Assembly: GCA_030611385.1 (NCBI GenBank)
Contig: JAUWPV010000003.1
Location: 18,996-82,995 of the forward strand
Direction: 5' to 3'
Length of the DNA stretch: 64,000 nucleotides
Source of the DNA: Bacillota bacterium
Lineage (GTDB): Bacteria > Bacillota > Dethiobacteria > DTU022
In this document: positions 1 through 64,000 of the stretch, piece by piece
How positions within the stretch are numbered: position 1 is the stretch's first letter
Layout: every line of letters begins with the position of its first letter
Program-made: the position numbers and the translations under genes
The notes under the pieces: generated by a model
Told to the model about the DNA's origin: nothing
What the model saw: only the letters and a program-made list of their open reading frames with translations
The model's database searches: none

Positions 1-2
1 AC

Positions 3-1004
3 TGGCGCCTGGAGCTGTGGATTCACGGCCAAAAAAAACTGTTGGTGATCGGCAACCGCTATGAAACAGAGCAAACTCTGGAAAAGATTATGCACCTGCC
101 GCAGGGCTTATTTGAAGTAATCCATGTTTTAGCACCGGAGAAGTTTGATCAGCTCACAGATTGGTTGCCACAGGCTGACACCGTAATGATTACCGGTTCA
201 CTCGATCTGGAACGAAAAAACCGAGTGATCAGGGACAGCTTCGACCGGAATATTGAAGTCTTTATTATTCCAGATCTCTATGAAATTATCCTGACCAGGG
301 CGGCAATGACCCAGATTCTCGATACGCCGGTGATCGAATGTCACGATGTGCAGTTAACTTTTCTGCAGTTATTTACAAAAAGAATATTTGACCTTACCTT
401 TGTCTTGATTATGGCTTTGCCGGCCCTGCCGCTTTTCTTGCTGGCCGGTCTGGCGATTCGTTTTTCTTCACCCGGTCCGATTGTTTACGCCCAGGAAAGG
501 GTTGGACTGCGCGGCCGTATATTTACCCTCTATAAATTACGGACGATGATTGTTGAAGCTGAAGAAGAAAGCGGTCCGGTATTTTCAACCGAAGAAGATG
601 ACCGGGTTACTCCGGTGGGGCGTTTCCTGCGTGCTGCCAGGCTTGACGAACTGCCACAGCTCTACAATGTGCTGCGCGGAGATTTGAGCATTGTCGGTCC
701 GCGCCCGGAAAGGCCCTATTTTGTCGAGATATTTCAGCAGGCGATGCCTGAATACAAACTGCGGCACCTGGTTAAACCGGGTATTACTGGCATGGCCCAG
801 GTAGCTGGCCACTACTCTACCAATACACATGACAAACTGCGTTACGACCTCTATTACCTTTCTGACTATTCGTTTTTTATGGATTTGAAGGTTTTACTGC
901 TGACGATTCCGGCCCTGTTTAATAGTGAGGCGGCAAGAGGCGTGAAGAAAGAGCTGGTTGAGGGAGATGACCCATCAATCCGGCCAGGAGGTTGTAATGG
1001 CTGA
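3..1004 (+). CDS. Polyprenyl glycosylphosphotransferase (priming sugar transferase, WcaJ/EpsL-like), 5'-truncated by the window edge
   Basis: Bac_transf motifs KRIFD, YKLRTM, DDRVTPVGRFLR..RLDELPQ, SIVGPRPE, KPGITGMAQV and YDLYY. The frame is open back to nt 3. Confidence 0.92.
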   Translation, partial: WRLELWIHGQKKLLVIGNRYETEQTLEKIMHLPQGLFEVIHVLAPEKFDQLTDWLPQADTVMITGSLDLERKNRVIRDSFDRNIEVFIIPDLYEIILTRAAMTQILDTPVIECHDVQLTFLQLFTKRIFDLTFVLIMALPALPLFLLAGLAIRFSSPGPIVYAQERVGLRGRIFTLYKLRTMIVEAEEESGPVFSTEEDDRVTPVGRFLRAARLDELPQLYNVLRGDLSIVGPRPERPYFVEIFQQAMPEYKLRHLVKPGITGMAQVAGHYSTNTHDKLRYDLYYLSDYSFFMDLKVLLLTIPALFNSEAARGVKKELVEGDDPSIRPGGCNG

Positions 1005-2274
1005 AATTCTGATTTTAGGTGGTGGAATAGCCGGTATATCGGCTGCCTGGCATGCCCGCAGAGCGGGGCGGGAAGCGGTTATATTTGAGGCGAAAGAGCG
1101 CTGGGGCGGTTTGCTCGATCACTTTGAGCTTGGCGGTTTCCGCTTTGATAAGGCAGTTCACTTGGCCTTCGGCAGTAACGAAGAATATCGTAAAGTGCTG
1201 GAGATGACCGAATATATTACTCACCGGTCTGAACCATATAACTACGAGCAGGGCTGTTGGCTGAAACATCCGGTGCAGAACAATCTTTACCCACTACCGG
1301 CGCAGGAAAAAGTTGAAGCAATTAAAAGCTTTATCGGGCGCCCTGATCAGAAGGCAGACGTCGATTACCGGCAGTGGCTGATTCACCAATTCGGCGAAGT
1401 GATTGCCGGCCGTTTTCCGGCCCGTTATACAGAAAAATATTGGACTGTTCCGGCTGAAAATCTGAGCACAGAGTGGATTGGCAACCGTCTTTACAGGCCA
1501 ACTCTTGATGAGGTGCTTTTGGGTGCGATGACCGACCAGACGCCTTTAACCTACTACCTGCCGGAGATGTTTTATCCCCGGCAGGGCGGGTTCCGTACTT
1601 TTCTTGAACCGCTTGTTGAAGGGCTTGATCTGCGTACCGGCAAAGAGGCCGTCTGGATTGATCCGCATAAAAAATATGTTGAATGCAGTGACGGTTCAAG
1701 AGAGTATTATCAGCACCTGGTCAGCAGTGTGCCCTTGCCTGAATTGATTGGCATGCTCGAAAGAACGCCGCCAGTGGTAAAAGAGACTGCCGCCACCCTA
1801 TGGGCTACATCTATTGCCCTGGTTTCACTTGGTTTTAAGACCCCCCAGGCGGGAAAACATCTCTGGTTTTATATCTATGACCGCGATATTCTACCGTCAC
1901 GGGTTCATGCGCCCTATCTGAAATCACCGGACAATGTTCCGCCCGGTTTTAGCTCGCTGCAATTTGAGATTTATTATTCGCGGAATAAACCACTCAACCT
2001 TACACCGGAAGAACTGGTAGAGCATGTGATCACGGCGGCCGAAAAAATGAAGCTGGTTTTACGCAGCGATATTGTTGTTACCGACTACCGCACCCTGCCT
2101 TACGGCAATGTTGTTTTTGATCAGGGGATGGTAAAAAGACGCGAATTTGTCCTTGATCACGTCAGGCAGTGTGGTCTTATACCGGTGGGTCGGTTTGGGG
2201 AGTGGGATTACCATTGGGCAGAACAGAGTTTTCTTAGCGGGGGGAAAATCGAGACTTTACCCGGCATGGTATAA
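997..2274 (+). CDS. FAD-dependent oxidoreductase of a polysaccharide locus (protoporphyrinogen-oxidase/UDP-galactopyranose-mutase-like fold)
   Basis: N-terminal ILILGGGIAGISAA..IFEA...WGGL FAD-binding motif and C-terminal GRFGEWDY. ATG 997 follows GGAGG and overlaps the upstream stop. Confidence 0.75.
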   Translation: MAEILILGGGIAGISAAWHARRAGREAVIFEAKERWGGLLDHFELGGFRFDKAVHLAFGSNEEYRKVLEMTEYITHRSEPYNYEQGCWLKHPVQNNLYPLPAQEKVEAIKSFIGRPDQKADVDYRQWLIHQFGEVIAGRFPARYTEKYWTVPAENLSTEWIGNRLYRPTLDEVLLGAMTDQTPLTYYLPEMFYPRQGGFRTFLEPLVEGLDLRTGKEAVWIDPHKKYVECSDGSREYYQHLVSSVPLPELIGMLERTPPVVKETAATLWATSIALVSLGFKTPQAGKHLWFYIYDRDILPSRVHAPYLKSPDNVPPGFSSLQFEIYYSRNKPLNLTPEELVEHVITAAEKMKLVLRSDIVVTDYRTLPYGNVVFDQGMVKRREFVLDHVRQCGLIPVGRFGEWDYHWAEQSFLSGGKIETLPGMV

Positions 2275-2275
2275 T
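2267..2275 (+). promoter_or_regulatory. Possible extended -10 sigma-A promoter for the LCP genes
   Basis: TGgTATAAT about 40 nt upstream of the LCP start. No clear -35. Confidence 0.4.
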
Positions 2276-2316
2276 CTGGTTAGACGTCCGTTAGTTTTGT
2301 AAGGAGGCTTATAAAG

Positions 2317-3537
2317 GTGGACAAAGACCAGAATAAAGTTACCGCTACAAACAAATCAGGTCTGACACCGGAAGATCACCTGACGGAAGATCAGGTTAGA
2401 TCCGGCAGTTCAAAAAAAGTTATACTGATCGCTGCCGGGGTGTTGGTTTTACTGCTTTTAGCAGCCGGTACTTATGTCCTGGCCTTCTACAATCAGATCC
2501 AGGAACCACAGCGCATGCTGCTTGAAGAGGTTATATTTGAAGAAGAATATGCGATCAGTGAAGTTTTCCCCGGCCATATAGTCAATATTGGGTTGATGGG
2601 TTTCGACCGCGGTTGGAATCGTGAAAATATGGGAGAAGATCTGTTCCGCCCGGATATGCTGGCGGTATTATCGACAAATTTTGATACAAATCAGATCTCG
2701 GTGGTGCGCATACCGCGTGATTCATACGTGCCAATTCATGGTATGGGTGGGATACATGATAAGATCAACCACTCTTTCTATTACGGCTACCAATTTGGTA
2801 AAGGCGAAGACAGCGATGCCGACGGCATCCGTTATACCCTGCAGACCGTCAGCAACGCCTTGGGCGGTATCCCACTGCATTATTATATTTCGGTCGACAT
2901 GTATTCGATTATTGAGCTGGTTGATGCCCTGGGCGGAGTTTATTACGAGGTAGAGGAAACAATTTATGATGAGTACTGGAACGTCGGTGCGGTGCTGGTG
3001 CCGGAAGGGCCCCAGGTAATGGACGGGAAAACCTTTTTACGGTATCTGCAGTACCGCGAAGATAAGACAAACCAGGATATTGGTCGTATCGACCGGCAGA
3101 TGAATTTGCTTAAGGAAACCTTTTACTATTTAAGGGAACAGGGCCGGATAACCGATATACCGGCCACTTACCGGATTTATAAAGATTATGTCGAAACCGA
3201 CCTTTCCTACAAGCAGATTGCTGCGCTGGCCTATTACGCGCGTGATCTCAATGTTTCTGATAGCAACCTGCACTTTTACACTGTACCTGGTGGAGGCCAG
3301 ATGAAAGATGGCATCTGGTACCAGGTTATTAACGAGAACGAGCGGGTCCGTATAATTAAAGAGGTCTTTGGGATCGATGCCGAGCCCTGGCCGTCGCTAG
3401 TGCTCGAGGATAGCCCTGAGTATCTGGAAGAGCAGGAAAGACTGAGGCTCGAGGAAGAACTCGCAGAGAGCGAGCAACCGGAAGAACTTCTGGAAACAGA
3501 CGAGCAGCACGATGAAGAGAATCCGGAAGAGGAATAA
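2317..3537 (+). CDS. LCP (LytR-CpsA-Psr) family polysaccharide-to-peptidoglycan transferase
   Basis: Single N-terminal TM helix; motifs RPD, RIPRDS, DKIN and DIGRIDRQ; acidic C-terminal tail. Confidence 0.9.
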   Translation: MDKDQNKVTATNKSGLTPEDHLTEDQVRSGSSKKVILIAAGVLVLLLLAAGTYVLAFYNQIQEPQRMLLEEVIFEEEYAISEVFPGHIVNIGLMGFDRGWNRENMGEDLFRPDMLAVLSTNFDTNQISVVRIPRDSYVPIHGMGGIHDKINHSFYYGYQFGKGEDSDADGIRYTLQTVSNALGGIPLHYYISVDMYSIIELVDALGGVYYEVEETIYDEYWNVGAVLVPEGPQVMDGKTFLRYLQYREDKTNQDIGRIDRQMNLLKETFYYLREQGRITDIPATYRIYKDYVETDLSYKQIAALAYYARDLNVSDSNLHFYTVPGGGQMKDGIWYQVINENERVRIIKEVFGIDAEPWPSLVLEDSPEYLEEQERLRLEEELAESEQPEELLETDEQHDEENPEEE

Positions 3538-3575
3538 GATCCGGAAACTTACGTGGAAAGCGGGTAAATAAAGGG

Positions 3576-4550
3576 ATGAAGAATTTGCCTCAGAAGGCCA
3601 GGTTGTATGTTTCACTGGGGGTCATCTACTCGATTATCCTGGTCTCTTTGTCAATTATATTTTACGGGGTTTATCAGGTTTATTACGCCCCGGCATCCCT
3701 CTTCAGGCAGGATTTCAGCGGACCTGATGGGGTAGAAGAGTATTTTGAAGAAAAAGTGGTCAATGTGGTCGTGCTCGGCCTGCATAACCGCAATGAAGAC
3801 AATACTTTTGGAGAGATCTACTATGTCGATACGATTCTGGTTGTATCGATTAATTTCGACCAAAATTCCCTGGCACTTTTAGCGATACCGCGTGATTCAT
3901 ATGTCCCGATCGCTCACAGCGAGGAAAATGACCGGATCCGCCAGTCTTACAGTTACGGTTATGCACAGAGCAGCGCTGATCGGCATGACGACGGCCTGCG
4001 TTTTGCCATCGATACGGTCAGCCTGCTGCTGGACGGAGTCGATCTGCACCACTATATTGCCATGGATATTCAGGGACTGAAGCAGCTGATCGATTCGCTT
4101 GGAGGAGTCTACTACACGGTGGAAAAACCGATGATCGGTTACACGGCGCAGGAATCGCTGGAAGCCGGCCCCCAGCTACTCGACGGCCAGGGTTATCTGA
4201 ATTATTTAACCTATCGCGAGCCCGACGCCCGGGATGACCTGAACCGGATGAAGCGCCAGAAAGCGCTGCTGCTGGCCACATTCGACTACTATCAGAAGAT
4301 GGGCTTATTTAACTATATTATTCCCACCTATACCGCTTACCGCGAGCATGTTCATACCGATCTCAACTTTAACCAGGTTGCCGCACTGGCTCTTTTTGCC
4401 TCAGAACGGCTGGAAGCAGATGCCATTTTCGATTATTCCCTGCAGGGCGAATACTTCACTACCGATGGTGGAAAAAGTTATCTTCTCAAAATTGACGAAA
4501 AAATCAAGAACGAACTCCTTAATATGTTGACAGGGGGACGGGGTACTTGA
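3576..4550 (+). CDS. Second LCP family protein with degenerate motifs
   Basis: N-terminal TM helix; motifs VDTIL, AIPRDSY and DLNRMKRQ; visibly paralogous to the upstream LCP. Confidence 0.85.
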   Translation: MKNLPQKARLYVSLGVIYSIILVSLSIIFYGVYQVYYAPASLFRQDFSGPDGVEEYFEEKVVNVVVLGLHNRNEDNTFGEIYYVDTILVVSINFDQNSLALLAIPRDSYVPIAHSEENDRIRQSYSYGYAQSSADRHDDGLRFAIDTVSLLLDGVDLHHYIAMDIQGLKQLIDSLGGVYYTVEKPMIGYTAQESLEAGPQLLDGQGYLNYLTYREPDARDDLNRMKRQKALLLATFDYYQKMGLFNYIIPTYTAYREHVHTDLNFNQVAALALFASERLEADAIFDYSLQGEYFTTDGGKSYLLKIDEKIKNELLNMLTGGRGT

Positions 4551-5515
4551 CACAAAATCAAGCTCTTAATGAAAAGAAAACCTGTCTGATTACCGGGGTT
4601 GCCGGTTTTATCGGTTCGCATTTGGCGCGCCGGCTACTGGCTGAAGGCTGCCAGGTTATCGGTATCGACTGCTTCACCGATTACTACGACGGGTGTATTA
4701 AGGAGAAAAATATCAATGATCTGTTAGAACAAGCTAGATTTACCCTGATCCGGCGCGATATTGTTGATCTTGAAGACAGTTGGTTTGAAGGGGTTCAGTG
4801 GGTTTTTCACCAGGCGGCTCAGGCCGGTGTACGGGCGAGTTGGGGCGATCAATTTGCCCACTACACTCACCATAATGTCTTAGGCACACAGCGCTTACTG
4901 GAATGGGCTCGTCACAGCGGAATAGAGCGATTTATTTATGCTTCTTCATCTTCTGTCTACGGTGCCAGCGGAAAACTGCCGATGCATGAAGATGACCTGC
5001 CGCGTCCGCTGTCACCATACGGCGTTACTAAGCTGGCTGCTGAACATCTCTGCAACCTTTATCATCAGAATTTTGCTCTGCCGGCAACAAGTTTACGTTA
5101 TTTTACCGTTTATGGCCCGGGTCAACGACCCGATATGGCCTTTCATCGTTTTATCCGCGCTATTCTTAGAGATGAAGAACTGGTTATATACGGCAGCGGT
5201 GAACAGACCCGTGACTTTACATATATTGATGATATTGTCGAAGCAAATCTGTCTGCGGCAAGTGCACAGAATGCCCTGGGACGGGTCTATAATATCGGTG
5301 GGGGCAGCCGGATTTCGGTGAACGGTGTGCTGGAAATTCTCAGCCGGCTGGCCGAAAAAGCGATTGCGGTCAGGCACGAACCGGTGCAGGCCGGTGATCC
5401 GCCACATACCTATGCTGACACGACGAGGGCTGAAAACGAACTTAACTATCAACCACGAACCACACTCGAAAAAGGCCTAGAAATCATGTTCAACAATTTT
5501 CTAGAAATCCGGTAA
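4547..5515 (+). CDS. NAD-dependent nucleotide-sugar epimerase/dehydratase (UDP-glucuronate/UDP-glucose 4-epimerase-like)
   Basis: TGVAGFIG, ASSSSVYG, YGVTK (YxxxK) and RYFTVYGPGQRPDMA. Confidence 0.9.
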   Translation: MTQNQALNEKKTCLITGVAGFIGSHLARRLLAEGCQVIGIDCFTDYYDGCIKEKNINDLLEQARFTLIRRDIVDLEDSWFEGVQWVFHQAAQAGVRASWGDQFAHYTHHNVLGTQRLLEWARHSGIERFIYASSSSVYGASGKLPMHEDDLPRPLSPYGVTKLAAEHLCNLYHQNFALPATSLRYFTVYGPGQRPDMAFHRFIRAILRDEELVIYGSGEQTRDFTYIDDIVEANLSAASAQNALGRVYNIGGGSRISVNGVLEILSRLAEKAIAVRHEPVQAGDPPHTYADTTRAENELNYQPRTTLEKGLEIMFNNFLEIR

Positions 5516-5548
5516 TGTTAAGCTGGGTAACTGCAGCTTGGCAGTCGG

Positions 5549-6325
5549 TTAGCCAGCGCCAAGATATCGGTGTTTGCGGGTGATATAGAGGACCAGAATA
5601 GCGCCGCATAAAGCAGTCAGCACTATAATAAGGTTGAATTGGATGGGCAGGATCGCCCGGGTGGAGCCCAGAATCAGGCCGGCCAGAAGGAAAGATATTG
5701 CCGTCTGATAACGGCGGTAGAGGGCGGAAAGAAGCCGGGCCAGGCCAAAAAGGCCGACGATGAATCCGGCAGAGAGAAAAGCGAGCTTGATCCACTGCCA
5801 GTGACTGATGGCATAGATAGCATCATCATAGAGATTCATAATAATCAGCACGGAACCGCCGGAAACACCCGGTAAGAGCATGGCGGCGCTGGCCAGAGTA
5901 CCCCCGAGGAAGAAGTGAAATGGTCCACCGGGAGGCAGGACCGTGAAAGTGTAGGTCGGTTCACAGATAATAAACCAGGTAACCATGAAACCGGTGGCAC
6001 CGAGAGCCAGCGGCCCGGGTTGAATCAACTGGCGTCCGCGTCGGTAGTTGATAACCATTGGAACGGAGGCCAGGAGCATACCCAGTAAAAAGGCCATGAC
6101 CAACGTGTTGTAGCGTTCCAACAGGTAGCTGATGGCATATACGCCGGTGAGAGCTCCGGCTGCCGCACCGGCCAGCATTGGCAGGTACGGTTTAAGGCGC
6201 AGGCTGGCCAGATCATCGAGAAATTTGCGATAAAAGCCGAGAATTAAAATAACTGTCCCAGCGCTCAAACCGGGCAGAATTACGGCAAATCCGATAAATA
6301 CTCCCTGCAGAATTTTTAGAAACAC
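5549..6325 (-). CDS. DUF368 family membrane protein (putative undecaprenyl-phosphate translocase)
   Basis: Two internal repeats, ILPGLSAGT and LLPGVSGGS, in a multi-TM hydrophobic protein. Confidence 0.85.
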   Translation of the reverse strand: MFLKILQGVFIGFAVILPGLSAGTVILILGFYRKFLDDLASLRLKPYLPMLAGAAAGALTGVYAISYLLERYNTLVMAFLLGMLLASVPMVINYRRGRQLIQPGPLALGATGFMVTWFIICEPTYTFTVLPPGGPFHFFLGGTLASAAMLLPGVSGGSVLIIMNLYDDAIYAISHWQWIKLAFLSAGFIVGLFGLARLLSALYRRYQTAISFLLAGLILGSTRAILPIQFNLIIVLTALCGAILVLYITRKHRYLGAG

Positions 6326-6354
6326 AGCGGCTCCTTTTTAATCGTGACTGCTTT

Positions 6355-6384
6355 ATTTTCGACATGCCGAGGTGGACTTCCTTT
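6355..6384 (-). promoter_or_regulatory. Sigma-H-like promoter upstream of DUF368
   Basis: AAAGGA-N18-GAAAAT on the minus strand. Confidence 0.45.
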
Positions 6385-6457
6385 ATCACAGTAATATTTT
6401 TTATAGGCGAGGCGTATTTATGATTTAGAAAGTGATATCATATAAAGGGTAGGTGAA

Positions 6458-6997
6458 TTGACAATAACAATTGCACTGAAAACAGTGGTGTGCGACAGTG
6501 AGATAAAAGAAATTGGTGTGATTGCCGATACTCATATTCCAACCAGGGCTCTCCATATGCCTCGGCGTCTTATCGAACTTCTAGCCGGAGTACAGCTGAT
6601 ACTCCATGCCGGAGATCTGGTTGATGAAAAGGTTCTTGAAGAACTGCAGGCAATCGCTCCGGTGGAAGCCGTGGCTGGTAATATGGATCCCATGAATCTG
6701 AAAAAAAGCCTGGGGAGAATGAAGCTGATTAAGTTAGGCCCGGTAGCCATCGGCTTGCTACACGGGGATAGTAGTGGTCACAATATCAGTTTTGACAGAA
6801 TCAGCGAGCTTTTTTATCCTGCACAGCTCCAGGCAGTTGTTTTCGGTCACCTGCACGAACCGATGGTTAAAGTAAACGCTGGAATTCTATATTTTAACCC
6901 GGGGTCAGCTACGGACCCCCGGAGAGCGTCGAAACCGTCATGCGGCCGTCTGCTGATCAGCGGTTCTCAGATCAGCGGCGAAATACTATACCTTTAA
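6458..6997 (+). CDS. Metallophosphoesterase, YfcE/MJ0936 family
   Basis: Motifs DTH, HAGD, GNMD, HG, FGHLH and NPGS. Exact start uncertain. Confidence 0.88.
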   Translation: MTITIALKTVVCDSEIKEIGVIADTHIPTRALHMPRRLIELLAGVQLILHAGDLVDEKVLEELQAIAPVEAVAGNMDPMNLKKSLGRMKLIKLGPVAIGLLHGDSSGHNISFDRISELFYPAQLQAVVFGHLHEPMVKVNAGILYFNPGSATDPRRASKPSCGRLLISGSQISGEILYL

Positions 6998-7016
6998 AGG
7001 GTGAGGAGATTTAAAC

Positions 7017-7199
7017 ATGGATCGGGAAAAACAGAAAGAACTTAAAGAACGCATATTATTCGAGGCTGAAAATCTTAAGTTGCCCTGTCATAAAGCATTT
7101 GACATCGCTTCAGAGGTCGATTGTCCGTTAACTGAGGTCGGTAAAAGCTGTAATGAAGCAGGGATAAAGGTAGTCGGCTGCCAGTTGGGTTGTTTTTAA
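7017..7199 (+). CDS. Small Cys-rich hypothetical protein ending CQLGCF
   Basis: Good RBS (GAGGAG); LPC..A...VG..CN...IK...CQLGCF pattern that I recall from anaerobe small proteins. Confidence 0.7.
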   Translation: MDREKQKELKERILFEAENLKLPCHKAFDIASEVDCPLTEVGKSCNEAGIKVVGCQLGCF

Positions 7200-7267
7200 A
7201 AAGCAATAGCTAGATAATCTGAGATAATTAAAGAATAAGTAAGAAACAGCAAGATAATTGGCTATAT

Positions 7268-7303
7268 ACACGATGGCAGGCTGTAAACGGTCTGCCATCG
7301 TGT
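7268..7303. terminator. Stem-loop, probable terminator upstream of the groESL promoter
   Basis: ACACGATGGCAGGCTG-TAAA-CGGTCTGCCATCGTGT inverted repeat followed by only a short T run. Confidence 0.6.
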
Positions 7304-7332
7304 TTGCCCGGCTAACTACTTTGCAGTATCAT
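7304..7332 (+). promoter_or_regulatory. Sigma-A-type promoter of groESL
   Basis: TTGCCC-17-TATCAT immediately upstream of the CIRCE. Confidence 0.55.
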
Positions 7333-7345
7333 GATAAAGACGTTA

Positions 7346-7375
7346 TTAGCACTCACTGAACGAGAGTGCTGCTAA
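7346..7375 (+). promoter_or_regulatory. CIRCE element (HrcA operator) with a variant right arm
   Basis: TTAGCACTC-N9-GAGTGCTGCTAA upstream of groES. Confidence 0.9.
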
Positions 7376-7407
7376 TAAAAGAATAAATCTATAAGGAGGC
7401 AGGTCGT

Positions 7408-7695
7408 ATGAACCTCAAGCCGTTAGCAGACAGAGTCGTGATCAAGGTTTTGGAGGCAGAAGATAAAACAGCAAGTGGTATTGTTTTACCGGATAAAGCC
7501 AAGGAAAAACCCCAAGAGGGTAAAATAATGGCGGTAGGTACTGGAAAAGTCCTTGATAATGGGACAAGAGTCGAAATGGAAGTCAAAGTGGGGGATAAGG
7601 TTATCTTTTCCCGCTATGCTGGGACCGAAATTAAGATTAAAGGTGAAGAATACCTGATTTTGCGCCAGGACGATATTTTAGCCCTCGCTAATTAA
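7408..7695 (+). CDS. groES: Co-chaperonin GroES
   Basis: [13 protein letters not shown]...[15 protein letters not shown]...[15 protein letters not shown]. Confidence 0.98.
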
Positions 7696-9342
<1,647 letters not shown>

Positions 9343-9350
9343 GTTTAGCT

Positions 9351-9415
9351 TATAACCGGCTCACAGCCGGTTATAATAGCGAAGCCCCCTGTCAATAGCG
9401 GCAGGGGGCTTTTTC
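9351..9415. terminator. Tandem hairpins / terminator between convergent groEL and trpB2
   Basis: TATAACCGGCT-CAC-AGCCGGTTATA, then AAGCCCCCTGTC-AATAGC-GGCAGGGGGCTT followed by TTTT. Confidence 0.8.
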
Positions 9416-9450
9416 AATAAGTTAAAAAAATGGTGTCAGACACCGATTTG

Positions 9451-10809
9451 TTAACTTATTTTCTCCAGTGAGGCAATTGATTCGTCGATTAACTCTTGCG
9501 GGTATTCGACATCTTTGATCTTGCCGGCCAGATAATCATCATAGGCGGTAAGGTCAAAGTGTCCGTGACCGCTGAAATTAAAGAGAATTGTTTTCTCTGC
9601 GCCTGCTTCTTTACATTCGAGAGCAACGTCGATAGCGGCTTTGATAGCATGCGCTGTCTCCGGCGCGGGCAAAATGCCCTCGGTGCGGGCAAAGGTTATG
9701 GCTGCTTCGAAAACACCTTCCTGTCCGTAAGCGCGAGCTTCGATAAAACCGTCTTTGCAAAGCTGACTGACCAGCGGAGAGGCACCGTGGTAGCGCAGTC
9801 CACCGGCATGGATTCCCGGAGGTATAAAGTCGTGTCCAAGAGTGTACATCATCAACAGAGGGGTATGTTTAGCCACATCCCCGTAATCGTAAGTAAAAGT
9901 ACCTTTTGTCAGGGTCGGACAGGCTTTTGGTTCAACGGCGATGACCCGGAGCGATTTATCGTCGTTGAATTTGTCGTGCAAGAAGGGAAAACTGATTCCG
10001 GCAAGGTTGCTGCCACCACCGCAACAAGCGATCACGAAATCAGGATAGTCGTTTACCAATTTTAACTGCTCTTTGCATTCCAGGCCGATAATTGTCTGGT
10101 GAAGCAAGACATGATTAAGCACACTCCCGAGGGCGTAATTAGTATCAGGCCGACCGGCGGCATCTTCAACCGCTTCACTGATGGCCAGGCCGAGACTGCC
10201 TATGGAATCAGGGTCCCGTGCCAGCATAGCGCGCCCTGATTCGGTCAGGTCAGTGGGGCTGGCAAAAACATTGGCTCCCCAGGTTTCCATCAAAGAGCGG
10301 CGGTAGGGTTTCTGCTGGTAACTTACTTTGACCATGTAGACAGTGCATTCCAGGCCAAAGTAGTTGCAGGCCAGGGCGAGAGCACTGCCCCACTGCCCGG
10401 CCCCGGTTTCGGTAGAAAGCCGTTTAATTCCGGCCTTTTTATTGTAGTAGGCCTGGGCGACAGCGGTATTGGGTTTATGGCTGCCGGGCGGACTAACCCC
10501 TTCATGCTTGTAGTAAATATGGGCAGGAGTGCCGAGTGCTTTTTCGAGGCTGTAGGCCCGGTAGAGCGGACTCGGCCTCCAGAGGCTGTAGATATCGAGA
10601 ACTTCTTCGGGAATATCGATCCAGCGTTCCGATGATACCTCCTGTTCAATCAGGGCCATGGGGAAAATAGCACTTAAATCGTCCGGGCCGGCCGGTTGCC
10701 TGGTGACCGGATTCAGGGGAGGCTGAATCGGGTAGGGCAGATCAGCCTGAATGTTGTACCATTGCTTGGGCATTTCCTTCTCCGCTAAAATAATCTTGCG
10801 TTCTTTCAT
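9451..10809 (-). CDS. trpB2: Tryptophan synthase beta chain type 2 (TrpB2), PLP-dependent
   Basis: [15 protein letters not shown] (PLP lysine), [27 protein letters not shown] and [11 protein letters not shown] 10809 follows AGGAGG. Confidence 0.93.
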
Positions 10810-10838
10810 TGACAAAACCTCCTATTTCTTTTTTTTTT

Positions 10839-11136
10839 AAAAAAAATAACTTCCGTCCGGGGACGGGAGTTATTCGCGGTACCACCCTGGTTACCTGTAA
10901 AAACAGGTCGCTTATATCAGATGCGGAAAACTTGTCTTGCCGCTTTCCAGACCTGCTTTCTTTTAACGGTGAAAGTTCCGACCGGGTCTACTCACGTACT
11001 TACGCTTTCAGCCGGTACCTCCAGGAGCCATTCACCAAGTTCATCAACACCGGAATCTCAGCTTCGGAAGTTTATTGCTTCCTCGATCCGGTTCTCTTAG
11101 TTGACCTGTTCCAGGCTACTAGTTCCTGTCATTGGT
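10839..11136 (-). ncRNA. Tryptophan-specific T-box riboswitch (transcriptional attenuator)
   Basis: On the minus strand: Stem I ATGACAGGAACTAGTAG, AGAGA bulge, GCTGAGA loop, specifier GAA-TGG-C (UGG at 11030-11028), Stem II GAA/AGTA, CCGTTA box, T-box AGGGTGGTACCGCG, and terminator AATAACTCCCGTCC..GGACGGAAGTTATT with a U-tract. Confidence 0.93.
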
Positions 11137-11161
11137 TAGTATTCACAATCTTTGATTATGG

Positions 11162-11190
11162 ATAATAGCATAATGCTGTTATCCTGTCAA
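11162..11190 (-). promoter_or_regulatory. Sigma-A promoter of the T-box/trpB2 transcript
   Basis: TTGACA-17-TATTAT with an extended -10 TG. Confidence 0.8.
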
Positions 11191-11229
11191 ATAAAATTTT
11201 GCATTTTGTATTAAAACTTCATATTCTTT

Positions 11230-11751
11230 TCAGCGATCAAAATAAATACTTTTACCAGTGGCCGAAATAGGCACGCCGATTGCCATTTCGCCTTCGATCA
11301 TATTTATGCGCCGGGCGACGCTACCGATGCGGTACATAATGCGGTTATCAGCATTGAAAAGGGAGGCTGTTTTAACAGCTGAACCGAGAGCAATGCCAAA
11401 ATCAATCAGGCGCCAGGCACAGAGGGGGCCGCTGAATTCGGGGCCTTCTTTAAGAGTACCTTCTAATTCTACGCAGGTATCGAAACCACAGGCGCCGCAG
11501 TTCAGCCCGAGACAACGTGACTCCTTCAGGGAAAGGAGCAGTACAGCAGCGGAAGCGCGCACATTTTCGCTGTCACGGTCGAAGTTTGGCTTACCGGATT
11601 CTTTGCCGAATTTTAACATTTCATCAGCAAGTTTACTCAGGTCGTTCCCGCTTAAAATTTTAATTTCAATAAAATCATTTCCGCTGGCTTTTGGTGCAGT
11701 TCTCGCGGCAATGGCCATCATACCGGCAACAGTTTTCAGATATTCATCCAT
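11230..11751 (-). CDS. DUF2148-like ferredoxin/nitroreductase-fold protein
   Basis: AARTAPKA.G, NCGACGFDTC, GP.C...IDFGIALGSA and DNRIMY..G. Confidence 0.75.
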   Translation of the reverse strand: MDEYLKTVAGMMAIAARTAPKASGNDFIEIKILSGNDLSKLADEMLKFGKESGKPNFDRDSENVRASAAVLLLSLKESRCLGLNCGACGFDTCVELEGTLKEGPEFSGPLCAWRLIDFGIALGSAVKTASLFNADNRIMYRIGSVARRINMIEGEMAIGVPISATGKSIYFDR

Positions 11752-11869
11752 ACAGAAACACCTCCAAGAAACGCATTTATTATTTATTCTTCTGATATGG
11801 TATCATAGGCAGACTGACGAAACAAGTTTCGAATGAGATATTTGCTGTTTAGATTATTTTATTTAAGAT

Positions 11870-11898
11870 GAAGGATTATTTTCTAGACACGGCGAAAT
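11870..11898 (+). promoter_or_regulatory. Sigma-H-like promoter of the pur operon leader
   Basis: GAAGGA-N18-GAAAT about 40 nt before the riboswitch aptamer. Confidence 0.45.
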
Positions 11899-11935
11899 AA
11901 TAGACATATAATCGTTAAAAGCATATTTTAACGAG

Positions 11936-12098
11936 GGAAAGTGTGCCTAGGGTTCCGACGGATTAAAGACAAAGTGCCGGGATGGTCTTCCGCAATTCTG
12001 TCGTCCGGGCTGGTCCGAGTGGCACAGACATCCAGGGTTGATAAAATAATTTTTTGGATGTCACACCGGAGGGATAAAAGCCCAGGCGGGTAGGTTTC
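11936..12098 (+). ncRNA. ykkC-family riboswitch, PRPP-sensing subtype (2b)
   Basis: GGAAAGTGTGCCTAGGGTTCCG...CTGGTCCGAGTGGCACAG...ACACCGGAGGGATAAAAGCCCAGGCGGGTAGGTTTC, including the 5'/3' P0 extension. It has G (not A) before GCGG, as in PRPP rather than ppGpp aptamers, and lies upstream of purE. Confidence 0.9.
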
Positions 12099-12125
12099 AC
12101 TCGACACCTATCTGTTCGGGTTTTT
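12078..12125 (+). terminator. Riboswitch-controlled intrinsic terminator
   Basis: AGCCCAGGCGGGTAGGT...ACCTATCTGTTCGGGTTTTT overlaps the aptamer 3' end, the arrangement of an ON switch. Confidence 0.8.
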
Positions 12126-12179
12126 GATTTTAAGGTAGAGTTATAAAGAAGAAATATTGTTGCCGGGGAGGCGATTGCT

Positions 12180-12710
12180 ATGTCGGAAATTCAGGTTGGC
12201 ATTGTAATGGGCAGTAATTCTGATTTGCCGGTAATGCGCAAATGCGCTGAAGCGCTTGATCTCTTTGGCATCGGTTATGAGATGGTTATTTCCAGTGCTC
12301 ATCGCCATCCCGAGAAGACGGCCCACTATGCTCGCGGAGCGGTTGATGCCGGTCTGCAGGTAATCATTGCCGGAGCCGGCGGAGCGGCGCACCTGCCCGG
12401 TGTGATCGCCTCGATGACTTTACTGCCGGTGATCGGTATTCCAATCGCCATTGAACCTTTGCACGGTGTGGACTCACTTTACTCGATTGTACAGATGCCA
12501 CAGGGCATACCGGTAGCGACAGTTTCGGTAAACGGAGCCTATAATGCCGGTTTACTGGCAGTGCAGATCCTCGCAGTGCATGATCAAAAACTACTTCATC
12601 GCTTGAACATTTACCGCCAATCACTGGCGGCAAATGTTGAGAAAAACGATAGTCTTCTGCGTGAACAGGAAATAGAGCGTAAACGACCTGAAAAGGGTGA
12701 AGAGAAATGA
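12180..12710 (+). CDS. purE: N5-CAIR mutase / AIR carboxylase
   Basis: MGSNSD, SAHRHP, AGAGGAAHLPG and SIVQMPQGIPVATV. Confidence 0.96.
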   Translation: MSEIQVGIVMGSNSDLPVMRKCAEALDLFGIGYEMVISSAHRHPEKTAHYARGAVDAGLQVIIAGAGGAAHLPGVIASMTLLPVIGIPIAIEPLHGVDSLYSIVQMPQGIPVATVSVNGAYNAGLLAVQILAVHDQKLLHRLNIYRQSLAANVEKNDSLLREQEIERKRPEKGEEK

Positions 12711-13999
12711 TTGAGCGCTATACCCGACCGATAATTGGCAAGATTTGGAGCCTGGAAAATCGCTATAAGAAATTTTTGGAGGTTGAAATCCTGGCCAGCG
12801 AAGCATGGGCTGAAATGGGGATTATTCCACGTGAAGCAGCAGTGTTGATTGCCGCCAACGCTTCCTTTGATGTTAAGAGAATCGAGGAACTGGAGAAAGA
12901 AACCAGGCACGATCTAGTTGCTTTTACCCGTTGCGTTGCCGAATCGCTCGGTGAGGAGAGCCGCTACTTTCACTACGGTCTGACTTCATACGATATTGTT
13001 GATACGGCGCTTTCCGTCATGCTCGGGGAAGCGGCAAGTCTGATTAAAGATGGTCTGCTGGAGCTGGAAGAGGTCTTAAGGGAACAGGCTCTGTGCCACA
13101 AAGAGACTGCTGCGGTAGGGCGAACCCATGGAGTGCATGCCGAACCGACCAGCCTGGGCTTGAAATTTGCGCTATGGCTGGGCGAAGTACGCCGTGATCG
13201 CGAACGTTTGGAAAGAGCATCCGAAACAGTCCGGGTCGGTAAACTCTCCGGCGCTGTCGGCAACTTTGCTCACAGCGATCCATTTATCGAAGAGTATGTA
13301 TGCCGGAAGTTGGGCCTGGAACCGGCGCCAGTGTCGACCCAGGTATTACAACGGGACCGCCATGCCGAATTTGTTGGGGTGCTTGCTTTAATCGGCGCCA
13401 CCCTGGAAAAGATCGCTCTGGAAGTCCGCAATCTACAGCGTACAGAAACAAGAGAGTTGGAAGAGCCTTTTTACAGCGGTCAGAAAGGTTCTTCAGCGAT
13501 GCCGCATAAACGCAATCCGATTACCTGCGAGCAGGTCTGCGGTTTGGCCCGCCTGTTGCGCGGTTATGCCGGAACTGCCCTGGAAAACGTGGCCCTCTGG
13601 CATGAACGCGATATATCGCATTCATCGGTAGAACGGGTGATCCTTCCGGATAGTACGATTATTACTGACCATATCCTCCAGCAGATGATCAGAGTGATCA
13701 GGGATCTGAAAATCTATCCCCGAAACCTTCTGCGTAATCTTGAACTGACCGGTGGATTGATCTATTCTCAGCGGGTACTTCTGGAACTGGTCGAAAGCGG
13801 TTTTTCACGGGAAAAGGCCTACGACCTGGTTCAACGCTGTGCCATGGAGACCTGGGAAAGCGGTCGGCTTTTTAAAGAGGTCCTGGCGTCTGAAACTGAA
13901 ATTATAGAACGGCTGGGCATAGAAAAACTGGATAACTGTTTTGACCCGGCCTACTACATGAAGCATGTAGATTATATCTATCGCCGGTTAGGCCTGTAG
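12707..13999 (+). CDS. purB: Adenylosuccinate lyase
   Basis: MIERY, HYGLTS, GRTHGVHAEP and GSSAMPHKRNP. Confidence 0.97.
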   Translation: MIERYTRPIIGKIWSLENRYKKFLEVEILASEAWAEMGIIPREAAVLIAANASFDVKRIEELEKETRHDLVAFTRCVAESLGEESRYFHYGLTSYDIVDTALSVMLGEAASLIKDGLLELEEVLREQALCHKETAAVGRTHGVHAEPTSLGLKFALWLGEVRRDRERLERASETVRVGKLSGAVGNFAHSDPFIEEYVCRKLGLEPAPVSTQVLQRDRHAEFVGVLALIGATLEKIALEVRNLQRTETRELEEPFYSGQKGSSAMPHKRNPITCEQVCGLARLLRGYAGTALENVALWHERDISHSSVERVILPDSTIITDHILQQMIRVIRDLKIYPRNLLRNLELTGGLIYSQRVLLELVESGFSREKAYDLVQRCAMETWESGRLFKEVLASETEIIERLGIEKLDNCFDPAYYMKHVDYIYRRLGL

Positions 14000-14052
14000 T
14001 AATTGAATAAGTTAATAAGTTAGTACGCAGTGTACTAAAGGGAGGTTTGCGG

Positions 14053-14787
14053 ATGGTAAAGGGAGAGTTTCTGTACGAAGGCAAGGCAAAAAAAGTATTT
14101 CGAACCGATGATCCAGATCTGTTACTGATCGAATTTAAGGATGATGCCACCGCTTTAGACGGAGTTAAAAAGGACCGTCTGCCGGACAAAGGAATATTGA
14201 ACAACCATCTTTCAGCCATATTTTTTGAAATGCTCGAGAAGAACGGCATTGAAACCCATTTTGAAAAAACGATCAGCGAACGTGGAATGCTTGTTAATGC
14301 GCTTGAGATAATCCCGGTCGAGGTAATCGTGCGCAATATTGCCGCCGGCAGCATTTCCAAGCGCCTTGCTATTCCTGAAGGAACGACGTTAAAAAAGACG
14401 GTGCTTGAGTTTTCACTGAAAAACGACGAACTGCACGACCCAATGATTAACCATTACCACATTTATGCCCTGGATTTGGCCTCAGCCGAAGAGATGGCTG
14501 AAATTGAAAAAGTAGCTCTAAAAGTGAACGATATCATGATTCCCTACCTGAAAGATAAGGGTATTACCCTGGTTGATTTTAAATTGGAGTTCGGGCGGCA
14601 TAAGGGAAAAATTCTGCTCGGTGACGAGATCTCACCCGATACCTGCCGTTTCTGGGACAGCAACAGTGGAGAAAAACTTGATAAAGATCGTTTCCGCCGC
14701 GATTTGGGTGGTGTTGTCGAAGCATACCGCGAGGTGTTGAGACGTTTGGAGGGAGGCGAAGGCCCTGCAGTGGAAGGCAAAAGTTGA
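14053..14787 (+). CDS. purC: SAICAR synthetase
   Basis: [35 protein letters not shown] and DKDRFR. Confidence 0.97.
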
Positions 14788-15022
14788 GGTTGTCCTGAAA
14801 AAAGTGGTTCTCGATCCACAGGGAGTGGCCGTAGAAAACTCTCTGATAGCACTCGGCTATAAAAATGTCCACAAGGTGCGAGTTGGAAAGTATATTGAGC
14901 TGATCTTGACGGCAGAAAACCGGGAAGATGCTGCCATCCAGGTTGAGGAAATGGCCCGCCGTCTGCTGAGCAATCCCGTTATCGAAGATTTCAGCTGCAC
15001 TTTGCAGGAGGCCGGGGTATGA
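14765..15022 (+). CDS. purS: FGAM synthase subunit PurS (probable CTG start)
   Basis: [15 protein letters not shown] and LLSNPVIE. Homology extends upstream ([12 protein letters not shown]) to a CTG 8 nt after GGAGG. Confidence 0.9.
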
Positions 15023-15723
15023 AATTTGGAGTTATTGTTTTTCCCGGATCGAACTGTGATCTCGATGTTTACTACCTGGTGCGGGATATCCTAAAAAAAG
15101 AAGTTGAATATATTCGCCATGACGCTAAAACTATCGGGCACAGCGACCTGATTATCCTTCCCGGTGGTTTTTCTTATGGTGATTATTTACGTTCGGGCGC
15201 GATTGCCCGTTTCAGCCCGATTATGGCCGCGGTAGCTGATTTTGCGGCACACGGCGGTTTGGTGTTGGGTATCTGCAACGGTTTTCAGGTGCTAACTGAA
15301 GCAGGGATGTTGCCCGGGGCCCTTTACCGCAACAACCACCGTCAGTTTCGCTGCGAACAGGTTTACATCCGCGTGGAGAACGCCAAACTGCCTTTTACCG
15401 GTGCGGCCAAACGCGGTGATCTGCTTAAATTGCCGATAGCCCATGGCGACGGCAATTACTATGTTCCTCCGGATCAGCTGACCGAGCTAGAAACAAACGG
15501 ACAGATTATTTTCCGCTACACCGACCAGAACGGTGCTGTTAAGGCCGAAGCGAACCCAAATGGGTCCCTGGGCAATATCGCCGGAGCTTGTAACCGGGCC
15601 GGTAACGTGGCCGGTTTGATGCCGCACCCGGAAAGAGCCGGTACGAATGCGCTCGGTTCGGAAGACGGTTTGGTAATTTTTAATTCGATAATCAGCTACC
15701 TCCAAAGCCGGGAGGTGGCTTAA
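15019..15723 (+). CDS. purQ: FGAM synthase glutaminase subunit
   Basis: [25 protein letters not shown] and MPHPER. Confidence 0.97.
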
Positions 15724-17922
15724 GTGATCGAGCAACCATGGCGGCAGCTGGGGCTGACCGACCAGGAATATGCGATGATCGTCGATCAGATCGGCCGGGA
15801 ACCGAACCTGGTTGAGTTAAATATGTATAGCGTGATGTGGTCGGAACACTGTAGCTACAAGCATTCACGTTCGTCTCTCAGGCTTTTTCCGACCAGCAGC
15901 CCGCGTGTCGTTCAGGGGCCGGGTGAAAATGCCGGAGTAGTCGATATCGGTGACGGCTGGGCGGCGGTTTTTAAAATTGAAAGTCACAACCATCCCTCAG
16001 CTGTCGAACCCTATCAGGGCGCGGCAACCGGTGTAGGCGGTATATTAAGAGATATATTCACCATGGGCGCGCAGCCGATTGCATTTTTAAACTCTCTGCG
16101 CTTTGGCAATCTGGAAGATGCCCGCGTTCGCTACCTGTTTGACGGAGTGGTTGCCGGTATCGGCGGGTATGGCAATTGCGTCGGTATTCCTACCGTGGCC
16201 GGGGAGATATATTTTGAACCGTGTTACCAGGGTAATCCCCTGGTTAACGCCATGTGTGTTGGGGTTATGCCTCTGACCAGGTTGGTGCTCGGTAAAGCCT
16301 GTGGCGAAGGGAACCTGGTGGTGCTGGTCGGTGCGCGTACCGGGCGGGATGGTATTCACGGAGTTACCTTTGCTTCGGAAGAGCTCTCGAAAAAGTCTGA
16401 AGAGAAGCGGCCGGCCGTGCAGGTCGGCGATCCGTTTCTCGGCAAACTGCTTATGGAAGCGACACTGGAAGCGGTACAGGAGAATTTGCTTGCCGGTGTC
16501 CAGGATTTCGGTGGGGCCGGATTGACCTGCGCGCTGACCGAGACCGCTTCCCGCGCCGGAACGGGAATTGAAATTGAACTTGAACGGGTACCGCTCAGGG
16601 AAGCGGACATGCTCCCTTTTGAAATACTTACCTCCGAGTCACAGGAAAGAATGCTGCTGATCATCGAACCGGATAAACTGTCGGCAGTAGAAACTATTTA
16701 CCGGCGATGGGAATTAGCGCTGGCTGTGCTTGGCCGGGTCACTGATAATGGGATGGTCGTGATCTGCCACCAGAGTGAAGAAATTGTCCGGGTGCCGGCA
16801 GACAGTGTGGCTGGGGGAGCGCCAGCTTACGAACCGGAAAGTAAGGAGCCGGATTATATCAAAGAATTGGCAAGATTTGATCCATGCTCGCTTCCACCAA
16901 TTATTGATTACAACGGGACTCTCCTGAAGCTGCTCGCCTCCGCAGATCTTGCTTCGAAAGAGTGGGTCTGGCGCCGCTACGATTATATGGTGCGCACCTC
17001 TACTATCCAGGGTCCCGGTGGGGATGCGGCTGTGATCAGGCTGCGTGAAACGGATAAAGCTCTGGCGATGACAGTTGACGGTAACGGCCGTCATACTTAC
17101 CTTGACCCCTATAAAGGGGGAATGCTGGCGGTTGCAGAGGCAACACGTAACCTGAGCTGCAGTGGTGCGGAACCGATTGGTATAACCGACTGTCTGAACT
17201 TCGGAAATCCTGAGAAACCGGAGATCTTCTGGCAATTCAGACAGGCTGTGGAAGGGATCGCTGAAGCCTGCCGTATTTTAGAGGTGCCTGTAGTCGGCGG
17301 TAATGTCAGTTTTTACAATGAGGTGGAGGGTACGGCGATCTATCCTACACCGGTAATTGGAGCCGTCGGTCTCCTGGAAAAAGGGGAACAACAGTGCACT
17401 AGTGCATTCCGTAAAGAAGGTGATTTAGTCTGCCTGCTCGGTCCACAGCGAGTTGCTCTTGGCGGCAGTCAATTGTTAAAGAGTTGCTACAATAAAGTTG
17501 CCGGCAGTCTGGCCGAGATCGATTTAGAGATGGAAAAAAGGATGCAGGCGCTGCTGCGCCAGCTGATCCGGAAAGGGTTGATCTCCTCAGCCCATGATCT
17601 TTCCGACGGCGGCCTGGCTATTGCCCTGGCTGAAAGCTGTATCAGCGGCGGGCTGGGCGCTAAGCTGGAACTGGCGGTTTCTTCCTGTCCGGCCCGGGAA
17701 CTTTTCGGCGAGGGTCCTTCAAGAGTACTGTTATCTCTTAATAAAAATAATATCGGCCAAGCCTTAAAAATGGCCGCTCAATCAGCAGTACCCCTGATTG
17801 AGCTGGGCATGGTTTCAGGCGATGTTCTGAAGATCTGCTCAGGCGGTGATCTGATCATTAATCTGGATATGCCGATAATGAAAGATGCTTTCGAGGAGGT
17901 ATTCACATGGATCATGCAGTAG
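15724..17922 (+). CDS. purL: FGAM synthase subunit PurL (small form)
   Basis: [31 protein letters not shown] and HDLSDGG. Confidence 0.97.
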
Positions 17923-19307
17923 CGCTGCCCGGGAAGTTGCGCGAAGCCTGTGGCATCTGCGGTGGTTTTGCTAAAGATCAGCCGCTTGCTTATCTGACCT
18001 GTTTTGCCCTTTACGCCCTGCAGCACCGCGGCCAGGAAAGCGCCGGGATTGCCGCCGGACCCGGCGAAGGCCGGAAAATCTGGCTGAAAAGAGGTATGGG
18101 TCTTGTTTCCGAGGTCTTTCCAGATAGCGCTGACTTAAAAGGAATCGTCTGCAGGCTGGCTATTGGCCATGTCCGCTATTCATATGGCCAGGAAGGCCAA
18201 AATCCGGAAAATATCCAACCGCTCAAGCTACGCTACCGTCACGGAGAACTGGCCATTGTTCATAATGGCCACCTGGTTAACGCCCGGGAACTGCGCAAGG
18301 AACTCGAGGACCAGGGAGCGATCTTTCAAACCGATACCGACAGTGAATTGCTGGCTCATATGATTGCCCGGCAGGGCAGCAGCTGTCTTGAAGAGGCCCT
18401 TCTGGAGGTAGTGCCCCGCCTGAAGGGCGCCTTTGCTTTTATAATTACAGATGGCATTAAGGTTATTGGCCTGCGTGACGGTTATGGCTTCAGACCACTT
18501 TCGCTCGGCTCAATTGATGGCGGAGGTTATTATCTGGCTTCCGAAACCTGTGCTTTCGATACAATCAGAGCAGTATTTATCCGTGATCTTGAACCGGGTG
18601 AGATGGTTATTCTGGACGAAAACGGCGTGCGTACCCGCCAGGTAATCGAGAGCAGCTGCTCTAACCTGTGCATTTTTGAATATATCTATTTTGCCCGCCC
18701 GGACAGTAATTTGCAGGGAATGAACGTTCATTTAGTCAGGCGGGAGCTGGGGCGCCGGTTAGCCCGCGAGCACCCGGTTAATGCCGATATTGTTTCCGGG
18801 GTACCCGATTCGAGCATCGCTGCTGCTTCGGGATTTGCAGAGCAGGCCGGATTACCCTACGAGATGGCCCTGGTCAAAAACCGCTATATCGGACGAACCT
18901 TTATCAAGCCCACCCAAAAAATGCGGGAGGAAGGCGTCGATTTAAAGCTGAACGTAGTGCGGAAGATCGTTGAGGATAAAAGGGTGGTCCTGGTTGATGA
19001 CTCGATCGTACGCGGCACCACCAGCCTGAAACTGATTCAGATCATGCGCCGGGCCGGAGCGAGAGAAGTGCACTTGAGAATCAGTTCACCGCCGGTAATC
19101 GGTTCATGTTATTATGGTATCGATATTCCTGATCCACACGACTTAATTGCGCATGGACATTCGGCAACCGAAATACCGGGAATGATCGGCGCGGATTCAG
19201 TTGGTTATTTAAGCATGGCTGAAGTAGTAGAAGCGGTCGGTTTACCTGCCGAAAAGCTCTGCTGTGGATGCTTTAACGGTTATTACCCGGTTTTACCAGA
19301 GAAGTGA
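17907..19307 (+). CDS. purF: Amidophosphoribosyltransferase (propeptide and Fe-S type)
   Basis: Propeptide then [42 protein letters not shown] and CCGCF. Confidence 0.96.
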
Positions 19308-19397
19308 GCTGTGAGCATATCTATAGTCAGGAATCGCAAAGCAGGAATTTTGGAGTGGGAAGAAAAATATATGAAATGATCAGTAGGAGGAATTGAC

Positions 19398-21590
19398 ATG
19401 CCTGTAGTTTTTATTTTGGTTCCGATAAGTTCTCTGATAGCCCTAGGCTTTGCTTATTATTTCTTTAAGCAGATGATGGGTCATGATGAGGGAACGGATA
19501 CGATGAAAAAAATTGCTTCTCACGTTCGCAAAGGGGCGGCAGCCTACCTTCGCCAGCAGTATAAAGTTGTCATAATTGTTTTCGCAGTGATTACGGTAAT
19601 TTTCGTCATACTGGCTTATGGACTGGAGGTTCAGAATAAGTGGGTGCCCTTTGCCTTCTTAACGGGAGGCGCGTTTTCAGGACTTGCCGGTTTTTTTGGA
19701 ATGAAGGCCGCAACCTTCGCTTCTGCCAGGGTGACAAATGCCTGTCGTACTTCGCTTAATGCTGGACTAAAGCTGGCTTTTCGTTCCGGTGCAGTGATGG
19801 GCCTGGTTGTTGTGGGACTGGTTTTGCTTGATATTTCGGCATGGTTTACTGTACTTAACATATTTATTCCTGCTGCCGAAGAAGGTCTCAAGTTGCTTAC
19901 GATTACTGCAACGATGCTTACATTTGGTATGGGCGCATCAACCCAGGCACTTTTTGCCCGTGTTGGCGGTGGAATTTATACCAAGGCTGCCGATGTTGGT
20001 GCTGACCTGGTCGGAAAAATAGAGGCTGGAATACCTGAGGATGATCCACGAAATCCTGCTACCATTGCCGATAACGTTGGCGATAACGTAGGCGATGTCG
20101 CCGGTATGGGTGCCGACCTGTTTGAATCCTACGCCGGATCAATACTGGCTACCGCTCTTCTTGGTGCTGCTGCATTTTCGGGAGCCGGTTTGGTTACGCA
20201 GTATAGTGCTGTATTAGCGCCTATGCTGATAGCTGCAGTAGGTACCTTGCTATCAATTGTAGGAATATTCATGGTTCGGGCCAAGGAAGGAGCAAGCCAG
20301 AAGGAACTGCTCAAGTCAATGGGTTTGGGAGTCAACACGAGTGCTGCTTTGATTCTGGTATTATCCTGGGTGGTCCTATATATGCTTCAATTGCCCAATT
20401 ATTGGGGAATATGGGGCTCAATTGTGGTAGGATTGTTGGCAGGTATTATTATTGGTCAATCAACTGAATACTATACTGCTTCAGCGTACAGTCCAACCCG
20501 AATGATCGCTGCTTCTTCCAGTACTGGTCCGGCTACTGTTATAATTAGCGGTATCGGAATCGGACTCATTTCTACCGCGATCCCTCTTGGAATAATTGCT
20601 CTTGCCATAGCTTTGGCATACGCATTCTCTTCGGGTTTTAGTTTTGATGTGACCAGTCTGAATATGGGGCTTTATGGTATCGGTATTGCGTCCGTCGGTA
20701 TGCTTTCAACACTGGGCATTACACTGGCTACAGATGCCTATGGGCCGATTGCCGATAACGCTGGCGGTAACGCCGAGATGAGTCATCTTGGCGAAGAGGT
20801 GCGTAAGCGGACTGATGCACTTGACACTCTCGGAAATACAACTGCTGCTACCGGAAAGGGTTTTGCCATCGGCAGTGCAGCTCTTACCGCGCTTGCTTTG
20901 CTTGCTGCATACATTGAAGAAGTGAAGATCATGTTTGTCCAGTTTCTTGACAGACCCAATGAACTTATCAATGGTGTACCTGCTTATCAGGCCGAGTTCA
21001 TTGACTTCATACATCATTATGATATACATCTGATGAATCCTCTGGTTATCGTGGGAGTATTCGTTGGAGTATTGTCGGTATTTCTCTTTAGCGGGTTGAC
21101 CATGAATGCCGTCGGACGGGCAGCTCAACAAATGGTTGCTGAGGTTCGCCGCCAGTTTAAAGAAATGCCCGGTATAATGGAAGGCACGACTGAACCTGAT
21201 TATGCGCGTTGCGTAGAGATTTCCACCAGGGGCGCTCAGAAAGAGATGATGTTGCCTTCTTTTATTGCCCTTCTTATACCGGTTATTATCGGTCTTATAT
21301 TTGGTGTGGCCGGAGTTACCGGCCTGCTGGTTGGAACTATTTCAAGTGGTTTTGCCATGGCAATATTCATGGCCAATGCCGGTGGTGCTTGGGATAACGC
21401 CAAGAAATATATAGAAGAAGGTCATCATGGAGGAAAGGGTTCGGATAACCATAAGGCCGCCATAGTTGGTGACACAGTGGGAGATCCGTTCAAGGACACT
21501 TCCGGTCCGAGCCTCAATATACTTATAAAACTGATGGTTATGGCCTCTGTTGTTACCGTAGGTGTAGCAGTAAGCTACAGCTTATTCTAG
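19398..21590 (+). CDS. hppA: Membrane-integral pyrophosphatase, K+-dependent, Na+(,H+)-translocating type
   Basis: [51 protein letters not shown] (Ala, K+-dependent), DLFESY and [14 protein letters not shown]. Confidence 0.95.
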
Positions 21591-21617
21591 ATTTAAAAAT
21601 GTTACCCAAACCCCTGT

Positions 21618-21648
21618 ACGGCCTGCCGGTGATAATCCGGCAGGCCGT
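21618..21648. other. GC-rich perfect hairpin between hppA and purM with no U-tract
   Basis: ACGGCCTGCCGG-TGATAAT-CCGGCAGGCCGT. Confidence 0.7.
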
Positions 21649-21676
21649 TAAATAGTGATCGGGAGCAGGTTTGTTA

Positions 21677-22714
21677 ATGAGTGATCTGATGGATTACCGC
21701 AAAGCCGGGGTGGATATTGAAGCCGGTGAAGCGGCGGTAGAACGGATTAAGGGAGCAGCCCGCTCAACCTTTCGGCCGGAAGTGCTGCAGGGGCTGGGCG
21801 GTTTCGGCGGATTATTTGCGCCCCTCTTGAAGGGTCTGCATGAGCCGGTGTTGGTGGCCGGCTGTGACGGGGTCGGCACAAAATTGAAGCTGGCCTTTGC
21901 TGCCTGCAGGCACAAAACCATTGGTATCGACTGCGTGGCGATGTGTGTTAACGATATTCTGGTCCAGGGGGCGGAACCCCTGTTTTTTCTTGACTACCTG
22001 GCGGTAGGAAAACTCAATCCAGATCAGGTTGAGGAAATCATCACCGGTGTGGCCGAAGGCTGTCGCCAGGCCGGCTGCGCCCTGCTTGGTGGAGAGACTG
22101 CAGAAATGCCGGGCTTTTACCCACCCGGAGAATATGACCTGGCCGGTTTTGCAGTTGGTCTGGTTGATCGTTCCACCATTGTCGACGGCTCCGCAATTTC
22201 TTCAGGCGATGTGATCATCGGATTGGCTTCAACCGGTCTGCACAGCAACGGTTATTCCCTGGCCCGGAAGGTTTTATTGGAAGAAGAAGGTCTTCTGCTC
22301 GCCGATCTGCAGCCAGAACTCGGGGTAACCCTGGCTGAAGAGATGCTCAAGCCGACCCGGATCTATGTTAAACCGGTTTTAGAAGCAATCAAGAAATTTC
22401 CGGTTAGCGGGATGGCCCATATCACCGGCGGCGGGCTGCCCGGTAATTTGCCGCGTATTCTGCCTAAAGGGTTGCAGGTTGAGATCGAATCAGAATCCTG
22501 GCCGGTAGCGTCAATATTTAAAATGATCAGCAACCTGGGTCCGGTAAGTCAGGTGGAGATGTTCCGGGCATTTAACATGGGCATCGGTTTCTGCCTGTTT
22601 GTCCCTGCAAAAGAGGTCACCCGGCTGATTGCCCATTTTGTCGATCACAACATTCCTGCTTACAAGATCGGCCAGGTCACCACCGGTCCGGGACAGGTTA
22701 TTATACTAACCTAG
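21677..22714 (+). CDS. purM: AIR synthetase
   Basis: Y..AGVDI, DGVGTKL, GGETAEMPG, GLHSNGYSL and HITGGG. Confidence 0.97.
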   Translation: MSDLMDYRKAGVDIEAGEAAVERIKGAARSTFRPEVLQGLGGFGGLFAPLLKGLHEPVLVAGCDGVGTKLKLAFAACRHKTIGIDCVAMCVNDILVQGAEPLFFLDYLAVGKLNPDQVEEIITGVAEGCRQAGCALLGGETAEMPGFYPPGEYDLAGFAVGLVDRSTIVDGSAISSGDVIIGLASTGLHSNGYSLARKVLLEEEGLLLADLQPELGVTLAEEMLKPTRIYVKPVLEAIKKFPVSGMAHITGGGLPGNLPRILPKGLQVEIESESWPVASIFKMISNLGPVSQVEMFRAFNMGIGFCLFVPAKEVTRLIAHFVDHNIPAYKIGQVTTGPGQVIILT

Positions 22715-22748
22715 CTGCAGTCAATAATGAATTACCGGGTTACTGCTT

Positions 22749-22775
22749 AAAGGAAGATAGCTAGTTAGGGAGAAT
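22749..22775 (+). promoter_or_regulatory. Sigma-H-like internal promoter upstream of purN
   Basis: AAAGGA-N17-GAAT. Confidence 0.45.
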
Positions 22776-22815
22776 TGATTTAAGGGTTGATGATCAGACC
22801 GGGAGGAACTTATCG

Positions 22816-23421
22816 ATGAAAAATATTGCTGTGCTCGCTTCCGGGGTTGGCAGCAATCTGGAAGCAATCCTCGAAGCTGTCGAAAGAGGCGAAGTTGCCG
22901 GGCGGGTTGTTTTGGCGATCAGTGATCAGGTGGAAGCTGCGGCCCTGGAAAAGGCCAGAGGGCACCGGATCAAAGCCCTTTTCCTGAGCCCAAAAAACTA
23001 TAATAGCCGTGAAGAATATGATCAAGCCCTGTTTGATCAGTTGAAAAAGACCCAAGTTGATCTGGTTGTCCTGGCCGGTTTTATGCGCCTCTTATCGACT
23101 TACTTTATCCGTTCTTTTCCACTGCAAATCATGAATATTCATCCTTCATTATTACCTGCCTTCCCCGGTCTTGATGGGGTGGAGCAGGCTTTAAATTATG
23201 GAGTTAAAGTAACCGGCTGCACGGTGCATTTTGTTGATGAAGGTCTTGACAGCGGCCCAATTATCCTACAGGAAGCTGTACCGGTGATCCAGAATGAGAC
23301 GATCATGACCCTCCAGCAGAGAATCCATGCTGCTGAACACCGCCTTTATCCAATAGCGATCGATCTTTTCTGTCGCGGCAAGCTGCAGGTGGAAGGAAGG
23401 CGGTGCTTTATCTTTGACTAG
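22816..23421 (+). CDS. purN: GAR transformylase
   Basis: ASG.GSNL, LAGFMR, NIHPSLLP and GCTVHFV...DSGPII. Confidence 0.97.
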   Translation: MKNIAVLASGVGSNLEAILEAVERGEVAGRVVLAISDQVEAAALEKARGHRIKALFLSPKNYNSREEYDQALFDQLKKTQVDLVVLAGFMRLLSTYFIRSFPLQIMNIHPSLLPAFPGLDGVEQALNYGVKVTGCTVHFVDEGLDSGPIILQEAVPVIQNETIMTLQQRIHAAEHRLYPIAIDLFCRGKLQVEGRRCFIFD

Positions 23422-24961
23422 ACAGCGGAGAGCATTGATCAGCGTTTCCGATAAGACCGGTATTGTCGAACTGGCTCGCGAACTGATCAGTCTTGGTTTC
23501 GAGATTGTTTCGACCGGCGGTACGGCGCAGAGTTTACATCAGGCCGGACTGGCAGTGACCGAAGTAGCTGAAGTAACCGACTTTCCGGAAATTCTCGGCG
23601 GCCGGGTTAAGACGTTGCACCCGCTGATCCATGCCGCCATCCTGGCTCGCCTGGATCGGGAAGACCAGAGGCAGGAACTTGAAGCATACGGAATCACCCC
23701 AATCGAGCTGGTGATCGTAAATCTTTATCCCTTTGAACAGACCATTGCCCGTGAAGAAACCGGGCATGAAGAAGCAGTGGAGAAAATAGATATCGGTGGA
23801 CCGGCTATGCTGCGGGCAGCGGCCAAAAATCACGCTCATGTAACTGTTCTGGTCAACCCGGATCGTTACAGCGAAGTGCTCGGAGAACTTAAGCAAAGCG
23901 GTTCAGTTAGCAGTGCGACCCGCATTCGCCTGGCGGCGGAAGTATTTAGTTATACTGCCGGTTACGATGCGGTGATAGCCGCTTATTTCAATGCCCGGCC
24001 AGATGCCGGAATGGAACTTTATCCCGACCGGTTGAGCCTCTCGTTCAAGAAGATGCAAAACCTGCGTTACGGTGAAAACCCCCAACAGGAAGCGGCATTT
24101 TATGCTTCGTCCGGTACAGCGACGGGCCTGGCGGCAGCGCGACAGATTCAGGGCAAAGAGATGTCATTTAACAACTTAAACGATCTGAATGCAGCCTGGG
24201 AACTGGTCCTTGAATTCGAGCAGCCGACTGCGGTGGCGGTCAAACATGCCAACCCTTGCGGGGTCGGTTCTGCCGCAACTCCAGAGGAGGCCTACCGGCT
24301 TGCTTTTGAAGCCGACCCGGTATCGATATTTGGTGGAATACTGGCTTTGAACCGGCTGGTTGAGGCGGCAGCTGCTTTGGAGATGCGTAAAGTGTTTTTA
24401 GAAGTGATCGCCGCTCCGAATTTTAGCAAAGAGGCCCGGTCGATTTTACGGGATAAAAAGGATCTACGTTTACTGCAGATGGAGACTGCAGCAAACAAAA
24501 TCGATTGTTTTGATATAAAAAAAATTACTGGTGGTATGCTGATCCAAACTAACGATCGTGAACCGATTGATCTGAAAGAAGGCCGGATCGTGACGGAAAG
24601 AAAGCCTTCTGCAGAGGAATGGGCCAGACTCGTCTTTACACAAACGGTTGTTAAGCATGTTCGCTCCAACGCTATTGTGATTGCCGGCAGTGGACAAACC
24701 TTTGGAATTGGCGCCGGCCAGATGAGTCGTATCGGTGCAGCCCGCATTGCTCTCAATCAGGCCGGAACAAAGGCCAGGGGCGCTGTTCTCGGTTCCGACG
24801 CTTTCTTCCCATTCAACGATACTGTTGAAGAGGCGGCCAAAGCCGGGATTACGGCAATCGTGCAACCCGGTGGTTCGCTGAAAGATCAGGATTCGATCGA
24901 TCTGTGTAACCAGCACGGTTTGACCATGATTTTTACCGCTCGCCGCTATTTTAAACATTAA
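23414..24961 (+). CDS. purH: Bifunctional AICAR transformylase / IMP cyclohydrolase
   Basis: ALISVSDK, GRVKTLHP, IDIGGP, LRYGENP, KHANPCG and SDAFFPF. Confidence 0.97.
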   Translation: MTRQRRALISVSDKTGIVELARELISLGFEIVSTGGTAQSLHQAGLAVTEVAEVTDFPEILGGRVKTLHPLIHAAILARLDREDQRQELEAYGITPIELVIVNLYPFEQTIAREETGHEEAVEKIDIGGPAMLRAAAKNHAHVTVLVNPDRYSEVLGELKQSGSVSSATRIRLAAEVFSYTAGYDAVIAAYFNARPDAGMELYPDRLSLSFKKMQNLRYGENPQQEAAFYASSGTATGLAAARQIQGKEMSFNNLNDLNAAWELVLEFEQPTAVAVKHANPCGVGSAATPEEAYRLAFEADPVSIFGGILALNRLVEAAAALEMRKVFLEVIAAPNFSKEARSILRDKKDLRLLQMETAANKIDCFDIKKITGGMLIQTNDREPIDLKEGRIVTERKPSAEEWARLVFTQTVVKHVRSNAIVIAGSGQTFGIGAGQMSRIGAARIALNQAGTKARGAVLGSDAFFPFNDTVEEAAKAGITAIVQPGGSLKDQDSIDLCNQHGLTMIFTARRYFKH

Positions 24962-25050
24962 TTATTAGTAGTCCACCTTAAGAATAAGATGAGCCCGGGG
25001 CTCAATATAAATATATGGTGATTATGCCGCTTGCAGAGGAGGCAGGTTTA

Positions 25051-26334
25051 ATGCGGGTTCTAATTGTTGGCGGGGGCGGTCGCGAGCATGTCCTGGCCTG
25101 GAAGTTAGCGCAGAGCCCTTTATTAGATAAGTTATATTGCGCGCCGGGCAACGCCGGTATTTCAGCGGTCGCCGAGTGCATCGATATTGCTGCGGATAAC
25201 ATTGAAGTCCTTAATAAATGGGCTGTGGAGAGTCAAATTGATCTGACTGTCGTCGGTCCCGAAGGACCGCTTGTCGGTGGTATTGCCGATAGTTTTCGCC
25301 GATCCGGATTAAAGGTGTTCGGGCCTGACCGTAAAGGGGCGTTACTTGAAGGCAGCAAGGTCTGGTCGAAACGTAAAATGAGACAGTGGGGTATTCCAAC
25401 GGGCGAATTTACAGTTTTTGACGATTTTGACGATGCCCGCCGTCATTTGGCCCGATTTTATGGTGAACCGGTGGTAATTAAGGCAGATGGCCTGGCGGCC
25501 GGCAAAGGGGTTACTGTAGCTTCAGGCCCCGCCGAAGCGGAGCAAGCCCTATACGACATTATGATTGAACGGGTTTTTGGTGATGCCGGCAAAAGGGTGA
25601 TCATCGAGAATTGTCTGCGCGGTGAAGAGGTTTCGGTTCTGGCGATAACGGACGGCAGAAACTTCGTGACGTTGCCCGCTGCTCAGGACCATAAGGTAAT
25701 TGGTGATGGTGACAAAGGACCGAACACCGGTGGGATGGGCGCTTATTCGCCGGCGCCAATCTATACAGCCGAACTGGCTCGTCGTACTGGCGAACTGGTT
25801 TTTCAACCGCTGCTTAAAGGTTTTAACGATAGCGGTATCGATTTTCGCGGAGTTATCTACGCCGGCCTGATGGTTTCGAAAAACCAGTTTAACGTACTCG
25901 AGTTTAATGTGCGTTTTGGCGACCCCGAAACACAGGCGATCATTCCCCGAATGCAATCCGACCTGCTGCCCCTGCTGTTGGCTGCGGCGGAGGGAGATCT
26001 TAAAGATATCCGGCTGGAGTGGAGCGATCATTCTGCCGTATGCGTGGTGTTCTCATCGGGTGGTTATCCCGGCAGATATACAACTGGCCATGTCATTGAT
26101 GGACTTGATGCGCTGGCAGAGGTAAAAGACGATCATGTAGCCGTTTTCCATGCCGGTACGGCCATTAAAGATGGACGGATAGTTACCGCCGGCGGTCGCG
26201 TGTTGGGAGTAACGGCCTGGGACAGCGACCTGCGAAAAGCCCTGCAAAGGGTCTACAGGGCTGCTGAACAGATCAAATTTGAAGGTATGTACTACCGCCA
26301 TGACATTGCCCGCAGAGCCCTCACAAAGCCGTGA
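25051..26334 (+). CDS. purD: GAR synthetase
   Basis: GGGGREH, KADGLAAGKGV, QDHK, GPNTGGMG and EFNVRFGDPE. ATG 25051 follows GAGGAGG. Confidence 0.97.
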   Translation: MRVLIVGGGGREHVLAWKLAQSPLLDKLYCAPGNAGISAVAECIDIAADNIEVLNKWAVESQIDLTVVGPEGPLVGGIADSFRRSGLKVFGPDRKGALLEGSKVWSKRKMRQWGIPTGEFTVFDDFDDARRHLARFYGEPVVIKADGLAAGKGVTVASGPAEAEQALYDIMIERVFGDAGKRVIIENCLRGEEVSVLAITDGRNFVTLPAAQDHKVIGDGDKGPNTGGMGAYSPAPIYTAELARRTGELVFQPLLKGFNDSGIDFRGVIYAGLMVSKNQFNVLEFNVRFGDPETQAIIPRMQSDLLPLLLAAAEGDLKDIRLEWSDHSAVCVVFSSGGYPGRYTTGHVIDGLDALAEVKDDHVAVFHAGTAIKDGRIVTAGGRVLGVTAWDSDLRKALQRVYRAAEQIKFEGMYYRHDIARRALTKP

Positions 26335-26368
26335 AAAAGCATCAGCGGGCAGTCAGAAGAGGTGAACA

Positions 26369-27550
26369 ATGAAATCGACTGTTATTGTCGGTTATGCACG
26401 CACTCCGTTTGGTAAATATTTAGGAGCTCTGCAGGATGTTCCGGCGGTGGAACTGGGTGCTGTTGCCATTAAAGAGGCGCTTCTTCGTTCCGGGGTCTCT
26501 GCAGACTGCGTCGATAATGTATTTATGGGTATGGTCGTTTCGGCCGGAGTCGGTCAGATTCCCTCCCGGCAGGCCACAATTAAAGCCGGCCTGCCCTATA
26601 CAGTTCCATCAGAAACAATTAATAAGGTTTGCGCTTCCGGCCTGCGTTCAGTTAACCTGGGTGATACCCTGATCAGAGCCGGCGAGGCATCTATAATAGT
26701 CGCCGGCGGTATGGAAAACATGAGTGCAGTGCCCTACTATTTAACGAAGGCACGAAATGGCTACAGAATGGGAAACGCACCAATTATTGACGGCCTGGTG
26801 CACGATGGATTATGGTGTCCGTTTCACAACGTACACATGGGAGTGCACGGCAGTGCGGTGCCGGCCGAACACGGAATAACCCGTGACGCCATGGACCGGT
26901 GGGCTCTGCGCAGCCATCAGTTGGCAGCCGAAGCAACAGAGAACGGCCGTTTAAGCGAGGAAATAATACCGATTACAGTATCCCAGCGAAAGGGAGATCC
27001 ACAGGTTGTTGTTTGCGACGAACTTCCGCGGCGGGATACAACCCTGGAGAAACTGGCTCAACTTCCACCGGCTTTTGAACCAGAGGGATTGATTACGGCT
27101 GGAAATGCCCCGGCGATCAGTGACGGAGCGGCAGCTCTGGTGCTGGTTTCCAGGACTCGCGCCCGCGAACTTGGTTTGGAACCGCTGGCGGAGATTATAG
27201 CTCAGGGAACAGCTTCATTGGAGCCGCGCTACATTGCCACGGTACCCTTTGAGGCAGCTCAAAAAGCTTTAAATAAAGCCGGCCTTTCGATCAGCCAGAT
27301 GAAGCTGATCGAAGTAAACGAGGCTTTTGCGGCAGTCGCTCTTACCAGCATCAAACTTGGCAGTTGGAATGAAAACCTGGTAAATGTCAATGGCGGGGCG
27401 GTTGCCCTGGGGCACCCGATCGGAGCCAGTGGAGCAAGAATATTATTAACATTGATTGTTGAACTGCACCGACGCGGTGGTGGTTACGGATTGGCTACAA
27501 TCTGCAGTGGAGCTGCTCAGGGAGAGGCAACGATTGTTAAAGTTGAGTAG
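26369..27550 (+). CDS. Acetyl-CoA acetyltransferase (thiolase)
   Basis: INKVCASG (catalytic Cys), NEAF, GHPIGASG and ICSG. Confidence 0.94.
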   Translation: MKSTVIVGYARTPFGKYLGALQDVPAVELGAVAIKEALLRSGVSADCVDNVFMGMVVSAGVGQIPSRQATIKAGLPYTVPSETINKVCASGLRSVNLGDTLIRAGEASIIVAGGMENMSAVPYYLTKARNGYRMGNAPIIDGLVHDGLWCPFHNVHMGVHGSAVPAEHGITRDAMDRWALRSHQLAAEATENGRLSEEIIPITVSQRKGDPQVVVCDELPRRDTTLEKLAQLPPAFEPEGLITAGNAPAISDGAAALVLVSRTRARELGLEPLAEIIAQGTASLEPRYIATVPFEAAQKALNKAGLSISQMKLIEVNEAFAAVALTSIKLGSWNENLVNVNGGAVALGHPIGASGARILLTLIVELHRRGGGYGLATICSGAAQGEATIVKVE

Positions 27551-27614
27551 CGGTGAATTTGCGGGCACTCGTTGAAAATTATGCTCGTGATCACTTTTCA
27601 TAGGGGAGTGCTGA

Positions 27615-28733
27615 ATGATCATGTTTACCCTATCTGAGTACCATCTTAATAAAAAAGAAGAGTTTCGGGAGTTTGCCGGGAAAGAGCTCGATCTCGGTGA
27701 TCACTTTCCGCGCGAAAATCTGCAAAAAGCCGCACAGAAGGGGTATTTAGGGCTGCCGATCCCCAAAGAATGGGGCGGTCAGGGTGAAGATTTTTTGACT
27801 TATATTTTGTTTATTGAAGAAATATCCCGGGTCTGTTCTTCTACCGGAGTGATCATAGCCGTACATACCTCTGTAGGAACTTTCCCAATGCTCTATTACG
27901 GAACCGATCAACAAAAATCTCGTTACCTGCCCGGCCTGGCCGGAGGTGAACTACTCGGTGCTTTTGCTCTGACTGAAGCCGGAGCCGGTTCCGATGCCGC
28001 TGCCCTGTCAACTACCGCGACCACAGTTGACGGCGGCTATTGTTTAAATGGTTGTAAGCTCTTTATTACTAGCGGTGGCGAAGCCGATATCTTTACAGTA
28101 TTTGCTACGGTCGATCGCTCCAGGGGCGTGAAGGGCATCACCGCTTTTCTGCTGGAGAAAGGCATGCCGGGCCTGACCTCTGGCCATCCGGAAAAAAAGA
28201 TGGGTTTGAACCGGTCTAAGACGACAGAGTTGCGAATGGAGGATCTTTTTGTTCCGGCAGCGAACAGACTTGGTAAAGAAGGTGACGGTTTTCAGATTGC
28301 CATGTCGCTGCTGGACGGAGGAAGAATTGGCATTGCCGCACAGGGTTTGGGATTGGCCCAGGCCGGTCTTGATTTCAGCACTGCTTATCTGAAGGAAGGC
28401 GAGGTTTCCGGCAGGAAAACGGAACAGTCGGTCAGTTTTGCCCTGGCTGATGTGGCCACCGGCCTGGAAGCGGCTCGTTTATTGGTCTACCGGGCGGCTG
28501 CAGTGAAAGATTCCGGGATGCGCTGCTCGAAAGAAGCCTCAATGGCCAAGCTGTTTGCTACCGATACCGCGATGGCGACAGCAACGCGCTGTATGGACTT
28601 GTGTGGACTTTCGACCGCGCTAATTGATCACCCATTGAATCGTTTTTTTTGTGATGCAAAAGCAACCCAAATCTATGAAGGATCCAATCAAATTCAGCGT
28701 ATTGTGATCGCCCGGGAGCTTTTAAGGTCCTGA
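27615..28733 (+). CDS. Acyl-CoA dehydrogenase subunit A (catalytic Glu kept, partner-FAD motifs lost)
   Basis: FALTEAGAGSDA, KLFITSG, LDGGRIGIAAQ and QIYEGSNQIQR are present. RxQFG and GGYG are absent. Confidence 0.88.
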   Translation: MIMFTLSEYHLNKKEEFREFAGKELDLGDHFPRENLQKAAQKGYLGLPIPKEWGGQGEDFLTYILFIEEISRVCSSTGVIIAVHTSVGTFPMLYYGTDQQKSRYLPGLAGGELLGAFALTEAGAGSDAAALSTTATTVDGGYCLNGCKLFITSGGEADIFTVFATVDRSRGVKGITAFLLEKGMPGLTSGHPEKKMGLNRSKTTELRMEDLFVPAANRLGKEGDGFQIAMSLLDGGRIGIAAQGLGLAQAGLDFSTAYLKEGEVSGRKTEQSVSFALADVATGLEAARLLVYRAAAVKDSGMRCSKEASMAKLFATDTAMATATRCMDLCGLSTALIDHPLNRFFCDAKATQIYEGSNQIQRIVIARELLRS

Positions 28734-28779
28734 ACAGAGGTTTTTGGGTGAGTGACCATTTAAACTGGAGGATAGCGCT

Positions 28780-29925
28780 ATGGATTTTATGCTGACTGAA
28801 GAACAGGAAATGACCAGGGAAATGGTCCACAATTTTGCTGAAAAAGAACTTAAGCCGGGAGTAGAAGAACGCGACGAACGCGAAGAATTTTCGCGAAAGT
28901 TATTCGACAATATGGGTCGACTTGGGTTGACTGGAATCCCGTGGCCTGAAGAATACGGGGGAGGCGGTTGCCATAATATTAATTATGTGATTGCCGTGGA
29001 AGAACTATCGCGGGTTGATGCGTCGGCCGGTGCCCTCCTTTCAACGCATATATCGCTGGCCGGATGGCCTCTCTTTAAATACGGCAGTGTTGAGCAGAAG
29101 AAGAAATACCTGCAGCCGATGGCCCTGGGCGAGAAGTTGGGGGCTTTTGCTTTAACAGAAGCCACTGCCGGCAGCGCTGCCGACTTACTGCAGACAACCG
29201 CAGTTCTTGACGGCGACAACTATCTGCTTAATGGGAATAAGATCTTTGTCAACAACGGTGGCGAAGCTGAGATCACTATAGTTATTGCCGTTACAGATCC
29301 AGAGAAAAAGGAAAAAGGAATCAGCGCTTTTATCGTTGAAAGAGACACTCCCGGTTATTATAACGGCAAAAAAGAGCATAAGCTGGGCCTGCGATCTTTA
29401 CCGACATCTGAACTTATTTTTGTCAATACACGGGTGCCTAAAGATAATTTACTGGGCAGCGCAGGCGAAGGGCATAAAATTGCTATAAATACGCTCGAAA
29501 ACGGTTCTAACGGCACTGCCGCCCAGGCGGTGGGAATTGCCCAGGGCGCCATGGAGGAAGCTGCGAAATATGCTATAAGCAGGGAGCAATTCGGTCAACC
29601 GATCGCCAACTTCCAGGCAATTTCTGATATGCTGGCTGACATGAGCACAAAAATTGCAGCATCACGCCTGCTGACTTACCAGGCCGCCTATTTGGAAAGT
29701 GCCGGGCTGCCTTATGGCGAGGCTTCGGCAATGGCCAGGGTTTTTTCTTCGGAAACAGCCATGGAAGTTACAACTAATGCAGTACAGATATTCGGTGGTT
29801 ACGGTTTTACACGTGATTATCCGGTAGAACGTTTTATGCGCGATGCCAAGGTTACCCAGATTTACGGAGGAACCATTGAAAGGCAGCGTTGTATTATAGC
29901 GCGTTATCTGTTAAACCAGGCTTAA
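28780..29925 (+). CDS. Acyl-CoA dehydrogenase subunit B (catalytic Glu lost, partner-FAD motifs kept)
   Basis: [12 protein letters not shown] and [20 protein letters not shown] are present. QIYGGT, GSAA and LENGSNG are degenerate. Confidence 0.88.
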
Positions 29926-29942
29926 GAAAGGAGCGCTAACAA

Positions 29943-30470
29943 ATGAATAAAAATAAGCCGGGTCTGATCATGGTTTTTACCGGTGACGGTAAAGGCAAAA
30001 CTACGGCCGCTGTCGGTCAGGCTGTACGGGCTCTGGGGCACGGTTTCCGTGTTTATATGATTCACTTCATGAAGGGACGTGATTACGGAGAATTTCTGGC
30101 CACTGCACAGATGCCAAACTTGACCGTGGTCCGGGCCGGACGTGATTGCTTTGTAAATCGCGAACACCCGGATCCAATTGATATCGAATTGGCCAGAGAT
30201 GGCTTCAGTAAAGCCGCAAAAACGGTTCTCAGTGGCGAATATGATCTGGTAGTCCTGGACGAAATCAATGTGGCCGTTGATTACGGTTTAATTGCGGAAA
30301 AAGATTTATTTAAGTTGTTGAAGAAAAAACCGGCCGGTGTGACGGTTATTTTAACCGGCCGGAACGCGTCTGCGGAATTGATTAAAATTGCCGATACAGT
30401 TAGCGAAATCCTGGCGATTAAACATCATTACGAACAGGGAGTAAAAAGCTGTCGGGGAATCGAGTATTAG
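29943..30470 (+). CDS. Cob(I)alamin adenosyltransferase, CobA/BtuR/CobO type
   Basis: TGDGKGKTTAAVG, LVVLDEI, ILTGRNA, and KHHY..G....GIEY. Confidence 0.92.
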   Translation: MNKNKPGLIMVFTGDGKGKTTAAVGQAVRALGHGFRVYMIHFMKGRDYGEFLATAQMPNLTVVRAGRDCFVNREHPDPIDIELARDGFSKAAKTVLSGEYDLVVLDEINVAVDYGLIAEKDLFKLLKKKPAGVTVILTGRNASAELIKIADTVSEILAIKHHYEQGVKSCRGIEY

Positions 30471-30487
30471 AAGCGAGAGGTGTTTAA

Positions 30488-31453
30488 ATGCAGCAACTGG
30501 TCACAGAATTGTTACAGGGTAACCGGCGTGCAGCAGCACGTCTCATTTCTCAGATTGAAAATGACGATCCGCAGAAGACGGATCTGCTGAAAGAAATATA
30601 TCCACATACCGGCAGGGCTTATGTTATCGGTATAACCGGAGCGCCAGGCTCGGGGAAAAGTTCTCTGGTAGATTGCCTGCTGCAGCAGATGCGCAGCGAC
30701 GGCCTGACGGTAGGAGTGATTGCCGTTGACCCGACCAGCCCCTTCAGCGGCGGGGCCATACTGGGTGATCGCATTCGCATGCAGGATCATGCTCTTGATC
30801 CGGGCGTTTTTATCCGCAGTATGGGCACCAGGGGTAGCCTGGGCGGATTATCCCGGGCGACCGGGGAAACAATCCAGGTTCTCGACGCCTATGGAAAGAA
30901 TCTGGTTCTTGTTGAAACGGTTGGGGTTGGCCAGTCGGAAATTGATATCGTTAAAGCTGCCGATACCACTCTTGTAGTGCTCACTCCGGCCGGCGGTGAC
31001 AGCGTACAGACGATCAAGGCCGGGATCATGGAGATAGCGGATATTTTTGTAATCAACAAGTGCGATCTGCCCGGATCGGACCGGACAGCTGCCGAAGTAA
31101 ATATGATGATTGATATGAAAAACGGTGAATCGTGGCGGCCACCGGTGATATCCACAAACGCGGTCAGCAATATTGGCATAGATCAGCTATGGGCTGCACT
31201 GCTCGAACACCGCGGTTACATGGAGAAAAGCGGTCGACTTTTGGAAACGCGCCGCCAGCGGGTCAGACGAGAATTGACCGAACAGGTTGAATACCTGGTT
31301 AAAAAACGAATCTGGGACCGGGTTAAAGAAAAGATAGAGTTCAACGACATGGTTGAAAAAATAGTTCAGCATCAGCAAGATCCTTACAGCACAGCACACG
31401 AACTTCTGGAAAAGATAAAATTTTATAATGGAATAGTCGGAGAGGATGGTTAA
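30488..31453 (+). CDS. meaB: MeaB/ArgK-family GTPase chaperone of the B12 mutase
   Basis: GITGAPGSGKS, AVDPTSPFSGGAILGDRIRM, ETVGVGQSE and INKCD. Confidence 0.94.
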   Translation: MQQLVTELLQGNRRAAARLISQIENDDPQKTDLLKEIYPHTGRAYVIGITGAPGSGKSSLVDCLLQQMRSDGLTVGVIAVDPTSPFSGGAILGDRIRMQDHALDPGVFIRSMGTRGSLGGLSRATGETIQVLDAYGKNLVLVETVGVGQSEIDIVKAADTTLVVLTPAGGDSVQTIKAGIMEIADIFVINKCDLPGSDRTAAEVNMMIDMKNGESWRPPVISTNAVSNIGIDQLWAALLEHRGYMEKSGRLLETRRQRVRRELTEQVEYLVKKRIWDRVKEKIEFNDMVEKIVQHQQDPYSTAHELLEKIKFYNGIVGEDG

Positions 31454-31456
31454 GTG

Positions 31457-33118
31457 ATGGAAAGGGAAAAATCCGACAGAATCAGGAGAGAAAAAACCGT
31501 ATGGCAGGAAGAAGTTAGTCAGATGAAGCAACGCAATGAACCTTTTAGCACTGTTTCAGGCCAGCCGATCGAAGCTCTCTACACACCGCTGGATCTCGGC
31601 GATTTCGATTGCGAAAAAGACCTCGGATTTCCGGGCAGTTATCCTTACACCAGGGGCGTTCAGGCGAATATGTACCGGGGTCGTCTCTGGACGATGCGCC
31701 AATTTTCAGGTTTCGGTGATGCCTTTGATTCGAATCGCCGTTATCGGTACCTGCTGGAACAAGGGCAGACCGGTTTGAGTGTTGCCTTCGATATGCCGAC
31801 GATCATGGGCTATGACTCTGATCATGAACGTTCACTCGGCGAAGTAGGCCGCTGCGGGGTGGCGATTGACTCTTTAGAAGATATGGAAGTGCTTTTTGAT
31901 CAAATTTCGGTTGACAAAGTAACTACTTCGATGACGATCAACGGGCCAGCGGCGATCCTCTGGTGCATGTATCTGGCCAATGCCGAAAAACAGGGTATCA
32001 GCCTGAGCCGGGTCGGCGGTACGATTCAAAATGATATTCTGAAAGAATATATCGCCCAGAAATCTTGGATTTTTCCGCCTGAACCTTCAATGCGCCTGAT
32101 TACTGATATTTTTGCCTTTGCAGCAGATCATGTACCGCAGTGGAATACGATCAGCATCAGCGGCTATCATATTCGTGAAGCCGGTTCAACAGCAGTACAA
32201 GAGCTGGCTTTCACGCTTGCAGATGGGTTTGCCTATATCGAAGCGGGGATAAAGGCCGGTCTTGATGTTGATCGTTTTGCCCCGCGTTTATCGTTCTTTT
32301 TTAATGCCCATATCGATTTTTTCGAGGAGATCTGTAAGTACCGTGCAGCCAGGCGGATCTGGGCACGCCGTATGAAAGAGCGCTATGGTGCCAAAGATCC
32401 CCGCTCTCTGAAGCTGCGCTTCCATACTCAGACAGCCGGCTGCAGCCTGGCGGCGCGGGAACCGGAAAATAATATTGTTCGCACTACCCTGGAAGCTCTT
32501 TCCGCCGTCATGGGCGGCACCCAGTCATTGCACACCAACTCAATGGATGAAGTGATGGCCCTGCCGACCGAAAAGGCGGTTAAAATAGCGCTGCGCACAC
32601 AGCAGGTTATTGCTTATGAAAGCGGGGTGGCCAACACGATTGATCCCCTGGCCGGATCATACTTTATCGAAGCTTTAACCGATCAAATGGAAGCAGAAGC
32701 GGAAGCGTATTTTAATAAGATCGATAATCTCGGTGGAGTGCTGAATGCAATAGACTGTGGTTTCTTCCAACAGGAGATCGCCGATGCTGCCTACACCTAC
32801 CAGCGGGCAGTGGACAATTGTGAGAGAATTGTTGTGGGGGTAAACTGTTACAACAACGGGGAACCGCAACAAATTGAACTGCTCAAAATTGATCCGTCAG
32901 TCGAAGAAAAGCAGGTCGGGCGACTGCGCAGGCTACGCGAGAAACGCGAAAACGATACAATAAACCGCTGCCTGGAAAACCTGAAAAAGTGTGCTGCCGG
33001 CAGTGACAACCTGATTCCGAAAATTTTAGAGGCTGTGAAAGTTTACGCCACTGAAGGCGAGATAGTGGCTGCTTTAAAAGAAGTATTTGGCGAATATAAA
33101 GAAAAACCGATATTTTAA
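31457..33118 (+). CDS. icmA: B12-dependent acyl-CoA mutase large subunit with isobutyryl-CoA mutase specificity residues
   Basis: MCM-family TIM barrel ([33 protein letters not shown]). Specificity positions are RQFSGF (Phe) and EYIAQK (Gln), not the Tyr/Arg of MCM. Confidence 0.82.
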
Positions 33119-33129
33119 GGAGGGTCAGG

Positions 33130-33534
33130 ATGAACAGTAGAAAAATCAGAGTGCTGGTGGCGAAACCGGGGCTTGATGGCCACGATCGCGGAGCAAAGGT
33201 GGTTGCCCGGGGCCTGCGTGATGCCGGAATGGAAGTTATTTATACGGGATTGCATCAGACACCGGAGCAGGTAGCCGAAACAGCCCTGCAAGAAGATGTT
33301 GACGTAGTCGGTTTAAGCATTCTTTCCGGGGCACACATGACCCTGACTCCAAGGATTAAAAAGCTTCTGCAGAAAAATGGAATGAACGATGTGCTGTTGC
33401 TTGTTGGCGGTATTGTTTCAGAGGAGGATGCCGCCGAACTGTTGAAAAGTGGCTGTGCAGATCAGGTATTTACACCCGGCGAGCCTCTTGATAAAATTAC
33501 CGGATATATCAGGGAGGCAATCAACGGACGCTAG
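33130..33534 (+). CDS. icmB: Acyl-CoA mutase small, cobalamin-binding subunit
   Basis: [12 protein letters not shown] (DxHxxG), GLSILSGAH and VGG. Confidence 0.88.
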
Positions 33535-34573
33535 AATTACCAGCAGCTTTAACCGGTCGGGCATTTACCGCTTTCCGGGTTGCTTTATGCTGAGAGCTAA
33601 TATTATGCATTCTATGCCAGGCCAAAAAGTCAGTGACCGCTTCACTTAACGGACGTGGTTTATAGCCAAGTTCCCGCCATGCTTTCTGATAACTGAACAG
33701 AGAATTATCGAGCAGTGTTTGCAATGAATAAACCGTATAGCTTGATTTTATTTTTAGCCACTGGAAGAACCGCTGTATAAAATAGATAGCAAACATGGCC
33801 AGCTTGATCGGTATTTTTAGTTTCACGGCACGGGTCCCGGTTGCATTATGAGTCATCTCCAGCAGGTTTTCAACGGTTACCTGAGTGCCGGATAATATGT
33901 AAATTTCACCGCTGATGCCCTTATCCCGAGCCAGGATTAAGCCCTGCGCCACATCGCGCACATCAACAAAATCATAAGCCCCGTCGATCAGAATGTTTAT
34001 TTTTCGATCTGAAAAAGAAAGCAGAGTTCTACCCATGTCAGAATCGAAATAGTCGTGAGAGCCGATGATTCCACTGGGGCAGACAATGACTGCATCGAGC
34101 CCCTTGTTGACAATATCCAGAACTGCCAGAGTTCCTTCAGCTTTGGAGCGATCGTAAGATCCGAACGGGCTGTCCAGAGCCAGCGGTGTGTTTTCATCGA
34201 TGGTTACACCGTGTGGTTCACGGCGAAAAGCATGAACCGAGCTGACATGAACCAAACGTTTGACTCCGCTAGCCAGGGCGGTTTCAGCAACATTGCGCGC
34301 CCCTTCAACGTTTACACGATGCATGATCTCCTCCATTCCCGGCCTGATTGAGATCACTCCGGCCAGATGGAAGACCGTATTAACTCCAGCCATCGCTATT
34401 TTGAGGGCTTCACGGTCGAGGATATCACCGACAACTACTTCGATCAGCATACCCTCTAAAGATTGAAGAGCTTCACCAGGTCGAACCAAAGCCCTCACTT
34501 TTTCTCCGGTGTCGATCAGTTCACGCACGAGCACATTGCCTAAATGTCCGGTTGCTCCGGTTACAAGAATCAT
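33521..34573 (-). CDS. Extended SDR, NAD-dependent epimerase/dehydratase (dihydroflavonol-reductase/HpnA-like)
   Basis: [24 protein letters not shown] and FVDVRDVA. Confidence 0.85.
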
Positions 34574-35175
34574 TTTTCATCTTTCCTTTCAATACCTTTT
34601 AGGATCAAATCGATACTGTTATGCAATACTTTACCCCAGTCCGCGCCGGTTGGATCCATAGAGGCCTGTAAAAACAAACCGCTCGAAAGCGATAACAACA
34701 GTTGGCCTGTTATGATCGGATCAACTTCTCCAAGCGTACCCTCGGCGATGCCGCGACGAACCAGTCCGGCAAAGATTTCCTGGTAACGGCGGTAGGGGGC
34801 AATAGTGGCTGAACGAACTTTTTCGTTGCGGCTGGCGTGAGACCACAATTCTAGGAATAAGCCCAAAATCTCTTGATTATGTTCGATTACCGGTTGAAGC
34901 CTACCGGCCATGTCGAGCAGACCGGTGGGCACTGTTTCAGACTGGGAAACTACGCTCTGCAGAGTAACTTCCAGGTTCTTCAGCCAGGAATCGATTAATT
35001 CAAGGAAAACAGTTTCCTTACTGTCGAAATGGTAATAGAATGCTCCCTTGCTGACCCCCGCTTTTTCGCAGATTTCAGCCACACCGGTGGCATCATAGCC
35101 CTCGGAGGCGAAGCAGCGTGTCGCTTCATCCAGAATTGCCGTTCGAGTTTGCGTGCTGCGTTGAGTGTTATTCAT
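34570..35175 (-). CDS. TetR/AcrR family transcriptional regulator
   Basis: HTH F...GY..T.V.EIC..AGVSKGAFYYHFDSKE. Its stop overlaps the SDR start (ATGA). Confidence 0.92.
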   Translation of the reverse strand: MNNTQRSTQTRTAILDEATRCFASEGYDATGVAEICEKAGVSKGAFYYHFDSKETVFLELIDSWLKNLEVTLQSVVSQSETVPTGLLDMAGRLQPVIEHNQEILGLFLELWSHASRNEKVRSATIAPYRRYQEIFAGLVRRGIAEGTLGEVDPIITGQLLLSLSSGLFLQASMDPTGADWGKVLHNSIDLILKGIERKDEK

Positions 35176-35190
35176 GGAAACTCCTATATA

Positions 35191-35208
35191 ATACCGACCG
35201 GTCGTTAT
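35191..35208. promoter_or_regulatory. Probable TetR operator
   Basis: ATACCGACCGGTCGTTAT near-perfect palindrome (perfect core CGACCGGTCG) between the promoter and the tetR RBS. Confidence 0.7.
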
Positions 35209-35222
35209 GTTATAATAAATTT

Positions 35223-35250
35223 AGTATACTACCCGGGTCAGGAATGTCAA
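35223..35250 (-). promoter_or_regulatory. Sigma-A promoter of tetR-SDR
   Basis: TTGACA-16-TATACT. Confidence 0.65.
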
Positions 35251-35405
35251 GGTTTCTGGAATTACATTTTTCAAAAAGGTTGATTTATACAGTTGGGAAA
35301 ACTAGCGAGACAGAATCGCAGCTGGCATGGAATTTTAACGAATGACAAAGGTAAAAGCCGTATTATCAAGAATTATTAATTGTAAATGTAAAGATCCATA
35401 ATTAA

Positions 35406-37439
<2,034 letters not shown>

Positions 37440-37459
37440 CCGGCGGAGGCGATCCGGAA

Positions 37460-38848
37460 ATGACTGAGGGAAAAATATCTTCCCTGACGGCGAACAGGGA
37501 CAGCAAACTATTACTGCAGACGATTATAGATTCCCTGTCAGATGCAGTTTCGGTAGTTGATGAGAAGGGGATCGGCATTATGATCAACCGTGCCTATACC
37601 CGAATTACCGGAATGTCGGAAGAACAGGTTTTAAAAAAGCCTGCTACCGTAGATATCGCTGAAGGTGAAAGCGTTCACTTAAGAGTATTACAGACCGGTA
37701 AGCCGATCAAGGGCGTACGCATGAAGGTCGGCCCATTCAGACGGGAGGTAATTGTCAGCTGTGCGCCGTTGATTATTAACGGAGAACTTAAAGGCAGTGT
37801 GGGTGTAATACACGACATATCTGAATTACGCCGGGTGATGGAAGAACTTGAACGGACCCGCCGTTTGATCAGAAAGCTTGAAACGCGCTATACGTTTGAT
37901 GATATTATCGGCAGCAGTGATCAGATTCGGGATACAATTGAGAGAGCTGTGCAGGCCGCTGCCACTCCGGTTTGCGTCCTGCTGCGTGGAGAATGCGGCA
38001 CGGGAAAGGAACTGTTTGCGCATGCCATTCATCATGTCAGTGAAAGGGCGGAAAAGCCGTTGATCAGAGTTAACTGCGCCTCACTGACCGATACCCTTTT
38101 AGAAAGCGAGCTGTTCGGATATTCTGACGGCGCTTTTACCGGTGCGAAAAAGGGCGGACGTAAAGGATATTTCGAAGAGGCTTCCGGCGGGACACTTTTT
38201 CTTGACGAAATTGGAGCGATGAGCCTTGAAGCTCAGTCCCGGCTGCTACGGGCAATCCAGGAAGGTGAAATAATCAGGGTTGGTGAATCGCGCACCCGCA
38301 GGATTGACGTCAGGGTTATCGCCGCAACCAATGCTGATCTGGAGAAAATGGTCGAAAAAGAACTGTTCCGCAAAGATCTCTATTATCGCCTTAACGTTTT
38401 TCCGATTGAGATGCCCCCGCTGCGAGAGATTAAAAGTGATATTCCTCTGCTGGTTAATCACTGCCTCTCCCGTTATGCCCAGGAATTTGGTCGTACTGTC
38501 ATTGAAACCACTCCGGCAGTCTACCGCCGCCTGAAAGAATACGATTGGCCCGGCAATGTTCGCGAATTACAGAATATAATTGCCCGGGCTTTGATTAATC
38601 TGAACCGTGAAGAGAACATTATCGACGAGAAACATCTGACGATGCCCTTTATTAATGATCCGGAACCCTGTAAGAACGACTCAGCGCCGTTTGAAGGTAC
38701 GTTAAAAGATATGCGCCACACCTGGGAAAAAGCAATTATCCGCAAAGCGATGCGGGAAAGCGAAGATAACAAGGCTGAAGCGGCCCGCCGCCTCGATATA
38801 TCGATCCGTAACCTCTACAATAAACTTCACCGATATAAACTTCTCTAA
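37460..38848 (+). CDS. Sigma-54 enhancer-binding activator (PAS-AAA+-Fis HTH; BkdR/RocR-like)
   Basis: PAS-like N-terminus, GECGTGKE, ESELFGY..GAFTGA, LFLDEIG, YDWPGNVREL and NKAEAARRLDIS. Confidence 0.93.
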   Translation: MTEGKISSLTANRDSKLLLQTIIDSLSDAVSVVDEKGIGIMINRAYTRITGMSEEQVLKKPATVDIAEGESVHLRVLQTGKPIKGVRMKVGPFRREVIVSCAPLIINGELKGSVGVIHDISELRRVMEELERTRRLIRKLETRYTFDDIIGSSDQIRDTIERAVQAAATPVCVLLRGECGTGKELFAHAIHHVSERAEKPLIRVNCASLTDTLLESELFGYSDGAFTGAKKGGRKGYFEEASGGTLFLDEIGAMSLEAQSRLLRAIQEGEIIRVGESRTRRIDVRVIAATNADLEKMVEKELFRKDLYYRLNVFPIEMPPLREIKSDIPLLVNHCLSRYAQEFGRTVIETTPAVYRRLKEYDWPGNVRELQNIIARALINLNREENIIDEKHLTMPFINDPEPCKNDSAPFEGTLKDMRHTWEKAIIRKAMRESEDNKAEAARRLDISIRNLYNKLHRYKLL

Positions 38849-38915
38849 AATGGTCCCCCGATTTTCCGATCCTGAATGAGCACCCCTGAATTATGGTTCC
38901 TCCGGTTTAAGTATT

Positions 38916-38931
38916 TGGTATGTAAATTGCT
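38916..38931 (+). promoter_or_regulatory. Sigma-54 (SigL) -24/-12 promoter
   Basis: TGGTATGTAAATTGCT fits TGGCAC-N5-TTGCW and lies directly after the activator gene. Confidence 0.82.
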
Positions 38932-38977
38932 TTATTATTTCGTGGAAAGTAATATTTAACTGCAGGGAGGAATAATT

Positions 38978-40015
38978 ATGTCTGGTTGCCTGGCCAGGAT
39001 GGCCGAGCAGGGGTTTGAAGAGTTGGTACTATTTCATGATGCCGGAACAGGATTAAAAACAGCGATTGCCATTCACAGCACTGCGCGAGGCCCGGCACTC
39101 GGCGGGACACGGATGTGGGTTTATCCGAACGAAGAAGCTGCCATTGAAGATGTAATGTGCCTGGCTCGCGGGATGAGTTACAAGTCGGCTGCAGCCGAAC
39201 TGCCGATCGGTGGAGGCAAGGGAGTGATTATCGGTGATCCCGGCCGCGATAAGAGTGAAGCATTATTCAGGGCCTATGGCCGTTTCGTTGAAAAATTAAA
39301 CGGGCGTTTTATTACGGCAGCTGACATGGGTATAGAGGAACATGATCTTGATTGTATACGCCTGGAAACAAGACATGTTATCGGCGGGTCGGCTCTCGGC
39401 AGCCCTTCCCCGCTTACGGCTTACGGAACCTTGAAAGGAATAAAGGCCTGCACTGAAGAGGTTTTTGGATCGCCGAATCTGGAAGGCCTGATTGTGACTG
39501 TTCAGGGTGTTGGCAGTGTCGGCATGGCCCTCTGTAAAAACCTGGCGGAAGAAGGGGCGCTTCTGATCGTAACAGATTTCGATCAAAAAAAAGTAAGAGA
39601 AGCAGTGGAGTGCTGGAATGCGAAAGCTGTTGCACCGGATGAAATATATGCGCAAAAATGTGACATATTTGCTCCCTGTGGGGGAGGTGGTGCGGTTAAC
39701 CTGGAAAGCCTGCCGCAATTGCAGTGCCGTATTGTTGCCGGTGCCGCTAATAATGTTTTAAAAGAAAAAGAACTCGGGGCCGCATTAAAAGAACGGGGTA
39801 TTCTCTATGCGCCTGATTACATCATCAATGCAGGCGGAATAATCTTTGTCGAGTTCAGCCGCCAGGGAGAAAAGAACCTTGAAAAAATAAAGGCAGTAAT
39901 CGACCGCATCGAGGGTCGCATGAAAGAAATATTCCGCCGTTCCCGCGAACAGAATCTGCTGCCCGAAGAGGTAGCCGATCTGATTGCCGAAGAGAAACTG
40001 AGGGAGAAAATTTGA
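38978..40015 (+). CDS. Glu/Leu/Phe/Val dehydrogenase (leucine dehydrogenase-like)
   Basis: GPALGGTRM, GMSYK, GGGKGV, PSP.TAYG, QGVGSVG, AGAANN and YAPDYIINAGG. Confidence 0.92.
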   Translation: MSGCLARMAEQGFEELVLFHDAGTGLKTAIAIHSTARGPALGGTRMWVYPNEEAAIEDVMCLARGMSYKSAAAELPIGGGKGVIIGDPGRDKSEALFRAYGRFVEKLNGRFITAADMGIEEHDLDCIRLETRHVIGGSALGSPSPLTAYGTLKGIKACTEEVFGSPNLEGLIVTVQGVGSVGMALCKNLAEEGALLIVTDFDQKKVREAVECWNAKAVAPDEIYAQKCDIFAPCGGGGAVNLESLPQLQCRIVAGAANNVLKEKELGAALKERGILYAPDYIINAGGIIFVEFSRQGEKNLEKIKAVIDRIEGRMKEIFRRSREQNLLPEEVADLIAEEKLREKI

Positions 40016-40043
40016 TTATATTTAAGATGAGCATCGGTGACCA

Positions 40044-40088
40044 TGCAAATTTTTGCATGCAAACAATTGCAAATTGCAATAATTTGCA
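40044..40088. promoter_or_regulatory. Triple TGCA-N6-TGCA palindrome, probable activator-binding enhancer
   Basis: TGCAAATTTTTGCA (40044-57), TGCAAACAATTGCA (40058-71) and TGCAATAATTTGCA (40075-88). Confidence 0.65.
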
Positions 40089-40102
40089 AGGAGGGATTAA
40101 TA

Positions 40103-40693
40103 ATGACAAATGAAATGCTTGAGTTCCGACTGCATGGGCGGGGCGGTCAGGGTATTGTGGTGGCGGCAGTTATCTTTGCCGAAGCGATGTTCCTGGAAGG
40201 TTATTACGCCAGGGCATTTTCACTGTATGGCGCTGAGCGACGCGGTGCGCCGGTAACTGCATTTATTCGGGCCAGTAAAGAACGCCTGATGCCGCGAAGT
40301 CGTATTTACCAGCCGGATTACGTGGTTGTTTTCGATTCGACACTTTCCGGTAGCACCCTGATTGCCGGTTTGAAAGAAGAAGGGACACTATTAATTAATT
40401 CCGGGGAAAACTGGAATAAAAATCTTCCCAGAGAAATATTACCGGAAAAACTCTTTAAAATAAATACTATTGACGCCCTAGAAATAGCCTGGAAACATAA
40501 ACTGACTATCGGTAGTTTCCCAATGGTTAATACGGTAATGCTCGGTGCTCTGGCCAGAATCAGTGGTCTGGCTTCCCTTGAAAACCTGATTACTTCAATC
40601 AAAAAAAAGGTTACGGTCAGAATTGATGCCAACATCAGCGCTGCTACCGAAGGTTATGAAAGCGTAAAGGAGGTGGGACAGCTTGCCACCTGA
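40103..40693 (+). CDS. 2-oxoacid:ferredoxin oxidoreductase gamma subunit
   Basis: EFRLHGRGGQG, YGAERRGAPV.AF.R and NTVMLGA. ATG 40103 follows AAGGAGG. Confidence 0.93.
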   Translation: MTNEMLEFRLHGRGGQGIVVAAVIFAEAMFLEGYYARAFSLYGAERRGAPVTAFIRASKERLMPRSRIYQPDYVVVFDSTLSGSTLIAGLKEEGTLLINSGENWNKNLPREILPEKLFKINTIDALEIAWKHKLTIGSFPMVNTVMLGALARISGLASLENLITSIKKKVTVRIDANISAATEGYESVKEVGQLAT

Positions 40694-42227
40694 GCTGACT
40701 AAAGAAACCGAATATTACCAATGTGGGACTGAACCCAGCACCGCCAATAAGACCGGTGAATGGCGCTTTCTGACCCCGGAAAAAGGCAGAAAACTCTCTC
40801 CGTGTCGTCAAAGTTGTCTACTGGAGGGAGAAATTCCACTCTGGTTGGAAGCTGTCAAGAAGGATAAGTGGAAGGAAGCCTGGCAGATTATGAGCCTCTA
40901 TAATCCTTTTCCGGCCCTGACCGGGCATGTCTGTTTTCATCCCTGCATTGAAAACTGCAACCGGGGTCAACTGGACCAGGAAATAGATATCCAGGCGATT
41001 GAAAGAGCTATCGGGGAATGGCGCCTGGCCAACTATGAACGATTGGTGAAACTGAAAGAGGCAAAAGGACGGATTGCCATAGTCGGCTCGGGTCCAGCGG
41101 GTCTCAGCTGCGCCTATTATCTTAATGAAGCCGGGTACGCAGTTACTGTTTATGAACGCTCTAAACTGATTGGGGGCATGCTTGCCCTGGGTATTCCCGA
41201 TTATCGCCTGCCGCGGAAAGTTTTACAAAAAGAATTGGCTCTGCTGCAGGAGGAAGGTATAAAATTTGTGGCTGGCTGCACCATTGGTAAGGATTTGAAA
41301 CTAACCGAGTTATATGATCAATATTTACAGGTTTTTGTAGCCACGGGCGCGTGGTTTTCCCGTAAATCGGCAATTCCCGGAGAGGAAAGCAGAGGGGTCT
41401 GGAACGCTCTTGACTTTTTAAGCATGATTAACAGCGGGCAGGTACCCGCAGCCACGGATCCGGTTGTTGTGATCGGAGGAGGAAATGCTGCCGTAGACAG
41501 TGCCCGCAGTGCGCTCCGGATGAATGGAGTTAACAATGTTACGCTGATCTATCGCCGCAGCAAGGTGGAAATGCCGGCAGATCCGCAAGAGGTTGAGGCA
41601 GCGGAACGTGAAGGAGTAGAGCTTATCTTTAATGCTCTGCCGCGGAAAATTGAAAAAAAAGGTGAAGTTATCAGGGCCGTACTGCTTGACCACTGTAAAA
41701 CAAGCCTGGAAGGGTTGACCGTCGATTGCAGCCGAGCCTTCCGGAAGAACTGTGGAACGGTAATTATGGCCATCGGACAGGAAGCCGATCTGTCCGTATT
41801 CGGGAACATGGAGAAACCGACTACGCTTTTTGCCGGAGGTGATCTGATCAGTGGTCCGGCAACAGTTCCCGAGGCAATCAGATCGGGACGACTGGCTGCC
41901 GCGGGTATCCGGGCTAAAATTGAAGGGTTGCCTGAAACTGAACCAGTCAGTGCAGAAGAGAACCCTGTGCTTTTCAGTGAATTGAACCTTAAATCGAAGA
42001 TAAATTTAGAACTGCAGCAAAGACAGGCTGATCCGTCAGCTGAAGCCGGCCGGTGTTTAGGGTGTGGATCCTGTACTTCATGTGGAATCTGCTACATATT
42101 TTGTCCTGACCTGGCGGTTGATCAGATCGATGGCCGCTATCAACTCAACCCGGACTACTGCAAAGGGTGCGGCATTTGCGTAAAAGAATGCCCATCCCAA
42201 GCGTTGATCATGAAAGGAGGCAGGTAA
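40683..42227 (+). CDS. 2-oxoacid oxidoreductase delta subunit fused with a GltD/NfnB-like FAD/NAD(P) oxidoreductase
   Basis: Delta N-motif NKTGEWR..P; Fe-S Cys (PCRQSC, HVCFHPC..NC); GSGPAG, GIPDYRLP, IGGGNAAVD..R, YRR and FAGGD; C-terminal EAGRCLGC and two CxxCxxCxxxCP (DYCKGCGICVKECP). Confidence 0.85.
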   Translation: MPPELTKETEYYQCGTEPSTANKTGEWRFLTPEKGRKLSPCRQSCLLEGEIPLWLEAVKKDKWKEAWQIMSLYNPFPALTGHVCFHPCIENCNRGQLDQEIDIQAIERAIGEWRLANYERLVKLKEAKGRIAIVGSGPAGLSCAYYLNEAGYAVTVYERSKLIGGMLALGIPDYRLPRKVLQKELALLQEEGIKFVAGCTIGKDLKLTELYDQYLQVFVATGAWFSRKSAIPGEESRGVWNALDFLSMINSGQVPAATDPVVVIGGGNAAVDSARSALRMNGVNNVTLIYRRSKVEMPADPQEVEAAEREGVELIFNALPRKIEKKGEVIRAVLLDHCKTSLEGLTVDCSRAFRKNCGTVIMAIGQEADLSVFGNMEKPTTLFAGGDLISGPATVPEAIRSGRLAAAGIRAKIEGLPETEPVSAEENPVLFSELNLKSKINLELQQRQADPSAEAGRCLGCGSCTSCGICYIFCPDLAVDQIDGRYQLNPDYCKGCGICVKECPSQALIMKGGR

Positions 42228-42229
42228 TT

Positions 42230-43372
42230 ATGCCATTTGAATTAATCAGCGGCAGCCAGGCTGTAGCAATCGCTGTTCAGCGTGTCGGAGTTGATTTGGT
42301 GGCAGCGTATCCGATTACCCCGCAAACAGCAATTGTTGAAACCTTAGCCAGTATTGATGCAAAAGGAGAACTCGGTGGTGAGTTTGTCAGCGTGGAATCT
42401 GAATATGCAGCACTGGCTTTCTGTAAGGGAGCGGCAGCAGCCGGCGCCAGGGTTTTTACGGCAACCTCTTCACACGGCCTGGCCTATATGCATGAAATGA
42501 TCCACTGGTGCAGTGGGGCCCGTTTGCCAATTGTAATGGTCAATGTGAATCGTGCAATCGGTGCACCGTGGTGTCTTGATCCGGATCAGGGCGACAGTCT
42601 GAGCCAGCGTGATACCGGCTGGCTGCAGATCTATTGTTCAAGCGCCCAGGAAGTATTTGACACGGTTCTGCAGGCCTTTGCCCTCAGTGAGGAACTGCTT
42701 TTACCCAGCATGGTCATCTATGATGGATTTTATATATCGCACACCTATGAAGCGGTAGATGTACCGGAAAAGCAGATAGTCAGACGCTTTATCGGACCGC
42801 CTGTCTTTCCGGCCCAGGTTAAACCAGGTTCATTGGGAAACCTGCACGGCCTCACAACCAGCGAAACACAATTGGGTTTGATCAGAAGACGGCATGAGGA
42901 TATGCTGAGAGCGCCGGCACTATTTGATCAAATCAATGACCGTTTTGCACAAATATTCGGACGAAGATATAAGGTGATCGATTCGGTCATCCCACCGGGT
43001 TCCAAAACGGTGATTTTAACTGTGGGCGCTACCGCCGAAACGGTCCGGTGGTGTTTGCCGAAACTAAAAGATATCGGATTGATTCAGCTGCGGATGTTCC
43101 GTCCTTTCCCGGCCGAACGACTAGGCAGTTTACTGAAGGCTCATGAAGTGGAAAGAGTTGTAGTAATTGATCGCAACTGCTCTGTGGGCATGGGTGGGAT
43201 TTTTGCCCAGGAACTGAGAGCGGCAATTTACGGAATGACCAATCCTCCGGCAGTGGACGACTTGATTTTGGCTGGTGGTGTCGATTTGACGGTAAAAATG
43301 TTAGAAAATATGCTCGACTCAAGATCAGCGGAAAGCCGGGTTGGGCAAAAGTGGGGGACTGATTTACAGTGA
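42230..43372 (+). CDS. 2-oxoacid:ferredoxin oxidoreductase alpha subunit
   Basis: AYPITPQT, VESE, ATSSHG, VNRA and FRPFP. ATG 42230 follows AAGGAGG. Confidence 0.93.
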   Translation: MPFELISGSQAVAIAVQRVGVDLVAAYPITPQTAIVETLASIDAKGELGGEFVSVESEYAALAFCKGAAAAGARVFTATSSHGLAYMHEMIHWCSGARLPIVMVNVNRAIGAPWCLDPDQGDSLSQRDTGWLQIYCSSAQEVFDTVLQAFALSEELLLPSMVIYDGFYISHTYEAVDVPEKQIVRRFIGPPVFPAQVKPGSLGNLHGLTTSETQLGLIRRRHEDMLRAPALFDQINDRFAQIFGRRYKVIDSVIPPGSKTVILTVGATAETVRWCLPKLKDIGLIQLRMFRPFPAERLGSLLKAHEVERVVVIDRNCSVGMGGIFAQELRAAIYGMTNPPAVDDLILAGGVDLTVKMLENMLDSRSAESRVGQKWGTDLQ

Positions 43373-44262
43373 AAATTGATGAACTGAACCGCGAATCGGA
43401 GATGATTTATTCGGGACACAATGCCTGTCCCGGCTGCGGCGCGGCCCTGGCAGTCCGTTACCTTACCAGGGCTCTCGGAACTAACCTGGCCGTGGTTTTA
43501 ACGGCATCCTGCTGGAGTATTATCGCCGGGATGCCCCCGTTTACAGCGTTAAAATGCCCTGTATTGCACTGTCCATTTCCCAGTGCCGGTTCGGTAGGCA
43601 GCGGGCTGAAAAGGGGCCTTAACGCTAAAGGTTTGCAAGATACGACAGTGATTGTCCTGGCCGGGGATGGCGGTACCTTTGATATTGGTTTGCAGTCATT
43701 GTCCGGTGCGGCTCAGCGCAATGAAGACTATATTTTTGTCTGCTATGACAATGAAGCTTATATGAATACAGGGATGCAGTCCAGTTCGGCCACACCATAT
43801 GGAGCTCTGACCAATACTGCCCCTTATCCGCTCTTCAAAGAGGGGCAGAAGAAAGATATTATGCAAATTATGGCAGCGCATGGTATCCCTTATGCCGCTA
43901 CGGCAACAGTTGCTTTTCCGGAAGATATGGAGGAGAAACTAAAAAAAGCCAAAGAAATCAGCGGATTTCGGTTTATCCATATTCTTTCGCCCTGTCCTCC
44001 TGGTTGGGGAACAGAGTCTTCCGACACCATTCACCTGTCAAGACTGGCTGTTGCAACGGGATTTTTCCCTCTTTATGAAGTCAGAAACGGCGTCAACTGG
44101 AAAATGACCGTTCCAACCGACGAGAAAAGGATTCCCTTGAACGATTACCTCAGTGGGCAGCGCCGCTTTAAAAAAATGGATGAACCCCGCAGGCAGATTT
44201 TGCAGAAAGAAATTGATCGAGACTGGGAAAGTTTAATGAAAAGGGTAAACAATAGTAAGTAA
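43369..44262 (+). CDS. 2-oxoacid:ferredoxin oxidoreductase beta (TPP-binding) subunit
   Basis: GHNACPGCG, GDGGTFDIG, YDNEAYMNTG.Q and SPCPPGW. Confidence 0.93.
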   Translation: MKIDELNRESEMIYSGHNACPGCGAALAVRYLTRALGTNLAVVLTASCWSIIAGMPPFTALKCPVLHCPFPSAGSVGSGLKRGLNAKGLQDTTVIVLAGDGGTFDIGLQSLSGAAQRNEDYIFVCYDNEAYMNTGMQSSSATPYGALTNTAPYPLFKEGQKKDIMQIMAAHGIPYAATATVAFPEDMEEKLKKAKEISGFRFIHILSPCPPGWGTESSDTIHLSRLAVATGFFPLYEVRNGVNWKMTVPTDEKRIPLNDYLSGQRRFKKMDEPRRQILQKEIDRDWESLMKRVNNSK

Positions 44263-44305
44263 GGAAAAATAAAATTTAGAATTATAATAAATCTTATAAA
44301 CGGCA

Positions 44306-44334
44306 GCAGGAATTTACCGCAACGAGCAGAAAAT
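44306..44334 (+). promoter_or_regulatory. Sigma-H-like promoter of the fumarase operon
   Basis: GCAGGA-N17-GAAAAT. Confidence 0.45.
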
Positions 44335-44386
44335 TTTAAGTAGTGTTAATGAATGCTATTTAAGATTATCAGGGAGGTGTCGTGTT

Positions 44387-45232
44387 TTGCGGGAGCTTGC
44401 AGCGTCAGTTATTTCTGACCATGTGGCCGAGATGTGCCAGAGAGCAAACATTTATCTCGGGGAAGATGTTTTTAAAGCATTGAAAGATTCCCTGGAGAGT
44501 GAAGAATCACCAACTGGCAAAGAGGTGTTGAAACAGTTAATTGAAAATGTTGAAATTGCCCGGAATGAGCAAATCCCCATCTGTCAGGATACGGGATTTG
44601 CTGTTTTTTTTGTAGAATGGGGTCAGGAGGTCCATCTAAACGACGGTACTCTGGAAGAAGCAATCAATGCCGGAGTGCGCCGGGGCTATGAAGAGGGCTA
44701 CCTGCGTAAATCAATTGTTGATGATCCTCTGTATAAGCGCAAAAACACCGGTGACAATACCCCGGCGGTCATCTATACCGATATTGTACCCGGTGATAAA
44801 GTGAAGATCTCTTTTGCCCCCAAGGGCGGAGGGAGCGAAAACATGAGTGCCGTGAAGATGTTAAAGCCTTCTGACGGCGAAGCAGGGGTAATCGATTTTG
44901 TGGTAAACCATGTTAAAGCAGCCGGACCGAACCCCTGCCCTCCGATTGTGGTCGGAATCGGCATCGGGGGAACTTTTGACAAGGTAGCAGTTCTGGCAAA
45001 GAAAGCGCTGTTCCGCCCGGTTGGGGAGACCCATCCAGACAGTGTATTTGCCGCGCTGGAAAAGATAATCCTCAATAAAATCAACGATTTGGGTGTCGGA
45101 CCACAGGGTTTCGGCGGACGTACTTTCGCCCTTGCGGTCCATATTGAAACATTTCCTTCCCATATTGCCAGCATGGCAGCGGCGGTTAATATTAACTGTC
45201 ACGCTTGCCGGCACCTGGAAAGAATTATTTAG
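44387..45232 (+). CDS. Class I (Fe-S) fumarate hydratase, alpha subunit
   Basis: PICQDTG, LRKS, NTGDNTP, PKGGGSEN, NPCPP and NCHA.R. Confidence 0.92.
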   Translation: MRELAASVISDHVAEMCQRANIYLGEDVFKALKDSLESEESPTGKEVLKQLIENVEIARNEQIPICQDTGFAVFFVEWGQEVHLNDGTLEEAINAGVRRGYEEGYLRKSIVDDPLYKRKNTGDNTPAVIYTDIVPGDKVKISFAPKGGGSENMSAVKMLKPSDGEAGVIDFVVNHVKAAGPNPCPPIVVGIGIGGTFDKVAVLAKKALFRPVGETHPDSVFAALEKIILNKINDLGVGPQGFGGRTFALAVHIETFPSHIASMAAAVNINCHACRHLERII

Positions 45233-45262
45233 ATCTATTTGAAAGAAAGGAGGCAAGTTATA

Positions 45263-45814
45263 GTGGAACCAAAAAGAATTCAGGCTCCCCTGACTGATGA
45301 GGTAATGATATCGTTGAAATCAGGAGATAATGTCCTGATCAGCGGAGTTATTTACACAGCCCGGGATGCGGCCCATAAAAAACTGGTTGAACTGATGGAT
45401 AAAGGAGAATCTTTGCCGATAGACCTTAATGGACAAATTATCTATTATGTCGGTCCGACCCCCGCCAAGCCGGGTCAGGCGATTGGATCGGCAGGCCCGA
45501 CCACCAGCGGCCGAATGGATGCTTATACACTGCGTATGCTTGAAAAAGGCATGAAAGCATGTATCGGTAAAGGTTTACGCAGTCAGGCCGTAAAAGATGC
45601 TCTGCAGAAACACAAAGGCGTTTACCTGGCAGCAGTAGGCGGCGCCGGAGCCCTTTTATCAAAGAAAATCAAGAAAAGCGAGGTTGTCGCTTACCCTGAA
45701 CTCGGTCCTGAGGCGATTCGCCGCCTCGAGGTCGAAGATTTCCCGGCAACGGTAATCAACGACACTTGCGGCAATGATCTTTACGAAGAAGGCGCCAAAA
45801 AATACGCTCGTTAG
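45263..45814 (+). CDS. Class I fumarate hydratase, beta subunit
   Basis: ARDAAH, GPTTSGRM, IGKG and ELGPEA. GTG 45263 follows AGGAGG. Confidence 0.92.
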   Translation: MEPKRIQAPLTDEVMISLKSGDNVLISGVIYTARDAAHKKLVELMDKGESLPIDLNGQIIYYVGPTPAKPGQAIGSAGPTTSGRMDAYTLRMLEKGMKACIGKGLRSQAVKDALQKHKGVYLAAVGGAGALLSKKIKKSEVVAYPELGPEAIRRLEVEDFPATVINDTCGNDLYEEGAKKYAR

Positions 45815-45875
45815 TCCAATTTATAATTTATTTGAATATGAAAGATCTAAAAATATAGAAAGTAGGGAATAGATT

Positions 45876-47216
45876 ATGATTATGAATAAAGAAGAATTAC
45901 TGGCCAAGGCGAAAAAACCGGCCGAAGATGCCATGCGTCTGCACCCGTTTTACAAGGGTAAAATAGAAGTTAATCTGAAAAGCTGTGTACGTGATATTGG
46001 CGATTTTGCGATCTGGTATACTCCGGGTGTCGCCGAGCCATGCAAGGCGATCGCCGCGAACAAAGCAGACGTCTATAAATACACTAATAAAGGAAATTTC
46101 CTGGCCGTGGTTTCCGACGGAACAAGAGTTTTGGGCTTAGGCGACATCGGAGCGGAAGCGAGCATACCGGTAATGGAAGGAAAAGCGCTGCTCTTTAAAT
46201 ATCTGGGTGGAGTCGATGCCTTTCCCATATGCGTCGATACAAAAGATGCCGAAGAATTTATTAAATTTGTCAAGCTGCTGCAGCCCTGTTTCGGCGGCAT
46301 CAATCTGGAAGACATTGAAAGCCCGAAGTGCTTCTATATCCTTGACCGCCTTAAGAAAGAATGCCATATCCCGGTCTGGCACGACGACCAGCAGGGAACA
46401 GCTACGGTCACCCTGGCCGGATTAATTAACGCGTTAAAAATAGTTAATAAGAAAATCAGAGATTCGAAAATCGTCATGATTGGCGTCGGAGCGGCCAATA
46501 CCTGTACCATTCGCCTGCTGATTACCGCCGGGGTGGATTCGAAAAAAGTAATCATGGTCGATAGTAAAGGTACGCTCCACAAAGGGCGCACCGATCTGAA
46601 AGAACAGCACCCGGTCAAGTGGGAACTGGCCCAGATCACTAATGGTGAAGAACTGGTCGGTGGTGCGGCCGAAGCCTGTAAGGGCGCTGATGTCTTAATC
46701 GCTCTATCAAAACCGGGACCCGATACGGTTAAAAAAGAATGGATCTCCAGTATGGCCAAGGATGCCATCGTTTTTGCCTGCGCCAACCCGATTCCGGAAA
46801 TCTGGCCCTGGGAAGCGCAGGAAGCGGGAGCAAAAATTGTCTCCACCGGCCGCTCAGATTTTCCAAACCAGGTTAACAATTCGCTCGGTTTTCCGGCAAT
46901 TTTCAGAGGTGTTTTGGATGTTCAGGCATCAACTATATCAGATACAATGTGTATTGCCGCAGCCGAGGAATTGGCCGCTTGTGCACCCGATGACGGAATG
47001 AACCCTGAGAAAATTTTGCCGACAATGGATATGTGGGAAGTATTTCCACGCGTGGCTACGGCAACGGCAATGAAAGCAATTGAAGAAGGATTGGCTAAAA
47101 TTATACTGAGCCGCGACGAGATCTACAAAAAAGCCGAAGAAACGATCAAACGCGCCCAGGATCAAACTAAAGCGGCGATGGAACAGGGCTTTATTCCAAT
47201 GCCGCCTGCCGAGTAG
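45876..47216 (+). CDS. NAD(P)-dependent malic enzyme
   Basis: WYTPGVAEPC, DGTRVLGLGDIG, PVMEGK, INLEDI, HDDQQGT and TGRSDFPNQVNN. Confidence 0.94.
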   Translation: MIMNKEELLAKAKKPAEDAMRLHPFYKGKIEVNLKSCVRDIGDFAIWYTPGVAEPCKAIAANKADVYKYTNKGNFLAVVSDGTRVLGLGDIGAEASIPVMEGKALLFKYLGGVDAFPICVDTKDAEEFIKFVKLLQPCFGGINLEDIESPKCFYILDRLKKECHIPVWHDDQQGTATVTLAGLINALKIVNKKIRDSKIVMIGVGAANTCTIRLLITAGVDSKKVIMVDSKGTLHKGRTDLKEQHPVKWELAQITNGEELVGGAAEACKGADVLIALSKPGPDTVKKEWISSMAKDAIVFACANPIPEIWPWEAQEAGAKIVSTGRSDFPNQVNNSLGFPAIFRGVLDVQASTISDTMCIAAAEELAACAPDDGMNPEKILPTMDMWEVFPRVATATAMKAIEEGLAKIILSRDEIYKKAEETIKRAQDQTKAAMEQGFIPMPPAE

Positions 47217-47230
47217 ATCAGGAGGATAAT

Positions 47231-47914
47231 ATGAGTGACACAATAGCGATGGTTGACATATTTATCATGGGTAAGCGCTACACAGTGCCGGAAACACTGA
47301 CGATCATGAATGCTATGGAGTATGCCGGTTACCAGCTTAAACGCGGCTGCGGCTGTCGGGCCGGTTTTTGCGGCGCCTGTGCCACGGTCTATAGAATAGC
47401 CGGCGATTACGAGTTGAAGGTCGGCCTGGCCTGCCAGACCAAGGTTGAAGACGGCATGTATCTTGCCCAGATACCATTTTTCCCAGGAAGAAAAGCATAC
47501 TACGATCTCGAAGAGATCAAGCCTTCGGTAGCTCATTTCGCTCAACTTTATCCGGAAGTCTACCGCTGTTTGGGCTGCAGCTCTTGTACAAAAGTATGTC
47601 CTCAGGATATTGATGTTATGCAGTATATCGCCTATATCCAGCGCGGCGATTTTGCAAAAGCTGCCGATATTTCGTTTGACTGCCTGATGTGTGGGCTCTG
47701 CGTTTCACGATGCCCGGTCAATATAGTTCACTACAATGCAGCCCTGACTGCCCGACGTCTTTACAGCCGTTACATTGCCAGGCCTGACGCCTTTCTTGCC
47801 GAGAGAACCAGGGCGATCGAAGAGGGCAAGTTTGATGCGGAAATTGGTGTTCTGGTTTCGGCAAATCAGGAGAAACTGCAGAAACTTTACGATAATCGTG
47901 AAATTGAAAAGTAG
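47231..47914 (+). CDS. Fumarate reductase/succinate dehydrogenase-like iron-sulfur subunit (one 2Fe-2S, two 4Fe-4S)
   Basis: GCRAGFCGAC..LACQ, CLGCSSCTKVCP and CLMCGLCVSRCP. Confidence 0.85.
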   Translation: MSDTIAMVDIFIMGKRYTVPETLTIMNAMEYAGYQLKRGCGCRAGFCGACATVYRIAGDYELKVGLACQTKVEDGMYLAQIPFFPGRKAYYDLEEIKPSVAHFAQLYPEVYRCLGCSSCTKVCPQDIDVMQYIAYIQRGDFAKAADISFDCLMCGLCVSRCPVNIVHYNAALTARRLYSRYIARPDAFLAERTRAIEEGKFDAEIGVLVSANQEKLQKLYDNREIEK

Positions 47915-47938
47915 ATCCGGAGAGGAGGAGTAAATAAA

Positions 47939-49543
47939 TTGGCTTATACACCGCGGTTAAAAGAATTAATGAAAAAAGTAGAAGAGAGCAGGGCCTCCCG
48001 GGTTGGCATAAACTACCCCCGAATGTCTCCAGATGAGCGGCGTGCTGTTCTGCAAAAATTTCACCCTGATTTTATCGAGGACGGATTTCGCAAAATTAAA
48101 GTCGGCGTCAATAAAGGGGCCCGTTTACCTTATGAAATGGCCGATGTTTTTGAGGCGTGGAGCCGTCTGCGTGACGTTAAACTGGATCTTCAGGCGAAAC
48201 CTGCTTATGATGTCGATATCCTGATAATCGGAGGCGGTGGGGCCGGGGCTTCGGCGGCACTCGAAGCTACTGCAGCCGGGGCCAATGTGATGATCGCCAC
48301 CAAACTGCGTTTTGGCGATGCCAATACAATGATGGCGCAGGGTGGCATTCAGGCTGCTGACAAAGAGAATGACACTCCGGCAATCCATTATCTCGATGTG
48401 GTCGGCGGCGGTCGTTTTGAAAATGTGCCTGAACTGGCTCGTGCTCTGGTCATGGATGCTCCGCTGGTTATAAAATGGCTGGAAGCCATGGGCACCATGT
48501 TTGATAAAAAAGAAGACGGTACGATGATTACGATCCACGGAGGCGGCACCTCAAGGAAACGGATGCACGCTGCCCGTGACTATACCGGTGCCGAAATAAT
48601 GCGCACCCTGCGTGACGAAGTTCTAAATAAGGGTATCACAGTGGTTGAATTCTCACCGGCGGTTGAGGTGATCCTCGATGATCAGGGCTGCGCTGCCGGA
48701 GCAGTTCTTTATAACCTTGAAACCGAGCAATACCTGATTGCCAGGGCCAAGACAGTGATTTTGGCGACCGGTGGATCGGGAAGGCTCCATTACCGAGGTT
48801 TCCCAACCAGTAACCATTACGGAGCTACTGCCGATGGACTGGTTATTGGTTACCGGGCCGGGGCGAAGACGATCTATGCCGATTCAATCCAGTATCACCC
48901 GACCGGTGGGGCGTACCCGCCTCAGCTGCTTGGTCTTTTAGTGACGGAAAAAACCCGTGCTTTAGGGGCTACACCGCTCAATATAAATGGTGAACAGTTT
49001 GTCTATCATCTGGAAACACGGGATGTCGAGTCCTCTGCGATTATCTGTGAGTGTGCGGAGCGCAAACTGGGAGTACCCCTGCCAACTGGTATTACTGCGG
49101 TTTGGTTGGACTCGCCGCTGATTGAACTCACGCACGGTGAAGGAACAATCGAGCGTCAACTGCCCGCCATGCTTCGCCAGTTTCATCGATTCGACGTTGA
49201 TATCCGCAAGGAACCGATGTTGATCTACCCGACACTACACTACCAAAACGGTGGCCTGCTGATTGATGAAAACGGGCTCAGTAACGTGGAGAATCTCTAT
49301 GTGGCCGGGGAAACAGCCGGCGGAATTCACGGTACCAATCGACTGATGGGTAATTCACTGCTCGATATTATCGTTTTTGGACGGCGGGCCGGCAGGGATG
49401 CTGCGGCGAAGAGTAAAGAGATGCCGGTTCCGGAAGGTCTCAACCTGGGCCATGTAGATTCTTACCACCGGGAGCTTGAAGAAACCGGTGCGGCGGACGG
49501 GCGGGTGAGCCCAATCTTACTGCCGCACTATACCCACCGGTAA
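47939..49543 (+). CDS. Fumarate reductase/succinate dehydrogenase flavoprotein (TfrA-like)
   Basis: IGGGGAG, AQGG, LATGG, QYHPT, LVTE..R, TRD, HYQNGG and HGTNRLMGNSL. Confidence 0.88.
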   Translation: MAYTPRLKELMKKVEESRASRVGINYPRMSPDERRAVLQKFHPDFIEDGFRKIKVGVNKGARLPYEMADVFEAWSRLRDVKLDLQAKPAYDVDILIIGGGGAGASAALEATAAGANVMIATKLRFGDANTMMAQGGIQAADKENDTPAIHYLDVVGGGRFENVPELARALVMDAPLVIKWLEAMGTMFDKKEDGTMITIHGGGTSRKRMHAARDYTGAEIMRTLRDEVLNKGITVVEFSPAVEVILDDQGCAAGAVLYNLETEQYLIARAKTVILATGGSGRLHYRGFPTSNHYGATADGLVIGYRAGAKTIYADSIQYHPTGGAYPPQLLGLLVTEKTRALGATPLNINGEQFVYHLETRDVESSAIICECAERKLGVPLPTGITAVWLDSPLIELTHGEGTIERQLPAMLRQFHRFDVDIRKEPMLIYPTLHYQNGGLLIDENGLSNVENLYVAGETAGGIHGTNRLMGNSLLDIIVFGRRAGRDAAAKSKEMPVPEGLNLGHVDSYHRELEETGAADGRVSPILLPHYTHR

Positions 49544-50754
49544 TGGCCGATTTAAAGGGCAATGTGCGCCTTCCTCTGAACAGCCTGAAAGTTATTGACC
49601 TGACCCGGTTATTACCAGGACCGCTCTGTACAATGATGCTGGGTGATTATGGCGCTGAGATTGTAAAAGTTGAAGATGTTGATGCCGGCGATCCGACCCG
49701 TTTCGTCGGCCGCTTTTTTGAAGGTAGTGGTTCTTTTTTTCGTCAGCTCAATCGCAACAAAAAAAGCCTGGCTCTGAACTTAAAAACCGCGGAAGGTCGG
49801 GAAATCATCAGGAAACTGGCCGTTAAAGCCGACGTTCTGGTCGAAGGTTTCAGACCGGGGGTAATGGATCGGCTCGGGCTTGGTTATGAGGAAATCAGTA
49901 AAGTGAATAACCGCCTGGTTTATGCAGCAATCAGCGGTTATGGGCAGGAAGGGCCTTACCGGGAAAGGGCCGGCCATGATATCAACTATACGGCAATTGC
50001 CGGCCTGCTTGACCTTAGCGCCGCTAACTCCGGTTCTCCAATTATGCCGGCGGTGCAAATTGCCGATATTGCCGGTGGTTCGTTGATGGCTTTAAGCGGC
50101 ATCATGTTCGCCTTATTTGGGAGACAGCAGAGCGGTAAAGGCAGTTTTGTCGATATATCCATGAACCGGGGGCTATTGCCGTGGCTGACTTATGCAGCAT
50201 CAACAATCGGCAGCGATGAAAATATTCCGCGTCGCGGTTCCGGACATATTACCGGCGCTTATGCCTGCTACAATATCTATGAGACTGCTGATGGAAAACA
50301 GATGAGCCTTGGAGCGCTCGAACCCGTTTTCTGGCAGCGTTTCTGTGAAACTGTCGGCAAAACGCAGTGGATGCCACTGCAGTTTGAACAGGAAAGACAG
50401 ACAGAACTGATTAAAGGGGTTGAACTGATATTTAAAGAGAAATCCAGGCAGCAATGGGAGAAACTTTTCGCAAAGGTGGATGCATGCTGTGAGCCGGTTC
50501 TCGATTTACACGAGGCGATCGATCATCCAATCAGCAGGGACGGGAACTATTGGATTGCCTCCCCGGTTGCCGGCGGAAAAACCGAGAAAATGACGGGCTT
50601 CCCACTGCTTTTCACTGGATCCCCCGGTGAACTACGCCTGCCCCCCCCGCGTCACGGCGAACACACGACAGAGATTCTTCAATCAATCGGTTACGATCAT
50701 GAGACCATTACCGGACTGATCGGCAGAGGTATAATCAAGACCGGCAGCAGGTAG
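49543..50754 (+). CDS. Family III CoA-transferase / alpha-methylacyl-CoA racemase-like protein
   Basis: DLTRLLPGP, LNRNKKS, EGFRPGV..RLGLGY, GHDINY, ADIAGG and GALEP.F. Confidence 0.88.
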   Translation: MADLKGNVRLPLNSLKVIDLTRLLPGPLCTMMLGDYGAEIVKVEDVDAGDPTRFVGRFFEGSGSFFRQLNRNKKSLALNLKTAEGREIIRKLAVKADVLVEGFRPGVMDRLGLGYEEISKVNNRLVYAAISGYGQEGPYRERAGHDINYTAIAGLLDLSAANSGSPIMPAVQIADIAGGSLMALSGIMFALFGRQQSGKGSFVDISMNRGLLPWLTYAASTIGSDENIPRRGSGHITGAYACYNIYETADGKQMSLGALEPVFWQRFCETVGKTQWMPLQFEQERQTELIKGVELIFKEKSRQQWEKLFAKVDACCEPVLDLHEAIDHPISRDGNYWIASPVAGGKTEKMTGFPLLFTGSPGELRLPPPRHGEHTTEILQSIGYDHETITGLIGRGIIKTGSR

Positions 50755-50800
50755 TATTATTTAGGCTTTACCGGAAAAACTGTCCGATCTATAATTAACT

Positions 50801-51448
50801 ATGCCGAAGCTAACAATCGCAGAAGAGAAAAAGGCAAGAGTAGGACTGATTTTAGAAATATTAGCACTGCACTATCCGCAGGCGCAAACAAGCCTTACAT
50901 TTGATAATCCGTATCAACTTTTTGTCGCTGCGATCCTGTCTGCACAGACTACAGATGAACAGGTCAATAGGATTACAACCCGGTTATTCGCTGCTATACC
51001 TTCAGTTTATGTGATGTCTCATTTGGAACCTGCAGAACTTGAACCTTACCTGAAAAGAGGCGGCCTCTACCGCCATAAAAGCCGGTATTTAGTCGAAGCA
51101 AGCCGGATAATTGTTGATCGGTACAACGGGCAAATTCCTGATAATTTCGCTGAACTGATCACACTGCCCGGAATCGGCCGTAAAACCGCAAACGTTATCA
51201 TCAGCAGCGCGTTCGGAAAACCAGCCCTGGCCGTTGATACACATGTATTTCGGGTTTCCAGAAGGTTGGGCCTGGCCGACGGCGAAAAAGTAGAAGTTGT
51301 TGAGAAACAGCTTAATAACGTTATACCAAAAGATCAATGGAGTAATGTTCATCATCGCTTGATCAATCATGGTCGAAATTTATGTCACGCCCGTAATCCG
51401 CAATGTAAAAGCTGTTTTCTGGAGAATATTTGCCGGACTCCTCTGTGA
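50801..51448 (+). CDS. nth: Endonuclease III
   Basis: LSAQTTD, LPGIGRKTANV, AVDTHV.RV and C-X6-C-X2-C-X5-C. Confidence 0.94.
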   Translation: MPKLTIAEEKKARVGLILEILALHYPQAQTSLTFDNPYQLFVAAILSAQTTDEQVNRITTRLFAAIPSVYVMSHLEPAELEPYLKRGGLYRHKSRYLVEASRIIVDRYNGQIPDNFAELITLPGIGRKTANVIISSAFGKPALAVDTHVFRVSRRLGLADGEKVEVVEKQLNNVIPKDQWSNVHHRLINHGRNLCHARNPQCKSCFLENICRTPL

Positions 51449-51500
51449 TCTGATTGTTGCATTGTACCACAAAGCAAGTTTCAAAAAAAGTAATATTTGC

Positions 51501-51528
51501 AAAAGGATCTGACAACGAAATAATAGAA
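51501..51528 (+). promoter_or_regulatory. Sigma-H-like promoter upstream of dnaE
   Basis: AAAGGA-N18-GAAT. Confidence 0.45.
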
Positions 51529-51573
51529 TTTAATTTGTAACTACTCACCCTGTTTTATTAAAAGGAATCGAGG

Positions 51574-54500
51574 TTGAAGCTTTTGGAGTTGGCTAATTAT
51601 GTCCACCTGCATTGCCATAGTGAATTCAGCCTGCTTGACGGCGCTGCGAGAATAAATGGTCTGGTCAGCCGCGCTGCTGAACTTGGGATGCCGGCAGTGG
51701 CAATTACAGATCATGGAACCATGTTTGGGGTCATCGATTTCTATAAAGCGGCTAAGGCAGCCGGAATCAAGCCAATCCTGGGATGTGAAGTTTACGTTGC
51801 TCACCGCTCACGTTTCCAGAAGGAAGCAAAAAAGGATGATTCACAATACCACCTGGTATTACTCGCTGAAAATATGAAAGGGTATCGCAATCTGATGTTT
51901 CTTGTTTCTGCGGGTTACCTGGAAGGGTTTTATTATAAACCGCGTATCGATCGTGAACTGCTGGAGGAGTACAGCGCAGGGCTGATTGCTCTCAGCGCTT
52001 GTCTGGCTGGAGAGGTTCCGGCCCTGATCTTGACTGGGCAGATCGAAAAAGCGCGCGAAGCGGCTTGTTATTATCAAAATCTTTTTGGGGATAATCGCTT
52101 TTTTCTTGAACTGCAAGATCACGGAATACCGGAACAAAAAGTGGTCAATAAAGTATTAACGCAGTTTTCAAAGGAGTTAGGTATTCCACTGGTTGCTTCA
52201 AATGATATCCACTACCTGTCTGCTGAAGATGCCGATATCCATGATGTTCTGCTCTGTATACAGACCGGCAAAACAGTTGACGAAACTGACAGAATGAAGT
52301 TTGATTCACAGGAATTCTATTTCAAGACAACTGCGGAGATGGCTAATCGATTCGCGGACTGTCCTGAAGCGATTAGTAACAGTGTACTAATTGCCGAACG
52401 CTGTAACGTGGAAATTGACTTTAATCAGCGACACCTTCCCGAATTTATATTACAGGACGATGCTGAACCGAACAGCTACCTTAAAGAACTTTGCTATAAA
52501 GCCCTTAAAAAACGCTACCCGGGGGCTTCTCCGGAGATCAGAGAAAGACTTGAATACGAGTTAAGAGTAATCGGTCAGATGGATTACGCGAATTATTTCC
52601 TGATCATATGGGATCTGATTGAATATGCTAAGAAAGAACAGATATTAGTCGGTCCGGGGCGCGGCTCAGCTGCCGGAAGTCTGGTAGCATATTGTCTCGG
52701 TATAACCAATATCGAACCATTGAAATACGGGCTGCTCTTTGAACGATTTTTAAATCCGGAACGGATTTCGATGCCGGACATCGATATTGATTTTTGCGAC
52801 GACAAACGTGACCGGATCCTGGCTTACGTTTGCGAAAAATACGGCCAGGATAAAGTGGCCCAGATTATTACTTTCGGAACCATGGCTGCCCGGGCGGCCG
52901 TTCGCGATGTTGGTAGAGCCCTGGCTATTCCCTACGCTGATGTTGACCGGATTGCCAAACTGATTCCGATGGAACCAAAAATGACTATATCCAGAGCACT
53001 TAAGCAAAGCAAAGAGCTGCAAGTTATCTACCGAGAAGAGCATTACCGCCATTTGCTTGATACTGCAAGGGCCGTGGAGGGAATGCCACGCCACGCTTCG
53101 ACTCATGCCGCCGGGGTAGTTATCGCCAGAGAACCATTGGTTAACTATGTTCCTTTATACAAAACTAACGACACCACAGTTGTAACTCAATTTCCAATGG
53201 GCACACTCGAAGATCTCGGGTTGCTGAAAATGGACTTTCTCGGTCTGAAGACGTTGAGTATTATCGGCGAAGCACTTGATATTATCAGCAGGCGGCATCA
53301 AATAAAGATTAACATTGAAGAGATACCACTAAATGACAAGGCGACCTATGAATTACTATCCCAGGGGGAAACAACCGGGACATTTCAACTGGAAAGTAAG
53401 GGGATGCGTTCGGTACTCAGAGAACTGGTGCCGAATAAATTTGAAGATATTATCGCTGTTGTAGCTCTCTACCGTCCCGGCCCGATGGAACAGATTCCTA
53501 TTTTCGTGCAGAGTAAACACGGCAGGAATGAGATTAAATATGCACATCCAGTTCTTGAACCGATTTTAAATGAGACTTATGGGGTTATTGTATATCAGGA
53601 ACAAATTATGGTAATAGCTGCCCGTATGGCCGGTTTTACCCTCGGACAGGCTGATTTATTGCGCCGTGCGATCGGTAAGAAGAAAAAAGAAATATTAAAC
53701 CAGCAGCAGGAGTTGTTTGTTCAAGGTTGTTTAAAAAACGGATATTCCCGGGACCTGGCTATTGAAATATACGATTTAATTTTGAAATTTGCTTCTTATG
53801 GATTTAATAAATCGCACGCTGCCGCTTATGCCCTGATTGCTTACCAGACAGCTTACCTGAAAGCCAACTACCCGGTGGAATATATGGCAGCGCTGATGAC
53901 TATTTATTATTCCAACAGTGATAAGGTTGCTCTTTATATCGCAGATTGCCGTCGTATGGGTATCGAAGTGATCCCTCCGGATATTAATGAGAGCGAAACA
54001 CATTTTACGGTGGTTGCTGAAACGAAGATTCGCTTCGGTTTGGCGGCAGTAAAAAATGTTGGGCTGGGGGCAATTGAGTCGATTACCACGGCCCGCCAGC
54101 AGAAACAATTTGTTTCTCTGCGTGATTTTGCATCGCGTATTGACCTGCGCTTATGTAACCGTAAAGTATTTGAAAGTCTGATTAAGTGCGGCGCTTTTGA
54201 CTCTCTGGGCGGCCATCGGGCCCAGTATCTTGCTGCGATTGATGATGTGCTGGCCCAGGGGCAATCAATCCAGCGAGAGCGGGAAAATGGCCAGATTTCG
54301 ATGTTTTCACTTATGGATAGCAGCGTTCAGGAAGAACAGCTTAACGATCATCTAAGCAAAATCGAACCTTTTAGCGATAAAGAAAGACTCTCCCTTGAAA
54401 AGGAAATGCTCGGCCTCTACATCTCTGGTCATCCGTTAGAGCCATACCGCAACATTCTTGATACAATACCGAAAATAACCCGTTGTGCAGAACTGGCTGA

Positions 54501-55017
54501 TGCCGGAGATAATCACCAGGTGAAGGTCGGCGGAATTATTGTTGCTGTCCGCAGGTTCTACACTAAAAAAAATAAGCAAATGGCTTTTGTCAAATTAGAA
54601 GACCTGACCGGTAGTGTTGAATTGGTAATCTTTCCGGATCTATTTGAAAGGCAAGCTGCGTTGCTTGAAGAAGATACCCTGATTTTAGTTGAAGGCAGGA
54701 CAGATCTGAAGGAAGAAGAAGATATTAAAATTATAACCGATACGGTCAGCCCTTTAAATATGATCAATAAATATTACCGTTTGGTCATCAACGAAGGTCA
54801 AGGTCAAGAAGTGTTGGAAAATTTAAAAAATACCCTTATAGCGGAAAACGGTGAGGTGCCGGTTTGTCTCTTTTTTAAAAGTAACAATCAATCCCTGATG
54901 CTTGGAGAAGAATACTGGATTCACGATCATCCGTCATGCCGAAAAAGGCTGGAAAATCTTTTAGGCCCGGGTACAGTTATTGAACAGGTTAAAAAGGGAA
55001 ATACTAAAAGCCACTAA
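51574..55017 (+). CDS. dnaE: DNA polymerase III alpha subunit
   Basis: PHP domain HLHCHSEFSLLDG, GPGRGSAAGS, MPDIDIDF, KMDFLGL, YGFNKSH and an OB fold. Confidence 0.97.
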   Translation: MKLLELANYVHLHCHSEFSLLDGAARINGLVSRAAELGMPAVAITDHGTMFGVIDFYKAAKAAGIKPILGCEVYVAHRSRFQKEAKKDDSQYHLVLLAENMKGYRNLMFLVSAGYLEGFYYKPRIDRELLEEYSAGLIALSACLAGEVPALILTGQIEKAREAACYYQNLFGDNRFFLELQDHGIPEQKVVNKVLTQFSKELGIPLVASNDIHYLSAEDADIHDVLLCIQTGKTVDETDRMKFDSQEFYFKTTAEMANRFADCPEAISNSVLIAERCNVEIDFNQRHLPEFILQDDAEPNSYLKELCYKALKKRYPGASPEIRERLEYELRVIGQMDYANYFLIIWDLIEYAKKEQILVGPGRGSAAGSLVAYCLGITNIEPLKYGLLFERFLNPERISMPDIDIDFCDDKRDRILAYVCEKYGQDKVAQIITFGTMAARAAVRDVGRALAIPYADVDRIAKLIPMEPKMTISRALKQSKELQVIYREEHYRHLLDTARAVEGMPRHASTHAAGVVIAREPLVNYVPLYKTNDTTVVTQFPMGTLEDLGLLKMDFLGLKTLSIIGEALDIISRRHQIKINIEEIPLNDKATYELLSQGETTGTFQLESKGMRSVLRELVPNKFEDIIAVVALYRPGPMEQIPIFVQSKHGRNEIKYAHPVLEPILNETYGVIVYQEQIMVIAARMAGFTLGQADLLRRAIGKKKKEILNQQQELFVQGCLKNGYSRDLAIEIYDLILKFASYGFNKSHAAAYALIAYQTAYLKANYPVEYMAALMTIYYSNSDKVALYIADCRRMGIEVIPPDINESETHFTVVAETKIRFGLAAVKNVGLGAIESITTARQQKQFVSLRDFASRIDLRLCNRKVFESLIKCGAFDSLGGHRAQYLAAIDDVLAQGQSIQRERENGQISMFSLMDSSVQEEQLNDHLSKIEPFSDKERLSLEKEMLGLYISGHPLEPYRNILDTIPKITRCAELADAGDNHQVKVGGIIVAVRRFYTKKNKQMAFVKLEDLTGSVELVIFPDLFERQAALLEEDTLILVEGRTDLKEEEDIKIITDTVSPLNMINKYYRLVINEGQGQEVLENLKNTLIAENGEVPVCLFFKSNNQSLMLGEEYWIHDHPSCRKRLENLLGPGTVIEQVKKGNTKSH

Positions 55018-55075
55018 AATTCTGTATGGAACAGGGCTTGAATAATAGTAATATTATGTCGGGAGGTCAATCAAA

Positions 55076-56824
55076 ATGCGACGAACAAAGATTGTTTGCA
55101 CAATCGGGCCGAGTATCGATACGGCAGATCAAATTGCAAAACTGATCGAAGCGGGATTAGATGTGGCCCGGCTGAATCTTTCTCACGGCAAGCGTGAAGA
55201 TCATCTTCGCCGCCTGGAACTGATTCGCGATGTCAGCGCCAGGATGAAAAGAAATGTTGGCTATCTTTTTGATACACGCGGTCCGGAAGTACGGACCGGA
55301 GATCTTATGGAAGATTATGTTATATTGGAAGATGGACAAGAATTGATTTTAACAACAGCTCCACTGATCGGAGATAACCGGAAGGTGGCTGTTACTTATG
55401 CTGATCTACACCGTGATCTGATGCCCGGTTGTGCAGTATTAATCGATGATGGTTTGATCGAGTTAAAGGTTTTGGAGATTTCCGGACAGGAAATATTGTG
55501 CCGGGTTCTACACGGTGGTGAATTGCGAAGTTATAAGGGGTTAAACACTCCGGGCACCAGGATAAATTTACCGGCAATGGGCGATGAAGATCGTATCGAC
55601 ATAAAAATGGCTCTTGAGAACGATGTTAACTTTTTAGCGGCTTCGTTTACAAGAAGCGCCGATGATATCCTTGAAATAAGACGGCTTGTTGAAAAACAGA
55701 ACGGCAGTATTATGATTTTAGCAAAAATCGAAAGCAGGGAAGGTGTTGAAAATTATGACACAATTTTGGAAGTATCGGACGGAGTTATGGTCGCCCGTGG
55801 TGACTTAGGTGTCGAGATACCGCCGGAAGAGGTTCCGCTATTGCAGAAACAGTTTATTCGAAAGTGTAATCGGCTCGGTAAACCGGTAATTACTGCGACC
55901 CAGATGCTCGACAGTATGATCCGCAACCCACGGCCGACCCGAGCGGAGGCCAGCGATGTGGCCAATGCTATTTTTGATGGTACAGATGCACTTATGCTCT
56001 CTGGAGAAACGGCTATTGGGCGATTCCCGATTGAAGCTGTGCAGACGATGAGCCGTATCGCTGAACGGACTGAAGAAGGTTTGGAGTATAAAAAAATATT
56101 GGAAGAGCTGAGCCCGTTGATCAAGAAATCAATAACCGACGCGATCAGTTACGCTACCTGTCATATTGCTTATGAACTGGGCGCCGATGCCATCATTACA
56201 GCCACCCAATCGGGCCATACCGCACGGATGGTCTCAAAATACAGGCCGCGTGCACCGATCGTTGCTGTTTCTTCACGCCGGCAGGTGGCCGCCCAGCTGA
56301 CTTTAACCTGGGGCGTGCAAGCAATAATCTGTCCTCCGGTTAATTCTACTGACGATATGTTTGCCAATGCTATTAATACTTCGCTTAAAGAAGGTCTGAT
56401 CAAGAACGGTAACCTGGTAGTGATTACCGCGGGAGTTCCGGTTGGAGTATCGGGGACTACCAACCTGTTAAGGGTTGAAACGGTGGGAGAGGTTATCGTA
56501 AAGGGAACGGGAGTGGGGAAAACAGCTGTAAGCGGCCCCGCCTTTGTGGTCAGAAACGAAGGAGATCTTGAAAATATCAAAGAAGGGCAGATCCTAATTG
56601 CCAGGACTACGAATGTTTGTTTTATGACTGCTATCGAAAAAGCAGCAGCCCTTGTAACGGAAGAAGGCGGCTTGACTTCACATGGTGCGATAGTGGCGAT
56701 CAACCTGGGCAAACCAGCTGTTGTCGGTGTTAAAGGAGCCGTAGATTTAATTGAAACAGGGGCAGTGATCACGGTTGATGCAATCCGTGGTCTGATATAT
56801 CGTGGTGAAGCAAATGTCCTTTAA
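55076..56824 (+). CDS. pyk: Pyruvate kinase with C-terminal PEP-utilizer domain
   Basis: RRTKIVCTIGP, MVARGDLGVE, TATQMLDSM, MLSGETA and C-terminal GGLTSHGAI. Confidence 0.97.
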   Translation: MRRTKIVCTIGPSIDTADQIAKLIEAGLDVARLNLSHGKREDHLRRLELIRDVSARMKRNVGYLFDTRGPEVRTGDLMEDYVILEDGQELILTTAPLIGDNRKVAVTYADLHRDLMPGCAVLIDDGLIELKVLEISGQEILCRVLHGGELRSYKGLNTPGTRINLPAMGDEDRIDIKMALENDVNFLAASFTRSADDILEIRRLVEKQNGSIMILAKIESREGVENYDTILEVSDGVMVARGDLGVEIPPEEVPLLQKQFIRKCNRLGKPVITATQMLDSMIRNPRPTRAEASDVANAIFDGTDALMLSGETAIGRFPIEAVQTMSRIAERTEEGLEYKKILEELSPLIKKSITDAISYATCHIAYELGADAIITATQSGHTARMVSKYRPRAPIVAVSSRRQVAAQLTLTWGVQAIICPPVNSTDDMFANAINTSLKEGLIKNGNLVVITAGVPVGVSGTTNLLRVETVGEVIVKGTGVGKTAVSGPAFVVRNEGDLENIKEGQILIARTTNVCFMTAIEKAAALVTEEGGLTSHGAIVAINLGKPAVVGVKGAVDLIETGAVITVDAIRGLIYRGEANVL

Positions 56825-57875
56825 CATTTCCGAAAAAGAAACTATTGGCATCATCTATCATTCCGATTACCTGATCCACACTCAGGGACAGCATCCTGAA
56901 CGGAAAGAAAGACTCGAGCATATTATTGCGGCTCTTGCTAAAGGCGATCTACCGGATAGAATCGAAATGATCGAACCGGTTTCGGCCGCCGTTGAAGATA
57001 TCACTCTGGTCCATACTCCCGTTTATGTCCAATCGATAGAAGAAGCTTGCTTTTCCGGAAAAAATCATTTAGATATGGATACTTACATTGTTCCGGAATC
57101 ATACCGGGTAGCGCTTCTCTCAGCCGGTGGCGTCATAACCGGCGTGAGGAGAGCTCTCAGTGATAAACCGCGAAAAGTATTTGTCTTAAACCGGCCTCCC
57201 GGACACCATGCCGAGCGGAATCGGGCTATGGGTTTTTGCCTTTTTAACAATGTTGCTGTTGCCACCGCTGTCGCCAAACGTGACTATGGTTTGAAAAGGA
57301 TTGCTATTATCGACTGGGATGTCCACCATGGTAACGGTACACAACACACTTTTGAGGATGATCGCGGGGTTCTCTTTATATCGATACACCAGAGTCCAGC
57401 CTATCCCGGTACGGGACAAATTCATGAAATTGGACAAGGTGATGGTGAAGGTTTTACTGTGAATATACCACTTACTCCGGGCTGTGGTGATGGGGAGTAC
57501 GCCCTCTTTTTCGATCGGGTAATTATTCCGATTCTTGATCAGTATAAACCCGAATTGTTGATTGTTTCGGCCGGACAGGACGCTTATCACCTGGATCCAC
57601 TGGCTGGCATGTCACTGACGCACCGGGGTTATTACTATATGGCGGAAGTGCTCTCTTCTGCTGCTGAACGCTGGTCAAATGGTCGAGTCGTACTCTGCCT
57701 GGAAGGTGGTTACCATCTGCAGGGGCAAGCCGGTGCTGTAGTCCAGGTGTTAAATGCCCTGGGCAGCTGGGAATTACTGGTTACCAAACAGGTACCTGAT
57801 TTGGAACTGGACCGTCGGGCTCGGCTGCGTCTCGAAGAAGTGCTCGCAGTACAGAGGGTCTACTGGAACATCTAA
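56814..57875 (+). CDS. Histone deacetylase family (Zn-dependent) amidohydrolase
   Basis: HPE..RL, RPPGHHA, GFCLFNN, DWDVHHGNGT, SAGQD and LEGGY. Confidence 0.92.
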   Translation: MSFNISEKETIGIIYHSDYLIHTQGQHPERKERLEHIIAALAKGDLPDRIEMIEPVSAAVEDITLVHTPVYVQSIEEACFSGKNHLDMDTYIVPESYRVALLSAGGVITGVRRALSDKPRKVFVLNRPPGHHAERNRAMGFCLFNNVAVATAVAKRDYGLKRIAIIDWDVHHGNGTQHTFEDDRGVLFISIHQSPAYPGTGQIHEIGQGDGEGFTVNIPLTPGCGDGEYALFFDRVIIPILDQYKPELLIVSAGQDAYHLDPLAGMSLTHRGYYYMAEVLSSAAERWSNGRVVLCLEGGYHLQGQAGAVVQVLNALGSWELLVTKQVPDLELDRRARLRLEEVLAVQRVYWNI

Positions 57876-59141
57876 TCAAAAGCTGAGATCGCTGTTGTAA
57901 AGAACCAGGCCGCTGGGCAGTTTAGGATAAAAGTAGGTTGATTTTTGAGGCATAATCATTCCCTGACGGGTTCGTTTGAAAAGATCGCCAACCGGTAAGG
58001 TATCGAGAATGAAGGCTGCATCGGCTTTTCCGGTCTTAACCGCATCGAGTGTGGTAGCAAAATCGTGAGAAAAGCTGAGCATGTCTTTAGTATTTTTACC
58101 GGAAGCGAGTAAAGGTTTTAACAGGAGGTCGTGCAGGAGCGATACCGGAAGGTCCTCATTAGCGGAGGCCGCTTCAGGAACGAGCAGACCCAGACGATCA
58201 CTTAAGATACAGCCAAAGCCGCATTTTTCGCGGCTTATTTGTTCCAATTTCGCCAGAAAATCTTCTTCCACTGCTTTGGCAGGATCGCCCAACTCAATGA
58301 CCGTAAAGTGTTCACTGATAATATTCCGAAGCAATATTTGCTGTGCTGCATCGAGGCTGTGCAGAAGGCGGTGAGTAGGCAGCATCAACAGGCCGGGATC
58401 ATTGATGCTGACCATGACTGCCAGAATAAAACCGGCACCAGGCAGATTGCTTCGAGGGCTGCTTTGGGCGTGGTTCAGTGCTGTTTCATAGCGATGGTGG
58501 CCATCAGCGATAAGCAGCGGCTGGGTGGCCAGATAAGCCGTAAACTGATCCTGTAGAACGGAATCGGTTATCGGCCAGATTCGGTGAGTTTGCCCGGATA
58601 CTTCAACAGCTTCTATAGAGGGATCCATATGATCAGCGATGGCAAAAAAACCGTGCATGCGCTTATCCGGGTCCGGAAATAGTGTAAATATTGGACTGAT
58701 ATTTGTATGGGTAGCCTTGAGTAACGCAAGTCGATCTGTTTTCGGCCCGGCCATAGTCAATTCATGCGGTAGGACAATTCCGGCAGAATACGGCTCAAGC
58801 TTGAGGGTGGTGATTATTCCGCGCCGTTTGTATTGAATTTTGTTATATGTAAATGACTGTTCGTAAAGATAATAGTTGTGATGATCGTCCGGTTCAAGGA
58901 TCCCTTGATTCAACCACTGCTGTAAAATTGCGGCAGCCCTGCTGTAACGATTTTCATTTTCAGTATCGTCAGGGCTGCTTATTCCGTATTCAAGTCGGAT
59001 AATGTTATAGGGACTACTCCGGTACAGCAGATTTTGTTGTGCCGAATCGATTATATCGTAAGGCGGGGTAATTACGCTTCCGAGGTCTTTAATGTGTGAC
59101 TGGTTATAGATGATTCCTTTGAACGGTCGGATTAAAGCCAT
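57876..59141 (-). CDS. DUF1015 family protein
   Basis: PPYD, PHE.T, IADGHHRYE, PTHR and MPQKSTYFYPK. Probable ATG at 59141. Confidence 0.88.
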   Translation of the reverse strand: MALIRPFKGIIYNQSHIKDLGSVITPPYDIIDSAQQNLLYRSSPYNIIRLEYGISSPDDTENENRYSRAAAILQQWLNQGILEPDDHHNYYLYEQSFTYNKIQYKRRGIITTLKLEPYSAGIVLPHELTMAGPKTDRLALLKATHTNISPIFTLFPDPDKRMHGFFAIADHMDPSIEAVEVSGQTHRIWPITDSVLQDQFTAYLATQPLLIADGHHRYETALNHAQSSPRSNLPGAGFILAVMVSINDPGLLMLPTHRLLHSLDAAQQILLRNIISEHFTVIELGDPAKAVEEDFLAKLEQISREKCGFGCILSDRLGLLVPEAASANEDLPVSLLHDLLLKPLLASGKNTKDMLSFSHDFATTLDAVKTGKADAAFILDTLPVGDLFKRTRQGMIMPQKSTYFYPKLPSGLVLYNSDLSF

Positions 59142-59187
59142 TGTTTGCCCCCGTGATTTATAGGTTTCCTCATACAATTCAGTTCCG

Positions 59188-59216
59188 ATTCTATAGTAAC
59201 CCGAAACCCTTTGCAA
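59188..59216 (-). promoter_or_regulatory. Sigma-A promoter of DUF1015
   Basis: TTGCAA-17-TAGAAT. Confidence 0.6.
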
Positions 59217-59262
59217 CAGCCACATAGCCACATACTACCGCAATCAACAGCCGCCGTTAAAA

Positions 59263-59291
59263 TTGCATACGTTCCTGAACTGTGCTATACT
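59263..59291 (+). promoter_or_regulatory. Sigma-A promoter of rpsB-tsf
   Basis: TTGCAT-17-TATACT with the extended TGTG typical of rpsB promoters. Confidence 0.75.
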
Positions 59292-59304
59292 ACGCGTGGC
59301 AAAA

Positions 59305-59395
59305 TTAAATACGCACGCCTGTTAAGATCGGTTCCGGTTGGCTTAAAGCTTGGGTCCGAACGATGATGCAGGCGGTGGTAAAAACCAAAAGGAGG
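59305..59395 (+). ncRNA. rpsB (S2) autoregulatory leader, t44-like
   Basis: Long stem CGCCTG...CAGGCG followed by GGTAAAAACC just before the RBS, in the canonical position. Confidence 0.6.
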
Positions 59396-59402
59396 AATCA
59401 GT

Positions 59403-60317
59403 TTGGCAAGAGTAAGTATGAAGCAGTTGTTGGAAGCGGGGGTTCATTTCGGACATCAGACCCGCCGTTGGAACCCGAAGATGAAGCATTACATCTTTAC
59501 CGAACGTAACGGAATATACATTATTGATCTGCAAAAAACAGTTAAATTAATGGACACGGCGTATAATTTTGTGCGCGACATTGTTGCTGAAGGTGGCAGC
59601 ATTATTTTTGTGGGAACTAAAAAACAGGCTCAGGAATCTGTTCGATTTGAAGCGGAAAGGTGCGGGGCTCATTACGTCAACCATCGTTGGCTTGGCGGTA
59701 TGCTGACAAACTTTAATACGATCCACAAGCGTATCGATCGTTTACTCAAGCTTGAAACGATGGAAGCAGATGGTACCTTCGACAAATTAACTAAAAAAGA
59801 AGTGCTTGTTTTAAAAAACGAGAAAGAACGACTGATGAAATTCCTAAGCGGCATACGCACTATGAAAAAATTACCGAGTGCGGTATACGTGGTTGATCCG
59901 CGAAAAGAAAAAATTGCCGTAGCTGAAGCGAGAAAACTCGAAATTCCGGTTATTGCTATCGTCGATACAAACTGTGATCCGGATGAGATCGATTACCTCA
60001 TTCCCGGTAATGACGATGCCATCAGGGCTGTTAAATTGATTACTTCAGTTATGGCTAACGCTGTGCTGGAAGGCAAACAGATCAGCGAAGCACCGGAAGA
60101 ACCGGAAGAAAAATTAACAGCGGTGCCGGTCGAGTTAACAGATATAATATCTGAGTCAGCGGTTGATCAAATAGCTGCTGCTCCTGAAGTTGAGATAGAA
60201 CAAGCAGTGAATGCCGAAACAGATGAACCAGAATCAGGAGTAGAAGAGACCGAAGAAGAAACCAGCACAGATGCGAATATTAATGAAGATGTGAAAGCAG
60301 AAGAAAAAGAGGAATAG
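59403..60317 (+). CDS. rpsB: 30S ribosomal protein S2 with a long acidic tail
   Basis: [34 protein letters not shown] and PGNDDAIR. Confidence 0.98.
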
Positions 60318-60392
60318 TAATCAACAGCTACTGTCAACAAATGACAGCAAAACTCAAAGGCAGATCAAATTAGAGCAGAGGAGTGAATCTGG

Positions 60393-61019
60393 ATGCACAT
60401 AGATGCAAAAGTTGTAAAAGCGCTGCGTGAAAAAACTGGGGCAGGAATGATGGATTGCAAAAAAGCGCTGCAGGAAGGCGGCGGCGATGAAGAAAAATCT
60501 GTAGACATCTTAAGAGAAAAAGGTCTTTCCGCAGCTGCTCGCAGATCAGGGCGGGTTGCAAACCAAGGGATTGTTGATTCTTACATCCACCTTGGCGGGA
60601 AGATCGGCGTTTTAGTAGAAGTTAACTGCGAGACTGATTTTGTGGCACTCAATGATGAGTTTCGCGGATTTGTTCGCAATCTCTGTTTGCAGATAGCAGC
60701 GACAAATCCCGGCTACCTGAAAAAAGAAGAGATTCCGGAAAGCATATTGGAAAAAGAACGCCAGATTATCAGGGCCCAGGCTTTAAATGAGGGCAAACCT
60801 GAAAAAGTAATCGAAAAAATCGTTGAAGGGCGCTTAGACAAGTTTTATCGCGAAAACTGTCTGCTGGAGCAGCCCTTTGTTAAAGATGAAGATATCGCCA
60901 TCGGGGAGCTACTGACTAACTTGATTGCCAAGATTGGAGAAAACATTGTGATCAGGCGTTTCAGCCGTTTTGAGATCGGTGAAGGAATCGAAAATGATGC
61001 CACATGCTGCTGCGACTAA
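60393..61019 (+). CDS. tsf: Elongation factor Ts (short form)
   Basis: [26 protein letters not shown] and GENIVIRRF. Confidence 0.97.
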
Positions 61020-61026
61020 ACTGATT

Positions 61027-61056
61027 AAAAAGAACACTGTAAAGTGTTCTTTTTTT
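61027..61056 (+). terminator. Intrinsic terminator after tsf
   Basis: AAAAAGAACACT-GTAA-AGTGTTCTTTTTTT. Confidence 0.8.
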
Positions 61057-61111
61057 ATAACTCCGTTAATTTCTAAATATTTAGCGCGCCTCAAAAAAAG
61101 TTCTGAAGTGT

Positions 61112-61139
61112 GAAGGTTGTATTAGTTTTCTTGTCGAAT
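61112..61139 (+). promoter_or_regulatory. Sigma-H-like promoter upstream of pyrH
   Basis: GAAGGT-N18-GAAT. Confidence 0.4.
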
Positions 61140-61149
61140 TAAACAATAA

Positions 61150-61884
<735 letters not shown>

Positions 61885-61887
61885 TTT

Positions 61888-62445
61888 ATGTTAGACGATA
61901 TCTATGCTGAAACTGATGCGAGAATGCACAAAGTTGCGATCGTTTTCCAGCGTGAGCTTGCTACGCTACGTGCCGGAAGGGCAACTCCTGCATTGTTGGA
62001 TCGGCTTGAAGTCGATTATTACGGAACCATTACCCCGTTGAATCAGATGGCCGGAATTACCGCACCGGAACCACGGTTGCTGGTTATCCAACCATGGGAT
62101 AAACAGTCATTGACTGATATTGAAAAAGCAATCCTTAAATCAGACCTGAGTTTAACACCAACCAATGACGGGAATGTAATCCGCCTGTCTATTCCACAGT
62201 TAACTGAAGAACGACGCAACGATCTGGTTAAACTTATCCGAAAAAAGGCAGAAGAAAGCAAGGTAATCATTCGAAACATCCGCCGTGATGCGAATGATAG
62301 CGCCAAACAGCTGGAAAAAACAAGTGCTATTTCAGAAGATGATCACAGACGGGCCCAGGATCACATCCAGCAAATAACCGATAAAAAGACAGCAGATATT
62401 GATGAAATACTGGTGCATAAAGAAAAAGAGATGATGGAAGTATAA
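61888..62445 (+). CDS. frr: Ribosome recycling factor
   Basis: LRAGRA.P..LD, YYG, P.LTEERR and RNIRRDA. Confidence 0.97.
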   Translation: MLDDIYAETDARMHKVAIVFQRELATLRAGRATPALLDRLEVDYYGTITPLNQMAGITAPEPRLLVIQPWDKQSLTDIEKAILKSDLSLTPTNDGNVIRLSIPQLTEERRNDLVKLIRKKAEESKVIIRNIRRDANDSAKQLEKTSAISEDDHRRAQDHIQQITDKKTADIDEILVHKEKEMMEV

Positions 62446-62598
62446 CTGGCCGCGGTTCAATCCTTTATTTGTGTCTGTAACCAGGCAAATAGATAGAGCT
62501 GTGTTGACTTATGGCGTTGTATACTGAAATATTGTAGTTAATAATGGTAACGAGAGGCGGCTCTCTCTGGGCAAAAAGGAGGGAGTCGTTATATTTGA

Positions 62599-63357
62599 AT
62601 GGTGGGATATTTCGTGGAGATCAAAGAGCGCGAGTCGGAACTTGTTAAAAAAATTAATCCAGACAGTGTTCCCGGTCACGTAGCGATTATCATGGATGGT
62701 AATGGCCGTTGGGCCGTTGAGAAAGGCCTGCCCAGGCATGAGGGGCATCGACAGGGTGTGGAAACAGTTCGCGAAACAGTGCGGAACAGCAGCGCACTGG
62801 GTATAAAAATACTTACCCTCTTTGCTTTTTCGACAGAGAACTGGCAGAGGCCTGTGCGGGAAGTTAACTATCTGATGAGCCTGCCTGAAATATATTTTCA
62901 ATCGGAACTACCGGAGCTAATGCGCAATAATGTTCAGATCAGGTTGATCGGTGACCGCACCCGACTGCCCCGAAAAGTTCAAAAGGCAGTCTATGACGGT
63001 ATTGAGGCTACCAGGAATAACAGTGGGATGATCCTGAATATTGCCCTGAACTATGGCTCCCGAACAGAGATAATCATGGCGGTAAACCGGCTTATTGATG
63101 AAAAAACAGAAGGTAAATTCAAGGGTGAGGTAGATGAAAAAATGTTTTCCGGTTATCTTTATACCGCCGGAATAGCTGATCCGGATTTATTAATCAGGAC
63201 AAGCGGTGAAAAGCGAATTAGTAATTTTTTATTATGGCAGCTGGCCTATAGCGAACTCTGGTTTACGGATGTGTTGTGGCCGGATTTTTCAAAGGTTCAT
63301 CTTCTGGAGGCAGTTTATGGTTTTCAGCAGCGTAAGCGCAGTTACGGCAAAGTATAA
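62599..63357 (+). CDS. uppS: Undecaprenyl diphosphate synthase
   Basis: HVAIIMDGNGRW, FSTENW.RP, RTSGEKRISNFLLWQ and WPDF. Confidence 0.96.
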   Translation: MVGYFVEIKERESELVKKINPDSVPGHVAIIMDGNGRWAVEKGLPRHEGHRQGVETVRETVRNSSALGIKILTLFAFSTENWQRPVREVNYLMSLPEIYFQSELPELMRNNVQIRLIGDRTRLPRKVQKAVYDGIEATRNNSGMILNIALNYGSRTEIIMAVNRLIDEKTEGKFKGEVDEKMFSGYLYTAGIADPDLLIRTSGEKRISNFLLWQLAYSELWFTDVLWPDFSKVHLLEAVYGFQQRKRSYGKV

Positions 63358-63378
63358 ATCGAAACAGGGTGATCAGTG

Positions 63379-64000
63379 ATGTTAATTTTAAGAATATTGT
63401 CAGCTTTAATCGGTGTACCGATAGTGATCGGTTCGGTTTATCTGGGCGGTCCCTGGTATGCTCTTTTTTTGTTGCTGGTTGCAAACCTTGGGGTATATGA
63501 ATACAATCATATTTTAAAGAATAAAAGTTACAGCGCCTCCGCCGTTATCGGTTTCATTGGTGTTAGCCTTTTTATGGCCGCTTTATATTTTGAAAAACCG
63601 GAATTGCTATATCCATTAATTATGTTATTGTTTTTCTGCCTCTTCGTTTCAGCTCTCTTTAACATGGAGAGGATGAGTATATCCGAATCGGCGATTTCCC
63701 TCTGGGGCATACTCTATATCGGCGGCATGAGTGGTTATTTGCTTATGCTGCGGATGCTGCCAAACGGGGAGATCTATACCTATCTGTTATTAGCCGGAGT
63801 CTGGATTCATGACTCACTGGCATATTTTATCGGTGTAAAGTGGGGCCTGCGGAAATTTGCTCCGCAAATTAGCCCTAAAAAGTCAGTGGAAGGCTCAATA
63901 GCCGGTATTATTGGTACAGTAGTGCTCTTTTTATCAGTATCAATTCTCATGCCGGCTCTGATTACAATCAAACCCAGCCAGGCGGTTATTCTGGCTCTTG
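63379..64000 (+). CDS. cdsA: Phosphatidate cytidylyltransferase, 3'-truncated by the window edge (not in the ORF track)
   Basis: The ATG 63379 frame gives MLILRILSALIGVP..., D..AYFIG and ISPKKSVEG, in the canonical position after uppS. Confidence 0.9.
   Translation, partial: MLILRILSALIGVPIVIGSVYLGGPWYALFLLLVANLGVYEYNHILKNKSYSASAVIGFIGVSLFMAALYFEKPELLYPLIMLLFFCLFVSALFNMERMSISESAISLWGILYIGGMSGYLLMLRMLPNGEIYTYLLLAGVWIHDSLAYFIGVKWGLRKFAPQISPKKSVEGSIAGIIGTVVLFLSVSILMPALITIKPSQAVILAL

Follow-up and report, generated by a model that had tools for sequence, protein, structure and literature searches.

Two adjacent acyl-CoA dehydrogenase genes in an anaerobic Bacillota mutase operon probably form a mixed complex sharing one flavin site

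Heteromeric acyl-CoA dehydrogenases (ACADs) of the alpha2beta2 type divide the flavin site between two different subunits, the alpha subunit accommodating the isoalloxazine together with substrate and catalytic Glu, whereas the ADP-ribose lies in the beta subunit (as described in sections of PMC11153573). The pairs ChsE4-ChsE5, ChsE1-ChsE2 and IpdE1-IpdE2 of M. tuberculosis and Scd1AB of Pseudomonas are each encoded by adjacent genes with the Glu in one subunit, and these steroid-degrading enzymes hold FAD at the heterodimer interface, giving each tetramer two FAD and as many active sites (excerpts of PMC11153573 and PMC8399759). Two-gene ACADs that do not act on steroids are the PimC/PimD pimeloyl-CoA dehydrogenase and beta-proteobacterial dicarboxylate pairs, for which a heterotetramer is suspected in parts of bioRxiv 10.1101/2025.02.21.639450. 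Butyryl-CoA dehydrogenase (Bcd) and human short-chain ACAD (SCAD) are homotetramers with four FAD, each subunit both receiving and donating FAD contacts. For SCAD, passages of PMC13027082 state that R297, Q365 and G369 are contributed to FAD by the adjacent monomer, that D269 and R272 contact CoA and substrate, and that the Q365H substitution blocks tetramer formation. An earlier note on the locus described here had taken as its starting points that ACAD flavin sites span a subunit interface and that alpha2beta2 ACADs exist, and these sources agree with it on both.

The window, by which we mean the whole 64,000 nt stretch of DNA analysed, comes from an uncultured anaerobic Bacillota bacterium (GCA_030611385.1, contig JAUWPV010000003.1; the assembly comprises 54 contigs), and all features given below are on its + strand. 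Two ACAD genes, ACAD-A (A; 27615..28733, 372 aa, Shine-Dalgarno AGGGGAG upstream) and ACAD-B (B; 28780..29925, 381 aa, Shine-Dalgarno GGAGG 8 nt upstream), are separated by 46 nt. In both, all three ACAD domains (Pfam PF02771, PF02770 and PF00441) score above the curated cut-offs, which places them in the ACAD superfamily. A and B are 40% identical (149/377 positions, E 2e-89), the range given for A/B paralogs being 40-49%.

Both genes belong to an operon whose order, thiolase-(hbd-crt)-A-B-adenosyltransferase-MeaB-mutase, is kept across relatives, the thiolase gene lying 5' of A in the operons read. In the window, the first gene of the cassette is an acetyl-CoA C-acetyltransferase (26369..27550; Pfam Thiolase_N/C, NCBIfam NF006086 at 569 bits, cut-off 526). 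B is followed by a CobA/CobO-type ATP:cob(I)alamin adenosyltransferase (29943..30470; PF02572, with NCBIfam matches just under their cut-offs), a MeaB-type mutase chaperone GTPase (30488..31453; TIGR00750 at 364 bits, cut-off 241), the large subunit of an acyl-CoA mutase (31454..33118) and its B12-binding small subunit (33130..33534, assigned by profile matches), so that the link to a B12 mutase claimed in the earlier note is borne out by a shared operon. At the substrate-binding residues, the large subunit reads RQFSGF and YIAQK, compared with RQYAGF and FMVRN in human methylmalonyl-CoA mutase (MCM) and RQIAGF and YMAQK in HCM; the second mutase of the genome reads RQYAGF and YAARG, with the Tyr and Arg of human MCM. 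We take as the isobutyryl-CoA mutase signature a Phe and a Gln in place of the Tyr and the Arg with which methylmalonyl-CoA mutase binds its substrate, and by these residues the neighbouring mutase would be of the isobutyryl-CoA mutase type. The best explanation for the role of the operon is the isomerisation and beta-oxidation (or formation) of short branched and straight acyl-CoAs. Syntrophothermus lipocalidus has the same four genes, for the large and the small mutase subunit, a cob(I)alamin adenosyltransferase and a protein similar to MeaB (Slip_0757-0760), proposed to isomerise isobutyrate and butyrate before beta-oxidation; the passages of PMC5017805 on that cluster do not mention paired ACAD genes, unlike the operon in the window.

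To map flavin contacts, we placed the human SCAD residues described in PMC13027082 onto A and B using offsets from the PDB match table, verified against the motifs. The motifs quoted in the earlier note are all present: GSDA, FITSG, LDGGRIG, YEG, YLKEGEVSGRKTEQ and DLCGLST in A, and REQFG..FQ, QIFGGYG, YGGT, GSAA, FVNNG and LENGSNG in B. A keeps every contact of its own site (F152, L154, S155 as T, T187, G160, S161, D162 and E392; 0/8 changed), including the catalytic Glu355 (YEG; codon 28677..28679), and by this Glu it would be a catalytically competent ACAD. All three contacts that a subunit donates to its neighbour are lost from A. Residues 258-271 (28386..28427) read YLKEGEVSGRKTEQ in place of YAxxRxQFG, with Gly262 as the equivalent of R297, and residues 326-334 (28590..28616) read CMDLCGLST in place of AVQxxGGYG, with Q365 replaced by D328 and G369 by L332. 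The division between kept own-site and lost donated motifs that the earlier note had proposed for A is thus what the contacts show. Across the A family, G125, S126, D127, R237, Y354 and E355 are each found in 121/121 clusters, whereas column 262 is variable over those clusters (R 28, Q 26, E 11, G 10). Where A once had AVQxxGGYG there is a new, semi-conserved motif, C-x-D-L-C/W-G, with C326 in 102/121 clusters and, at position 328, D in 102/121 and Q in 2. Since the GSD motif, R237 and YEG are invariant while the donated segments vary, the loss in A reads as selective and not as decay. As A keeps catalysis and would be unable to complete the FAD site as a homodimer, a donor would be needed.

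B presents the reverse. Its donated contacts are all kept (0/3 lost): Arg268, equivalent to R297 (29581..29583; RQFG in 33/33 B sequences), and Gln336 and Gly340 within QIFGG, equivalent to Q365..G369 (residues 336-340, 29785..29799). Its own site has lost Thr187, which hydrogen-bonds the flavin (Asn158, 29251..29253), and the Asp of the GSD motif, D162, termed invariant in the LCAD paper and found in 119/119 other clusters (Ala133, 29176..29178). Residues 240-243 read ENGS for DGGR (29497..29508), which replaces R272 with S243 and D269 with E240. Finally, the catalytic Glu, E392, is Gly363 (YGG for YEG, 29866..29868), a change common to three sister variants of B, and the 119/119 other clusters have Glu there. 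At the alternative Glu position of IVD and LCAD, B aligns to Gly, in agreement with the absence of Glu stated in the earlier note (two other ACADs of the genome read 'PER'), and the B of the window has a catalytic Glu at neither position.

Neither A nor the B of the window, then, has both the received and the donated contacts of a homotetrameric Bcd or SCAD, and of the adjacent pair only A has the catalytic Glu, which is true solely for the lineage of the window, as B has it too in 34/35 operons read. This complementary pattern of loss is not chance: both donated motifs are present in each of the six further ACADs of the genome (with deviations to QFN or QFK in two, AF in one and GGIG in one), and Glu363 is universal in the other B clusters. 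Since each member lacks the half of the flavin site retained by its partner, and since earlier stages of the loss survive in relatives, A and B are probably functional only together, in an obligate mixed complex. We put at roughly 65% the probability of an A-B heteromer in which each dimer has a single FAD and a single active site and whose origin is independent of the steroid-type alpha2beta2 ACADs.

A locus search with A as query returned 2 close relatives among 27 loci, and a genome search was used for the survey of relatives. A orthologs were found in 67/149 genomes of the class. Of 42 A loci read, 35 have B adjacent, 4 have A not beside B (G121, G122, G047 and G049), and in 3 the contig end blocks the reading. 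In the tree, A and B form sister clades, each mirroring the families. In the deep families f3, f6 and f7 both paralogs are intact (A 14/14, two of them with QFN for QFG). In family f5, A is half degenerate, with Q365 replaced by S and G369 by A (3/3), and in f1, the family of the window, A lacks an equivalent of Q365 or G369 in 19/19 with its own site unchanged; the own site is retained in all 36/36 A sequences read from genomes. B is intact in 34/35 operons and dead solely in the species-level lineage of the window, and R..QFG and Q..GG.G are present in 33/33 B sequences read. The losses differ in age, those of A being old and family-wide and those of B confined to that one lineage. The mirror-image pair described in the earlier note accordingly stands for the lineage of the window and does not extend to its relatives; it represents one lineage and one evolutionary event. 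In the relatives, A would depend on B, and B need not depend on A and could also act alone. We found no changes in B tracking the degeneration of A in its contact motifs; f1 and f5 differ from f3, f6 and f7 at six conservative fixed sites, all outside them. An apparent A-B fusion ORF in G086 (699-706 aa) was rejected as a run of N separates both genes, and an internal stop flagged in each of three B-type matches was taken as read-through of the terminal stop (380-381 aa versus open frames of 379-380 aa).

An unlikely alternative is that B, once the genome had acquired or retained a second B-type Bcd, lost its function and is drifting, and that A takes its contacts from that second protein or from any intact ACAD, making a heteromer without B. 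Contig C35 of the genome encodes a second B-type paralog which is intact, 60% identical to B, with nearly intact donated motifs and nested within the B clade, and which could be the partner of A or the replacement of B; true orthologs of it occur in just 4/72 family genomes. The evolution of B also appears relaxed in the lineage of the window. B deviates at 28 columns that are at least 95% conserved, where the 119 others have a median of 1 such deviation and never more than 9, and its distance to relatives is 0.254 versus 0.147 among the relatives (ratio 1.73; 0.92-0.99 for the other six cassette proteins). Additionally, after the lineage of the window had parted from the sister strain, it acquired 12 changes and the sister strain 2, many of them at invariant sites; this asymmetry fits continuing loss of constraint. 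Nevertheless, the frame of B is open and without indel against SCAD across 375 residues, and contigs from 4 other runs (4 studies) span B without gaps or indels. Of the 16 runs listed, none was an RNA run. Its nucleotide divergence (4.3-4.4% in X3 and X8, 1.4-1.9% in X2) is that of its constrained neighbours (A 3.5-4.5% and 1.5%, respectively; thl 4.4%) and not a neutral rate, and its amino-acid divergence to the sister strain, 5.5%, lies beside 4.6% for A, 6.0% for SDR and 7.5% for TetR. Among 40 of 410 strain differences listed, 4 fall in B, 2 synonymous and 2 nonsynonymous, which is too few for dN/dS. The catalytically dead B, open and indel-free in at least four strains and no further diverged than its neighbours, is thus maintained. 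It retains all of its donated contacts and its ribosome site, and the two C35-type carriers in which B could be read (G016 and G020) still have it intact. The earlier note had named intact copies in relatives combined with neutral decay here as evidence against its reading; the intact copies exist, but the B of the window, shared, open and with neighbour-like divergence, does not show neutral decay. The same data bear on a metagenome assembly artefact or sequencing error, which an assembly in 54 contigs might suggest. Three sister B variants from other assemblies (about 94.5% identity) share E363G, D133A, D240E, G241N, R243S/C and F283D, the contigs of the 4 other runs carry related strains, and the state of A is common to 121 clusters, so that an artefact is refuted for practical purposes.

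More doubtful still than a drifting B is a partner-free A, a homotetramer holding FAD through own-subunit contacts alone or binding its cofactor in an altered way through C-x-D-L-C/W-G, next to an independent Bcd, B, that happened to die here. The new conservation of D328 and C326 in the replaced segment would suit it, as would the four loci with A apart from B. One of these genomes, G047 (95% complete), has a thl-A arrangement whose A has an intact own site, and the genome search found neither a B-type gene nor the mutase in it; moreover, the complete paralogs of the deep families could be separate enzymes. Yet the donated contacts are kept in 33 B sequences, in 14 deep-family A sequences and, with the motif deviations given above, in the genome's six remaining ACADs, and the effect of Q365H on SCAD, as reported in PMC13027082, argues against dispensing with them. 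A partner-free A would also leave unexplained why a dead B retains precisely the contacts that it donates.

We thus favor the mixed complex. A and B are old tandem paralogs of a Bcd-type ACAD that, in the organism of the window, most likely form A-B heterodimers, probably assembled as an A2B2 tetramer. Isoalloxazine and substrate would lie in A, which carries the catalytic Glu355, and the ADP-ribose portion of its FAD would be contacted by Arg268, Gln336 and Gly340 of B, whose own pocket would be vestigial. Each heterodimer would then have one FAD and one active site, passing electrons to the single EtfAB of the genome (EtfAB is present in one copy). The sequences show the pattern of residues, its fit to the published contacts, the stepwise series in the tree and the upkeep of B. 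We infer the physical association of A and B, the FAD stoichiometry and a heteromerisation that preceded the losses; the substrate would be butyryl-CoA derived from isobutyryl-CoA. The losses may have followed a ratchet, in which A lost its donated contacts (half of them in f5, fully in f1) and B then lost its active site in one species. That this is a second, independent origin of an obligate alpha2beta2 ACAD, caught in the act as it moves from an intact pair through one-sided to mutual dependence, we consider an even bet.

The described heteromeric ACADs for steroids and, by suggestion, dicarboxylates are from aerobic Actinobacteria and Proteobacteria, and because both of their subunits are already fully specialised, the origin of the architecture is unreadable from them. 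In anaerobic Bacillota, ordinary Bcd paralogs seem to have reached the same division on their own, and living lineages represent the intact, the half-degenerate, the one-sided and the two-sided stage. If true, every stage can be found in extant genomes, from two homomers to one obligate heteromer that has half as many active sites. These living stages would make testable the long-discussed question of how duplicated homomers become obligate heteromers by complementary loss (one general treatment is PMC11066126). We would like to note that genes annotated as 'acyl-CoA dehydrogenase' should not be treated as interchangeable in these bacteria, which are widespread in sediments and digesters. A full-text literature search, in which most subscription journals were outside reach, retrieved no Bcd-type heteromeric ACAD and no ACAD pair with an isobutyryl-CoA mutase.

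In sequence, A and B are closest to Bcd of Clostridioides difficile (5ol2) and Acidaminococcus (4l1f) and to human SCAD, with the same fold. The clostridial Bcds are their best PDB matches (E 1e-107 to 1e-132), in line with the origin from Bcd-like paralogs proposed in the earlier note. Among the best 60 PDB matches of A and B there is no ChsE chain, and the profile scores lie far below the cut-offs for IpdE2 (71 bits, cut-off 450), PimC (73-89, cut-off 624) and PimD (60-108, cut-off 653), arguing against membership in the ChsE/IpdE/PimCD clade; PimC/PimD is itself related to ChsE1/2, with 43% similarity according to portions of bioRxiv 10.1101/2025.02.21.639450. Compared to the Bcd and SCAD homotetramers, A alone would be unable to complete its site and the B of the window would be unable to catalyse, while B orthologs have every catalytic and FAD residue of Bcd and SCAD. 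Judged by analogy, the division of labour in the known alpha2beta2 ACADs would be exactly that proposed for A and B. The steroid pairs differ from them in origin, A and B being sister Bcd-type paralogs, and in setting, which is steroids for the former and small acyl-CoAs in the mutase operon of an anaerobe for the latter. Another difference from the steroid pairs is that the beta-type subunit, B, is in almost every relative a complete, intact enzyme.

The two neighbouring acyl-CoA dehydrogenase (ACAD) genes, ACAD-A (A; 27615-28733, 372 aa) and ACAD-B (B; 28780-29925, 381 aa), belong to a seven-gene cassette, all on the + strand, in which they follow a thiolase gene (thl, 26369-27550) and precede genes for a CobA-type adenosyltransferase (29943-30470), MeaB (30488-31453), an acyl-CoA mutase large subunit (31454-33118), and a mutase B12-binding small subunit (33130-33534). 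The tie to a B12 mutase proposed in the earlier note thus holds, as the pair shares its cassette with both mutase subunits. A and B are 40% identical, and the nearest structures of both are of the clostridial and Bacillus butyryl-CoA dehydrogenase (Bcd) type (5ol2_C, 4l1f, 5lnx; E 1e-99 to 1e-132). The cassette comes immediately after purD; the purine-biosynthesis row there (purE, purB, purC, purQ, purL, purF ... purM, purN, purH, purD) has a membrane H+-pyrophosphatase gene in its midst (19398-21590). Convergent on the cassette end are a HpnA/SdmB-like NAD-dependent epimerase/dehydratase (SDR) and a TetR regulator (33521-35175, - strand). Further downstream (37460-50754) is a block that could represent a C4-dicarboxylate or succinate pathway: first a sigma-54 activator carrying a PAS domain, then a 2-oxoacid:ferredoxin oxidoreductase set accompanied by an extra flavoprotein, and next a two-subunit fumarase, malic enzyme, an Fe-S protein alongside a fumarate-reductase-like flavoprotein, and a family III CoA-transferase.

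Per the excerpted text of the 2026 cryo-EM study of human SCAD (PMC13027082), FAD is contacted within its own monomer by F152, L154, S155, T187, G160, S161, T364, and E396 and from the adjacent monomer by R297, Q365, and G369 (the donated contacts); E392 is the catalytic base, D269 and R272 contact CoA and substrate, and Q365H blocks tetramer formation. The Asp of the GSD motif was invariant among the ACADs examined in a paper on LCAD. Residue offsets were taken from the PDB hit table (8sgs_A) and then checked against motifs. A retains F, L, T, T, G, S, D, and E at its own-site positions, and the three donated ones read Gly262, Asp328, and Leu332. The donated contacts are present in B (Arg268, Gln336, Gly340), its own site is changed (T187 to Asn158, D162 to Ala133, E392 to Gly363), and so are its CoA and substrate positions (D269 to Glu240, R272 to Ser243). 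No Glu was found in B at the alternative IVD/LCAD position. Every motif quoted in the earlier note was recovered from the two sequences, and the complementary losses it described are confirmed on the SCAD contact map. Both donated motifs are kept in all six other ACADs of the same genome.

In an alignment of A with its best 120 clusters (58-97% identity to A), G125, S126, D127, R237, Y354, and E355 are each found in 121 of 121 sequences, and position 152 has 118 Thr and 3 Ser. Variation among the same 121 is seen where the contacts are donated: position 262 is R in 28, Q in 26, E in 11, and G in 10, with others; position 328 is D in 102 and Q in only 2; and position 332 is L in 38, F in 15, and P in 12, with others. 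The second donated segment carries a new motif, C-x-D-L-C/W-G. As judged from these alignments, the A family has conserved its catalysis and released its donor function, which is not decay.

The B family is intact nearly everywhere but in the window. The closest other cluster to the window's B is only 79% identical, and this B departs from the family at 28 of the 240 columns conserved at 95% or more. The 119 other B-family clusters do so at 9 such columns at most (median 1), and all of them have Glu 363, Asp 133, and Arg 243. R..QFG and Q..GG.G are present in 33 of 33 genomic B sequences and in two further B segments; the own site is kept in 34 of these 35, the window's B being the sole exception. 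The complementary pair as such is not conserved: the loss in A is family-wide in the window's family (f1), and the loss in B is confined to the window's species-level lineage.

Signs of relaxation are visible in this B: the 28 deviations at conserved columns, and a distance ratio of 1.73 versus 0.92-0.99 for the six other cassette proteins. After the window's lineage and a sister strain parted, B gained 12 window-derived changes versus 2 sister-derived, and A 6 versus 6. E363G, D133A, D240E, G241N, R243S/C, and F283D are common to three further B variants (~94.5% identity) from other assemblies, and contigs of four other sequencing runs from four studies (labelled cold-seep, sediment, marine, and estuary metagenomes) cover B without gaps. 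Nucleotide divergence within B is 4.3-4.4% in runs X3 and X8 and 1.4-1.9% in X2; in the same comparison A shows 3.5-4.5% and 1.5%, and thl 4.4%. Against the sister strain, amino-acid differences amount to 5.5% for B, 4.6% for A, 1.2% for MeaB, and 2.7% for the mutase; the convergent SDR (6.0%) and TetR (7.5%) diverge more than the cassette genes. B aligns to SCAD gaplessly over 375 residues and retains a GGAGG ribosome site. A neutral gene is expected to diverge at roughly the synonymous rate and to accumulate indels and stops; B shows neither such a rate nor indels or stops, which argues against neutral decay. Of the contrary case named in the earlier note, intact relatives with neutral decay, the first half is what we found for B, and the second is at odds with the divergence and the open frame. 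Separately, high-depth contigs in X4 and X8 join 28365 to 29586 with 37 other letters between, from the middle of A to the equivalent position in B. The likeliest source, rather than an A-B recombinant, is one ordinary ACAD gene from another, abundant organism, with half of it aligning to A and half to B.

A search of 149 genomes of the class turned up orthologs of A (E <= 4.5e-119, identity >= 57%) in 67. B directly follows A at 35 of 42 A loci, a contig end hides the answer at 3, and A does not adjoin B at 4. Two of these 4, in one deep genus (L072, G121:C82; L073, G122:C81), read symporter, acyl-CoA synthetase, thl, hbd, A, mutase large, and mutase small, with none of B, adenosyltransferase, and MeaB intervening; their B-type gene is on a different contig, and A is fully intact. 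The other two, from two species of one genus, have thl-A alone (L074, G047:C72; L076, G049:C29), and in G049 B-adenosyltransferase-MeaB-mutase is found on another contig. In deep-family operons thl and A are additionally separated by hbd and crt, and genes for an acyl-CoA synthetase and a solute symporter are close by, so that the whole forms a full set for short-chain beta-oxidation plus the mutase.

A FastTree tree (LG+gamma) of 36 A, 33 B, and three other ACADs of the window's genome, read by topology, places A and B as sister clades that each repeat the family order f7, f6, f3, f5, f1, so by this topology the duplication is older than the class. Motif states follow the tree. A is fully intact in 14 of 14 sequences of f3, f6, and f7; in f5 it keeps R..QFG and has Ser for Q365 and Ala for G369 (3/3); and in f1 neither Gln nor Gly remains at these positions (19/19), Arg being retained in 6 of 19, with four further f1 sequences in a similar state. 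Branches of A lengthen after the loss, and those of B, the window's excepted, stay short; f1 relatives are on average 0.35 apart in A and 0.147 in B.

The window's mutase has the substrate motifs RQFSGF and YIAQK, compared with RQYAGF and FMVRN in human MCM and RQIAGF and YMAQK in HCM. We take Phe/Gln to be the isobutyryl-CoA mutase signature. Contig C22 (52504-54617 and 34791-36010) carries both the genome's one EtfAB pair and a second, split mutase, 57% identical to the window's, that has RQYAGF and YAARG, with the Tyr/Arg residues of methylmalonyl-CoA mutase. The window's set of four mutase-related genes recurs in Syntrophothermus lipocalidus, where the excerpted text of PMC5017805 presents it as an isobutyryl-CoA mutase cluster.

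The most economical account, to which we give a probability of roughly 0.65, is a path in four stages from tandem Bcd-type paralogs to an A-B heteromer. Tandem genes would at first have encoded two paralogous Bcd-type enzymes. A would then have lost its contribution to its neighbour's FAD while its own site stayed perfect, which would be bearable only beside a subunit that still gives, B. In A-B dimers B's own site would be deprived of A's contribution, the B of relatives remaining intact presumably through B-B dimers. In one lineage B's own site would finally have gone, with the residues given to A retained.

The main rival partner for A is a second, intact B-type gene of the window's genome (contig C35, 1896-3041 within C35:289-4902), 60% identical to B and nested inside the B clade, which could take over ordinary Bcd activity and let B lose its site. 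It neighbours an enoyl-CoA hydratase and a 4-hydroxybutyryl-CoA-dehydratase-like (HpaB-family) gene; on the same contig, each of two overlapping ORFs (3331-3693, 3644-4066) matches class II aldolase, and the two look like a single gene broken by a frameshift. True orthologs (77-87%) occur in only 4 of 72 family genomes, and the two with this type in which B was read (G016, G020) have an intact B, so its presence is at most permissive for the loss. That it has replaced B outright we consider unlikely. That A works alone is supported by the 95% complete genome G047, in which neither a B-type gene nor an acyl-CoA mutase of either type was found, and we consider it about as unlikely; other possibilities take up the remainder.

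A full-text literature search, with most subscription journals outside its scope, found no description of a Bcd-type heteromeric ACAD or of paired ACADs linked to isobutyryl-CoA mutase. The heteromeric architecture is already known; new, on this search, would be its origin, its context, and its living intermediate stages. As far as the excerpted accounts of ChsE-type enzymes go, the proposed A-B pair would match their division of labour. It differs from them in its origin, which structure matches and family models place separately, among Bcd-type paralogs, in agreement with the independent origin suggested at the outset.

Follow-up and report, generated by a model that had tools for sequence, protein, structure and literature searches.

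Organisation of the locus

The window, by which we mean the entire analysed stretch of 64,000 nt from a Bacillota bacterium, carries, in this order, ligA, a gene for a 462-aa activator, a dehydrogenase gene (ldh) and, from position 40103, four oxidoreductase genes (Table 1). The Walker A, GAFTGA and Walker B motifs of the activator are all intact and its helix-turn-helix (HTH) domain is present; the source genome encodes one rpoN and three full sigma-54 activator domains. Genes for ptb, buk or a lipoamide-dependent dehydrogenase were not found in the window operon, which has the dehydrogenase and a ferredoxin-type oxidoreductase instead. The fusion of a GltD-like flavoprotein with a delta-type ferredoxin, encoded among the oxidoreductase genes, is kept across the window's family and may couple 2-oxoacid oxidation to NAD(P).

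Table 1. Coordinates of genes and sequence elements at the locus, in window positions.
Feature	Position	Strand	Sequence	Remarks
BkdR-type sigma-54 activator, 462 aa	37460..38848	+		one PAS domain, AAA+ domain, Fis-type HTH
Sigma-54 (−24/−12) promoter	38916..38931	+	TGGTATGTAAATTGCT	GG-N10-GC
Glu/Leu/Phe/Val-family dehydrogenase (ldh)	38978..40015	+		cluster member named leucine dehydrogenase
Candidate enhancer site 1	40044..40057	+	TGCAAATTTTTGCA	
Candidate enhancer site 2	40058..40071	+	TGCAAACAATTGCA	offset +14; degenerate in most relatives
Candidate enhancer site 3	40075..40088	+	TGCAATAATTTGCA	offset +31
Ribosome-binding site of the gamma gene	40089..40095	+	AGGAGGG	directly after site 3
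2-oxoacid:acceptor oxidoreductase gamma subunit (pyruvate/2-ketoisovalerate family)	40103..40693	+		TIGR02175 above cut-off
GltD-like flavoprotein with C-terminal delta-type ferredoxin domain	40683..42227	+		family hits below curated cut-offs
Oxidoreductase alpha subunit	42230..43372	+		
Oxidoreductase beta subunit	43369..44262	+		

As an earlier, sequence-only reading of this DNA had stated, a −24/−12 promoter lies 67 bp past the activator stop codon at 38848 and the gap between them is free of TGCA palindromes. No TGCA half-site occurs between 37951 and 38960 and hence there is no site in the gap or in the 3′ end of the activator gene, where that reading had considered that a competing upstream activating site might lie. 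Based on the spacing from the −12 element, transcription is predicted to start near 38942. A promoter matrix trained on the window together with related loci gave this promoter the highest score in the genome. A second good −24/−12 site was observed at G000:C48:137892 on the minus strand, about 4 kb upstream of, and co-oriented with, a gene for a two-component-type sigma-54 activator.

According to the sequence-only reading, RocR and BkdR bind TGCA-type inverted repeats; for BkdR, the comparison of site placement below agrees with this. Three exact and tandem TGCA-N6-TGCA palindromes are present between the dehydrogenase and gamma genes, and this gap has no second −24/−12 site, so that the earlier description of it was accurate on both counts. 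It likewise lacks a sigma-70-like promoter in the sense orientation, and no sense terminator-like site was found in the gap or anywhere across 38700–40300. The three sites form a fixed 45-bp unit with offsets of 0, +14 and +31, in which site 3 is about three helical turns from site 1; the middle site is perfect in the window and reads xGCA-N6-TxCA in most relatives. The number of TGCA-N6-TGCA matches in the window is unremarkable (four, a number reached by 6 of 100 shuffles), and the genome total is 20 sites compared with about 23 expected. Their clustering is remarkable: genome-wide, these three are the only such sites ≤80 bp from one another. A genome-wide scan, as the sequence-only reading had proposed, thus confirmed that the cluster is unique, but it returned no second block elsewhere and so no wider regulon, the next best non-overlapping block scoring −11.6 compared with 70.9 here. 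A lone TGCA-N6-TGCA site on contig C48, 281 bp after another −24/−12 site, falls within coding sequence and is probably due to chance.

Conservation of the block in the family

We searched 115 genomes of the order for the activator and obtained 50 matches, 44 of them in the window's family (window counted); 46 regions were retrieved from the order, 40 of them from the family. The full block was present in 38 family loci, again counting the window, and of the family loci without it, two are truncated at the end of a contig (L043, L068) and one has its sites spaced differently (L063). Over the 38 loci, the TGCA positions of the block are 87–100% conserved, compared with about 30–55% for the flanks. 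Within the middle site, the first letter and the G of the second half vary. Because 29 of the scored loci, the window among them, were used to train the block matrix, block scores are not independent of these loci. Searched as a pattern with up to two mismatches, the block was found in 47 of the 115 genomes, with one copy in each, and a reversed control gave 0. Of the 44 family genomes with the activator, 43 had the pattern, as did 4 of 29 without an activator match; in the three of these four that were retrieved, the contig ends at or inside the activator gene.

In all full-block loci, the block is downstream of the first −24/−12 site, at a distance of 1108–1321 bp where the dehydrogenase gene lies between them and of 86–275 bp in nine loci that have no dehydrogenase gene; in L177, the block is 51 bp downstream of the promoter. 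Two loci from a sister family of the same class (L077, L078) carry the sites in the leader of the dehydrogenase gene, about 100 bp past the promoter. Together with the window's family and L069, this sister family falls on one side of a branch with a support of 100 in a quick, midpoint-rooted tree of 104 activator proteins, from which three short or cut rows were omitted. A matching −24/−12 promoter was found in 41 of the 41 loci of this clade with enough sequence. In L069 itself (G052), the 5 kb that follow the clade activator contain neither promoter nor block nor catabolic genes.

The distance between activator and promoter varies from 4 to 1860 bp, and whole-gene insertions occur. By eye, the inserted sequence resembles a transposase frame in L041 and an iron-alcohol-dehydrogenase gene in L042. 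The dehydrogenase-less state requires at least three changes on the activator tree. Remnants of the gene in the nine loci without it amount to marginal BLAST hits, so that the sequence does not settle between gene loss and a gene that was never present. Short dehydrogenase remnants between promoter and block were seen by eye in L060 and L180, in the latter with the 5′ start apparently joined to the 3′ end. A different oxidoreductase set replaces the pyruvate/ketoisovalerate-type genes in L049, L051, L052, L053 and L070, where the promoter and block stay in place.

Placement of the sites in other Bacillota

Conservation of the motif position in relatives was among the checks that the sequence-only reading had listed. 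A phylum-wide search of 401 genomes gave 104 with an activator match, from which we picked 60 regions across families, and placement was compared using one relaxed site definition for both groups. Only 1 of 41 clade loci had a site in the 300 bp before the promoter, compared with 50 of 55 other BkdR loci (two or more sites in 42 of the 55), against a background of 4.7% of random 300-bp windows containing a site. These counts leave out ten of 65 rows in which no promoter was found within 450 bp, among them the cut family locus L043. Conversely, downstream sites were present in 41 of 41 clade loci (38 full blocks, the altered spacing of L063 and the leader sites of L077 and L078), although most of these descend from one event and are not 41 independent tests, and a site within 200 bp after the dehydrogenase gene was found in 1 of 40 non-clade loci. 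The region of the HTH recognition helix is alike in clade and other BkdR loci. We infer that the upstream placement is ancestral; with a midpoint root only, this rests on its breadth across many families. In the outgroup loci L115 and L116, the promoter is present with no site upstream and none within 300 bp downstream, so some members of the activator family may work without one.

A scan blind to the activator, using the exact block pattern over 185,579 species genomes, gave 33 loci, among them 16 labelled as Syntrophomonadaceae MAGs and 11 as Bacillota/Firmicutes MAGs. The activator was found within 2.6 kb in 30 of the 33, and a promoter upstream of the block in 28. This set overlaps the family genomes and is therefore not independent for the family. 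In two of its loci (L144, L146), the identical 0/+14/+31 block follows immediately on the activator gene and precedes the promoter by 122 and 144 bp, which places it outside the target transcript. The block pattern is thus seldom found away from the activator, and the same spacing also serves the upstream position.

Two further loci from these searches, labelled as Thermosipho and Pseudothermotoga MAGs (L143, L166), have the exact three-site block ahead of genes that by eye resemble an aminotransferase and a butyrate kinase gene, and their 2.6-kb flanks hold no BkdR-type activator; in L166, a partial −24/−12-like sequence follows the block. They possibly represent a related Thermotogae regulon with a distant activator. 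Upstream TGCA clusters were also seen in five loci from another family of the same order (L071–L075), whose activators form a separate branch and precede, by eye, a 574-aa acetyl-CoA synthetase-like gene and not a bkd operon.

Losses, a duplication and a second origin

Four near-complete genomes (95–98% complete; L170–L173, two of which share a genus) keep the gamma gene after ligA without an intact activator at this locus, and all four lack both block and promoter; one of them has a broken activator gene and a remnant of site 3. A fifth, less complete genome (L174, 75%) has a partly decayed block with masked bases.

Six loci of genus g4 (L045, L046, L048, L050, L175 and L181, the last from the genome of L039) have the order promoter–ldh–block–promoter–ldh. 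Here, the block is 100–254 bp upstream of the second promoter, and none of the six has a block before the gamma gene. The five duplication loci included in the tree form one branch and hence probably reflect one event. This duplication shows that the block is dispensable at the gamma gene and able to occupy an ordinary enhancer position. The two ldh copies have diverged and may act on different substrates; in L175, they are about 70% and 63% identical to the window's protein.

A comparable arrangement was found outside the clade in L096 (G323), where the region 280–953 bp past the activator stop codon holds a promoter, a 193-aa gene, three sites and a ptb-like gene. The three TGCA-N6-TGCA sites overlap and lie 640 bp downstream of the promoter; L096 has no upstream site and no second promoter, and its neighbours have upstream sites. 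Grouping of L096 with the downstream clade was rejected (p-AU 0.0005; tree of 39 of the 104 proteins), for a group that was named after the first tree had been viewed. On this phylogeny, the block of L096 appears to have moved downstream independently and to be a second origin.

A probable downstream enhancer and its alternatives

Four comparative lines support the proposal of the sequence-only reading that the activator uses these repeats as a downstream enhancer: the reciprocal placement of sites (41 of 41 clade loci versus 50 of 55 others), the joint loss of activator and block in four of four genomes, the absence of an alternative promoter or upstream site, and the duplication loci with one block between two promoters. 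Judged from these comparisons, the block is very probably a downstream enhancer of the adjacent BkdR-type activator inside the activator's own operon, to which the protein would bind and from which it would loop back.

Bound protein could instead set the dehydrogenase:oxidoreductase ratio as a roadblock or attenuator, or the block could titrate the activator, with activation occurring from solution or from weak nearby sites. The block does lie in the path of the polymerase with no terminator-like site ahead of it, and in 28 of 38 loci it directly adjoins the gamma ribosome-binding site, as judged by an SD-like sequence ≤12 nt from the block end; this closeness may simply reflect a compact gap. 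However, the block is kept in the nine loci without a dehydrogenase gene to uncouple from gamma, in L178 despite a distance of 260 bp to gamma, and in L049, L051 and L052 ahead of other oxidoreductase genes; in L144 and L146, the same block precedes the promoter. The earlier suggestion that bound protein tunes the oxidoreductase genes is further weakened by the missing block before gamma in all six duplication loci, and we consider this explanation unlikely. The repeats might also serve another regulator at a separate promoter, an objection that the sequence-only reading had itself raised; an example would be CodY at an unrecognised promoter of the oxidoreductase genes. CodY-family proteins are encoded in the genome, and one antisense sigma-70-like match adjoins the block in the window. 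Against this, sense sigma-70-like sites near the block were found in 0 of 38 loci and antisense ones in 7 of 38 at scattered positions, no second sigma-54 promoter by the block is conserved on either strand, and no sigma-54 site scoring >8 was detected within 700 bp downstream in the 33 single-promoter loci. The best CodY box match in or near the block, using a 15-bp consensus, has 4–7 mismatches in 37 of 38 loci (five in the window), and the block vanishes with the activator while gamma remains. With no conserved promoter and an unmatched CodY box, a second regulator is very unlikely.

At the RNA level, the palindromes could form hairpins, or a site for an RNA-binding protein, that control gamma translation, as a 4-pair hairpin is possible at each site and site 3 touches the ribosome-binding site. 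Yet the consensus fold is weak (−6.08 kcal/mol) and shows no covariation, in an alignment that was selected by pattern and is therefore invariant there by construction. Furthermore, the fixed helical spacing and the untranscribed upstream copies in L144 and L146 point to DNA recognition, and the duplication loci have no such element before gamma, making RNA control highly improbable. Finally, a common 4-mer could have clustered by chance in an AT-rich gap, and TGCA-N6-TGCA is indeed not enriched genome-wide (20 sites versus 19–44 at other spacings). This explanation is already refuted by conservation, given the contrast between the key positions and their flanks in 38 loci and the single copies in 47 of 115 genomes against none for the control, and its probability is negligible.

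Comparison with known systems

A passage of PMC4941409 reports that B. subtilis rocG (RocR, SigL) depends on a RocR site 1.5 kb downstream, which provides the precedent for downstream activation that the sequence-only reading had cited. As far as that account goes, the two systems share a sigma-54 promoter, one amino-acid dehydrogenase gene and an activator site 1–1.5 kb downstream. In both, the element lies past the first coding sequence, and there is no site upstream of the window promoter. They differ in that the rocG element additionally serves the rocABC promoter from upstream, whereas no second promoter was found in the window or the 32 other single-promoter loci, so that the block has a downstream role only. 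A second promoter occurs only in the six duplication loci of genus g4, which recreate the rocG–rocA layout with one element between two promoters. Moreover, rocG is described in part of PMC10404663 as monocistronic, while the window block has no preceding terminator-like site and is followed by four more genes.

The locus also resembles the Bacillus bkd operon with BkdR in having a related activator directly before a sigma-54 promoter, a leucine-type dehydrogenase and genes for 2-oxoacid oxidation. We used L134 for comparison, where the operon contains ptb, dehydrogenase, buk, lipoamide dehydrogenase and E1-alpha genes and where the activator is 49–50% identical to that of the window (the only match at E ≤1e-125 among at most four candidates scored in that genome). 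The L134 promoter is equal to the BkdR-dependent promoter of B. thuringiensis printed in a portion of PMC4428206, which ties the activator family to BkdR. Unlike the window, L134 and most other Bacillota have their TGCA sites between activator and promoter. The window activator, with 462 aa and one PAS domain, is ∼230 aa shorter than the open frame of about 690 aa in L134, and the window operon has a ferredoxin-type oxidoreductase without ptb or buk. On this comparative basis, clusters of TGCA-N6-TGCA would be the BkdR motif across Bacillota.

Downstream sites of the FleQ type are close to the promoter, and the loci described here with a block 51–275 bp downstream resemble them; the usual state in the window's family differs by a whole gene between promoter and block. 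For these systems, part of a preprint (bioRxiv 10.1101/2021.08.29.457346) describes putative activator sites up- or downstream of the sigma-54 motif. With its three tandem sites, NorR of E. coli norVW, for which the abstract of PMC2831303 states that all three are needed for hexamer activity, offers a model for the three-site block, although the NorR sites lie upstream and have another sequence and spacing. In Clostridiales, most predicted sites are 100–250 bp upstream according to section 6 of PMC6615313.

Downstream enhancers are thus already known as a kind (rocG; FleQ-type sites). What differs here is a downstream-only element inside a multi-gene operon that is fixed across a family. We found no report of a downstream BkdR site or of sigma-54 regulation in this family in a survey of the open literature, and a published BkdR site sequence may exist in the primary literature. 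In that survey, rocG was the cited natural far-downstream enhancer and such cases were rare. As described in the methods of PMC6615313, regulon pipelines scan from −400 to +50 of the start codon; such scans would assign the block to the gamma gene and leave the actual promoter without a site, and cases of this kind may therefore be under-counted.

Proposed mechanism and implications

The BkdR/bkd regulon is induced by isoleucine and valine. By analogy, the signal here would be a branched-chain amino acid or its keto acid. The adjacent activator would bind the three palindromes, where three dimers loaded on three sites could assemble the active hexamer as in the NorR model, and would loop ∼1.1 kb back to open the closed complex at the promoter, the loop being formed by the DNA that carries the dehydrogenase gene. 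Transcription of the oxidoreductase genes from this promoter would require RNA polymerase to pass through the enhancer, since no sense terminator-like site lies across 38700–40300. A tentative and rather doubtful extension is that a polymerase on its way to these genes evicts the activator that launched it, a distance-timed negative feedback by an enhancer that is fixed in the family and moved downstream at least twice. If this feedback reading were true, initiation events would be spaced out.

The comparison provides a BkdR motif for Bacillota, namely clusters of TGCA-N6-TGCA, and the locus offers natural controls in the form of upstream relatives, losses, a duplication and an apparent second origin. 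The natural loci also span putative loop lengths between about 50 bp and 1.3 kb, and the arrangement makes transcription through an operon's own enhancer a testable question.
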